Assembly (NCBI GenBank): GCA_973895155.1
Contig: OZ316893.1
Span: forward strand, 22,105,744-22,169,743
Direction: 5' to 3'
DNA from: Marsupella aquatica
Lineage: Eukaryota > Plantae > Marchantiophyta
DNA: 64,000 bases
Of the stretch, positions 1-64,000 are shown piece by piece (position 1 is the stretch's first letter; each line of letters begins with the position of its first letter). A program made the position numbers and the translations under genes. A model generated the notes under the pieces. It did no database searches and was not told the DNA's origin. It was given only the letters and a program-made list of their open reading frames with translations.

Positions 1-2760
1 AATGTTTGGTATTTCCTGCTCAGTAATTGCCTACTTCACAAGCTGAATCTGTTCGTCATATAATTCTTCTGTCCACGAGCATGACACGAGGAAACGACAA
101 TGCCGGAAGACATACAGATTGCTAGAGAAGGAGTGCTAGACATAAATGACCTTCTGGCGCTGCAGAAACAGGATTCTTAATTGCCTTTATAATTAAAGTG
201 TTGCTCCATTACTTTAATTACAATTGAATTACAATTAAAAAAAAGGGTGGGCAGTTGGTTAAGCGGGGTAAATAAAACTGAGTTGAAAGCCTACTTAGGG
301 TTTACGGCATGGCGTCCTCAATTTTTTACATCAAGGTTTACGGCATGGCGTCCTCAATTTTACCAAAATCTTGCCGCAAACACGAATGTTGGCATAATTT
401 CATTGTGGAAACCAATCCGTTCCTATTTGCAGCGCGCCATGATGATGTGGCGCACTGTGGAGTCAGGAATTTTGGAAGGGACCTCTAGTGGGGTCCGTAA
501 ATATTTTCAGTGAGGCTCTGCCACTCACTTCTTATCATTAATAGGACCCTAGTACCCTAAAAAATGTCTCTCAATTCTAAAAATATATAAACAATTTGAA
601 GATGTGGCTTGTCATGGAATGAAGGTATCTCAGAGATCTACATTTTGAGTTTGGATAAGATAAAGTAATTACATGACACTGATAGTTGTAACTTCTGGAA
701 AATATGACATGCCATTTCATGTACACCATAAATTGTGTGTGAATAGGATATAAATGTCCTGGTTAGAGGGCATTGTGACCATGACCCTTCATGAAGGCAA
801 CCCAAGACTGAGAGGGTTGTTTCAAACTAGGGTTATATTTGAGATCGTAGTCAATAGTTGAGAGAAATTTAGAAAATTACACTTCAAGTGAGCTAAATAG
901 TCTTAAAGTTTGAAATGTACAAATATATGCTTGGACTGTCTTTGTTTTGATGTACATAACATTGTCAAAGAACAAAATAATGGGCTTTACATGGAGGCAG
1001 GATCCCAAGGACAGGATGCCCAATTTATGCCCAATGTCTCACAGGGCTTTGTTTTGACTTGCAACAGATCGCTTTACATGGAGACAGGATCAGAAGGACA
1101 GGATGCCCAATTTCTCACAGGCTGGGCTTTGTCTTGACTTGCAACAGATCATAGTATATGTATTGTACTGTAATATATGACCCTGAAATGGCCTAATACG
1201 GAACCTAAACTGCAAAGATCCATTTTCAATATTATCCACAGGGCCCTTAGGGTTACAAGTGTGGCATAATACGGGTGCAAAGTAAGGGAACTCAGCCTCA
1301 AAGCCGAGGAGTACATCTGTAGCTTGAGGGCGTCTACCGTTAGCAATGCAGGCCTGAGGGCTTATGGAACCCTATTGCCTTCACGAAGTGCATCTTAATG
1401 TCATCGGGGGACTCGGACCCCCGACCCTCGAGGATTTTCATCCACGTGGCCTGAGTGCCTTCCTAGAACAGGACCATACTTATTATATTGCCTCCATTGG
1501 AGCCACAGCAGCGCTTATGGTTTTACGTAATGCCAATTGAATATGGGCAAGCAACATCGTCACAAAGTGAGTGCAGGCAAGACGTTGGTTTTTTGCCATG
1601 GCCTGCCCTTGCCCTGCAAAGGTACACTCTGATCACCGGGAACAGGTTTTTTCTAAAAGTCTTGGAACTGAACTTGGTACTGTGCATTGGGGAAGTGCAG
1701 CCTCATCGCTGAGGGGCCCGCCGCAGCAGCCATTTTTTGGTGGGCAAAAATTAGCCAGTCATTTACCTAAACCGCAGGCAGGCTAATGATACTCAAGCTG
1801 GAAATTTTTAAATTTCTGTTTCATTCACTACCACCTAATGCCAAATTCCACCCTCCCCAAAAAGTGTTAGCCACTTTTGGCTAACATTCCCTATATTTTT
1901 TGTATGTCATTTTTCACTTTCCCACTAAATTATGGACCCTATTCGCCAGAATCTAACGGTCATCCGTAAATCTAGGGATATCTGACAGTCATAATATAAT
2001 CCAGGAAAAACTGACCAAGAGTTTCTCACACTAGTCAGAGTGTCTAAAAACAAAAAAAAAACCTTTAAAAATACTCTCTAATGCACGAGGGGGAGGTGTT
2101 AGCCAGGAAATACTTTACAACAGTTAGAAAGTACTATATGACGAAAGAAAATTCTCCATAACCAGACGTGTGCTTGTCTCTAGGGTAAAATAGTAGCCAC
2201 CTTGGCTAATGTTTACAAACTAGAAAAAAATGTCAGGTCCATAGCTTGAGGGCATCTCGAGCAATTCAGGCCCCAGGGCTCATGAAACCGCTTCATTCAG
2301 CATTTTGATTATAGTTCCTAAAGGTCACAAGTATTGATACTTGACAAGAAATGTTGGCAATCAGGTAAAACCCAGTTCTAAGAAAACAATAGAACGAGAC
2401 GGAGATGAATGTCAAAGCTGTTGACCGAACTGAGCAGTGGAGCCGAGTGATGTGAACCCAGTTCCAATTTCAAGACACCCACACATCTTGATCGATTCTA
2501 CCACTCCAATTCCAAGATGCCCACATTTTTGCAGTGATTCCAGCAGTCGAATGCGAAGACCCGTTACAGTTTGAGAGACTCTATCAGTCCAATTGGAAAA
2601 CCCTCACACGTTTTCAGGCCAAGCTTTGCCAAGCTTTCAGGGAATTCCTTCGCAGCTCTCGATCTTTGGTAGAGCGACGTCAGATTGGAGGTTTTGTAGC
2701 GCTTTGGTGCGTTCTGTAGTTTAAGGAGGATTGTGCTGGAGTTCACGCTGTGCTGGACAC

Positions 2761-2803
2761 TTTAGGGTTTAGGGTTTAGGGGTTTAGGGTTTAGGGTTTA
2801 GGG
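2761..2803 (+). repeat. Interstitial plant telomeric repeat (TTTAGGG)x6
   Basis: tttagggtttagggtttaggggtttagggtttagggtttaggg read directly; one unit has an extra G. Confidence 0.9.
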
Positions 2804-4634
2804 CCCTGCGTCTTGTGGGATGCTATCAAAGGAACGCAGCTATTCGTTCGATGACATTTCTTGACTCCGCCTCAATCTGTGGACAAGTACAATCAGCGGG
2901 TCATGGCCCTGGTCTGTTGTGAAGCTCAGGTACATTTGGGTTACTCATGGTGTATGTATGATAATATGCACTGTAAATCTACTTTAGGTTTGTAGCACAT
3001 TGAATGAATTGAAGTACTCTTGCCGAATTTGGGCACTTTGTCTATGAATTATGGGCTAAAAGGGTCATAAGGTTGCTTGGCTGTAAAAATTATGTCGTTC
3101 AAAGATTGGGTTTCATAATGAATCCTAGCACTGTGAAGTGGTTCGTTTTCCCTGCAAACAATTTAGCAAAAACCCGATAGAGTAGGAAATCCTGTTTTCT
3201 CGATCTACTATTGCCCTTCACGTCGAAGATTTTCAAGTATTCCCAATGCCCCCATCACTGCGTGGAAAAATCTTACATTGCTGGTGGAATTTATTTTGCA
3301 GCATTCGTCGCTTCTAAAACTCGTGAAAGAAAAGGTCCTTACCGAGAAAGAAAGGTGAGCATTTCAAATTTTCTGTCTGAAAATGTCATTGTCCACGCTT
3401 TCTCTGGCCCCGTCTGTGCTGGAAATGCGTGTGAAATTTCTGCTAGTCATTTTAGAAATTCATGCAGGTATTAATGGGAGTCAACCTTGGCCTCTACAGT
3501 AGTAGCTTGCACACAAGCTTTACCAAGCATAGTGGCCTGAGAAGGGGTTTCTCTCATAGGGATATGCTTCGATGGGGAAAAAACACAGATGCTGGGAATA
3601 AGAGTGCAAGAAGACGGGCAGGAGGATCAGTGTACAAGAGTGCATCCTCACTAGAGACGATGGTAAGGTCACCCATGAGCCTCTAGCTGGGACCTAGCAG
3701 GTTGTCCCGGTCATCGTCGCGAGTATTTGATCTCGGGATTAGATTTCCAAGGATCATCATTTCCAAAGATTACTATGCTGCAAGGGTCCCCACATGGGTA
3801 ACTGGTATGATTAAAGACGTGAAGGATCCATTGGGACAGCTGGCTGACAAGATGTGCTTGGACTTGTCATATTTTTTTCCAGATAGGGTTTCTGTATTTA
3901 ACAAACGTGGAAAGGCTTCAAGAAGTTATGGAGCTGATGGGTTTTATGGCTGAAGAGAGATCCATAGAGGAAATTCCTTAAACTTCTGTTCAGCTTATCA
4001 ATCCATGCTGAGACGCCGCTGTTTTACACGCCGATTTGGAAGCATCCTTTCTGGTTTAATCAGTTCCTACTTGGTTTGAGCGGTTCCTTCCTGACACATA
4101 CTCATCAATTTATATAGTAAACTTACGGGGTTGCGTTAGGATCTCAACTTCTTACGTCCTACATGGCACGACGCACAGGGTGCAGCCCTTAGTTGAGCAG
4201 CATTTTCGAACCAATCTAAGTAAATGTTCTCATTGAAAGACTGGATTAAGGCAATGAAATCTGACAAATCTTTATGATCTAGAACCTGAGAGCTGTACCC
4301 TTTATATTGAGATAGTAGCATTGCTCTGATCCTGGCCAACTATGTGGGGTCACATGTAATATCTAGATGATTGGCGGGTCTTCAATTACCATTAGACCTC
4401 TCTTTTGTGGGACGCTTTTAAATTGGTCAACTTTCTGTATATGTGATGCTCCTTAATGAATATGGAGATTAGATTGATTCCTACTTCGCACTCAATCTCC
4501 ACGCAACAAATGCTCTGATATATTGTCGTAAATCCGAAGCGTCATGAAGAGATTTTGTATGAGTGGTAAGTCGATGATTATCAGTTCTGCCTACCTGCAT
4601 GTTTGTAGATGCTCAGGAGTCTGGAGTAGTATAC

Positions 4635-5037
4635 TGTGATTCTACAGAACAAACAACAAAGGATGTGCAAGAACGAAAACGGTGCGCACGACAAGAGCTA
4701 GGAAAAGCAGGAATTCTGTAATTCTGTATTCTGCAGATGAACTGCATAACTCCACAAAGGGGAAAGATAAAGGCCACGAACAGCCCTGTGACCAGGAGAC
4801 ACACAGCGCGGCAGAGATTCAAACCAAACAAGGCGCGTCGCCCTTGCTTCTCATTGTGGCAAGTGGCAAGTTGCACTTGGTGGAGTGCGAACGAAAAGCT
4901 AAAAGTGAAAACGTAACTAGAGCTAAAATCTGATGTAAGAGTAAAACATATCTCCCTAGATAGAAAGAGATCGATGATCAGGGATCAGACTAAAGAACCG
5001 GTCGAGCAGAGAAGAGAACAGGGCATTCCCTGTCACA
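4635..5037 (-). repeat. 3' LTR of copia element (403 bp)
   Basis: TGTGATTC...TGTCACA on the + strand; by eye it differs from the other LTR by ~4 C/T substitutions and a 6-bp indel. Confidence 0.95.
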
Positions 5038-6868
5038 CTTCCCCCCAATCGACCATATCCAAAGAAGACAACAGCGGCAGCATTTGTAAACCCAGCAGTT
5101 GCACAAAACGCCGAAAAGCTTCACCCGACAGAGGTTTGGTGAGACCATCAGCTGGCATGATTGTTGTGGACAAGTATTGGAGTTTCACAATACCCCGTCG
5201 AACTTGATCACGAACAAAATGCCATTGAATGTCAATGTGCTTGGTCTTCGCATGGTGCTCCGGATTAATAGTCAATGCCAAGGCAGGTTTGTTGTCACCA
5301 TGAATGACCACAGTCTGCACATCAGGTGTAAGAACTTGAAGCTCGTGAAGCAGACGCCGTAACCACACCGCCTCCTTACAGGCAATCGAATAGGCAACAT
5401 ATTCTGCCTCAGTAGAACTAGTGGCAATTAGAGGCTGCTTGCGAGATTTCCAGCTGATAGCACCGCCCGCTAGCTTAAAAAGATAACCAGATGTCGATTT
5501 GCGATCCATGGAGTTGCTGGCATAGGAAGCGTCAGAGTAACCTTGAAAATTGAGAGAATGTACTTCAAGCCCCAAAGAGGGTGCATTCTGATAGCGAAGT
5601 CCAAGATTGAGTGTATGATTGACATAAGCCATGACAGTACGAATGCAGCTATGATGCTCGGGTGTAGGATTATGAGCAAACTGGCCCAGACGAGCACAAC
5701 GCTCAGCAATGTCCGGACGCGTCCAAACAGACAGATACATCAAAGATCCTATCATAGATTGATAGTGATGATATTGATCAGGAGTTGCCTGCATGGGACT
5801 TGGTCGAAGATCATCAAGACCCGTTGAAGGAGCAGACATTGGTGCTGCATTTTCCATGTGAAAGCGACGAACAATCTTTTGAGCATAAACATTTTGGGCC
5901 AGATAGAGAACACCAGCAGCACGATCGTGATGTATAGTGAGACCCAGGTACTCAGTGAGTTCTCCCATATCCCGAACCTCATATTTGGATAACAGTATTG
6001 CCTTCATTCGAGCAATACCTTGCTTAGTAGGAGAAATGCAGATGATGTCATCGACCCAGAGGACTATTATATCCCCATTCTGATGTCGTAACACGCAAGG
6101 ATCAGATGGAAGAGGAAAGAAACCATGGCGAGCCAGGAACTCAGTAATCTCAATGTACCACAGGCGCGGTGATTGACGCAGACCATACAGTGCCGTAAGA
6201 AGAAGCCAGATCAAGAGAGCCCCATGTTGATCATAGGTCTCGTACCCAGGAGGTGGTCGGATATAGATGGGTGGTTGACCTGCCATAAGAGCATAAAGGA
6301 AAGCAGTGACCACATCAAAGCAATGAGCCTCAAGGTTTCCAAAAGCCAGCAGCGCCATGAGCAAGCGGAAAGTCTCAGGACGAACTACTGAAGCAAACGT
6401 ATCATGAAAATCTTCTCCCGGACGCTGTTTATCGCCCCGGGCCACAAAACGAGCTTTGTGAATTCCTGAACGTTTGCGAGAATACACCCATTTTGATGGC
6501 AGTAAACGTGCGCCTGGAGGAAGAGTAGTGAGCTTAGCTACTTGTAATTTTTGTAATTGAGTGATCTCAGTGAACTCAGCAACACGCCATTTGTCAGCAT
6601 CTGGTCGAGAGAGCGCCTCCCGATGTGTTTCAGGGACATCATCATCAGATGAAGAAAAAAGCGCAGCCGAATAGGAATATACTAGAGAAGAAGGAAGATG
6701 AGCGAGCATGGTATAAGCATTCATCATGTTATTGTACCGAGCAGGAGGAACTCCTTTAGTGGTCCGAGCAGAGCGACGAAGCTCTGAAGGTGTTGATGAG
6801 AGCGGCTTCAAAATCATCCTGAAAATCATCACTCGGTGGATTCCCAAGTGGTGGTGCCATGGTGACAA
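5033..6868 (-). CDS. Copia reverse transcriptase-RNase H part of the polyprotein
   Basis: KWVY...KARFVARG, DVVTAFL, LYGLRQSPRLW, WVDD, RNase H YSDAS...STEAEY...DNKPA...ADGLTK; stop codon lies in the first bases of the 3' LTR. Confidence 0.92.
   Translation of the reverse strand: MSPWHHHLGIHRVMIFRMILKPLSSTPSELRRSARTTKGVPPARYNNMMNAYTMLAHLPSSLVYSYSAALFSSSDDDVPETHREALSRPDADKWRVAEFTEITQLQKLQVAKLTTLPPGARLLPSKWVYSRKRSGIHKARFVARGDKQRPGEDFHDTFASVVRPETFRLLMALLAFGNLEAHCFDVVTAFLYALMAGQPPIYIRPPPGYETYDQHGALLIWLLLTALYGLRQSPRLWYIEITEFLARHGFFPLPSDPCVLRHQNGDIIVLWVDDIICISPTKQGIARMKAILLSKYEVRDMGELTEYLGLTIHHDRAAGVLYLAQNVYAQKIVRRFHMENAAPMSAPSTGLDDLRPSPMQATPDQYHHYQSMIGSLMYLSVWTRPDIAERCARLGQFAHNPTPEHHSCIRTVMAYVNHTLNLGLRYQNAPSLGLEVHSLNFQGYSDASYASNSMDRKSTSGYLFKLAGGAISWKSRKQPLIATSSTEAEYVAYSIACKEAVWLRRLLHELQVLTPDVQTVVIHGDNKPALALTINPEHHAKTKHIDIQWHFVRDQVRRGIVKLQYLSTTIMPADGLTKPLSGEAFRRFVQLLGLQMLPLLSSLDMVDWGEV
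5038..5050 (-). promoter_or_regulatory. Polypurine tract (GATTGGGGGGAAG)
   Basis: Purine run immediately upstream of the 3' LTR on the minus strand. Confidence 0.8.
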
Positions 6869-9467
6869 GTGCCGGTGGAGTGAGAATCAATGGATCAATA
6901 TCAGAATGATCAAGAGACGAAATGGCAGCATCCAAACTGGTTGTGATTGCAGACGTTGATGGTGCCGGGGGACCATTACACAGTGGAGAACATGTACCAC
7001 TCACAGTAGGCGCCAAATCTGGAACAACCAGAGCCGGAAGAGACAATTGCAGCGGAAGAAGTAGCCGGGGTGGATCAAAAGATACTGGAACATTATCCAG
7101 TGAATCCGAAGTAGAAGCAATTGATGAGGAATCTTCAAAGAGGAGTGGACTGTTCCGTGGTGAGATAGCCGTGATTCGAGGAGTGTCATCGAAAGTAACA
7201 TAGGCTGAACTAATGATTGAATTTTGTTGCGGCAACCAGATGCGATAATTAAGACCGTCATCATATCCAACCAAATAGCCTTGTTGTGCACGCGGCTGAA
7301 ATTTCTCCCCACGAGGTCGTGTTTCAGGCGGTATGTGAACATACGCTGTGGCACCAAAAGTTTTAAAATGAGCAAGATTAGTGATCTCAGGAAGATCCTG
7401 TGTCTTCCGTAAGCAAGATATGCGAGCTGCAAGATCAGTGTGAGCCGTCGTAGGAAGACGATTGGTGAGATAGACCGCCGTCCTAATTGCCTCAGGCCAA
7501 AGCAGAATCGGTAATTTTGAATCCAGTAGCATAGCTCGAGCCTTCTCCGTGACAATGCTATTTGAGCGCTCTGCAATACCATTCTGCGTATGATGGTAAG
7601 GAGCTGAATGTATCATGCGACACCCCTTCTCTGCAAGGAAAGTACGAAACAGTGTGCTGCCAAATTCGGTACCATTATCATAGAAAACTTCCGAAATAGT
7701 GGATGAGTCGGTACCATTATCACAGAAAACTTCTGAAATAGTGGATGAGTACTGATTCGCAATAGCAGCAAAGAATTGTTGAAGAACCACTACTGCTTCA
7801 CCCTTGTTATGCAGACACGAGACCCATCGATAACGAGTATGATCGTCAGTGATCAAAAGAAAATACTTCATGTTACCCAAACCGAGAGACGACATCGGTC
7901 CACAGAGATCAAGATGTATTCTCTGAAAAGGTTTGGAAGCACGAGTATGTTGTTCTCGACAAATGATACGAGCAGATTTGGCCAAAGCACAGGGTTCACA
8001 TGGCACAAATGGAGCAGAGTCAGTAAGATGAATCCCCTGGCTCTGAATGAAATGTTTTACACCATCAATGTGTAGGTGTGCCAGGCGCCTATGGAGAGTA
8101 TTAAGATTGACGGTTTGAAGAGAGAGAGTACTATTGAGAAGGTCTACAGCAAGAGCCCACTGAACACGGAAAACCTTAAGACCATCCACTTTGGTAACAC
8201 AGGCAAACTCTTGACCGCTAGGGAGAAGGACAAATTTAGAGTGCCAGCCTTGCCAGTACACACCCCGCTGTTCAAGAAGATGTTCAGAGATAGTGTTAAG
8301 AACACTTGTAGGCATATAGCGTACATTATTTAAGCGTATTGGCCTAAATGTCTGATCAGTACATTGAACATGCAGATCAATATTGCCATATCCAGGAGAT
8401 ATGATGGACCCCGCCCCGGTGTTGATGGAGATAGGATCGACGATGTATTGTTGTATTAGCTTTTGATTATTGCAGAAATGATGATTGGCTCTAGAGTCAG
8501 CGATCCAAGTATCTTGATCAATTAAAAATGCTGCTGCGGAATGAGCTTGATGCGCAAACTGAACAAAATTAAACACATCCAGCGACACTGATTCGGTTGG
8601 AGTGGGAATTGAGGTAGTCGTCTGAACATTGTTGACACCTCGTAGCCTCTCTTGTATTCTCTGCATTGTAATAGTATTTGGTTGCCATCCAGGTCTATGT
8701 AGATGGACATGTTTGTAGTAGCACATCTCTTCCCGATGTCGAGGCAGCTGACAATATGGACAGATTTCCTTGCGTGGTGCAGCATTAGGAAGAACAGCGG
8801 GAGTAAACGCAGGAGTTGCCACAGCCACTTGAAGTGTAGGTGGCTCGCGCTCAGTCTTACGATGCCATTCATCCTTTGCTTCAAAGATAAGAGAATCTAA
8901 CGAAGGCGCATTGGTAGGATCACGACGCATTAACTCCCACTTAGAAAAAGCCCATTGATCGAAGTGTCCATCCATAATATGAATGAATTGCATGATTTGA
9001 ACTCTAGGATCAATCGTGATCCCAGCCGCGGTGCAACGATCAATAGCTTCTCGGTAAGCAATGCCGAACACTTCCATCTCTTCCCCACGATAATGAAGTT
9101 TCACAAAATGAACCCAATTATCATGTTTCTGTAACAAACCTTGCGGTTGATAGGTCTTCTTCAAATGATCCCAACATTCTTTAGCCGTAGAGATGGTGGC
9201 CAAAGAAGTCTGGATATGTGGCTTACAAGTGGAGAGAATGAGCATGCGCGCATGAGCACCCTGCGCGGTGTAGGTCTCAAGCCGCGCCTGAAAATGGTAG
9301 TCACGTTCATCGACATCTTGTAACGGAGGAATGGCAATCCCATCAACAAATTTCCAAACACTACCAGCGGCCAAGCTCGCAGAGACCAGCATTTGCCAAG
9401 CTTCGTAGTTGGCATTGCCATCAAGTTTTGGGACAAAATGACTAGTATCGCGATAAGAGAGTGACAT
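6756..9467 (-). CDS. Copia gag-protease-integrase part of the polyprotein (frameshifted from RT)
   Basis: Gag N-terminus LDGNANYEAW, Zn knuckle CPYCQLPRHREEMC, protease WIADSRANHH (usual DSGA), GAG-pre-integrase HRRLAH...CEPCALAK, integrase HLDLCGP, DNGTEF, QNGIAERSN, GYLVGY. Confidence 0.9.
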   Translation of the reverse strand: MSLSYRDTSHFVPKLDGNANYEAWQMLVSASLAAGSVWKFVDGIAIPPLQDVDERDYHFQARLETYTAQGAHARMLILSTCKPHIQTSLATISTAKECWDHLKKTYQPQGLLQKHDNWVHFVKLHYRGEEMEVFGIAYREAIDRCTAAGITIDPRVQIMQFIHIMDGHFDQWAFSKWELMRRDPTNAPSLDSLIFEAKDEWHRKTEREPPTLQVAVATPAFTPAVLPNAAPRKEICPYCQLPRHREEMCYYKHVHLHRPGWQPNTITMQRIQERLRGVNNVQTTTSIPTPTESVSLDVFNFVQFAHQAHSAAAFLIDQDTWIADSRANHHFCNNQKLIQQYIVDPISINTGAGSIISPGYGNIDLHVQCTDQTFRPIRLNNVRYMPTSVLNTISEHLLEQRGVYWQGWHSKFVLLPSGQEFACVTKVDGLKVFRVQWALAVDLLNSTLSLQTVNLNTLHRRLAHLHIDGVKHFIQSQGIHLTDSAPFVPCEPCALAKSARIICREQHTRASKPFQRIHLDLCGPMSSLGLGNMKYFLLITDDHTRYRWVSCLHNKGEAVVVLQQFFAAIANQYSSTISEVFCDNGTDSSTISEVFYDNGTEFGSTLFRTFLAEKGCRMIHSAPYHHTQNGIAERSNSIVTEKARAMLLDSKLPILLWPEAIRTAVYLTNRLPTTAHTDLAARISCLRKTQDLPEITNLAHFKTFGATAYVHIPPETRPRGEKFQPRAQQGYLVGYDDGLNYRIWLPQQNSIISSAYVTFDDTPRITAISPRNSPLLFEDSSSIASTSDSLDNVPVSFDPPRLLLPLQLSLPALVVPDLAPTVSGTCSPLCNGPPAPSTSAITTSLDAAISSLDHSDIDPLILTPPALVTMAPPLGNPPSDDFQDDFEAALINTFRASSLCSDH

Positions 9468-9563
9468 GATTCCAGATAATTGAAAAAAACAGATAGGAAT
9501 TCTAGCCAGAAAGAACGCAAGTTCGCACTCAAACGAAGATGTTCAAGAAGAATCGAAGAAATT

Positions 9564-9577
9564 CTAGGCCCATAACC
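9564..9577 (-). promoter_or_regulatory. Primer-binding site, half-tRNA-iMet type (GGTTATGGGCCTAG)
   Basis: Directly abuts the 5' LTR; complementary to the anticodon stem-loop of initiator tRNA-Met (GGCCCAUAACC), as in Drosophila copia and yeast Ty5, rather than to the 3' CCA end. Confidence 0.85.
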
Positions 9578-9986
9578 TGTGATTCTACAGAACAAACAAC
9601 AAAGGATGTGCAAGAACGAAAACGGTGCGCACGACAAGAGCTAGGAAAAGCAGGAATTCTGTAATTTTGTATTCTGCAGATGAACTGCATAACTCCACAA
9701 AGGGGAAAGATAAAGGCCACGAACAGCCCTGCGACCAGGAGACACACAGCCAGGGCGCGGCAGAGATTCAAACCAAACAAGGCGTGTCGCCCTTGCTTCT
9801 CATTGTGGCAAGTGGCAAGTTGCACTTGGTGGAGTGCGAACGAAAAGCTAAAAGTGAAAACGTAACTAGAGCTAAAATCTGATGTAAGAGTAAAACATAT
9901 CTCCCTAGATAGAAAGAGATCGACGATCAGGGATCAGACTAAAGAACCGGTCGAGCAGAGAAGAGAACAGGGCATTCCCTGTCACA
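9578..9986 (-). repeat. 5' LTR of copia element (409 bp)
   Basis: Direct repeat of 4635-5037, followed by TSD TATAC. Confidence 0.95.
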
Positions 9987-12141
9987 TATACTTAACTTTG
10001 GCTTCATGGCACCACAATGCTAGACCATTTGCAGGGCTGTGCTGCCAAGTAAACGGACGTCTATCTCAAGTTCAAGTCGAGTCTGGTAATTCTAATTGAA
10101 CTACGACAGGAGGTCGAGCTCGCCAACCTAGAAAATCTGGAGGCGCGTCCAGGCATGTATGAAGCACGCCAGCACAAAACTTATGATACTTCCAAAACTC
10201 GTCTCCGGAGGGAATCGTCTTGTTTTCATGTACAGAAGCGCTCCAATGCTGGTGAGAACAGGGAGGACGCTCAATTAGTCGAACTTATGGATGAGACTGA
10301 AAGTCTGCGTAGAAAGAATTTTAAAAATGACTGAGCAATCAATCAGGTTTAAATGACAGTGATCCCAAAACAGCTTGGGTTCTCAGCATGTAACAGAAAT
10401 AAAGAAGCCCGGAAGCAAGCTCTTTCATGTATAGACCCAAAATCTTCACTTAAGAGATCGACACGTTAATCCATTTTGGGAGTTTGTGACTGACTGGTCA
10501 GGTTCGTGCCTGAGAAGTTTGTGGATGAGAAATCTGTGCACATTGGGCCAACTGTCCCATCATTCCTCTCGTCTTCAAAATATTGGTGGAAGTTCTTACC
10601 TCTTTTGACTAGAATGGGTGTCCATTCCGAATCATAGCTCTCATAACGGCTGTCTAGTTTTCTTGTGACATCTCAGTCATGTCTGTGGTATATGAGCAGA
10701 AAGAGGGTTTTGCTGCTGTCCATCTGGGTTGCAAAAATATATCTGGGTCTTGTGGCAAACGAGGAAGTCCATCTAGACTTCAGTCCAGTTCTGGTAAGAG
10801 ACTGGAAGTTTCTGAAGGTCACCAACCAAGTTTTTCATCGAGGGCATCCTTGGTCCACAATAATGTGGCCCAACCAACAGCCTGCAGGGTACTTTTAAAA
10901 ACAAATTCTGTCTTGCAGAATGTCCGTAACTAAGTGGATTAATCACAGGACTTCTATTAGATGCCACTACCATAGTGACTATCAGTTTCGCGTAATAAAT
11001 CAATAATTGTGGAAAGTTTGAGTACTTGACACAAATCTTGAATAGTGCGTGTGTGAAACTTAGGAAAACTCATTCTGGACGTATTGTAGAAATTTTCTTT
11101 AGCATTCTGGTGTATAAACACTAATTCAAAGTACAAGTTATCAATCTAGAAAATTATTTGGGCAATGGCACTATCCTTTCAAAGGTAAAAATATGACGAG
11201 TATGTGCAAAATTGATTGTCCCTAAGGTACTGAAGTGGAAGTTGCCCAACATGTAGTCTAGAACACTACTCCTGTTCGCGTGTGCACTCGTTATGTAACA
11301 AATATATTGATGATAATTCATCACACTGGATGCCCATCCCACCTATGATATTGTGGGTGTCCTTTCTCCAGCTAGTGAAGGCTCTAGACATACAATTGTT
11401 CTTTCCTTTCTGTCTCTGGATCCACCCGGAGAAGTAAGGTATGCCAGGGAAATAAAAGCATGTTACAGCAAATCATTTTCAAAAATTCACAAACTCCTTA
11501 TCATAAATCAGGTTGATAAAGGAAACTTGGAGGTAGATCTATGCATGTAAGAACAAGAACAATAGATATAATTTATGTAAGGTATTCTGAAAATGTTAGA
11601 AGGATGAGTTATGTAAAGAAATATAAACTTCAAAACAAACAATTAAGGGTTCATTTACTTCCAGCTAGGCTCCATAGAGTTGCCACCCGTCTACTCCGTT
11701 CTTGCATAGTGGGGCGGCACGGAGGAAGTATACCACGCCTGCCTACCCACATCTGCCACAACAGAGATAGGGAGAAAACCACAAATGAATAGAAATCAAT
11801 GTTCAATGTCCAGCTTCATTATCGACTATGAACAGCACCAACTTCATGTCATTCAATATCAGGATTGGACTGTTTCAAATGGGCAATGTGGTCCTTCAAG
11901 CTACTTCCAAGCTCAATGGAGGTAACAGCCGTTTGAGAGTCCCAATCCGATGGCTGGATCGGAGCTGTTCTGTGTTCTATGGTGGACTTCGATCCAACGT
12001 ATTTATTAAGGGGTTTCGCTTTTTAGCCAGAGTGGAGAATGTTCAGTGTGTGAAGGAGAAGATGCTCAAATTATTCTTTAACTGCTTAATTTCCTGACAG
12101 TCAGATCTCACTAGATTTAAGGGTGACCGTTAGATTCTGGC

Positions 12142-12484
12142 TGTTGAGCATAGACGACATTCGCAACGGCAAGCCCATGAACCATCCAACGCACAATAGT
12201 CGACACACAGAGATACGTGGTTCACCTCCATATGAGGCTACGTCCACGGGAACACACAAGAACTTTACTGCACTCTAGGCCGACCGGCCATACCAAACAT
12301 CCACAACACAAGCTCTCCCTATCTCTCAACTAGCTCCGTAACAATGAGCCTAAGTTCCACCAGGGTCTAGCATCAGCCCTGGCTATATGCACAATAATAC
12401 TACCGCTAACATTAGCTAAGTCCTAACCCGAGTTGCCTAACTGTAGTTAGCTCATGAGTCACAAGACTATAGCAATATCTAACA
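12142..12484. mobile_element. Solo LTR (343 bp)
   Basis: TGTTGA...TCTAACA termini, near-TSD CTGGC/TTGGC, homologous to the outer solo LTR at 50190-50874. Confidence 0.75.
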
Positions 12485-15400
12485 TTGGCTAAAGGGGCCT
12501 GTGATTAGGTGGGACATTGGCTAATGACAAAGAAAAATACTAGCAAATTTTTGGCAAAAATTGACAAAAGCTCTTTGGGGAGGTGGAATTTAGCAAATTT
12601 TCACCCCTAAAAAAAACACTGCTTCGATCCACACTACTAGTTCAACTAGTACTGTAGTGCCAAGGCCTGTTGCGAAGGACTTTTGCAAAAGAGTGTTTAT
12701 ATGTCACTTGAGAAAATAAATCATGGTCAGAAAGGCTATTATCCTGTTTCACTATTTAGAATATTCTTAAATTTTACATGGGAAAATTCTTTCCAAGATT
12801 TCACAATAACCCATTAATATAGTGTTAGTCCAATTTGAACTTTTAATGTTACTTCATTATTTGCACAAACCAAGATAGCACCACATTAGGATTAAGTCTC
12901 GTATGCAGAGCGTGAAAACAACCGTTTATATAGTTTTGGAATTTTGTTAGACTTTTCGGCTTCCATTAGCCACTGTCGCACCTACCCACACACCCCTTTA
13001 GTCAAATCTGACAACCATCCTTAAATCGATCTTTGGAGATCTAGGGTCCACTACCCATCTAGCAAAGCAGCAAAAGGAATACTCTAAATCTAGCAAAGCA
13101 GAAACACGGATACTCTTAATACCTTCTCTTCAACACACGAGCACTGACAGGTATCTGTCGAATAATAACGGGACTCAAATTCACACATCGATGGCGACCA
13201 AATTTATTGACGTTTCCACGCATCAAAATTGTACTGGATGGCATGTAATTATTGTCTCGCAGCACTGCATACCAAGGAACCAACTCACCAACAGCCAAGA
13301 ACCAGTCAAATTTCATCAGCATCGGTCTTCAGTGTATCCCGTTCTTTCTTTGACCAGAGGAGTCAAAGATGCGTCAAATGTACAGTACTCGCGTTGCAGA
13401 GTACTAGAAACATTCTACAATTAATGCTGGAATCATTCGTGATCTAATTTTACTAGATTCATTTCTGACCATCAGATCTCTCTAGTTGATTTGAGGATGA
13501 TCGTTAAAATTAGGCTAGGCTAACTTGGTCTGTGGCTACATGGGAATCCCTCAATCTACCAAAATTCCTATTGGTTGCTAGATTCATTTCTGACCATTAG
13601 ATCTGATTGTTAGATTTTGGCAATCGGGGTCTGTGGCTAGATGCTTCTGCAGGTGTGAAAGTTTTCAGCTCAACACCTTGATTTCTAGAAATTGATTTGA
13701 GGGTTTATTCTGAGCAGACATCTTGGACCTATATCTGCTTAGAAATAGAGGATTTAAATTTGTTTCATTCCTTGCTGTCGTTTTCATTGACCAAATTAGA
13801 TAAATAGGTGAGTAATTGTCTTGATTTAACCGTGAATTTAAGTTTCCTTTGAAATTTACAGAACTTATTGTTCAAGTGTACCAACTGCACATGTGGACGG
13901 TTACTTGGGGCAGTCACTCTACAAAAACAAACCTCACTAAATGCAGCTATGGGATACCAAGGAGAGATCTTAATAAGTTAGGGATTCCTCATATGCATTT
14001 TACCACAAAAATTGCTCCAGATAACTACAGTATCTTTTCTTAATTCTTTCAGCAGCCATAGAAAAATGTAAATAGACATCTGGTATTTAATATTGCTAGC
14101 CTGATTACCTGTTCCTTGAAGAAAAATAGAGGTTAGTACAAAAGTACCTTGCAAAATAAAAGATTATAGGCTGTTTCACTTTTTTGTACCCTCCTCTTCA
14201 GTGACAACTTTTAAGTACATTACCACTAGTAAAAATGTTTGAATTTACAATATTATCATTATTTATTATTATATTTACAAATATATCATAATTGTTGTAT
14301 ATCGTTCCCTTGGTTAAGTTTATGAACTTGTGATCCATATACAAAACAGTGTCATACTTGTAAATAAAAAAATTTGATAGTATTATCAATCTCCAATATC
14401 TTTAGTGACAAAGTACCTAAAAGTTGGTTATTGATATGCCCTTTGAGTTTGAGTCACCTTAGTATGCCTTTAAAGTAGCTTCCCATTGCCAATTATTAAA
14501 AATATATTGTGTAAAGTACACAATGAGCCCACTCGATTTGGTTTGGATGCCCTTTGGTTGCCAGGAAGTGAGAGTGCATAGCTTTGGCTAACCATGTTAG
14601 TCATCTTTACGGTGTGTGTGATCTATTTGCTCTTTGTTCACTCGATCTTTTCCACTTGTTAAAATTTATGTCTCATTAAGAGAGTCAGGTGTCTCATGTG
14701 TATCTTTGATACCACTCTCCATGGAAGATACACACTCTACCCAATGTGGAGGAGTGAGGTACAAAATGTATCCCTAAAAAATATACACCTGCCCTGAAAG
14801 TACAAGAAAAGTCACCCATATAACCTTATGAGATGTCTGGTCTCCCCTTGTTCCCAGGTTGACAGAGGGTCGCCCTGTATCTCATAGACTTAACTGGATA
14901 ACCCTAATCCTATACATTAGGCCTATTGCAACGTTGAGCACTGTTGCCATGTCAAGTTGGGTTGTGGAGTTTCTGAAATTTCCAATTTGGTTCAGAACTC
15001 TCAATCCCTTGTTTGTCTCGTTTTTGCACTACACAGATTATGCACAACTAATTTTCTTTTGAAGCAAACAGACGGGTCGTTCCTTCAAATGAAGAATGCT
15101 GCTGAAAAGTCACTGCTAGATTGAGTGAACTCGTAAACGTCGATTCTGCAGTATCCCTTTGAGAATCTAGATTATTCTACCTCTGCGAGCTCCAAAGACT
15201 ATACTGAAACAGTCTCTTCCAATTTGTGTGATCTCGTTGATTCAAACTTGATTCTGTCCCGCTTGCAGTGCATGCCTCCCATTTCCTTCTTCATTGCCGT
15301 TTAGGAAATGTTCGTGTCTCCAGATTAAATCGAAAATTGCTATGGCCCAGTGAAGAGGATTCAGGCGGCTCTCAAGATCTTTCTTGCAGCTCTTCTCACT

Positions 15401-16396
15401 CTCGACGGGCTATGACCAGAGAAACAGCTCATCGCACAGCCAACTCTCTTCTGTTGTCTTTATTTCCAAATCACTCGTATGCACCCACGTAATGCTCTCG
15501 GTGAAGGTGGAGGAGTTCTGGTATCTCATTCCGACCCACAGATTGGTGGTAAAACTGGAGGGCGATAAATTGCAGGTCAAAAGCTTTCTGTTCTGGGCAT
15601 TCTATTCCAGCCTGATGACACGGCAGTGAAGCTCTGCTTTTGAGTTGTTAATTTTGACACATCATCTCAATGCTCAGAATGCTCATCCTGCGTCGACCCT
15701 TCAAGATTGAGCTTTCAAGCCTCTCTCCGTAAAGGCCTGCTTCTGCCCAATGGATTAGGAGCTACAGTCCTCGATCCATTGCAGCGGACTCGAACGATGA
15801 GCAAACTCGAAGTGGTGAGAGGCGTTAAAATTTCCGTCATTCTGTTTGATTTGATGGAGTTGGGGCCAATTGTGTTTGGCGAATTTCATAATTTGGGAAA
15901 CAGAACTGATAGGCGAACACAAATTTACTTCAGTTGCCTGAATTTCATCACCTTAAAAATCTTGGAATTTACAGAATATTAGAATTAGGTTCGCCTCTAT
16001 CCCCGCAAACAACGACCATAGTGGTATAGGTATATAACTCCTAGCTCGGGTCTTCACAAGACAAGGGATCCGCACTATATTCATTCTCCGGTGTAACCTT
16101 GAACAAGCTCTAGTGAAAACAACTCTTGATTCAACGTGGGTCCTATTCGGACCAGAAAGCACTAGACTAAGTGCATTTTGGGCACCACCTCTCACCTCCC
16201 TCACCCGCGCACTGACTGCATCATATATGTTCCAAGAAAGCTTGGGGACAATCCAGGACTCGAGAGACAATCAATCCACGGACAGAAACCAGAAAGTTGA
16301 TGAGCAGCTGGAACGACAACAGAGATACCACACGTTCACTCAAGGAAGAAATATTACAAATTAACACCTGTACAGTTTGCGGACCAAAGAGCGTCT

Positions 16397-17704
16397 TTAG
16401 AAATGAATCCTGTCCGTGTGGCCTGAATCAGCATTACGAGGTTCTTGGTCCCAGAATCTGTGCAAGACCTTTAAGAGCTGCAATGCTTTGCGTTTAGCCC
16501 TGGGTGTGCAGTGGCTCTGCAAAAGAAGCAGTAGACGGATCTGTGCGCCTGCATGTACAACCCGTTCTTGAACCTGGTGGGTATCAGCAGTGCATATTGC
16601 GCAAAGGACACCGGTGGCGTACTCAGTGGCACGGTCAGAGATCTTCAAAATGGTGTTCACTAAAACTGGAACGACGAGCTCGTGGTCGGTCATAGCAGCA
16701 CGCCCTTCGGGTGTGGTACCCAGAAGCTCAAGAATGGCCAGGGATTTCTCTGAATTTGTCCCTGATGCACCTGGAAGGATCTTCATGATCGCAGCAACCG
16801 AACCAGCCCTCACAGCTCCACACCGATTCTCCACCAGAAGGCAGAGCGCTAGTAATGTCCTCAGGGCCAGCTTGGTTGCGTTTGGCTGTTCACTCTTCAG
16901 GCTGAGCCTCACAATACCGTCTAGAAAGCTTTGCCGATCAGCGATAGCTTTCTCGAGTTCGTCGTTTGAAGAAATCTTCTGAATCAGGACGGCAGCATTC
17001 ACTCTGGCATCCAAGCTTCCCCTGTTGAGTATCCAGTCCACAACAAGCAACATTTCCGGCCCTGCGGACCACTTCAAGATCGCTTCATTGTGCACGAGAC
17101 GAACGATGGAAGCGAATGCCTGCTCATACGGTTCTGTATGCTTAAAGCACTCATTGGAAGAATTTGATGTCAGCAATGAGATGAGAGCAGACGCCACCTC
17201 CTCCTCGAGTGCTTCTCTGAGTTTCCCACTTTCCCTGTCTCCGACAAGTGTGAGCAGTGTCTCAAGACCACTCCTAGTACACTGGCCCTTTCGAATTTTG
17301 GCGAGCAAATTCTCAATGCATTGCTCATCAGACAGCTCCTGAGGGGGCAACCTTCTCGACAGATCAAACGGAGGCGAGTTTGCTTGGAGGCGACGCGGAC
17401 TGTTTTCTCCACTAGTATTAGAACTGACGAGGTTCAATGATGAGTAGGAGCTCGGAGTGTTGGCTCCGCTGTAAGCTACCTGAGAGGACTCGCAACTCTC
17501 GTCTGTCGACTCCTCCGTGCCCTCTTGTAGAAGCAAGATATTGGAAGGGAAGAATTCGTGACCGCTGTTCGTTACTTCGACAGGAGCTGTGCGAGCACTA
17601 CTGCTCAAGAGGAGAGGACTGCAGACCCCCAAAATCCCCTCCAAAAATCCACAAGAAAATGTCGGCGCCTTTGACAAACGTCCATGCTTCCCACTACTAC
17701 GCAT
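16397..17704 (-). CDS. Intronless armadillo-repeat protein related to the ARM region of plant U-box (PUB) ligases; no U-box in the ORF
   Basis: 435-aa ORF with PUB-type ARM motifs (ARVNAAVLI, ENRCGAVRAGSV, EKSLAILELLGTTPEGRAAM, KISDRATEYA, RLLLLLQSHCTPRAKRKALQLLK); N-terminus is Ser-rich low complexity. Confidence 0.85.
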   Translation of the reverse strand: MRSSGKHGRLSKAPTFSCGFLEGILGVCSPLLLSSSARTAPVEVTNSGHEFFPSNILLLQEGTEESTDESCESSQVAYSGANTPSSYSSLNLVSSNTSGENSPRRLQANSPPFDLSRRLPPQELSDEQCIENLLAKIRKGQCTRSGLETLLTLVGDRESGKLREALEEEVASALISLLTSNSSNECFKHTEPYEQAFASIVRLVHNEAILKWSAGPEMLLVVDWILNRGSLDARVNAAVLIQKISSNDELEKAIADRQSFLDGIVRLSLKSEQPNATKLALRTLLALCLLVENRCGAVRAGSVAAIMKILPGASGTNSEKSLAILELLGTTPEGRAAMTDHELVVPVLVNTILKISDRATEYATGVLCAICTADTHQVQERVVHAGAQIRLLLLLQSHCTPRAKRKALQLLKVLHRFWDQEPRNADSGHTDRIHF

Positions 17705-20700
17705 GCCGACAGTAGACGTTCACATCTCCCCTGGAATCTCAAATTCTCTCGCTTAGCTGCAGCTGCTGTAGAGGTGCCTGGGCGAGGTCTACAAGTGAGA
17801 GAGTGAGTAAATTAATGTCGGACGTCCAGAACTTCCAGATTCAATCCACACAATGCCCTCTGCAAAGGCTGCAAGAGGCAACTCGATTCAAGCGAGCACG
17901 GTGGATACGACGTTATCACACAAGCGAGAGAACTACAGACTGGAATTGCTCATCAGAAAAGGAGCAAGACATTGACCGGCGTCGTCAGCCCCGGGTCAGC
18001 CAAAGAGCAATGTTCTATCTACTCTAGATTCATGGCATTGTTGACCAGTAAATTGCTCTAACCATTACAATGCAATGTAATGCCAGCGGCGATCAAACTC
18101 CTCAATCAGCAGAACTCGGACAGTACAGCGAGGTCCAGAGAAACATTCGGGTCCTCCTCTTCCACCTCCAATCCACGAACAAATTGGGTCCTGGATGAAA
18201 TGCAATAGACCACAGAGCCACAGAATCAGAACTCCAGCTCTCCTTCTAGAATAGATGGAGTCGTCTCCTTCCTTTCCTTTGACATTGTGGTCAAAGGCTC
18301 GGCTCCACACTCATTCTCCAGGATCCCTGACGATCCGCCTGCCATAATGCCAACATTTGCCAGAGCTCATGGACCAGACAGCAGAGCTCGCGCATTGATC
18401 ACGTGAAAACGCAGCTCGTGAGAGTGTGAGACTGTCCCCTCGACCTGATCGATGCACTGCGCACTGCTGTTCCACACGATACCATGAATCCAGAACAAAT
18501 TGGCTCGCCATTATTCTGAGATGTACTGTATTGACACTCTTTTCTTGAAAATACACACTTTGCTATTTTATTTTATTTCAGTTTTCATAATATGTTGTCA
18601 TCTTGTAATGTTATTTTTTATAAATGCTCACTTTTCCATCCTTTTTAGTTTAACTAGACTATGTGTTCATCTTGTCACTCTTTCTTGTGAAATACACACT
18701 TTGTCATCCTTTTTACTTTAATTAGTATGGTGTCCATTTTTGTCCCTGTGTAGTTTAACTAGCCTTAGAGCCCCTTCTTTGAGCGAAAATACAGGTAGCC
18801 AGTGGTTTGAGAGCCTCACCAGTTGCGCCATTTAGAGAGACTCACACAGTTTCCAATTCTTATTTTCCACTTGCACCCCTAACGTTAGTCACACCCCAGA
18901 TTAGGAGTCTAGAAATTTCATTTTAGACAAGTCAGAGGCCTTGTAGAGTAACTTTCTATCCCAATTACATAGTTTGATTATTGGATTGCCATCTTTTCAA
19001 TAGTCGGTTAAACAAAGTAATACTAGTAGCTTGAGACAATCCCACAGTCAACATCTGGCTAGGTTTCAACATGATTGCATGGTAGTCAGTGTCCTCTACT
19101 ACCCTTACCGCAGCCCAGGGTCCTCACTTCTTTCTTCCAACCCATCATGCGCAAATAAACATAGGGTTTTTGATTGGGTTTAGTGAAAGACTTTTAAATT
19201 TTGTTGAAGAAAATTAGGGTTATTTTAATCCAATTTTGAGAATTATAAGAATCATAGAGCTTTTTAAATTGATAACTTAATGGAATATTCTCAAGTTTAA
19301 CCAAACTTAAGGTTTAGGATCTTTATTCCCCCAAAACTTCACGCTTGATATGGGACATTGCTTGGATTGAGGCCCTTGAGACCACAACACCCCTTCCAAC
19401 CCTTCACATCTGGTTGGGTCTCTTTCTCTGCTCTTTGATTTAACCCGGTCTGCCCCCTCCTGGTTGACTTTACATCCCTCTCCCCCACCCCCACTAGGTG
19501 GAGATAATATTGAGGTTTAGTTGCACGCACTGATGGCCATAGTCAGTTGATAAAAAGACTGAGAGGATGTTGATTATTGGATCAATCAAAGGACCATGGG
19601 AAATTACACCAAAAATTTGTTGCAGATACAAGATTTGGCAAAAAGAGTGTCAATGTACTAAATCTCACTCAGTTATCAATCCCTCCCTCCAAAGATCTAA
19701 CAGACTACACGCTGCTTTCATCCACGGGGCTGGCGCTGACCGTAGATGCTTTGGATACAATATGCTTTGGATACAATATCATGACAACCTACAGAATCAA
19801 TCAGGAGGAAATTGATGGAAATCATGGATTGGAATTGTGCCAGAGCCTTCTAAATGGTGTCATTTCTGCACACCACTGCACAATGCATAGTGTTGGCTTG
19901 GCATTGGCAAAGCCTTTGGCTCTTGCAGAAGCAAGAAGACAAGAAGGAATCATGGGGTGCTTGGGAATTAGGATGCCACGTACCAGTACCACTTTGTCTT
20001 TCCAGCCTACTATTTATTCTCGACATTGTATATTATCATCACCTCCAAATTCTGACACCCTCCCAGAATTTGTAGACCATGCCACTCTTTGAAATTGCCT
20101 AGCTTATAAGGTTTAACAATCATTCTTTTTTGTGCTATGGTCACCTTGTGACTGAAGCCGGGATGCACCACCATGTTGGACATAGTGCTCCCGTGCACTA
20201 CATTTTGGTGGTCCATGGGAGTTTGGGGGCCATAATTACGAAACCTAAAATAATATCTAGTTCTGCACTTGCAAGGCAAGTAGAAAAGGGGAAGATATGA
20301 TAAGGCATATATTAAGCCCAAATATCTCATATTCACACAATGAAAGTTAATCTAACTGAATCTACCCCAAGGGCCAAAAATTCACTTTTGATGGAAGGTT
20401 AGTTTATCTACTCATCTAGCATATACCCAAAACTAAAAATATCTGAATTTATGAATAATTATCATGTTATTATAATTAAACTCAAATTTTGGGAAATGTG
20501 GTCCATGGAGGTTTCAAAGACCAACTATGTGGTCCATAGGGGCTTCAGATTTGTGTGAACAGGAAGATGACTGTTAAGAATATTTTTTATCTAGTTTTAC
20601 TAAATTAATTCTGGATGGTTAGTTCTCTCTAGATTAAGGATGAGAGTTAGATTCTGGGTAATTGGGTCTGTAATTATGTGAGATACAAGTTAACGAAAGG

Positions 20701-22727
20701 GAAAAATACTGGTGAATTTGAGATGAAAGTGGCAAAGATTTCCTAGAGACGTGGAATGTAACAACCTTGTGCCGCCAAGAAAATATTGGCTTGAGGTGAC
20801 ATCCTCTTCTATATCTCATAGACTATAAGCCATAAGCCATAATTTCTTTTTCAGCAACAAATTTTGATATTTAGACTATGGTTGTGCGTTAGGATGGGCA
20901 TGGAGTCTGGGTTTATGTGCCTAAGCATGGGTATCCTGGGTTGGTAAGACAAATTTCTAGACCACAGAAAAAACAATCATATGGTTGACGGGGTATTTGG
21001 TGGGGATATGGAATGGGGCCAAAACCTTACTTTCCGTTTAGGTGATAAAATGAATTCCTAATGTCCCAATTGGAGAAACCCAATCGATAGCCAGGTATGG
21101 TTGAACTTAAAATATCGGTAAGTTATTGGGTGAGGGTATGGGTCTGGAATGCAAGAGGAGTTTGTAGCTCCTCACCGAGTCCATGATTGATTTGCTAGGT
21201 GTGATGATTCCTACCGCAGAACCACGCCATGTTAGTACAGTACTTCTTATCGGGATGGTCCCTACGTGCTCTCATGGGAAATGCGGACCTACCATTACAT
21301 GGCGGATGTTCGTACGTGGCCACAGTAGGGTACTTCTGTCAATTAATGTCAAAAGGCCATCTCCCAATTTTCGAAATTTTTATCGACGCCGAGTCAGACG
21401 TCCACCCCATAATTATACAATAGCCCCCTACAGTCCTCCAGTGTAACGTCGCACAGCCATTTCACTCAATTTCGCGGACAGAATCACAGAACTGGAAATG
21501 AATTCTAACTACGCAGAGCATCAGCATTCACGAGTTTCCAGAAACGACATGCCGACACCCGGATATGTTTGGTGGATTTGCAATCAGGAAGATACCGTAA
21601 TGAAGATCTTGTTTTGGTAGAGAGACAGAGAGAAGCACTGATGACCTGTACTGATTACCTTTAGAAAACGTACTGTAGAGTACATTCAAAGTGGCGGCTA
21701 TCCGAACTCCGGTGCAAGACCCTTGGAACATTCCAAAGCACTTCACAACTCAAATGACGATGAAAGACTTTGGAGCGATGGCGGAAGGTCTAGGCACTTT
21801 CTTTACGCAAAATGATTTCCTGACTACCTAGGAGTTTAATTTGAAAGAATGCGCCTCATCCTCCTGCAAGAATTTTGAATCCATCACTACTTTTTGTAGT
21901 TTTTCACGGGGTGCCCGCACACTGGCTTCTTCCATCAGGCATCCATATTCTCAAACTCTTTATGTACAGCATTCCTAACCGTTCTTTAGTTTTTTTAGTT
22001 TCGCTATTGGTCTAGACTGATGAAGTAATTAGTTGACCACTATAGATGCTTTGAATTGAAGGCTTGACTCCGAAGTCCCTACCAACATGGTCGTACTTCT
22101 GTGAACCAATCCCGGGAGGTGCTCACTGCTTGTCTATAGAATGGGCTTCGTACAAGTCTGTACAGTCAAAATGTGTGATCCGAAATGTGTGATCCGGGGT
22201 TGAGATTGCTCTGCACGACAGCAGAAATCTTACAAAACCGTGCTTGTACGCACGATGCAGTTACATGTTCTTTCATACGAGGCCTTGCGGTACTCCGTTC
22301 AATGTTCGTTGGCAGGTTGGTTACCGTCCTCGAGACGAACACAGGCACAGGCATCCTGTTCGTTTGAAACTTCCGGTATTCGGGACGCGCATATTCCTCA
22401 TGTCCTTTCGATTCTCTCTGCCCTGGGTTTTAGTACTGTAGATAGCAATTACTCACTCTGTTGCAATTAATTGGTTTAGAGAAGATTACAGATTCTTCTA
22501 GTCGTAGAGAGAATTCAATCCAAGGTCGCAATAGTTTACTGGTCTTAGAGAGAATTCAATCCACGGTCGCAATAGTTTACTGTAGGTTGCCAGAGGTGAA
22601 TTTACCCATCTACAGAAGTTATTGACAGCCAACCTTCGTGTCCTTGCCCTCGAAGCTCTTTTCTTCTACCATAAGGGAGGTGGAGTGGGGTAATGAGGTC
22701 TTCTCATCTCCATCAAGTAGGGGCTGT

Positions 22728-22928
22728 GAAGGGTATGTGAACTGTCCCAGACCCTCAAAATGATTTAGATCGGTTCAAGGGTGTGTGGAGTCTGTCCCAG
22801 ACCCTCAAAATGATTCAGATGGGTTCAATAGGTGTGTGAAGTCTGTCCCAAACCCTGACAATGATTTAGATCGGTTCAAGGGTGTGTGAAGACTGTCCCT
22901 GACCCTGACAATGATTTATATGGTTTCA
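22728..22928. repeat. Minisatellite, ~50-bp unit x4
   Basis: Repeated AAGGGTGTGTGAAGTCTGTCCCAGACCCTCAAAATGATTTAGATCGGTTC-like unit. Confidence 0.85.
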
Positions 22929-24396
22929 AATCAGCACTGGTTTGTGCTATATCACAAGCCAAACAGTTCGCGCGAAAATTCATTATGAATGTGTCTGAAT
23001 TGGTCGATGGAAATTAATGCACATTTTATCCGCATCATATGATAACGATGAATAGTCCTCAGGAAGGTGGTCCGGACTTGAATGAGGCCCTGTACCTGTC
23101 GTCATCAGTCAGTTAAGCAAACTTTTCATTGTTACTCCATGCAATCCTTGACCACAACAGGAATCTCGAAGTGCTGGCTATGTACAGTAGTTGGAGCTCA
23201 AATGTTCTTCAGAATGATGTCCTGAGGGCAACGAGGATGACAGGAGAGAGTGGTTTGTTTCATGTACCGGATAGTAAGGTGTTCCGAGGACGACAGGCAT
23301 GGCAAAGGCTGGCTCTGTATGTACAGCAACAGGACGACTTCAGATGTCCACCACGGGGGTAAGGTGTTCTCGGCACGGCAAGGGCTGCAAGGCAGGGTGT
23401 AGCAATGGACGTACAATGGGGGGATAGCTTCACCGCCGACTACCGCACAACTATCTTTCTAAAGTAGAGAGGAAAACAATTGCATACAGTGTGATTTGAT
23501 CAACCGCTCCAGCGTGATTTCCTGAACCAGAATGGTTTCCATTCCGAGGTGTACGTCCTGTGAGCAGAGGAGTCACAGAGGCATCATCGACCCGGGTTGG
23601 AAGGCCACACCATCGGCGGAATCCTCATCACCTCGTCTGCCATTTCCAGTAAAGTCGCTTGACAAGCTGATTCGAACGTGATGTGAGCGGAGGCCAGGAA
23701 TTGTTTCTAATGGGTTAAGATCAGACGATGAGTCTTACATTGCTGTTGTTGCATCTTCCTGCAATGTGAATCATCCATCGAACCGGAATGGTTTCCATTT
23801 CGACGAGTATGTCATGTGAGCAGAGAAATCGGAATTGCATTCGCCTGTGAAGGGACAGCACAGCAACGGTGGAATCTGCTGCACCTTGTCAGCAAATTCT
23901 ACGAAAGTCGCTTTACATGCTGCTTCAACTCTAAGGCTTTTAGAGCACGCTGTTTTGTTCGGGCATCAAGTGAGCGGAGACCAGTGGTTCTTTCTAATGT
24001 CTCGTGATCAGAGAACGAGTCTTCAAGTGCTGCATTCCTCTCGCAGGAACAATGATCCATCCATGGCCGGGGGAGGACCAGAAGTTCCGATTCCAACGAG
24101 ATAAATTATGGACGTCAAGTGAGGACATGGAATTGGCCTTGGGGAAGAGAGATCAATCTCCGACATTGCACTACTACTGCAGCGGTGTGCCTTTTTTCGT
24201 TTCCTCTATCGATAATATGTGAACGCCGATTTGATGATGTCTTATGTCAGTTCTCTTGAATGAGAAATTGTAAGAAGCAACACAATGTTGCAAGCATTTC
24301 CTTCGAGAAATTCTATGTCTCCTGAGGGTCTGCTGAGAGCAAATGTGCAAGCGTTGTAAAGGATTAATACAACATCTGACCCTTGAACAAACACTT

Positions 24397-24469
24397 GGGG
24401 ATGTAGCTCAGATGGTAGAGCGCTCGCTTAGCATGCGAGAGGTACGGGGATCGATACCCCGCATCTCCA
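24397..24469 (+). tRNA. tRNA-Ala (anticodon AGC)
   Basis: GGGGATGTAGCTCAGATGGTAGAGCGCTCGCTTAGCATGCGAGAGGTACGGGGATCGATACCCCGCATCTCCA; cloverleaf with G3:U70 Ala identity pair, upstream CAA, downstream T-run. Confidence 0.98.
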
Positions 24470-24486
24470 CAGCAGCTAGCATTAAA

Positions 24487-24491
24487 TTTTT
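24487..24491 (+). terminator. Pol III T-run terminator of tRNA-Ala
   Basis: TTTTT 17 nt downstream of the tRNA 3' end. Confidence 0.7.
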
Positions 24492-25072
24492 CTTCGCACA
24501 CCAGAGATTGGTGTGTTTGCAACCAAAATATTCTACCTTAATAGTCCTTTGCACAACGACGATTGGTGTGCTTTCCACCAAAATATTTCCCCAAGCTCAA
24601 TACAATATATAGGCTTCACTTTCACATACTTATTTACTTCTTATTTTTTTGGAGGTGACGGTGCACCACCATGTTTTTAGAGTTTATTTCAGTCGCACCA
24701 GAGTCTTAATATTGTTGAAAACTAGTCCAAACCCTGTTCCAAACCTACCTCACCGAACCGTCCTCTGCTGTTAGCACTATGGTAGCAGGAAGGAGAGTGT
24801 CTACAGTCACTAACTTGCACGTTTCAAGAGCCCATGATTTTTCTACTATCACTGAACGAAAAGCCTTCTCTCTCTGGTAATAAAGAAGAATCTTTGGGTC
24901 CACAATATTTTGTGGAATTGGGTCACTACTTTTCCTCAAAGTTCAATAAGATGCAAGGCCTGAACAGGACAAGCTTCACCAGAAAACAAACTATCATATA
25001 TGTTAAAGGCCAGACTACTTTCAACCACACAACGTGACCGCAACTATTTGAGAGTTATTTCTGATACGCTAG

Positions 25073-25277
25073 GGGAGAGTCAATCACTCAATGCAGCCTT
25101 CTATCTCCATTGTTTAGAGCTAGTTTTTGCCTCTGGACCTTGCACCATCGCTCGAATGTATAACCTGATCCAAGGGAGAGTCAATCACTCAATGCAGCCT
25201 TCTATCTCCATTGTTTAGAGCTAGTTTTTGCCTCTGGACCTTGCACCATCGCTCGAATGTATAACCTGATCCAAGGG
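25073..25277. repeat. Perfect 101-bp tandem duplication
   Basis: GGGAGAGTCAATCACTCAATG...CCTGATCCAA occurs twice in tandem. Confidence 0.9.
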
Positions 25278-26043
25278 CAGTAGTGCAATATGCAGAGGTA
25301 GAGGTTAAACACTAAAAACCCAGGAAGTCCTCAAACATAGATCTGTTGGACATGACCACACTTGAACCAGAGTTGTGTAGGCATGAAAGGTTTAGGGCCT
25401 CTAGCTGAGTGGTAGAGAACTACCATGTACCCTCTAGGGCATGTACACTTGAGGCCCTCAATCTTAACTAATATGCAGAGCACATGCAAAAACTTGAAAA
25501 TTAATTTTTGTTCATTTTGAACTAGTAATTAGAAAATTTATTATCGGTAACAAGAGAGCTTTTTATAGTAAACTATAAATAACAAGGGGTAAATGGAAAG
25601 AGGTCACCAGTGCAGGGATGTGCCCTTGAGGGCCTAGATTCAATTCCTAGCTGGTCCATGGTATGAGATCAAAAAATCAAAAAATTCCTTGAAGTAAGTG
25701 TGGCTCAAGGGAGGGTGTTGGACTTCAACCACACTTGAAAGATGGTGCAAGTAGGAAGGGTTGAAACATCATCATCATGAGAGTGACATGGGATTTTGCT
25801 ATTTAAACAGTGGGAGGATTTTGCTATTTATTGTGTGGAGGGTTTTGCAATTGACTGCCTTTAATAACGGTCCAGCACAAAATCCTGAATTCTCAACTTG
25901 TGCTACAATTTGGTCCTCTTTGTATGAGCACAAATTTTGATTATTTCCTCAAGGGTTTTGATGAACCCTGATTGTTTTGGCTAAAGGGGGCAACTGCTGG
26001 GAACACAGAGTCAGAGGTCAAGCACTGCTAAAGTGATGTCCAT

Positions 26044-26857
26044 TAGGGTGTCTCAAAGCACCGTTGTAACGAGTTGGTCATGAGGACTGAGTTATAGGAA
26101 TGGCCATAAAAGTTGTGGGCCGCCAAATGGGCTTCTGTAAGAAATTGTCGTGGCAGCTAACTGAAACTTGTAACTTTAACTCTGAGACTTTGAATTTGCG
26201 TCATCACAACATAGAGTCATCGCAACATCATGTCATCTAGGGACAGAAATGACATGTCAGTCACTATGATTGTCAGGGGTTTCACTTCCACAAAAATTAC
26301 ACATCACATGCGACGAAAGATAGGATAGTTTTATTGGTTTGAAGATAAGACTTAAGAATTTTCTCAGAATAACAATAGGGTATTTTACATCCAATTTTGA
26401 TCTTATAATAACATTAGGGTCCTTATAACCAAATTTTTGAAATAATCCAAGAATATTTTAACTTTACAGGGATTGAAAATAAATATTTTTTCTTACATTT
26501 TAGGGGGTGATGGGGAGGCCTCCATATAGTGAGACCCTTGAGTGCGTATTATTAGAATGCTATTGTGACTACTTGTCGAGGTAATCAGCTCGTGCTTGTC
26601 CGACAAGGACAAGCCAAAAACACTTACTCTGAGTGGGAGTACTCATAACTCATCCCTTATGACACATGTCTCAAACCCCTCCCTCTTAAACTGATCATGG
26701 GGACAACAATGTTTGGGACTTGAAAGTGCTCTGGCAGACCACGCCAAATCATATCCCCCCAACAACCAATGGCCCGTAAAGTCTGGTCGTAAGTTGTTTT
26801 TTGGGCATAAGTGGTGTCCCATAACTTTTCCTTATGGCCCTACTTTGAGATGCCCTA
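26044..26857. mobile_element. Non-autonomous hAT-like TIR element (MITE)
   Basis: TIRs TAGGGTGTCTCAAAG / CTTTGAGATGCCCTA plus subterminal inverted match (26101-26132 vs 26802-26840). Related TAGGGTGTCT/TAGGGCATCT ends occur near 29067, 49379 and 50946. No clear TSD. Confidence 0.55.
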
Positions 26858-29359
26858 TTGGATACACTAAAGTTAAAATGCCTGAGCCACATTTGTAAGA
26901 TCTCTAAAGCTTACTGATTAAATTATAAGCCAATTTCAATATTTGGGTGCAATTCATCCAGGTCTCTAATTATTGAAATTTCTGTGTGTGAGAAAAACTG
27001 TACATAGTGTTTGTGAAGCTTGGAAAAAAATTCAATGCATACATTAGGAATATTCCAAGTGTACATCAGTGTGACCTATCATTTTAATGTTTGGGATGTT
27101 CCTGAAAATGCATTCTAAATTGATACATGTTATACACTAAATATTTGTGGCTTTGCACTATAGTTTTAATGGTAAATTTACAACGTTCTCACTGAGGCAT
27201 GCATGAGAATCTAAAGCCCAAATGGACCAAGATGTTGTCCCTACCCATCACCATGGACTGCGTAAAGCAATCATTGCTTCTTCATCAAAAAGAAAAAGGA
27301 ACCAATCACAGATTGCAGTTTCAATTTTGACTACCTTGTGGAGAAAGTAGTCAAGACGTAAAGTCATGTTTTTTGAAAATGACCTCAATTCAGTGCAATG
27401 GCTCAGCAACTTGCCAGAGAAGGATGGAGCTTCTTTGTCTTGAAGCTCCAATCTCAGCCCCATTGAGAGCAAGCAAAATAGATCAATGGGATGGAAGGTG
27501 TGATTCATTGTAAACATTTACGCCACTGTCATTCTCATATCATGGACTCAAGCCTGCCGCTTAAGAAAGTTGTCAAGTTATCACAAACTTCACGGTGTCG
27601 TGTTGGGAAATATGAGTGATTCTAGCTGATTTTTGCTATAATATGAGTGATTCAGCTAGAAGGCTCGCCCCTTTCTCAAACAAAAGCTCTCGCTCTACGA
27701 CAATGGGTGCATGACACATTTTCAAAATGTGCGTGACGTCTTGGTGACTTACTCTACAGGGTAGTCAAAGTTGTCAGTTGTTAGCCACGTAAACCTTAGT
27801 TACCTTAGTTTAATTGAATTTGGCAGATTGGGTTGATATATTTGGAGAGCCCCTGGATCTCGGTTTAACCTGAAATCGGGGCTGAAATGTTTCTAGCATG
27901 GTCTTTGATGTCCAATCTATCATTTGCCTAACAACTTTTGAGACTTTTTGAAATCATTTGCCTCATTTTGGATCAACACAAAGATGGTCTAATATAATTC
28001 TAAATCATGTCAGTCTTCACTTTAAACTTCCAAAATTTCATGTGGGTCAACTGAAAATGGGTGTTTCCATAATAATGATGGCATGAAGTCTTGATGTCTT
28101 TCAGGTTCAAGGTCGTCAAGTCATCAAGTTACTGAGGAGACTGGTTTGGTAATGTAACTGAAACCAGCTGCAAACAACTCGGAGACTGTATACTAATCAC
28201 ATTTCAGTCAAAAATGTAAATAATGTTATGTGAGTCAATTTTAAATCTTTTGAGCAAGTCCATCTGGGCTTCAGTTTCCATGTGTGAACTTGATTGTCCC
28301 TAGCTACTGTAAATTAAAAAGGGGTGTTGTCAAAGTGGCTGTTTACTCCTTGCACTAACCAAACCCAAAAGCAGTTGGGGACACTCTTAGTAATAATTAC
28401 CCATAGTCAGAATGAGGGTGTACCTCTTCCAAGCAGCGTCTCTGTACTGTCCACTGTCTGTGCCTAAGTGCACTGTTGACAACTGAAATCCATGACTAAG
28501 TGCACACCGGCCATGTAGTCCCCAAATATTACAACAATTTTCTTTGTAAATGCACCCGTCCAAAAAATACAAAATTCATAAGTGCATCTTGACCATCACT
28601 ATACCACAAATACATAAAACAGTGCATTGTCCACAAAACTTCCTCAGTTACTGTAATGTGTATACAAGAAGGATTTATTGATAAGTGCAACAAACAATTA
28701 CATGAAGTAGTTTTATGTAGGAGGGCTTGGGGTATGGGCCATTTGTGTGACCTGACAACACATGAGCCCATTAGCGGGAACCGGGTTCCCGCTAGAATCT
28801 GAAGCCTGCCACAAAGGTTTGTGAGGGAGGACCCAAAAATGATGAGGCTCGGGGATTCCACTTCTACAAAAATGGCATATCACGTGCGACAAAGGATAAG
28901 ATCATTTTATTGGTTCAAAGGGATGACTAAAGAATTTTCTCAGAAAAACAATATGGTCTAGCTTTTAAATCCAATTTTGAGACTTATAAGAACATTAGAG
29001 TCCTTCTAACCAAAATTTTAAAATATTCCAACTTTACAGGAGTTAAATATTTTTTTACTTACATTTTAGGGTGTCTGAGACCTAAAAATGTGACAGGTGA
29101 TGGGGAGACATCCATATAGTGAGACCCTGGGGAGACATCCATATAGTGAGACCCTCGAGTGATGAGGGTGAGAAACTTTATTGCTGTACACATGTGTTGA
29201 CCTTTTTCTAGACTTGCCTTGAGTTAGGGCTTGAGTTCTAACTTGCTGGTTCAATCTCGTGGCTTGGAATACAATAAAAAATAATGTTATTAATTGTAAT
29301 CCCTATTGTAATATCTTGAGTGTCGAAGTACAGTGGTTAAAATTTGATATACTTAAATA

Positions 29360-29945
29360 TTGGTAGTGCAGGGGTGTGTACATAATATGGAGAAGTGAAT
29401 AACTGATATGTCATGCACATGGATAAGTGCATAAAGGATATGTCGTGCACATATGGAAAAGTGATAATTATACTTATTGGTAGTGCAGGGTGTGTACCTA
29501 ATTATAGAGAAGTCCATAAATAATATGTCATGCACACATGGATAAGTGCATGACTGATACCTAGTGCACATATGGATAAGTCCATAAATGCTCTCATGCA
29601 CATGGATAAGTGCATATGAGACAGGTCTTGCAAAACCATGCCTTAAATCTACATCAGTGGAACAATCAGAACATAAACCAATACACAAGTAGTTCAAATC
29701 ACTTGGTTTGTAAATCTATTGGTTAATATTCTGGTGTAAGGGGTGCATTTATTTGATGTAGATTTAACATGCAGTTTTGCAAATAGTAATAAGTGCATAC
29801 CGTGGATAAGTGGAGACTTGGGAATGCATAAATGACAGGTCGTGCAAATATGAATAAGTGCATACCGTGGATAAGTGGAGGCTTGGGAATGCATAAATGA
29901 CAGGTCGTGCAAATATGAATAAGTGCATACCGTGTATAAGTGAAG
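29360..29945. repeat. Tandem repeats upstream of GlyRS (65-bp unit x~2.5 at 29788-29945, degenerate copies further upstream)
   Basis: AATAAGTGCATACCGTG recurs at 29788, 29853 and 29918. Confidence 0.8.
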
Positions 29946-30154
29946 ATTTGGGCTGGAGCCTGCACTTAATCACATTGTCGACATTGTGGTGAGATCGTTG
30001 TGGGGAACTGGGTCCTTTACTTCCAGTTCCACTTCGTTTCTAAATCGATCACTTGTCTTTCGGCACGACCTCTGTTCTCTGCTACAATCGCAGGAATTGA
30101 GCTGGGTTCAATGGAATTGAATTGAATGGAATTGCATTGAAACGAATTGCTTAC

Positions 30155-30156
<2 letters not shown>

Positions 30157-30198
<42 letters not shown>
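30157..30198 (+). repeat. (AG)21 microsatellite 2 nt upstream of the GlyRS start codon
   Basis: Read directly; 5' UTR GAGA-type tract. Confidence 0.95.
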
Positions 30199-30200
<2 letters not shown>

Positions 30201-33200
30201 ATGGCTGCTGCCCACAGCTCGCTCATGGCGTGCCCACGAGCAGCTAACAACTTCCTCCTCACCATTGGACTGCTGGGCAGAGCAGCCAGCTTCTCCATGG
30301 CCAATGCGCGGTGCACCGTCGTCCGCAGCAGCAGCTGTAGAAGATGCTCCCCCTCCTCCTCTTCCACTCCGGTTTGCTCGAAGAGAAAGGTGAAGCCCAG
30401 CGCTATGTCGCCGTGGAGGAGTCGGCTCAGTCCCATGCGAGCAGCGCCTTCGGTGGATTTGAAGCTCGTGAATGGGGGCAGCCGGAGGAGTGCTGTCTCC
30501 CGAGCTGGCATGGATTCAGCTGTGGAGGTCGTGGCAGAGAAGAGACCCTCCTCCCAGACCCTCATTGTGCCCCCAACTTTTCAGCAGGCCATCCATAGGC
30601 TACAGGTGAGTTCTGCACGAAGGAGGAAGGAATCAAGACGAAGGACTTGTTTGGTTACTGGAATTCAGTAAAAGAACAAATTGATATGCTATTGATTGTT
30701 TGATGGGGAAATTGTGTACAACAGGATTACTGGGCTTCAGTGGGATGTGCAGTGATGCAGTCAAGCAACACCGAGGTAAGCATTGAATTATCTTACAGAT
30801 AGTCAGTTCCTCAATTTTGAATTTGGGAGATTTATGTATTAGACTGACAGAAATTCATGAATATTTTACAGCATAACGAATTCAGAACAAATTTTCAAGT
30901 TTTGAATCAACTTCCCGCGGCAATTCAATCTTTGAGGGAAGCATTAAATTTCTGTATAGCTTTGTCTGAAGCTAGTTGATGCTGTTAGGGATCGTTGAAA
31001 ACTTAAAGTGGATTTCATCGTGACAATCAATTTTATCTTTCAAGACCGAAAACTAAAGGCGGCTAAAATTTTCCTACGAATTTGAGCTGCACTATTCGAA
31101 GATGATTTATATCAAGCGAGTTAAAATAGCAACGCAGTCAATCGCTCGTCAGGTTTCTGCGTAATCTTGTAGGTGATCGTCTTTTGCTTGGGATGGACAG
31201 ATGTGTACGTCTAGAGGGTGATTCCCAGAGAGTGTCTGTCTACAAGCTGCTAACCGGCATCATTTATTCTCAGGTGGGAGCTGGAACCATGAATCCAGCA
31301 ACGTTTCTTCGTGTTCTTGGGCCAGAACCTTGGAATGTCGCGTGAGTACATCTTTGTCTGTCTCACTTCTTCAAGATCCTTTTCTTCCTAGGTCAAGTGT
31401 AGACTCATATTTTTTGGTAGGCATTTTCAGGGTGAATGAAATGTTCTTGAACCTAAGCAGCATCATGGCTCTGTCCTGTTATGAGGACAGCTTATTATTG
31501 GTGCTTGCTTTCCTTCTTCTGGTAGCCTGGAATACGATCAAAAGTTTCCTGACTTTCGTATCTGTTGCTTTGGAGGATCTGCTGCTCTGTTTTTCCTCTG
31601 CTGACTCATACCGTGGTCAGCCGTTTTGGAATCTATCTTATTATTATGTGCGTTATTATTCTCAAGTTGTGACAATGCATTGGCTGCGGTGTATACAAAA
31701 TCCAAAGCCACCTTCTTCATGTTGAAGTTGATTTTGTGATTTAGGTATGTTGAACCAAGCGTGAGGCCTGACGACAGTCGATACGGAGACAACCCTAACA
31801 GAGTTCAGAAACATACCCAATTCCAGGTATAATTGTGCTCTGTATAAAGCATCTTAAGAGTGGCGATTACCTTACATGTGTTTGGGATGGAGCTTTCTTT
31901 CATCGTTTGCTCTAGTTTGACTCCCTCTGTCGATGAGCTTTCTATTGAACGCAACCTTTAACTGCTTAATCGCCATAGTCCCTCACTTGCCTGAATCTCA
32001 AGTGCAGGTTATATTAAAGCCTGACCCGGGAAATTCACAGGAGCTTTATCTGGGTAGCCTGGCTGCTCTTGGTAAGGGCTTCTCTTCAGCGATTAAGAAT
32101 TCTATTCTCGAGTCTATGAATGTGGATAGTCGTTGCCGTTAAAGATAATTAGCTCGATTTCTACTTTAAAGAGCTTTTGATACTTCCTCGAAAAGAATTC
32201 TCACCACAACTTGACGCTACTGGTCGCTGAGGGTGGGCTTCCCTGACAGTTTAGACTTGAAACACAGTGAATGCTACAGCTGCAGTCGTATAGCTGATGA
32301 TAAGCACTTGTGCAGTAGTCGTCAATTCAAGAAAGCTGGTTTTTGGTTATAATCTGCTCACTGCCAGTTGTGGGGGGTTGGCACTCATGCCAGCTACCTT
32401 TCATTCAATGCGGCAGTTTGTATGATTTAGATGCTCTCTGCCCTTGTCCAAACTAGTTTAGATTTTAACAAGCATTGACACTTGTGAAGCTTACTCTTGA
32501 TTCAGGTATTGATATCACGGCACATGATGTTCGCTTTGTTGAGGATAACTGGGAAAGTCCGGTAAATTTACAACCTGATATCGATGTGATACCCAGTTGA
32601 AATTTGCTTGTCGAGATCGTCATTACCAGCCCGTGTGAATGGCTTGGTTCTGAATCGTGGTTCACCAAATCCTGGTTTTTCTCACTATATTTTGTCTTGG
32701 AACAGGTATTGGGTGCCTGGGGTCTAGGTTGGGAGGTGTGGATGGACGGCATGGAGATAACTCAGTTCACCTATTTTCAGCAGGCAAGCTCCTGATCATG
32801 CACCAGCCTGGCTTGGCGTGATGTCAAATGTGGCTTTGATGCACATCTGTGCCCACAAGTATAAATGTGGAAGGTAGGACTCACTTGCCAAGTCAGTGCT
32901 GTAGTTTCTCAATAGACTAGGTTAGCTTTGAGTTCTCACTGCCTTTGGGGTTTCCTTATGATGGCTAACAGCCCCTACTCTAAGGTCATCACCTTGATTT
33001 GTTGGCATCTGTTAGGCTAGTCCATGGAGATAGTATGGACCGTGATGTGATTGTAGTTCTTTTGACGGTAAATTCCCACAATCTAGGGTCAGAGTGATAC
33101 TACTAATTCGGAAATTAGTGCATGAAGCTAAGATCTGGGTAGTGGAGCAGGCTGGGAGCTTACCCTTGGTTCCAGTTTCTGTGGAGATCACCTATGGCCT

Positions 33201-36200
33201 TGAGCGAATCTTGATGTCTCTCCAGGTTTGCAGCTTGAACCTGTTCTGCTGTTTTAGTTTTGGTAAACATGTAGAAATATATTCAAGGGAGAGGTTCATA
33301 TTGGCTTTTGCGATTTTTCCTTCCATTTGGTTGTATGCTGTTACAGAATTCTTAACGGAATCATACCCAGAAGAAAGTATTAGGATATCAACATGGAAAT
33401 TTATGAAAGTTTAGACCGTATATCGACTTCTCTACATCTCTCTGTTGGGGCATTGATGTCCTGGGTATCGAGTTCAGCCATTTTTGCTTCCTCACAGGGT
33501 GTTGACCATTTCAAGAAGATTCAGTATGCTCCAGGAATCACATATGGAGAACTTTTTCTTGAAAACGAGTAATTCTCTTTCTGACTGACTGTACAGTTGT
33601 CACAGAAGCCCGTTGAATTTTTTTTGGCTTTACTGTTGTGCTTCCTGTACGCTGTACCTGTTGGAATCTGCTGAAACAATGGGCGACTATACTCAACCAT
33701 TTGCTAATAGGATTTGTGGCCGCAACACGTTTCATGTGCTCTTCAAATTTTTGTTCCCCCAATCTCACTCGTGCATGGTGCGTGGAAAATCAGGAAGGAA
33801 ATGAGTTCGTACAATCTGGAGCTAGCTAACGTGGAGAGGGTCCAGCAACGATTTGATCTCTATGATGCGGAGGCCCGAGCTCTTTTGGAGCACGGTTTGG
33901 CTATTCCAGCGTATGTATTAGTTCTGTAGCCGATGTGTCTACAATTTACTTGTCAGTATATCTCAATGCCTTGTATCTGATGTTTGGCAAATTCCATAAA
34001 GAGGTTTGCCTAACATTGGGTTTCTGAAGCACACAATCTGTTGTACATTCTGGAATTGTGGCCAGTTATGACCATGTTCTGAAAACTTCACATGCTTTCA
34101 ACATACTGGATGCTCGAGGTGCTGTTGGTGTAACAGAAAGGGCCAAACTTTTTGGCCGAATGCGCACGTAAGATCTTGCTTTTATTTGTACAATAGTCAG
34201 TAGCAGTAGACAAGTTGGTGATATTCAAATGGCAGTACAAAGTTTACTCCTGATTGTGCCCTGATTTGCCGTAGATCAATGCCAAATTTAAGCTCCACTT
34301 GCTATTATGAACTATGTTATATGGACTAGGTGTTGGGATGGGTTTTTCCTATGTGCAGACTTGCACGTCAGTGTGCCCAACTTTGGGTCGAGACTCGCGA
34401 GAGATTGAACTATCCATTGGGAGTGTGGGAGGAGTCACCGTCTCTTCCACATCCTTTGACTGGTGCAGAAGAGACAGCGTCGAAGGTAATATAGACATAG
34501 TGTACGCTGCAGATTTCTAGGGATCTCTGCAATCTATGTAATAATTAAGATCACCAATATTGCATACGTAAGAGATCCTTGTCCTGTCTGTGCTCATTAA
34601 CCGATTAATGCTCCAATAACGGTCATCTTCCTTTTACAAACCAAAAGTGCTCTCCGATTTCTGTTGCGTTGTGTATTATTATTTAAAGTTTTCAGTTTTC
34701 TTTAAACCTTTTCTTCATGTCATATCACCGCTCATAATGTCTTAAGCTGACAACAGCGGTTTGGTGGGTCAGCTTTCTACGCCTCAAACATTTGTTCTTG
34801 AAATTGGATCTGAGGAGCTTCCTCCTCAGGATGTAACAAGTGCTATATCTCAAGTAATTCTCTCTACTTTGATACATCATGTATTTTTCTGATTTATGTT
34901 AGTGATCCAATAATTGACTTGCGGTTGGTTTTAGTTGGAGTTGGGAAATCGTTCTCCTTCGCTTGTACTAAATATCAGTTACGGATTGCAGTTGGAAGCA
35001 GCATTTCCCCAGTTACTGACAAGCGAGAGACTACAATATCACAAATGTTCAGTTCAGGGAACTCCTCGCCGGCTTGTGGTTTGTTTCATCCTCTTCCTGA
35101 AAGCTCCACAACTGTAGGCTTAAAGTATCTCTACCTCCATTTTGCAGAGGACTCCCTATTGTCGTCTTTACTGAAGAGTTTGAGACAATGAATTGAGGGT
35201 AACCCCCACACCGATTGTTATTTCGTCTTAATTTGGAAGCACTGCTTACCAGTGATCTTCTGACGTTGCGGTGTGTCAAAGGTTGTGGTTGATCAATTGG
35301 CAACAAGACAAGAGGACTCGGAGAAAGAAGTGCGTGGACCACCAGCTTCAAAGGCATTTGACATAGAAGGAAAACCCACGAAGGTATATTCTATATTCCC
35401 TCAATTCACTTAAGGTGGAACAGGTATGATCTAATACCAACATACCATTTTGAATATGACACGTGACCATGACAGCCACTTGTAGTCAGTTAAACATAGT
35501 CTTGCGCTTCATTCCTAATCAATTAAAAGGAAAAGATCTTTGATTAAAAATAAAGCAATCGTAGAGATAACAAGGTTAAAACATAGATTTATTTCAAATA
35601 TGGCAGATAAGACGGTTGAAACATACATAATATTTTCAAATATGGCAGTCTTACATATCTGAGTTAGTATTCTTCAGTGACCCATTTGATTTGTAGTTAA
35701 ATTCCCCTGGAAAATGTGCAGGCGGCTGAGGGCTTTTGCAAGAAAAATGGTGTGACTATGGAGGACGTTATCGTGAAAGCAGATGGTTAGTGTTAGAGTT
35801 TCTTAGGCTGTTGCATTGACTCTTCTGCATTTTGTAGGTGCTTGCAAGTATTGCTCAGTTTGCTCAATATACTCAAGGGATTTAGTGGTCAAGCTTGGAG
35901 ACAATGCACATTTCTGGTGAAGGTGACTCCGAGGTTGATTAGGTATGATGAGGTGAATTTGTATCCGATAGTTTTCGTTATTGATAAGAGCGTGGATGGT
36001 GCATACTTAATTGGGAAAATAGACATGTGGACGCTGCGCAATAGAAGCGTTTGACCTGCCCTGCTTACTTATCTCCAAAATTATGCGATCACAGGAAAGA
36101 CAGAGTACCTTTATGCAGTTGTGAAGGAGCCAAAAATGCATACAATTGAGGTGTGACCTAGTTTTTAGAACTGAATGTTCGAGCATAGTTAACTTTCTTT

Positions 36201-39200
36201 TCTGCTTCAGATGTATTTAAACTTGTTATTCAACGCCTTTCTTAGATGTGGATATGTGACTTCTTCAAATCAGAGAAAGGAAGGGGGTTGATATTCTGGT
36301 TTTGTTATTGCTTCTTGAAGTTTTAGGGTGCCCCAAAGTACCTCGCTTGTGAAACTAAATAGTTTACTGAATAGGTTTTGGTGAAAGGACTCCCTGCAAT
36401 TCTTTCAAATCTGTCTTTTCCCAAGACAATGCGCTGGAACTCTCAGGCAAGATCTAGCTTCTGTCAAATTGCATGCACTTGTTGTATGGTTGATTTTAGA
36501 GGTATCCGAAGACGTGCAGTGAGAGAGGTACCTATAAATTAAACAGGATACAATTCTCAATTGGTGTGACATCTGTTCGACAGTTTTCTAGAGCAGTTAT
36601 GGTAACAAGCAGGAAAAGAAACGAATTGTGCCTGCATTGCCAGCCTCTGTATTTGCGATATTGCAAAGTGGTCTTTTTGAGACATGAGTGTGCTAGCAAA
36701 TCCTAAAGTATGGATTGGCATCTCGTCAGGTTGCTTACAGTAGGCCCCTGAGGTGGCTTGTAGCACTTTACGGGGATATTCTCGTACCTTTCTCTTACGC
36801 AGGTCTTAACAGGTTTGGTCTGGACCTCATGTTTTCGTCCAATCCAAAACTTTTCAGATTCAATGTTTTGCTAATTGTGCAATACCTCCTGCTTTCCTCG
36901 ATAGCTGAGCTTTTTGCGGTTTGGAGTTGATTTGTGCTCATTTCCTACGTCTTCAGTGGCCATGCTTCCCGAGTGCTGCGGAATGCTTTGCATCCAACTA
37001 TTCAGGTACACTCATGCAAAGAACAAGTGACCTTGTCGATCACTTTTTTCAATATGTCTTTTCGAAAACAATTAAAAACCAGGGCTGAATAATTTACTAA
37101 AGAAGGGCCAAACAAAGCACCATTACCATTGCTTCAGCGTGGTTTGTAAAAGACCTGGTTCACTTGGAAATAAGTCACTTAAAAATGAGTCAAAGCAGGT
37201 TGAACGGGCAGAAGACTACCTGAGCTCCATGAAGGAAGCAGGCATCATACTCAGCCTAGAGGTAAATTATCTTTTTCTCAAACTTTTCTTGGTTTAAAGT
37301 TGCTTAGTGCGTGTGATGTACATAGGAATGGTGAATGATTAATTCGTGTTGCTTGCTGATCTGGATTGTGATGACTGCAGGAACGGCGTGAGAGTATTTG
37401 GGCAAATAGCAGTGCCTTGGCGGCAAGCATAAATGGTTGCATCCCTGCAGAGGCCCGGGGTAGTTTGCTTGATGAGGTACATCATCAGAAATCAGACGGG
37501 GAACAGCCGATCTTACCTGCGTAAATTCGTTTTCAACTAGACATTTCCCACTTTTTTGTGGACCTGTTCGTAACTCGAAATTTGTCTTGGGATTCTATTT
37601 ATCCAGTGATAAGACTGACAAGTAATACTTGTAGGTTGCAAATTTGGTGGAGTCACCACTTCCAATTCTGGGCCACTATGAGGATGCCTTCTTAAACCTT
37701 CCAGCAGATGTTCTTACCACTGTAATGATCTCCACCTGCAACTGAATCGTCTTTTGCCACTTTTGTGACTTTGCTTAATTAAGCTTTTTTCGCCTGCAAG
37801 ATACTGCAATGGATAGCAGGTGTCGATCTAATTTCAGGAATCTAGCTTTGCAGATGGAGAGAATTTGGATGACGTCTGATGTTGTTCCGTATCGTTGTGA
37901 AGGTCATGCGCAAACACCAGCGGTACTTTCCAGTGGTGGACAAAGAAACCGGCCAACTTTTACCAGCGTTTATTGCGGTCGGTAACGATTTCTGTTTTGC
38001 GGTCGCTGTCGTTACTCTTGCAAAATGTGACCTTGGTCTTCTGTTTATAAACTGTGCACAAAATGTTTGGCAGGAATTTAGCCTCACATCCAGGTCGGCT
38101 GACAGATTTGTATGAATATCTACCCCTTATTTATTAGGTTTGTGGGGAGTTCTCTTTTAGTCCTGACGTGGAATAGTTCAGCACGGAGTACAGGCACAGC
38201 CTTCTGTCACATGACGACTCAAAACTTGCCTAAAATTGCTGCAAGTTAGATGATTTAGCAGCACGGGCAAACTTGGATTCGATATATTGTAAAACTGACC
38301 TCAGTATGCCTTTTTGAGTACAGGTTGCAAATGGGGCCATCGATGAAGAAACAGTCCGGAAAGGAAATGAGGCTGTCTTGAGGTATGTCTCTTAGCAAAC
38401 GAAAAGCAATATTTGAAATGCCAGATTTTGCGAGGCATGTACTAAGCATTCCAAGAATGAGCTGATGAAATGGTCTAGTGGTCTAGCAACCCTATCGGAA
38501 AAATGATATTACCAATATGTCAACACCATTTCCTTCATAGGTTTACTAGATTGATCTGTGTTAATGATACATTTAGTACAGATTCAATTGATACAGATTA
38601 AAAATCTGTATCAATGTTTTGTCCAGATTGTGGAATGTACTTCTTGGATTGATTTCGCCTGGTTGTAAACCAAATTGGCAGGGCAAGGTACGAGGATGCA
38701 AGATTCTTTTATAACTCAGATAGATCCAAGTCTCTGGCAGATTTTCGTCCGGTGTTACAGGGGATAACCTTCCAGGTGTGGAAGAGCTTACATGCTTGCA
38801 GAGACCAATGCCCAGCATGTTGTTGCATAAATAGGGGAGGATCTTATTTGAATGCAGTGATCATAAGCGGAGAGATGGTTAAAGTTTGGTGACAAGGCCA
38901 GCCCTATCTAGCCTTTTGTTAATGAAGTTTTCTTACAGTGTTCTTATGTCCTTGTGACAGGAAAAACTGGGGTCAATACTGGATAAAACTAAGAGGGTCG
39001 AGAGAATGGTGCAGCATTTGGGATTGGCCTTGGGAATCGATGAAGCGGGCATTAACATAGCACAGGAAGCTGCTCCTCTTGCTTCAGCAGACTTAGCTAC
39101 AGCAATGGTCACAGAATTTACTTCCTTGGCAGGAATCATGGGCCGCCATTATGCATTGAAAGAAGGCTACAACAGTGCAGTATGATTCTCACTTGCAATG

Positions 39201-42200
39201 ATACCTCCAAAGACAGTTTGAGAGACTTTCATTGCAGCCATCATTGTATATATAATTTTCTGATATCTGCAGACCAAAAATTACCTTTTTTACAACTTTG
39301 ATATCTTGTGTGGCGGATAGAAATGTTAGGTCCCACGTAGCACACTTTGAAGGCTGACAATTCGGTTTTTCGTTTGTCGTAACGGGAAAGGTATAGGAGT
39401 TCAGATGCGTAAAAACGAACTTGCCGCGTATTATGCAATTGACTCATACTGATGCTAGGTATGGAAATTGTCAGGTGGCAGAGGCTGTTTTTGAGAGTGT
39501 GCTTCCTAGGTCTGCTGGCGATGTCCTCCCTTCTTCAGATGCTGGTGTTTTACTATCTGTTGCCGACAGGTTTGTTTTCCAAACTTTTCAACAATTTGAT
39601 TGCTTGTATCAGCAGCAAATTAAAGATAAGTTATCTTCGTATACGGTGGTTCGGAATCATCGTTTCCGCGGAGTCACCGTTTCAGTTATCCATTTATGGT
39701 TTTGTGCCTAGTGAAATGGTTAGACGGGCTTCCTACTGTCCTTCATCTGGTTTGCTGACGGATCACATCTGTTTGTATGGTTAGCTGGGTCTCGCGCTGA
39801 TTTCTCGATCTGGTTGTGCAAAAGGACTGAAAGAAATACACACCAAAAGAAATCTTGCTTACCTGGTACCATATTCAGTATATTTGATGAAAGTCTCTAT
39901 GCGTGAACAGGTTGGACAGTCTCGTGGGCCTGTACAGTGTGGGCCGTCAACCATCTGCATCCTCAGATCCATTTGGCATGCGCCGAAGTGCCTATGGCCT
40001 GGTAATTTTTAAATCAAATGTTTCAACTAGAGCTAGATTTTCTTTCTTTAATTCTGTGTCTAAGTTGAAGGACTTGGGAAAGTGCAGATTGTTAGTGCTA
40101 CTAAATTGTGCGTTCTACTTCCATCTCTGAGTCCCTGGGGAAGAATAATTTCGTTCTGCACATCCATGCTCATTACCAGGCAAGGTAGGGACGAGGTTTT
40201 GAAGCAAGTAACGAAATGGACCAAATTTCACCTCTTTTACATCAGAAGTGGTGATTTCATTAGACGTCATTGTGCAGGTTCAAGCTCTTGTTGAGAATGG
40301 AAAGAACTTGGACTTGAGAAAAGCCCTCAAGATTGCAGCTGATGTACAGCCAATCGATGTCCCTGAGTCCATTCTTCAAGAGGTGGGGTATTCTACATGC
40401 TTGCTAGTCTATTGAAAAGCTTGACTCTCAGATTTTATGTGCATTAGAATTATGTTGTATCTATTTTGGTTCTCGTTCAATCAAAGAGATAGATCACGTT
40501 GTTTATAGCTGGTAGTGCTCGGCTGCTTCCTGTCATTGCCGTTTACCTTGAAGAAATGTAATTAAGTTGCCTCAATATCCTAACTCGCCAAGTCCCATAT
40601 TCATGCCTTCAAGTCTGCAAGACTCACTGTGATTCTTGTGGAGATATCAGAACGTGTTTTCTAAACCTTTTATTCATCCTCCAGGTTTTCACTTTCATCA
40701 CTCGGAGGTTGGAGCAACTTCTGGTTTGTCCCTCATCATTTTCATTCGTATGCATGCCAAGAAAGCCTTGCTTCTAAAATAAAGATTCAGTCCCAATGAT
40801 TTCAAGATTGGAAGCACTCGGACCCTAATCTGTAAGTGTCTGAGTATCAATTATAACAAAAAAGTAGGGCAATTCAGTTGGGAGAAAGAAAAAACAATAG
40901 AGTGATCTTTGGACTTCGTCGAGCTTGTCTTAATAAGTCAATCTGTGTCGTCCTTGTGCCTCAAATAGGTCGATGGTGGTGCAAACGTTGAACTTGTGCG
41001 ATCCATTCTCGCTGAAAGGGGTAGTATACCAACACTTGCAGCCCGCTCTGTGACTCAGGTTGGTATAACTCGGAGTACTTAGTAGACTTTTTGATATTGT
41101 GCAGGTTCTTTTCTTTTCTCGAGTTCCATGGGATAAGAATCATCCTACTACATCACCAGTTATTTAAAGAGGAATGTTTTTCTTGTATGGACGTTAGTAT
41201 TGTAACTCCAGTTCGCTCGTTCCTGCCAAATAGATGGAAGAACTCGTGAAGGGAGATTTGTTGTCAAAGATTGTCGCTGCCTATGCTCGCCCCACCAGGA
41301 TAGTCCGCGGGAAAGAGGTTGATCCCTCATGGCAGGTATGTTAGTCCCGTGTAGTACAGTCAACCCTGCAGTAAGTGACCATGGAATGATAACTCCAGAA
41401 GAATTTGGGCTGACGATGAAAGTGATGTACTTGATTTCCCTCCGTCTAAAAGCTATAAATGTGCAAGATCTGGTTGGATATGTAAATGGGGGACCTCTCT
41501 TGTACTGTGCCCAGATTCTTTGGAACAATTCGTTTCACCTTTTATAAAGTTGCAATGGTTGAAGTTAGTCAGTCATGAAACAATTTCGCGCCATTCAGAC
41601 TCTTCTGTTTGAAACAGGTTGATGAGACTGTGTTTGATGCTGCGGAGGAGAAAGTGTTGTGGGATGCCTGCAAGCAAACATCTGCGCTTCTGTATGATGG
41701 TATTTTTTTGCAACTCTGTCAACTGGATCATTGTGTCATCTATTTTGTAGTCTATCTCATGACGTTAGGATTTAAAGCAGTGCATCACAGAATTCCAACA
41801 GGTACCTGCTGTGCACTTGCATCACTAACCCCACAACTGCCACATGAACGGAAATATTGGCATTGCAAACTACTTCAATTTTACCGTACTGATGTGAATG
41901 ATCGATATGTTGCAGGGGTAGGTGTTGATGTGTTTGTAGAGGCCTCTCAGAGCTTGGTAGACCCATTGGAAGCTTTCTTCACCAATGTCTTTGTTATGGC
42001 GGTATGTTGCACCAGACTAAACTCTAGCTGATCTTCATATTTAGTAATGCAATCATTTCATACGAAGAAATTGCTTTCCTGGCTTTATTCCTCGGCACAG
42101 TTGGGTATTTCAATGTAGGGTAGTTTCACTTTGACTCTTCCTGCCCTTAGTCTCTCAATGTGACTTTGCTGCAGGAGGATGAGAGGGTGCGGAACAACCG

Positions 42201-42273
42201 TCTGGCATTGCTCAACACAATTGCTAGTCTTCCTAAGGGCATAGCAGACCTTTCTATCCTACCCGGCTTTTGA
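30201..42273 (+). CDS. EDD1: Glycine--tRNA ligase, organellar bacterial-type fused alpha+beta form, ~36 exons (span given)
   Basis: Exon 1 (30201-30605) encodes a Ser/Arg-rich transit peptide and [11 protein letters not shown]. Later exons encode [114 protein letters not shown] and [10 protein letters not shown]. Last exon ends NNRLALL...LPGF-TGA (42271-42273). GT/GC-AG junctions keep frame where checked. Confidence 0.95.
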
Positions 42274-43792
42274 GAACTATTTTTGTTGTACTAAATTCTC
42301 CTGCATAGATTGGCTGTCTACTGAAACAGTAGATTTTATGCTAGTAGTAGAGGTCCTCCTGCATTCTCGGTTGTATCCATTTCATGGCCTTAATTTTAAA
42401 GAAAAGCTTGAAAGAAATTCAGCAGTTGACTGTTGCAAATTTGCAAATTCAGCTGCTTCATGAGGAAAAGGTTTGCCTAGGCCAAAGCCGTATTTAGTTT
42501 GTATAAAGAAAATTTCAAGATTTTGAAAGAGTTAGGATTAATTTCATAAGGAATAACGTTGGAAGATGATTGGACGGAAATTGTTTGAGCTCGTCATCTA
42601 ACTCATTTAACCTTAGAAGGCAAGTTAGGCAAGTTAGGCAAGTTGTTCTCACACTCACCCCTGAAGAAAAACGATAGGCTCTTGGTGGACTCTTTCTCTG
42701 CGGTGTCAGCGAAAAGAATTCTCCCAAAGATTAGAGAGTGACAAAGGTAATATGTGTGATGAGACGTTTCTGATGTAGGATGCTTTGAAATGGAGCTGAA
42801 GGGCAATCTTTCCTTCATTAGCTTCGGATGAACTGACGACACCAAGTTCACAGCAATCGCCTGTTTTGTGTTATTAAAATTCACACACAGGAAACCTTGT
42901 CATTTTTCAAAGAAGAGTCGTCAGGCAAGGAACCAAAGATGTATGTGCACACACACACATCTTCTGGAACAGTAACTTACCCAGTTGGGATAAGGAGTGG
43001 GAGATTCCACCACCTTCAAATTTAGTTGTACTTTCACTATCATCATGTTTGGGTTTAAATACGTTCTCGACATAACAAAAAGGACCAAAAAATAATCTGC
43101 GGATGAGGCATGACACACAAAATGTGTCCATACTTTCTCCAGGAGCGGTTGGGGCAAACCTCTACCATAGAACTACATGAGTGTACTACAGTAATGAATG
43201 ATGGGCATTGGCACAAAAATTGGATAATGCAGATTAGGTAAGTTTACCACCAGGGCGAGACCCGAACTCAAGTAAACTATATCTCCTTTCCCGTTCCCAG
43301 AAAGTAAGCATAGAGAGATTCCCTTGACATTGATTGACTTGGTAGCTTCGAGCCTCGGATTGAATTGCTTGTTACTGGCTACTCAAATTGCGGCAAAGTT
43401 TGTGGCTCCTTGCATGATCTCGATCACGAGAAGAATAGTTCACATATACAAAGCTGCGTGATGGATCACATGAATCCACTTTGAGAGGAATCCAACGTCA
43501 CTACCTCGGCTTTGTCAAAAGGGCAGCTACTGTACAGTGTTAGGCAACGAACATGTCTTGGGCAATGTCTAGTCGTCACAATGCAGCCCAGCTGGATAGT
43601 GAATTACCTAGAGATACCAATTCTTTGCCATCGCTGAGATGTACATGATTTTCAAGGGAGAGCAAAAAAGGAGACATTCCGGTCCTCAATTGGGCCTGTT
43701 TTTCTAGAGAGAAGCTGCGGAGAAGATCAGCTCAAAATCCTTTCGCCGTGCCGACAATGGGCTCAAAGCTCAAAGCGCATTGTACCAAGTGA

Positions 43793-44154
43793 AATGGTCT
43801 GAGTTGCTAGTTAGACCCCATCGACCTTCAGCAATTTTCAAAAGAAAATTCACCACAGCTGGAGATTAGGTCCCATGCTGGTGAAACAGGAAACCCTTCC
43901 TCCTGATTGTAAGCTAGGCCATGCATCTGACTCGGTCCGTCCATTACAAAGCTCAAAGCGCAGGTCCGTCCAATGGTACATAAACAGGGTTATGTACGGT
44001 CCGTCCATTACAAAGCTCAAAGCGCAGGTCCGTCCAATGGTACATAAACAGGGTTATGTACAACAGTAAGTTTCTGGGGCGGACCGAGTCAGAGGCATGG
44101 CCTAGCTTACAATCAGGACCTATTCTTTGAGCTCAACTAGCAACTCAGACCATT
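43793..44154. repeat. Long inverted-repeat (hairpin) structure with a 64-bp tandem duplication in its loop
   Basis: 43793-43812 pairs with 44135-44154 (20/20); 43901-43939 pairs with 44080-44118 (38/39); 43934-43997 is repeated at 43998-44061. Confidence 0.85.
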
Positions 44155-47100
44155 ACATCCGTTAATTTGTGCTGATCGATTTGCTCATTGATTGAGATCA
44201 ACCGTGAGTTTGCTATCAGTGGTGAGACTTAATTGACCAGGAGCTACATAGAGAGAGAGAGAGGATAAGAAGCTGCCTTCGATCCATACATTCTGAATCA
44301 GAAAGCACATAATTTGTTCTGAGCCAAAATTGCACAATTCTTTTATATTTTCATTGACCAGGCGCAATATTTTGTCCTCCACTAGGGCGAATTTGTGAAG
44401 CCCGGGTTCACTCAATCTGTAGGCGGGTTTGAACTACGGCAAGCTGGCATTGGACTTGTTCCAATCACAGTCTGACTTATGCCCAAACTGAAATCGAAGC
44501 CACTCCAGCTGCTGCTTCAATGTTGTTGCGCCTGCAATGCAAGCTGCAAGCGGGCAGCACACTTCAGAGGCACCTGATCGGCTCCATTCGTTTTGAGGAT
44601 GTGCTAAATCAAGGTGGCAAGTCAATGGTCGAATTACAGTGCAGAACCAGCTGGCCGGCCGGCTGGCTTGGTAGGATTTTAAGTAAACTGTAGACATCTA
44701 AAATGCTCCAGACCCGGGTTGCCGAAAGAAACTTTGCAATTGAGGTCGATCACAAGAACAAATTGTAGAAGTTTAAAGGGTAGCAGAAGCACCTCCAATC
44801 CCGGCTCAATACGTAGTATCTTTGTTGGAGCATTATTGATTTGATATTTTTCTTTCCCTGTGTGTTATTTTTACACGGGATTGAAAGCTTGAGATCGATC
44901 ATCGCCAGAGTCAACTCATGTGAAGTTAAAAGAGTTACGGCTGCTCTTACCTACTGTAGCTCCCGAGTTCCTACTGGGACAAAAGGTTCATAGCATTTGT
45001 GGCCCCCAACTCCCCCAGGCCTTGCATTGCACACCGTGATCAGAATGCACGACCTGGGACTCAAAGCGTCCAACCGATGACGTGCTATACCATGTGCAAT
45101 GATGCAAAGATGACAAACCAGCTGGCCTGGCAACAGATATGCAATGGTCGTAGGGAATCTTATTATCTAATAAGTAGGATCTTCTTGTATTTTCATCATG
45201 CTTGTCATGAGCGTGCCTATCTTTACTTTGGAAGCAATGCGATAACTATACATGAACTTACAAAGTCAATTTCATGGTCTGCCCCTACGTCGCGAGCCTC
45301 CGTCCAGGAATACAGTTCATTGCAAGCAATACAAAATTTATTAGAAAATACCAAATTTAAATGCAGATTGATCAGTGAAGACATAATGGTTCCCTTCATT
45401 CATTTGCTAACCCGATTCCAAGCTAACCGGACATTTGCTAACCCGATTCCAAGCTCTACATGGAGTACGTAAGAGTCTAAGAGAGGATGTTCCTAATCCG
45501 TGCCCGGAGTTGAGGAAGAGAGGAATGCATGTAGCAGGAATCACACGGTACCCACTCTCAGGTGATTTCACAGCACGTCCTCCATCTGCTGCTACAGTAG
45601 CAGTGATGAAGCTGGCTCTCCTGCTGCTGCTAGAGTGCCGTCTGGTCACTGGTGTGATATACTGGACTCACGGCTTCGAGCCCAATTTTACCCATTTAAA
45701 TTCTAGCCACAGCTGGAGCTCGCTTCCGGATTCATGCGGGATTTGAGAGTAGGGGTACAGGGATCGGAATTGTTGCAAAAGGAAGTCTGACTTAGCAGAA
45801 GCTTGTCGGCTCGGATCTTAGCTTGAGGTCTCATAATGTTCCGTGCTACCGTAGTCCCATGTGATCTCTGAGGTAGAGTTCAACCAGCTATGAATGAATA
45901 TACGCCACTTTTTCTCGAAAAAGTGAACCTACTACCATGAGGAGTCCGATGTCCTCAAGAAGAAAAACCTTGGAGTTTGGGCTGCTACCAAGCTGCCCCG
46001 CATTTTGTTTCAAGTGATGGAGTATCAGCAGGACTCTATATATGATACTCTATATATGATCGTTATGATGTTCACTTTGCTTAGTCAAAATGGTAAGTTC
46101 TCTATTGGGGCATGGGGTTAACGCACTTCGTTGAACAAGGGTCGGAAATTGACACAGCTGGTGGATAGCGGAGAAATTGTACTATCAAGAGGATTGGTTG
46201 GGATAGACACATCCAAAACCGAGAAGTGAGGATGTGCCAACAACCACCAAGTCAGCTGCACTGACGCTGAAACATGATCGACCTACCGTAAACAAGAGGA
46301 AAGGTGAATTTAAAAGTACTTTCTCAAAGCTGTGCCCATCAAGGACAAGTAACTCCAGACTGTAGGTACTGTAGCTGGTCGAAATCTCGATCCAATGAGA
46401 TTCGAAAGCTCCCTTTTCTCTCAATTCAACGTGCTATATATGGAAGGGGAACGCGCCTACCTTTTCAGCTCGGCCTAGCGATGATGACATGGTCTCTCGT
46501 CAAAACAGCTGACAGTTTTTTTAAAGCTTCGAATGAGTACAGAGAAAAGCTCCATATAAATGTACAGCGAATGGATCAAAGCCGTGTTGCTGAGAGTCTG
46601 TTGATTGGCTCGAAAAGCTCCTGGACAGCTAGCTGTGCTGTAGCGGATCTATCTAGCTTGCGAGTGCACTGTACTGGGGTGTCAGTTGAGGACAGCTTTC
46701 TCCACCTTGAAATGATGGATCTGAAAAGTCGAGAGTACTAACTAGCTGGTACCTTTTATTGGCACGCATCCCCCTTAGTGCGGCTTTACAAGACGTCCGC
46801 GCCAGTGTCTTCTTTTTATTCTCTCCATGACATTAATGACTGCAAAGGCTCTATGATTAAATCTGTATTGTATAATGAGATCAAAAGGGTTGGAGTTGGC
46901 TTCACAGTCCCATTCAGGTAATTCAGGTGGGGGCCATTGCATTCCTTTCTATTCCCTAAGATTAGAGGACCATTGTCTTTTCTTTATTCCTAAGATTAAA
47001 TCTGGACTGTCAAATGTGTGGAAATGGCTGCAATCTCAATGTCTCCTTGTTATACCCTCTGAGATTAAATGTGGAGCTTATAATAAGTGGAATCAAAGGG

Positions 47101-49090
47101 CTGCAGTTGGTTTTACAATAACTACTGTAGGAGTCCATCGTCTTCGTTTTATTTTCTCTGAGATTAAAACTGAAGAGTACCAAAAATGGAAACGATGCAG
47201 TGTTGGCTTTACAAGAACAAGAGGGTCTCTTAGGTCATTCGGATGGTTGAGGAAAGTCAATTTAGAGCCCCTGTGCTATGCTGCCTGCCCTACCAGTCGT
47301 GCTTAGGTGCTAAAAGAGTGACCTCCAATTTTTCAATGTGTGTGGGGGGTGGGGGGGGGGGGGGGGCGCTTAGAGTGATGGGGTTTGTGCAAAAGTTGGT
47401 ACTAGAGTAACCCTGTGCATTATAGGCAACGTGCCATAGTTGGCAGCATTGAATGGGGCCCCCCAAAAGACAGCAATACAAGAGTGTTCCAAGGAATCTC
47501 ATCCAGAATTTAAGGTATGGTGTCTACCGGTCCTCATGGCAAAGCAATAAGCCGAAGTAAATGCTGATGTGGAGTGTTGCCTCCTTTTATCTAGAACTTT
47601 AGACTACCTTCAAAGCTGATCCAACCATTTCAAAATCTGGCTCCTTCATTCAAGGGCTTACTATTAAAGTACATTTGAAAAGATTTTTTAAGTCTAGAGT
47701 CTACATTCAAAACTAGAAGAGGTCTTCCAGTTTGATTTGGTAATAAGAATGTCACAACTGCCCCCTTACTTCCTGTAAAGCCACTCTTAAGTGATGGAAC
47801 CCTGGATAATATCATATCCACTTGAGTGAGGATTCTATTGCATTGCAGTATGACTACCCCACGGATCATTCCAACCACTAGACCTAGTTGAACAGGACAA
47901 TGCTTGGTGAGCACAAATTGAGATCATTGACATTCCGCTGGGAATTCTGGAACCACACACATTGGGAATTCTGGAACCACACCCATTACATTAGTCAACT
48001 ACAGTAGCTACTGTACTACATTATGTAGAGCTCCCACAACCACTCAGAAAAGCTACCCAAGCAACAAATATTCAATTACTGAAGTGTTTCGTTACACCAC
48101 CCAACAACTCAAACAGCAGACATTTCTGGGTGGTAAAACATGATGTGCTTCATCCATGTGATGTGTTGAGAAAGAAATTAAAAACATACTTCACTTGTGT
48201 AAGATGTCTAGAGGTTATGTTACCATACAAAGGAATATGAACTTTAATTTGTTAGGGTAGTTGTGCTCTTTAGATAATCTCCAGAAAATTACTTGCCCGT
48301 GCTTAGTCGCATTGTCAACAAGTAGTAGGGTAGATCATACAGCAACAAGGCTTTCAGGCCATGTCCGTATGAGCCCTAAAATTCCAACAGAGGCAGACTT
48401 GTCATGGGAGAGAAATCTCATAGCATAATAGGACCGGAAATTAAGCCCTGATGGATTGAGGGGTTTGTTTTGCCCATAGACTGTGTAACATTTGCTTCAC
48501 TTTACAGCCAAAATTCACACTGACTGGTTGAATTGGAATGACTCTTCACTTTTGAGAAGATTGCCCCAAGGACTGTTTCCGGGTGCCCCAGCCAGCTGTA
48601 AAACATCAGTTTTTGGCAGAGATCTGTATCTAGTTTTTCACACTTGTGCATTTTGTTGGACAACTTTTGGACCTATGCTTAGGTTCAAATTTTTCTACCA
48701 TGTTCTCTGGTTTTCAATCTATTACCTGATCTTCACTTTTGTGAAGAACGCCCTGACTAGTTTGGGCATGTCATTGCATAACCCCCTCTTGCCCATCATT
48801 AACCGTAACACCCTTTCTCGCCTCCCAAAACTACAAGAAATAAAGTCGACTTGGCGGCTGGCTGTGATATTTGATTGCTTTTCTTTTGCCAATGTCCATG
48901 GGGTACTGAGTTGCGAGCCATTTACCTTCTGCAATAAGATCATGGGAGAAATTTTTAATTAATAGAGCCTCTCAATCCTTGAGCACTATGGTAGACCGGT
49001 TCTTGTCATAAAGTCTGACAGTAACTATTCTTGTTTCAGTTGAAACTTTTTTTTGGGGTTTGTTTGTGCCTGGCACATGGAGCTTCCCTA

Positions 49091-49269
49091 GAGGGATATG
49101 CTTAGTAGACCCCCTTCTCAAAAAAGTTTGCTTAATCAACCCCCTCTATACTTTTCCCCAATCTGGACCATTGATTGACCTTTCCATCTCAGATCTGGAC
49201 CGTTGATAGACCTCAGGGGGTCTAACAAGTCACAAGTTTCATTTTGGGGGTCCATCGAGCAACTACCCC
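49091..49269. mobile_element. Mutator-like MITE (179 bp)
   Basis: Perfect 9-bp TSD GCTTCCCTA (49082-49090 and 49270-49278); G-initiated imperfect TIRs GAGGGATATGCTTAGTAGACCCCC / GGGGGTCCATCGAGCAACTACCCC. Confidence 0.85.
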
Positions 49270-50189
49270 GCTTCCCTATGGCCATGTCATATTGATGTCT
49301 GTTAAGATCAAAAAGTTATGGATCTGCCCTGCTTGTGAAATCCATACCGATTGTATCTATAACTCACAAGCTAGCTGATAGGGCATCTCAGACCTTGGAG
49401 ATACCAGGATAACTTTTTTCCATAAGGTATCAAGGCAGACTTTAAATTTGGGATTTCTCATAACTAAAAATTGTGGGAGTCAACCTTCAGCTCCTCTAGA
49501 GAAAGCCTATGGGCTCAACAACTAACCAATAACATTAACTACAGTCCATTCACTACTGTTCAAACATTTTGAACCATAGCTTGTGAATGTGGAAATCAAG
49601 AGAAAACTGGAAAATGTGATTAAATGATCCACAATGACAAATTATGTGTCAAAACTATGCCTGCTGGTAATCACACATCAAAATGTGATAATATACAGTG
49701 TGCACTCACTAATTTAAAGAAAATAGTGAGATTTATCATGGTATGGAGTGTGATGTAGTACACCCTATATGTCATCTTTTGATGTGCAATTGGGGATGCT
49801 ATTGAAAGGCAACCGGGTTTTCAACCTGATATGGCTCTGGTTGCTCCATTGGGGATGAAGTCAAGGAAAGAAAGGGACACATAATTGAGACAGAGGTTAC
49901 CCCTAACTCCTGGGTTATGTGCTGGTCAATGCATTTTCCATGGCTTTTCCATGAACATTTCAATTGTGCTACTTTGCAACATCTGATTAGTGTGTGTAAG
50001 GCTAGGACTGTAATCAAAGTTAACCAGAGAAGTGGATGCAAAAAATTCATTGGACTCATTGTCACCTTCTTTTTAAATTTAAAATAAATTTAAAAATGGG
50101 TTGGCCTAAGCTATCTTGGGCCTGTGTTTTTAAATTGATAACTTGGTCCAATAATTTGATTTTAATTTCTACCTTGGTCCCGTAACTTG

Positions 50190-50874
50190 TGTTGAGCATA
50201 GACTACAATCACAATGGCAAAACCTGTCAAGGATTGCTCTTAGTCTTGTGGCTCATAGGTTACGGCAATTCAGTTAACCACAGTTTGGGACTTAGTTGAG
50301 GTTAGGTTAGTCGTGTGTGATCTTGTATATACCAGGGCTAGTGTAAGCCACTCGCGGATGGTGCTTGCTCATAGTAATGGAGCAACTTCAGGAAGAGAGA
50401 AAGTTTGTGTGTTCAACTACTCTGAAGTAAAATTGGAGTGTTCGTGTGGACGTAGCCTTGGGGAAGAGGTGAACCACATATGGATTGTGTCGACTACGTG
50501 AACATGGTATGAGTCGTGATTGTATCGTCATGAAGGAAGGTGTCATAGTTCAACAACACCATTACCATCCAACGATCAAGAGCCGACACAACACGATAGT
50601 TACGTGGTTCACCTCCACATGAGGGTACATCCACGGGAACACACAAAACATTTACTGCACTCTAGGCCGATTAGCCATACCAAGCATCCACAGCACAAGC
50701 CCTCCCTATCTTTCAACTGGCTCCGTAACAATAGTTCCTACTATCCAAGCAAACATCGTTTGGGTATAGTGTGTGCATAACATAGCTAATCTAATCTAGT
50801 CTGCGACTAAGACCCGACTAAGATTAGCCCTAAACTGTGGTACAATCGTAATTCTAGACTTAAGAGTAAATACA
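50190..50874. mobile_element. Solo LTR (same family as 12142-12484) interrupted by a second solo LTR
   Basis: TG...CA termini with perfect TSD ACTTG (50185-50189 and 50875-50879); 50190-50224 plus 50561-50735 match 12142-12345. Confidence 0.8.
50225..50555. mobile_element. Nested solo LTR in opposite orientation
   Basis: TGTCAAG...TTCAACA, near-TSD AAACC/ACACC; contains CGTGGACGTAGCC...GAGGTGAACCAC, the reverse complement of a motif in the host LTR family. Confidence 0.65.
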
Positions 50875-51300
50875 ACTTGATCCCATAACCAGGGACACAT
50901 CTGTAACTTAATTCGGACCAGTGACCAAGTTCTGAGGCTCGCTATTAGGGTGTCTCAAACCTCTAGGGTTTGGCTCCGGTCACTGTCACACATGTTTGCC
51001 CCGAAATAAAATGACACATTTTTGCCCCGAAGTAAAATGACACACATGTTTGCCCTGAAGTAAAATGACAGACTCACACAAGCTTGTCCTACCAGTTGTG
51101 ACCTAGGTCCCTATCTCACACTTTTGGACTGGGGATCTTTCTAGGGCCTGAGATTCCTGTTGTGAACTTTGGAACTTTAAGACTAACTAGAAAACAGGTA
51201 CAATATTCCTGGTAGTACTTATCTACTCTGTGTGTGTCATGACATTGCGCTTTGCAGGTGCGTCGTCCGTAAGGTGACAGAGGGCAACAGAGCTGGGCAC

Positions 51301-54255
51301 TTAGGGCGATCTAAAGAATCTGGGAACTAAGTTTTCTGGAGCTGCCTTCTCTCGTGGAGTAGAGAAATTAATAAGGAGGGCATGGTCTACAATCATGTCC
51401 GTAAAGGGCCCGAATCCTGGAAGCCCCTTAGTGGCACGGAAAGTACTGTACTCAGAGAACAACGTGGGCGTGGGAGGACATGATGTACTGTACATTGTAG
51501 AATCTAGGACATTCTCCTCATCCAGAGGCAAAAGCGGCCAGAGATCAAACATAAGTTGGCGGATGAATTCCTGCAGCCGCAAATATGTGAGGTTGGACCA
51601 AATTTTGCTACTCCGGCTTGCCAAGGCCTTGGAAACAAACTTCAACCAGTGATTGGGAATACACTGTATCTCTCTTAGCGATGAGCATTCATGGTTCGAA
51701 TGCAAGGCCGAATAATACTTGAATTGCGCGCTGCATGTGTTAGAGAGATCAGCGCACTTCAGTGCCACCCACTTTGTTCAGACAGTTCAATCTCCAATTA
51801 ATATTGAAGTTTTACGCCAATACAAAGATCGAAACTGAAAGTTTAAGAATTAAGCTAGGAGCAAACAATGATGACAGCTTTCAAAGGACTGCTTCACATC
51901 CGCGCATCAATTGATGCCACCCGTGACTTCGAAAAACTTCAGCAAGCGAGAGGAGTGCCATTGATGACCTGCGGTATAGCCTTTTTCAAATTGTGCCTTG
52001 AGATGCCCAGCAGATGATACAGTTTTGGGAGATGCATCACACGAATTGTTTGTCATACAGGAAAAAAGGATAGAAAAGTCAGAATGCCATTCCCCCTCAG
52101 CATTTCAGGTGAAATTTAATGTAATTCCAATGGAAAGCAGGTCTCCAGAGCACTACGGTACGCATCACTACCGTGGCTTTCCTTAAAGAATCCACTTCTC
52201 TGGTTTACCGTTGGTTAAAGATGTACACGTCCTTCGCTATCTTACTTGACACTGCGTTCACATGGGTGAGAGCCTGACCAGGTCATTGTATCGTCAGGTG
52301 CGCAGAACGACACCTCGTTAAAGAGCGATTGACATGAAAAAGATTCAAAAGGAAGGAGGTTCAGATCTTGACCCGTCGACTACCCGTCTGGTGCCGCCCC
52401 TATTCCTGCATGTGGCGCTACCCAAAAATTTAGGCTTTGATCTGAAAGAAAATCACTTCTAATGGTGCGAGGGAAACCAACTATCCACCTTGTTAAAATT
52501 GTCAGGTGAAAAGAAATAGCACATGACGACCAGCCCTGCTCATGATTTGGATTGTTGCCCGAACAATGGAAAGATCGTCTGATGACCTCGAAGTTCCGGT
52601 CGTGAATCTCCTACAATGAGGTGACTCACTTTGTCGCAGGACAATCAAAGAGACATCCAGATCGAAGAGATTTGAATCAGACAGTCAGACTTCACACAGA
52701 ATGTGAAATACCGCTCGCTTTTAGAATTTATGGTATTGGCCGGTTTTGAGTTTGGTGACCAGAACTAAACTTCCGGATAGTATTCCACAGATCGGTACGA
52801 TCAATCGAGTGGAGACACGAGCTTCCATTTCTACACTCGGCAGTTGCAGGACTTATCATTGCTACTTTTTTAGACTGCAAAGTACTGGTGGGCGTAGAAT
52901 GGAGGCTCGCAGTAATTGTGAGTCCAGACCACAGTGCTCGGAAGGGAGCTGTAAAGTCACCGAATCCAGTTGAAATCTGACTCAACAAAGGACAATTCTT
53001 ATACCGCATGATGGCCTTGCCGTAAGTGTGAGCATGATCACTTATAAATGATTTATTTTTATTTTGGGTTGTGTTTTTTACATGGAAGATTTCACTCAGT
53101 TCCACGATGAGGAACGACAGACCGCAGGAGTTCTCGTTCAAGACCAGCAGAGAGGAATTCCCTGGCCTGGCCTCAGGCACAGACCTCAGACAATCAAAAC
53201 AATCTTGATCTATTGCGCAATGAAAGTCTTAGTACCTGAGTCAGATTAACTGCAGATCATGTAGATCAAAAAAGATTTGATCCAGAGATGGCGTGTAGTC
53301 TCAGTCTACATACACGGGACAGGTCAGCGAGGCCGGACATATTCCACAAAGAATCTGAAGGCTTTGTTCCGGCAGTTAATAAGCAGCACCATTGATCGAT
53401 GGCGGTCCAGGCTTCTCTGTGGGTCGAAGGAATCGATCCTGCTGAAAAATGCGAAGTTGTACAAAAGGGGAATTCCTTGCGTCAGGAATATGGCCCAGCA
53501 GATTGGGCGAGGGTGGCTGACTATCTCTAAATTACCGGCAGGGAAGGCCAGCTATTGACATTCTATTGACTTGTTATTTATTTGAACAACTCGTAAGTAT
53601 TTTCGAGAGCCCGGATCAATCCACTACAGTAGAGGCTCCTCAAGATCGATTCTGTGAAAGTTCTCAATCTGGAAATGATAACTGATCTTGTAGGCAGTCT
53701 ATCCTAGTTGAATTCAAATTTTGCTCTTCAGAACTGTAACTCCAAATCAGCGAGCCCCAAGTGTCGGTTCACTAGTGGTGGTGGTGCAGTGCTAAGGGAC
53801 TGGGGGAGTCAAGCTAGACAATAATCGATCAGCAATTGGGACACGTTTGATCGAGGTTATTTTTGGAATCCAGTAGCTTCCAGCTCAGGAGCGCAGAGCC
53901 CATCCTTCAAAGGAGAAGTCAATGAATATTTGATTGTATCGACAACAGAACACGCCAAAAAGGACAACCAGAATACCGAAGACAACATGGAGATTGTCTG
54001 ATTGTAGGTGACTGTACTAGTAGTACAGTAATTCAGAATCAACAAGTAATAAGTTAGTGAGAGGGAAATGGTCAAATGGCAGACCCTGTCCGCAGACGCT
54101 ACAACAGTCCAATTCACATAATATACCATGATGTTCCAGAAACCACGGCCGAAATCGAGCAAAATGTGAGATTGAAGGAAACTAATCTGAGCAGTAGGGC
54201 CGAACAGTGATGACTGCTTCTTTGGAATCACCCCCATCAAGAGCAGAGTCTGCAA
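51301..54255 (-). pseudogene. Degraded intronless coding-like region of unknown identity
   Basis: Three co-oriented 130-155 aa ORF fragments (51301-51768, 52728-53180, 53857-54255) in coding-like sequence with stops and frameshifts between them; no intact recognisable motif. Confidence 0.3.
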
Positions 54256-54460
54256 TCAGGTGACATCACACGAAGTACGGTCCCGTGAAGTCTTCCTTTC
54301 CTCGTTGACCTTGGATAATTAGGTTACCGTCCTGTGGCGGGCCGATTCGCCGGCTTCTGGGCCCGGTTTGAGCTGTCGGACAACTTGTCGTGTTGTCAGA
54401 CACGACAACTTGTCATTTGTTGCCCGAAAATGACCCTATTTGTCGCATATTCCTTCTTAT

Positions 54461-55460
54461 GCCCCGGTCCGGCCCCGGCCCGGCCAGGCCCAATCCCTTC
54501 CCGGCCCGGCCCATTCCCTCCCCGACTAATCCCGGCCCCTTCCATTCCCGGCTCGGTCCGGCACCCGGCTCGGCCCGGTCCCTTCCCGGCCCGGCCCCGC
54601 ATCCCGCCCGGCCCCGCACCCGGCCCGGCCTCACAAACACTAGGTGAGGGCGGGCCGAGTGCGGGGCCGGGCGGGATGCGGGACCGGGCCGGGAAGGGGC
54701 AGGGCCGGGAAGGGAAGTGGCCGGGCCGGGACGGGGCAGGGCCGGGAATGGAAGGGGCCGGGCCGGGAAGGGGCCGGGCCGGGAAGGGAAGGGCAGGGCC
54801 GGGAATGGGCCGGGAATGGAAGGGCAGGGAATGGAATGGGCCGGGAGTGGAATGGGCAGGGCCGGGAATGGAAGGGGCAGGGCCGGGCCGGGAATGGGAG
54901 GGGCCGGGCCGGGAAGGGGCAGGGCCGGGCCGGGAAGGGACCGGGCCGGGAAGGGACCGGGCCGGGAACGGAATGGGCAGGGCCGGGAATGGGAGGGCCG
55001 GGAATGGGCCGGGAAGGGGCAGGGCCGGGAATGGGAGGGCCGGGAATGGAAGGGGCAGGGCCGGGCCGGGAATGGAAGGGGCAGGGCCGGGCCGGGAATG
55101 GGAGGGGCCGGGAACGAGAAGGGACCGGGCCGGGAACGAGAAGGGACCGGGCCGGGAACGAGAAGGGACCGGGCCGGGAACGGGATGCGGGGCCGGGCCG
55201 GGAAGGGACAGGGTCGGGAATGGAAGGGGCCGGGCTGGGAAGGGGAAGGGACCGGGCGGGATGCGGGGCCTGGCCGGGAAGGGACAGGGCCGGGAATGGA
55301 AGAGGCAGGGCCGGGACTGGTAGGGGCCGGGAATGGGAGGGGCAGGGCCGGGGAGGGGAAGGGACCGGGCCGGGAAGGGGAAGGGACCGGGCGGGATGTG
55401 GGGCCGGGCCGGGGGAAGAGACCGGGCCGGGACCGGGGCAGGGAGTTCGGTCCGGGGCGA
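54461..55460. repeat. Extremely GC-rich subterminal repeat array (GGGCC / GGGAA-TGGAA-GGGGCA modules) with a strand switch at ~54639
   Basis: C-rich copies at 54461-54634 mirror G-rich copies at 54644-55460; recurring unit such as GGGCCGGGAATGGAAGGGGCAGGGCC. Confidence 0.95.
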
Positions 55461-55651
55461 TTTTCCCGTTAACTTTAAGGGCCGGGGCAAGTTTTAGGGC
55501 CGGCTATCGTTAGGGTTAGTGAAATAGAGGTTCCTCTAACATAGGATGAATGCCCCATAGGCCATTACTCAACACTTGTATAAAAAGGGTCATCACATGT
55601 TCATTTATTCATTCTTTGAAACTTGTATTCCAATGGAAGCTCATAGGTCTA

Positions 55652-56030
55652 AAGGAGGGAGCAAGAATGACTTTTGTACGCGCATGTTTGGAGCTTCGGC
55701 TCGGCGTGTGGCATTTCGTGCAGAAATTTTCAAATCTCCCTTAACAATTTAATGATATTTGTGAGTTTTGTGATACAATTATAACGATAGACGTATTCAT
55801 GTATGCATGTTTGGAGCTTCGGCTCGACGTGTGATATTTTGCATGGTTATCGTAATTCGTCGAAAATGTTTTCACTCAATTAGCAAATTACCGTTAAATT
55901 ATAGATAGCACATACGTCGGATAGGAAAGTGAATGACTTAAAACAAAAGTAAACATTTGTGCTCATGCTTGGAGTTTAGACTCGGCATGGGATATTTCAC
56001 TAATGTTTTATCTTCCTGTTTCCAAGTCGT
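55652..56030 (+). repeat. Left inner inverted module with 3 copies of a 34-bp motif (CATGYTTGGAGCTTCGGCTCGGCGTGTGRYATTT)
   Basis: Motif copies at 55683, 55806 and 55964 (spacing 123 and 158); colinear with the reverse complement of 63367-63735. Confidence 0.9.
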
Positions 56031-56118
56031 TACTTTCAAAACAAAAATAAAACTATTTTTTGGTTGAGTGAAGGCATTTCACACTTATTTGTGAGTTAGT
56101 ACTTCATTGTTTTCGACC

Positions 56119-58992
56119 ATGTCTTCAGATGAAGATGAGTCAGGTGACTTATCAGCCCATTCAACTCCTGTTAGACAAGGTCAAAATCCGGCTCGAGAAC
56201 GTAGTGCAAAATTTTCCCCGGTATGGAAATATTTTGATCGATGTGACTTTCCGTCAGGCTGTCATGACATCAATCGTATGTATCGAAAATGCCGGTTTTG
56301 CAAAAAATATACTACGTTCCATGCAACACGAGCAAGGGCACATTTGATGGGAAATATATACAAAGGGGATGCACCACCTTGCCTAGGACTCTATGGTGTC
56401 ATCGAATTGGATGACATCAATAGAATGTACAATGTGATCAAAGTGGACTCTTCTATTAGGTACAAACGAAGCGATGGAAGTCATATACTATTGTCTGCCA
56501 GAGGTCGGAGATCGTTTATCCAAACGACAAATTCGCAAGCTTCAACTCGAGGCTCCAATCATGTTGACGTGGAGGAGAATCCAAACATGAGTAATGCGGC
56601 TAGGGCATCAAGTCTTTCAAACCCTATTATAGATGCTTATCAAATTCCAAATAGATCACATTTGGATAAGCTGTGGGCAAAAGCTTTTTACTCAAGTGGT
56701 ATTCTGTTCAATGTCTCAGAGAATCCATTATTTTGAGAAGCAGTTGCAGAGACTTCTAAAGGAATTGTTAATGGGTATTCTCTTCCTAGTATGCGAAACC
56801 TCCGATTCAAATTGTTGGAGGAGGTCAAAGCTGATGTTGCAAAAGACATGACAAAAACCATGAAGGAGGCCAAACCTTTTGGATATACCCTTTCATCAGA
56901 TGGATGGGAAAATATCCGAAGAGAACCCTTGATGAATGTCATGTTGTTGACTTGTAGAGGAGATATTTTCTTGGATAGTTGGAATGCTGCACAAGCTGAT
57001 AAGAAAGATGGAAGATACCTTGGAGAGATGTGGCTGAAATATATAGACGAAATTGGCGCGGATCACATCATACAAATTGTAACCGACGGTGCACCCGCTA
57101 ATCGAGTTGGAGGTGAAGATATAGTGATGCAAAAATATTCGCATGTTACTTGGAGCTGGTGCGCTGCCCACGTGTTTAATTTGTTACTAGAAGACATGTG
57201 TGGCCATAAGAAAATTATGGTAGATGAAAGTGGATGGAATCCATTCAAATTCATTTTCAAACGTTTGAGGTGGATAGTAAAAGCAGTTTCATCATCCCAA
57301 AAACTCTCCGCAATTTTTGTTCGAAAATCTGCCTACATAAAACTATTGAATCCAAATGCAACAAGATTTGCGACCATTTTCTTAATGGCGCAAAGAGCAT
57401 TGGAGCTAAGAGGTCCCTTGCAAGAAATGGTCATTGATGACAAATGGCATCTTTATCGTGATAGGCTTCCAGGTCACTCAAGGTCGGACGGGCACATGAC
57501 GAGAGCAAAGGCAGACGAACTGAAGCAATGGATTCAACAAGATGCATTTTGGGCTCAAGTGAGTTCTACAGTAACTTTTTTCACACCATTGGTGAAGATG
57601 CTACATGAATTTGATGGGGACTCGCCGCAGTCAGCTTGGTTGTATTGGAGCTTGAAAAAGGGGATTGTTGATCTGGAGGCGAGCATGGAAGAATGTTCCT
57701 TAGTAACTGAGTACCTGAAACCAAGGATAAGGAAAGTGTATATGGATCGAAGGAAACCGCTTACTAACGATTTCATGCTAGCTGCAGCATATTTGAATCC
57801 TCATTATTTCTTTGATGAAGACGAAGATGTGGGCGGAGATGCTGAGCTATGTAGAGGCTTCAATGATTATGTTGCGAGATACGCAGAACACAGTGTGAAG
57901 CCAGGGATCAACCATGATCGTGATGTCACTAAACTTATTTCTGACATCCAAAAGCAGGCATTTGAGGCTCAAAAGAAATTGCCAAACACATCTGTTGGCA
58001 TAAGAGGAGCCCAAGCAAATATTGAAAATTTCAGTCCGGGAGAGTGGTGGCATGCATATGGAGCTGATTACAAGGATCTAAGGATCATAGCTAGGAAAAT
58101 CACTCACCAACAAATGTGCGCATCATCATGCGAACGGAATTGGAGTTCGTATGGATTTATACATTCAAAAATTCGTAACAGGTTGACCAATGATCGGGCA
58201 AAAGATTTAGTCTTTGTATTCACGAATACGCGAGTGGAAAAAGGACTTACAAAGGTCCGAAACCCCCAAACGTTCATCTACAAACGTTATGATGAAAGAA
58301 GAGCAAGAAATGATGCACCTAGATCATCCCCCACTGAAGCCTTCCAGAACGAGGAGCATGATGCAAGAAGTGGGGGTTAGGGGGAGGAAGATGTCGATGA
58401 TTTTGATACAATTGATGACGCCGATGAGGCGTTGCAAGGATTGTCATTGCAATGTGATAGTGAGGTATTGACTCGTATTCCACCGGATACTGAGGATAGT
58501 AATGCGGGTGAATGGGAGGATGATACTGATTACTTGATGTTTCCTACGATTGACGAGTCTCAAGTCCAAGATGATGAGGAGTACTCATTGCATACAGGCT
58601 TTGATATGCATTCCCAACCAAACCCATGTTTCACTTTTCCAGGATTGAATGTCCATCGTGATCACCTAGCAAGTACTTCATATGCATTTCAACAAGGAAG
58701 TGACATACCAGAGCATCATTTGGAGGGAACTACTTCTGCATTTTATGCACAACATGATCAACTACAACGCCGAACACTACATAATGATGCACAGTGGGGA
58801 CAAACAGTTACTCCAGCAGTCAATGTCACGAACCCATACCCATCATACACGCATGCTCGTGTCGTTCAACAATCTCATGACAATGACGATTCGCATAATC
58901 GTTACCCATTTCCATGGGCCAATCGACATCATGAATTTGATGGACTCATGCAACAAAATCAGAACAATATGACGAGGGATTACTCCTCATAG
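56119..58992 (+). pseudogene. hAT transposase (BED finger + DUF659-type catalytic region + dimerisation domain + acidic tail) with two in-frame stops
   Basis: BED: SPVWKYF...CRFC...RARAHL...C; catalytic SSDGW, VTDGA, WCAAH, ATRF, SSCERNWS; dimerisation WW...KIRNRL...KDLVFV. ORF pieces 56107-56736, 56791-58380 and 58432-58992 share one frame, separated only by TGA 56734-56736 and TAG 58378-58380. Confidence 0.92.
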
Positions 58993-59452
58993 CCTTGATA
59001 TGTTTTGTGATTACTACAAGATGATATATGTCAATTGTAATTTTTGAAGTATAATACATATTTTTTTCCCACTTTCAATGGCTTTGGTGCTTGGTTTTAC
59101 TCTTGCTTGCGATTGTATCGTCGATTACAATTTTTAGAGTGTTCTATATTTGAACGTATTTTTTTGAAATAATCACCATATTATAGCAGCAATCGCTGAA
59201 TTCATATCTCCACGCAAAAGATTCACCGAGTGTAAAAATGAAGTAAAAATGTTTTCAACTTTCAAGGACATGCCCATGAAAATCTCTGTGGTGCAGCCGG
59301 TACTATATATGAATAATATGATCTAATATCTAGAAACTATCCTATGCGGCCGATACTATAGAAAATGTGTATAGTACAACTAGGTAAGCGTACACTACAC
59401 GATCAAAAATGTATGAATATGCAAATAGCAAATATTTTGGTATCTTCCTCTC

Positions 59453-61321
59453 TCAATGCATGGTCATTTCCGCTTTCACTTCTGCTTGTTGCTGACGTCG
59501 CCGATGACGACGAATAGATCGTTGCATGTTTTGCTCGTTGGTAGTTGGTTGATTGGACTGAGCATACTCTTTCCATTCATTGAAACGACCACTGAATAAC
59601 AACTTGTCAAAGTCACCATCTGACAGATTGTACTCATTGATTGTAAAGTTTTCAATGGGTGTGGAATCTATTTCCGTCATCGCCACACCGTCCTGAGTCA
59701 TCTCTTCATCGTCTTGTTGTGTCTCCATTGGTGGGATTTGATTCAACAATCCTCGTTGCTCATACTCCCGTTCATGAAATGGTTTCCTACACCAACATTT
59801 TCGACTCTTCTTCATCCACCTGAATAAGCAAGCATGATGCCATAAATGTCCGCAAGTTCCCAGAATGGAAACTGATTTTGGGCCCCATGGATATAAACAC
59901 CAAGGACACCTTGCACCCTTTTGTCGAACAAATTCAGCCATACTTTCATCTTTCTTCCATTTATCAAAATACTCCTCGACTGCTACCGAATCGACCTCCA
60001 CATCAGGAAAAAGGTTAGATTCTAATGTAGGATCAATCATTTGAAAATTCATAAAATTGACATTGTTCAATTTTGATTTTCCTTTGCTCGATTCATTGTC
60101 CATATCAGAATTGTTCATTTGGTCTATCTCTTCTTGGAGATTTGTGATGATGAGCTTTTGTGATGCAACTTCATCCTTCAGATTCTTTATGACTCTATTT
60201 TCTTGAAGTTGCGCTTGTTCATTGGATTGCCTTTCGTTTTCGGCAACTTGACTTCGAAGCCTCTCAATTTCTTCCATCTTGTCAAACAATTGGGCCTTGT
60301 ATCGGTACATGTCTTGGACCTCACAATTGGTACCCGATGAAATAGACATCTTCTCTAGTGATTTCATCTTCAAATCACTCTCTTTTAGTTTTGACGCGTA
60401 GTAGTCAATGCTACCAGCGTCACAAAGTTTGAGACGGTAATTGACGCAAAGAATTTTCTCAATAAAATCACCAATCTCACATCCCAACCCCTTGCAGACA
60501 CTTTGCATGCAAGGAGTTCCCTTGTTGGCATCCAAAACACCCGTGTTGTTTGTTGGTAAGGTGCTACTTGGACCAATAGAAACGTTTGCTGTTGTCGTAG
60601 TGCTTTTTCCTTCTTTGATACAAGCGGCACTGCTTTCAGATTTTGTAAAGAACTGTGGGATTGCAGTCATTTTTTGGCTCTCATTTGTATGCACCTTGTG
60701 CACTTCATCTATTTTTCGCTTGGAGCCTTTGTTGGTAGTCACAGGCATTTTATTCCTGTCACTTGTGGTGGAAAAGACTTTTGAGTGAACATTATGCACA
60801 AACTTGCCTTCGTCCGTCTCCCATCGGTAATCCACTTTCCACCTCAGGATGAATTCAGCAATCAATAGTCGGATAAAAGGAGTATATACTGAACTCGTTT
60901 TCCCTTGCACTTTTCTTGGAGTAAATTTCCTGTAACGTTGTGCCCAGTGCTGCTTCACCTCTTCATGTGTCACCTTCGACATAGTAAACTTATCTTGCAA
61001 CCAAGACTTTGTGCCCCACATTTCCTCATCGCGAAAAATCATTTTGGCAAATTTTTGAAAAGCCTCCCTAGGCATCAATATTTCTAATTCTTTGGCGTTG
61101 ATTGGCCATTCCGTGTGAGGAGGTTTCACATCGGGTGTGAGGATATTCCATTGCACATTGGGTTTGGACTCCTCCTTCGTCTGAGTTGCTGGAAGTTTGT
61201 GGACGTCGTGAAAACTGTAATTTTCGTGGTCCAAGTAAGACCCTTGACCATCTTGCATTTTAGGATCATATACACGATTGGCCTCATCATCCTCATCTGA
61301 ACTCAAGTTCCATTTTCCCAT
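59453..61321 (-). CDS. 622-aa protein with coiled coil and C-terminal RING-H2-like zinc finger (putative E3 ubiquitin ligase), transposon cargo
   Basis: CPWC-x14-CGHLWHHAC-LFRW-x6-CWC equals C-x2-C-x14-C-x-H-x2-H-x2-C-x10-C-x-C with the RING Trp; heptad-rich segment KMEEIERLRSQV...LQEEIDQM; open, intronless ORF. Confidence 0.8.
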   Translation of the reverse strand: MGKWNLSSDEDDEANRVYDPKMQDGQGSYLDHENYSFHDVHKLPATQTKEESKPNVQWNILTPDVKPPHTEWPINAKELEILMPREAFQKFAKMIFRDEEMWGTKSWLQDKFTMSKVTHEEVKQHWAQRYRKFTPRKVQGKTSSVYTPFIRLLIAEFILRWKVDYRWETDEGKFVHNVHSKVFSTTSDRNKMPVTTNKGSKRKIDEVHKVHTNESQKMTAIPQFFTKSESSAACIKEGKSTTTTANVSIGPSSTLPTNNTGVLDANKGTPCMQSVCKGLGCEIGDFIEKILCVNYRLKLCDAGSIDYYASKLKESDLKMKSLEKMSISSGTNCEVQDMYRYKAQLFDKMEEIERLRSQVAENERQSNEQAQLQENRVIKNLKDEVASQKLIITNLQEEIDQMNNSDMDNESSKGKSKLNNVNFMNFQMIDPTLESNLFPDVEVDSVAVEEYFDKWKKDESMAEFVRQKGARCPWCLYPWGPKSVSILGTCGHLWHHACLFRWMKKSRKCWCRKPFHEREYEQRGLLNQIPPMETQQDDEEMTQDGVAMTEIDSTPIENFTINEYNLSDGDFDKLLFSGRFNEWKEYAQSNQPTTNEQNMQRSIRRHRRRQQQAEVKAEMTMH

Positions 61322-61482
61322 CCTTGCAAGATTTACAATAAAAACAAATATTTAGCATTCATTGCAACATTCACCAAAAATAAAAAGTTTTATGAGATGA
61401 TATAAAAATTTCAATTTATACCACATGATGAACATGTGATTGTTCATGTGGTAATTGAGAGAAGATAATGGTGAAAACTAAT

Positions 61483-63144
61483 TTAATCTCTCAAATAAAC
61501 ACTATTTTGTGTCAACAATCTACACTCTTGAAATGTGCGAACCATCCTCAAACTCCAATGGGCACAATCCATTCTTTTGGTAGGATCAGTGGCCATCATG
61601 TCACGAATGATATTCTCTAATTTTGGACCATACACTCTAGTATTCCAACCCGCCATCAAAAATTGTGTGCTTGGCCCCATTCCATCCCAGTTTTCTGTGA
61701 GTAAAGTCTCGAACAAATTGCCTAGAGCATAGATATCAGTTGCTTCACTATACTCTGCTGGGTCAGGTCCAACAAGCTCTGGTGCCAATTGAGGGTATTG
61801 TCTTTGATAGGCAATAACTTTCTCACTTGGGGTGGACCACATTCGATTCTCTGGTAATGTACATTGTGTTTTGTGCTTGGATAACCCAAAATCACAAATT
61901 CCTACATACACTCTGATAGCAACATCATCCTCGTGATCAAAGTGAAGTAAGACATTTCCAAAATGAAGATCACAATGTAGTCGATCGTGCTTGTGGAGAA
62001 ACTGTAAGGTCTCCAACAAAGCCAAAGCAATCCCCAAGCGATGCTCCAAAAATATTTTCTTCTCGGATATGAATCTCACATCAACCTGCACATTCCCTTG
62101 TGACTTCCCCTTGCTTTTACCCCATTTTCCACACTTATCCATGAAGCTTCCCAAGTCACCTCCATTGTAAAAATCATAGATAAGTTTGGGTGGAAATTCG
62201 ATGGTCATTGCCAAGGCCCCAATAACTTCCTTATGATTCAAACCCCCCATTAGCACTTCTTGTAACGCATCTTTTATCCTCTTGTGCCGATCTCCATCTT
62301 TGAATCTTTTTGCCACTAGCTTCACATTTCGAGGAATGAGTGGGCAATCCAAGATATGGCACAAGAACACCTGCCCTTGGCTGCCACTCCCAATGCGATG
62401 TAAATTCTTCACTTGTTCCATCCTCAAAAAGTGAATACTCCTTACTGCTGGAACAACACGTGATGGTCTTGTACCTCTTTGGTGCCCTTCAACACCAAGC
62501 TCCCCAAATTGCACGACCTTATTTGCATATTTGACATTACTTTCTGTTCTGGCCATTCCTAACTCATTGCTCCATTTTAGACACAATTCTCTTTTGTGTC
62601 TATGGAGGGCAGGATTTCCAAGGAATATGGACTCAGCCCCCCCCAAATTGGCTACCAACTTGTCCCACAGGTTCACAGCCAAGTTCAGTGCCAATTGCTC
62701 AACAAATCCTTGAGGCTTCTCAGCCTCGCGTTGAAATTGCTGAATCTGTTCTCGTGTCATGTCCTCTTCCTTCTCTACGGTTTGGCGCATGCAACGCACC
62801 ATGTCATTTTGAAAGTTTTTGTATCCCTGTTCTCCATGTAAGGTATACTTCCTTTCAAACCTATTATGCTCATACTGTTCCGGTTGGGTGTAGGGATATA
62901 CTATATCCTTCCAAATGGCCAATAACACATTTTGTCGATGGTTGATGTCGATGGTTGTTTGAGCAGCCCCTCCTCTTTGTTTTCGCTTCCCTGCTATTTT
63001 GGCTTTTCTACTAAACCCTAAGATTTTGTGCGCATTCCTCAAGGCATTCAGGGCATTCGCATCTGGTTCCAATCCATCGCTCAGCATGGTACTCATCACC
63101 TCCATCAACTGCCTATATTCTACACCTACATCCGGGTTGGCCAT
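61483..63144 (-). CDS. Atypical protein kinase with ~240-aa unknown N-terminal domain, transposon cargo (likely start MANPDV)
   Basis: Kinase subdomains in order: IGSGSQGQV, LVAKRF, alphaC LQE, YDFYNGGDL, HCDLHFGNVLL, ICDFGLS, QLAPE, ATDIYALG, DPTKR; intronless open ORF. Confidence 0.9.
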   Translation of the reverse strand: MANPDVGVEYRQLMEVMSTMLSDGLEPDANALNALRNAHKILGFSRKAKIAGKRKQRGGAAQTTIDINHRQNVLLAIWKDIVYPYTQPEQYEHNRFERKYTLHGEQGYKNFQNDMVRCMRQTVEKEEDMTREQIQQFQREAEKPQGFVEQLALNLAVNLWDKLVANLGGAESIFLGNPALHRHKRELCLKWSNELGMARTESNVKYANKVVQFGELGVEGHQRGTRPSRVVPAVRSIHFLRMEQVKNLHRIGSGSQGQVFLCHILDCPLIPRNVKLVAKRFKDGDRHKRIKDALQEVLMGGLNHKEVIGALAMTIEFPPKLIYDFYNGGDLGSFMDKCGKWGKSKGKSQGNVQVDVRFISEKKIFLEHRLGIALALLETLQFLHKHDRLHCDLHFGNVLLHFDHEDDVAIRVYVGICDFGLSKHKTQCTLPENRMWSTPSEKVIAYQRQYPQLAPELVGPDPAEYSEATDIYALGNLFETLLTENWDGMGPSTQFLMAGWNTRVYGPKLENIIRDMMATDPTKRMDCAHWSLRMVRTFQECRLLTQNSVYLRD

Positions 63145-63366
63145 GTTCCCGCGACACCAGAACAAAGAGTATCAAAAGGAGTAGAAACTTACGATGCGTA
63201 TTGGCTGGGAGGCGAGGTACTGATGCGGTGTGTACAACCAAGCTGCAATAGGAACTCCTGGAAAATCATGCGTGGTACACCTTGTCACGGGAGGGTCACG
63301 GGATGGTCACGAGATATATTTGTTTTTTTCATTCATTATTATTATTGTGATTGTAACAACTGCAAA

Positions 63367-63735
63367 GGGGAAAGATAACTCTTGTGAAATACCCCACGCC
63401 GAGCCAAGGCTCCAAGCATGGGCACAAATGATATCCTATCCTTTCAGTTATTAACATTCCTGCTTCAAATATATGTGATAACTATAGTTTAGATACCATT
63501 TGTGAGGGAAGTGAAATCGTTCACGAGGAGTCGTAATATCCATGCAAAATATCACACGCCGAGCCGAAGCTCCAGGCAAGCGTACATGAATGTCTCTATC
63601 CTCGCAAACTTTCCACTAATTCCACAAATGACACTAAACTGTTAAGGTGATATTAGATTTTCCCATACGAAATACCACACGCCGAGCCGGGGCTCCAAGC
63701 ATGCGCGCATGAGAAACTCATAATACCCCTCCAAA
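63367..63735 (-). repeat. Right inner inverted module with 3 copies of the 34-bp motif
   Basis: Copies at 63387-63420, 63547-63580 and 63670-63703 (spacing 160 and 123), mirroring the left module. Confidence 0.9.
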
Positions 63736-64000
63736 TTAAACTAAACACCGACTTATAATGACCATACATAAAGCAAAGACACAAAGCAAAAAACAAGTAA
63801 ACCATGCAAAGGAAAACAAAAGCAAGGAAAACAAAAGCAATGAAAACAAGGAACTCACCAAAAGCAAAAGTAAAGAATGAGGAGGGAAGAGGGGGAGTCC
63901 TCCTCTTATACTCCCGGCCCCCCCCACCCGAGCTTGACCTCCCGACCCCGAGCCCTCCCGAGCCGACCCGGCCGGCCCTAACCCTAAAATGCCCCGCCCC

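Follow-up and report, generated by a model that had tools for sequence, protein, structure and literature searches.

The window, a stretch of 64,000 nucleotides, carries near its right-hand edge a forward-strand gene for a hAT transposase of the DUF659 type, which faces two intronless open reading frames on the reverse strand that encode a RING-like protein and a protein kinase (Table 1). This convergent arrangement with two uninterrupted ORFs, proposed in the earlier note, is confirmed by Pfam matches and ORF coordinates. The same holds for the mirrored inverted modules around the three genes, with 72% identity between the promoter-like modules of the two sides (375 bp aligned, E 2.6e-61). 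The whole is likely a hAT DNA transposon with an estimated length of 10–11 kb, in what is likely a liverwort genome.

Table 1 Features of the putative hAT element (positions in the window)
Feature	Position	Strand	Remarks
Left terminal module, ~60 bp	54359..54420	+	Internal palindrome 54379–54414
C-rich arm of internal palindrome, within left end	54463..54634	.	Crossed by multi-copy contig
G-rich degenerate tandem array, 11/16/21-bp units	54644..55503	.	TRF period 16 and 21, ~40 copies
Left three-motif promoter-like module	55679..56050	+	70 bp upstream of transposase ATG; three motif copies
hAT transposase, DUF659 type, pseudogene in present copy	56119..58992	+	Pfam, alignment
RING-like ORF, 622 aa, intact	59453..61321	-	Pfam RING E 5e-5, below cut-off
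Kinase ORF, 553 aa, intact	61483..63144	-	Pfam kinase E 2e-16
Right promoter-like module	63336..63707	-	~190 bp upstream of kinase ATG
Start of C-rich array, mirror of left array	63900..64000	.	Ends at window edge

The transposase has the domains of the hAT superfamily, namely a weak BED finger (zf-BED, below cut-off), DUF659 (E 3e-29) and a C-terminal dimerisation domain (Dimer_Tnp_hAT, E 2e-9), together with the DDE triad (D261, D323, E672) and the motif C348xxH351. A MULE transposase domain gave no match in Pfam at E 0.1, which returned DUF659 and hAT dimerisation instead. These domains are shared with the DUF659-type (Tag1-like) hATs of plants, although named angiosperm and conifer proteins are only 23–27% identical to the transposase. 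The assignment made earlier was correct as far as the domains are concerned, but it overlooked two internal stops, at codon 206 (56734–56736) and codon 754 (58378–58380), due to which the intact transposase frame of an autonomous element is lacking here. Both positions are open in homologues at 52–77% identity, and the stop at 58378 is absent from the contigs of all four runs that were compared. The present copy is therefore one with a broken transposase; its kinase and RING-like frames are intact and it is otherwise well preserved.

Judging from its sequence, the kinase is a divergent TKL-like enzyme of the non-RD type. The motifs expected for an active kinase are present and conserved (G-loop 252–257, K279 of VAxK, E296 of helix C, HCDLHFGN 390–397 as the HxD..N motif, DFG 418, APE 454), and the catalytic loop HCDLHxxN carries His where most kinases carry Lys. 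The N-terminal domain is helical and contains a basic cluster; an NLS-like cluster near residue 50 occurs in 16 of the 20 members of the family, compared with 14 of the 63 background windows. The best match among solved structures is distant (E 5e-9). The matches in fold searches were dominated by the kinase lobe, with MLKL no higher than rank 38 (rmsd 18.7, N-terminal domain barely covered); MLKL-like cell-death proteins combine a kinase with an N-terminal HeLo or four-helix bundle. A viral origin of the kinase is unsupported, since none of 115 pattern matches in viral contigs encodes a relative and the viral fold matches are generic kinases. Relatives at 44–67% identity retain both length and motifs. 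Values of dN/dS are about 0.16–0.18 in two of three pairs, the third being saturated, and a quick tree separates the 15 rows of the family from the rest by a branch with an SH-aLRT of 88. The kinase belongs to a distinct family under purifying selection (dN/dS ~0.16). In the liverwort Calypogeia fissa, nine kinase homologues occur over eight contigs, only one of them full length, and such scattered and mostly partial homologues are as expected for a transposon gene.

The RING-like protein consists of an uncharacterised N-terminal region, a coiled coil (residues ~332–403) and a RING-H2-like finger (472–511) that terminates in C-x-C. The open frame noted earlier is confirmed; the RING match scores 24 bits, below the Pfam cut-off of 27.3, which, like the C-x-C end, speaks against the RING assignment. 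RING-H2 fingers have C3H2C3 zinc ligands with a canonical spacing; eight candidate ligands, the last pair being C-x-C, occur in four of five aligned proteins. The structure model has a pLDDT of 37, and the homologues form three clusters at 43–61% identity.

The left end of the element lies at about 54359–54362 and its exact first base between 54357 and 54362, not at 54641 as previously claimed; the latter position is the centre of an internal palindrome with arms at 54494–54634 and 54644–54784 and a 9-nt spacer (DNA fold z -16.8). A terminus at 54641 and a separate MITE at 54360–54642 are both ruled out by a single multi-copy contig that spans the junction. Loose ends with unrelated flanks (agreement 0.46–0.61) were found at 54359–54362 in X1 and X3, and in single contigs in X2 and X5, while the single-copy flank contig stops at 54389 in X1 and X3. 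The summed depth in X1 rises from 16 to about 1400 at this end, and a contig without differences that spans 54602–54682 has a depth of 244 against 16 for the flank. Since the left end reaches 11–15 times the flank depth in X1, most carriers have other flanks, and the repetition with different flanks that is expected of a hAT is evident from this depth and the unrelated loose ends. The terminal module is common to related families, with divergence beginning after 54420, and the first bases differ among related left ends. The TIRs of hAT elements are short and usually begin with CA or TA (CAG/TAG rule); the start found here is not clearly a textbook hAT TIR. The G-rich array likely represents candidate subterminal repeats to which the transposase may bind. 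Rfam gave four matches between 53000 and 64000, all below the gathering score and the best two on the hairpin.

The mirrored promoter-like modules are subterminal and diverged, rather than demonstrated TIRs. By symmetry, the right terminus would be located near 65,000, beyond the end of the window, as would any target site duplication (TSD), which has 8 bp in the hAT superfamily. The suggestion that the two reverse-strand ORFs lie inside the element is therefore based, for the right side, on the mirror and on depth.

Long, near-identical contigs from four runs (X1–X4) were used to compare depth with that of the flank, contig depth not being equal to copy number. In two of the four, the three genes are equally deep and above the flank: for transposase, RING and kinase, respectively, depths were 432–664, 607–811 and 576–842 in X2 (flank 18, single-copy depth uncertain) and 549–770, 680–707 and 657–672 in X3 (flank 55–118). 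Relative to the flank, depth in X1 and X4 is about threefold for the transposase, about twofold for the RING gene and about equal for the kinase, which implies that many carriers are without a near-identical kinase. A contig in X4 (60923–64000) bridges the RING and kinase genes, and contigs linking the kinase to the right module were found in X1, X3 and X4. Co-occurrence, which the earlier note proposed to test, is seen as equal depth in X2 and X3, but not as adjacency of accessions in C. fissa, where among the nine kinase, nine transposase and one RING accessions listed none adjoin across classes, the nearest gap being 317 numbers. The family is young. Differences private to the present copy look neutral, with 10 non-synonymous, 2 synonymous and 2 at stops in the transposase, and 10 non-synonymous and 6 synonymous in the RING gene (among 31 of the 40 rows listed, out of 677).

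Two relatives are informative about the neighbourhood of the kinase. In L001, the spacer behind the kinase can be aligned to that of the window (none of 200 shuffles as good), and the start of the next ORF weakly resembles that of the RING-like protein (4 of 1000 shuffles, for two of four homologues, by pairwise scores); the tandem pair of kinase and RING genes is probably conserved there. In L002, an upstream module (positions 1–338) that is 60% identical over 343 bp to that of the window (E 2e-17) precedes the kinase, and the sequence then runs on into a DUF6729/DDE-DxxH ORF pair, a Dada-like transposase. A RING gene is absent behind this kinase, the spacer is unlike that of the window (25 of 200 shuffles as good), and Rfam gave no matches. 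Dada transposons have a DDE domain with DxxH after the second Asp and an N-terminal CCCC finger; the L002 neighbour matches DUF6729 and has D66, D142, D162xxH and E278, with spacings of 76 and 136 as compared to 68 and 176 in Dada-U6_DR.

It is quite probable that the kinase and RING-like genes are accessory genes encoded by the element. The idea of the earlier note, a hAT lineage that comprises several genes including a kinase and a RING-like gene of its own, finds partial support in the co-repetition seen in two of four runs, in the purifying selection acting on the kinase and in the copies dispersed in one liverwort.

In maize MuDR and Arabidopsis VANDAL elements, convergent genes are fired from duplicated end promoters and have an anti-silencing role. 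The convergent genes, and the anti-silencing function considered below, are alike, whereas a MULE domain is absent here and VANC proteins are not known to be kinases or RINGs. A hAT carrying a kinase plus a RING gene was not found in literature searches. To call the architecture undescribed was too strong, as published examples include hAT7 elements that carry an accessory TET/JBP gene and IS3EU elements that carry an alpha-kinase (Kojima 2025, PMC12730594). As far as that account describes them, the TET+ IS3EU elements of rust fungi resemble the present element in being DNA transposons whose kinase gene is oriented against the transposase, with another gene between the two; they are fungal and encode an IS3EU transposase, TET/JBP and an alpha-kinase, whereas the plant element has a hAT transposase, a RING-like protein and a TKL-like kinase that matches Pkinase/PK_Tyr_Ser-Thr, which does not agree with IS3EU membership. 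The TET+ hAT7 elements are hATs too, and their accessory enzyme is likewise conserved and shared with other superfamilies; for TET/JBP, the same source proposes an anti-silencing role (PMC12730594); they are described with one upstream gene in the same orientation, encoding a DNA dioxygenase, and a 7-bp TSD, in contrast to two convergent protein-modifying genes. Whole extra genes between hAT-type ends are also reported for the histone-H3 hAT of Pseudocercospora, where the cargo is described as inactivated copies of a known host gene (PMC6710886), and for ToxhAT, described as a composite without TSDs (PMC6737239). By contrast, the cargo here is a conserved family of its own for which no host parent was found.

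The best explanation, for which we would give slightly less than an even chance, is a hAT with its own kinase and RING genes that act in the nucleus against silencing. The left copy of the duplicated promoter module would drive the transposase and the right copy the kinase, with transcription perhaps extending to the RING gene that follows, so that all three genes would be expressed together. The proposed target is a chromatin or silencing factor, to which the kinase would add phosphate and the RING protein ubiquitin; this would weaken silencing of the element by the host. Counter-silencing as the task of these two proteins is a tentative proposal that falls just short of being probable. The nuclear-type basic clusters fit anti-silencing as well as control of the transposase, and nothing here favours a toxin role. 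A benefit that is independent of the transposase would explain why a kinase-plus-promoter unit is found beside a Dada-like transposase, and there is a precedent in the TET/JBP genes, which are described as moving among several superfamilies of DNA transposons, hAT being one of them (PMC12730594).

It seems unlikely that the two proteins instead regulate the element's own transposase, with the kinase activating or inactivating it and its removal by the RING protein limiting damage to the host. The same promoter-like module before transposase and kinase, the nuclear-type clusters and the long, acidic and poorly conserved tail of the transposase as a possible target would suit such a role, but the kinase and module also precede the unrelated Dada-like transposase, and X1 and X4 have more carriers of the transposase than of the kinase. 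The long ends of modular build that contain a hairpin, the terminal 60 bp common to other families without a clear CAG/TAG start, and the kinase-plus-module beside another transposase in L002 could also mean that the unit is not mobilised by the hAT enzyme but is a composite with the ends of another (foldback-, Mutator- or Dada-like) family in which transposase genes were swapped; this is improbable in view of the transposase lying directly behind the mirrored module and being co-repeated with the left end.

Quite improbable is a poison–antidote system in which the kinase is a toxin that the RING protein destroys in carriers, so that the pair biases spore survival after meiosis. Non-RD kinases may not require activation-loop control, the tandem pair is probably kept in L001, and the host is likely haploid-dominant, the closest named homologues being those of a liverwort; however, the kinase of L002 is not followed by a RING gene, and the family consists mostly of fragments over many contigs, unlike a single drive locus. 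Also quite improbable is the idea that the two are Pack-type cargo, host genes taken up passively and useless to the element. hATs are reported to take up complete host genes (histone H3, PMC6710886), deep purifying selection could stem from a host phase, and the copy-private differences look neutral. Against this, both frames are uninterrupted and free of introns, relatives keep length and motifs and in L002 also the upstream module, and no named host parent is found among eight kinase and three RING homologue clusters.

If the kinase and RING genes indeed counter silencing, or drive inheritance, they would represent a new class of transposon effectors in plants, acting via phosphorylation and ubiquitination. 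As a speculation that is somewhat doubtful, seed-free plants may host a radiation of DNA transposons equipped with non-RD kinase families of their own, joined in this element by a RING partner, that serve as a portable promoter-plus-enzyme cassette crossing superfamilies and disarm silencing or bias spore survival by modifying host proteins; this would be a plant counterpart of the TET/JBP cargo of fungi, directed at proteins instead of DNA. The intact ORFs from a young family make the idea directly testable. Regardless of function, members of this kinase family are counted as host genes in the genome annotations of seed-free plants.

The layout proposed in the earlier note, a hAT transposase facing two intact ORFs (a RING-like protein and a protein kinase) on the opposite strand, is borne out by the three long frames at the right end of the window. 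The transposase frame matches DUF659 (E 3e-29), the hAT dimerisation domain (E 2e-9) and, weakly, a BED finger (Pfam), and has D261, D323, C348xxH351 and E672, which upholds its assignment to hAT, and it contains two stops, at codons 206 and 754. Since homologues of 52–77% identity are open at both positions, and contigs of all four runs compared (X1–X4) lack the second stop, the copy in the window is broken whereas the family as a whole is likely unbroken. Eight clusters of transposase homologues share 41–88% identity; the next ones reach at most 29%.

Coordinates of features in the window
Feature	Position	Strand	Remarks
Copia-type retrotransposon gag-pol, two frames	5036–9542	-	Pfam
Interstitial plant telomere repeat, TTTAGGG x6	2761–2803		tandem-repeat search
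Plant U-box ARM-repeat ORF, host-type	16400–17719	-	Pfam
GC-rich hairpin, 9-nt loop, within left end	arms 54494–54634 / 54644–54784		inverted-repeat search; fold z -16.8
Left module	55679–56050		directly upstream of transposase start codon; mirror of right module
hAT transposase frame	56119–58992	+	Pfam domains, catalytic residues
RING-like ORF, intact, 622 aa	59453–61321	-	coiled coil, RING-H2-like finger
Kinase ORF, intact, 553 aa	61483–63144	-	domain match
Right module	63336–63707		directly upstream of kinase start codon; mirror of left module

The mirrored modules described around the three ORFs were found again (72% identity over 375 bp, E 2.6e-61), each with three copies of one motif. 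The RING-H2-like finger scores 24 bits against a cut-off of 27.3, with C-x-C as its final ligand pair. All catalytic motifs of the kinase are conserved and, because the closest solved structure by sequence, Roco4, reaches E 5e-9 only, it is classed from its sequence as divergent TKL-like, non-RD. A basic cluster near residue 50, present in 16 of the 20 family members covering the region and in 14 of 63 background windows, is a candidate nuclear signal. We tentatively favour, at a little short of even confidence, a reading in which one duplicated, putative promoter module would fire the transposase from its left copy and the kinase from its right copy, and in which the kinase and RING-like protein would act in the nucleus upon a factor of chromatin or silencing.

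Homologues of the kinase form eight clusters (44–67% identity) and those of the RING-like protein three (43–61%). All close relatives that bear a name come from the liverwort Calypogeia fissa, which makes a liverwort the likely host; this species has at least nine kinase proteins on eight contigs (one of the nine full length) and at least nine transposase proteins on six. Co-occurrence of the three genes in related plants, suggested earlier as a check, is unsupported in this species, where, among the matches listed, no accession of one of the three genes neighbours an accession of another. A profile search gave 17 proteins with E 1e-30 or better, and in a quick tree built from 51 kinase domains a branch with SH-aLRT 88 separates the 15 family rows from the others, next to which stand other unnamed radiations with HNDLxxxN loops. 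Unnamed kinase radiations around the proteins P0050, P0058, P0060, P0071 and P0072, which have a long N-terminal region and an HNDL(H/S)xxN loop, adjoin the family in both search and tree.

Two metagenome loci with kinase homologues, L001 and L002, were found among 102 pattern matches. The L001 spacer can be aligned to that of the window (0 of 200 shuffles as good), and 182 bp behind the kinase an ORF start weakly resembles that of the RING-like protein (4/1000 shuffles for homologues P0002 and P0023; 31 and 228 for the other two). The upstream module is also present in L002, with 60% identity to the window over 343 bp; directly behind its kinase lie a DUF6729 ORF and then a DDE/DxxH ORF (2527–5518, +), with no RING or hAT match in the neighbourhood. 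These ORFs would fit a Dada-like transposase, compared with Dada by description only, the DDE/DxxH ORF being consistent with the motif order in the available part of that description (PMC3706591); they may have been inserted as a nested element or belong to a second family that carries the kinase. A benefit independent of the transposase would explain a kinase cassette beside two unrelated transposases; that the kinase and RING-like protein control the element's own transposase we consider unlikely.

The start of the element had been placed at 54641, but this is the centre of the hairpin, spanned by a contig with 0 differences at depth 244, whereas the flank, the single-copy sequence to the left, has a depth of 16. 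Unrelated flanks are joined at 54359–54362 in X1 and X3 (agreement 0.46–0.61) and by one contig each in X2 and X5, and the flank contig ends at 54389 in X1 and X3. Many flank-joining contigs come from related families having only 54362–54420 in common with the element, and some loose-end contigs are themselves at multi-copy depth, so the loose ends are not all unique flanks. As the first bases vary between families, they do not define a hAT-type start at this end; that the ends belong to another superfamily is as unlikely an alternative as control of the transposase. Several other repeat families sharing the terminal ~60 bp (54359–54420) diverge past 54420, and one occurs in X5, under a third organism label. 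The window stops where the right GC-rich array begins; by symmetry, the right end would lie near 65,000 and the element would measure about 10.7 kb. Both arrays carry telomere-like (telo-box-like) motifs at their inner edge (55500–55520, 63975–63990). The hairpin is repeated along with the element and is a possible small-RNA source or cruciform. Further left, a very high-copy repeat (50000–50930) with many loose ends has a summed depth of up to 28,000 against 16 in X1.

The stretch or part of it occurs in five of the six runs listed, under three organism labels. Contigs of X1–X4 on 50000–64000 were compared by depth, which does not equal copy number. In X3, long contigs with 0–4 differences have depths of 549–770 (transposase), 680–707 (RING) and 657–672 (kinase), with the flank at 55–118; the corresponding values in X2 are 432–664, 607–811 and 576–842, their ratio to the flank being uncertain as its depth of 18 comes from one contig with 57% of the run read. 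Depth steps down from transposase through RING to kinase in X1 (50–63, 28–36, 14; flank 16) and X4 (117–150, 70–86, 39; flank 31–48). Since depth is similar over the three genes in X2 and X3 and stepwise lower in X1 and X4, the genes are co-repeated in two of the four runs, whereas in X1 and X4 most transposase carriers are without a near-identical kinase. The proposal that the accessory genes lie inside the element is thus supported in X2 and X3; in X1 and X4 the kinase is near flank depth. In X4, single contigs link RING to kinase; the kinase is linked to the right module in the same way in X1, X3 and X4. Poison-antidote drive by the two proteins has a slightly slimmer chance than either alternative already named. 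For the kinase, dN/dS is 0.34/2.1 between window and L001 and 0.37/2.1 between L001 and L002, synonymous sites being saturated in the third pair; the private differences of the window copy look neutral (31 of the 40 rows listed, 677 in all), which does not measure selection among copies. Passive cargo is the least probable account of the kinase and RING genes.

The layout of the element is real, and multi-gene hATs and kinase-bearing DNA transposons are already known as a kind. Further systems for comparison are MuDR, VANDAL/VANC, Tag1 and Spok. According to the accessible part of Kojima (2025, PMC12730594), a TET/JBP gene has passed between transposon superfamilies; hAT7 elements bearing it resemble the window in joining an accessory gene to a hAT, but have TET/JBP in place of kinase and RING-like genes, and IS3EU elements carry transposase, TET/JBP and, in opposite orientation as here, a kinase, which is an alpha-kinase rather than TKL-like. 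Cargo-bearing hATs have precedents, in the portions available, in a histone-H3 case (PMC6710886) and ToxhAT (PMC6737239). The literature searched, mostly without subscription journals and without Repbase, gave no hAT that combines a kinase gene with a RING gene. The main value of the window copy is that both accessory ORFs are intact and the family is young, hence assayable.
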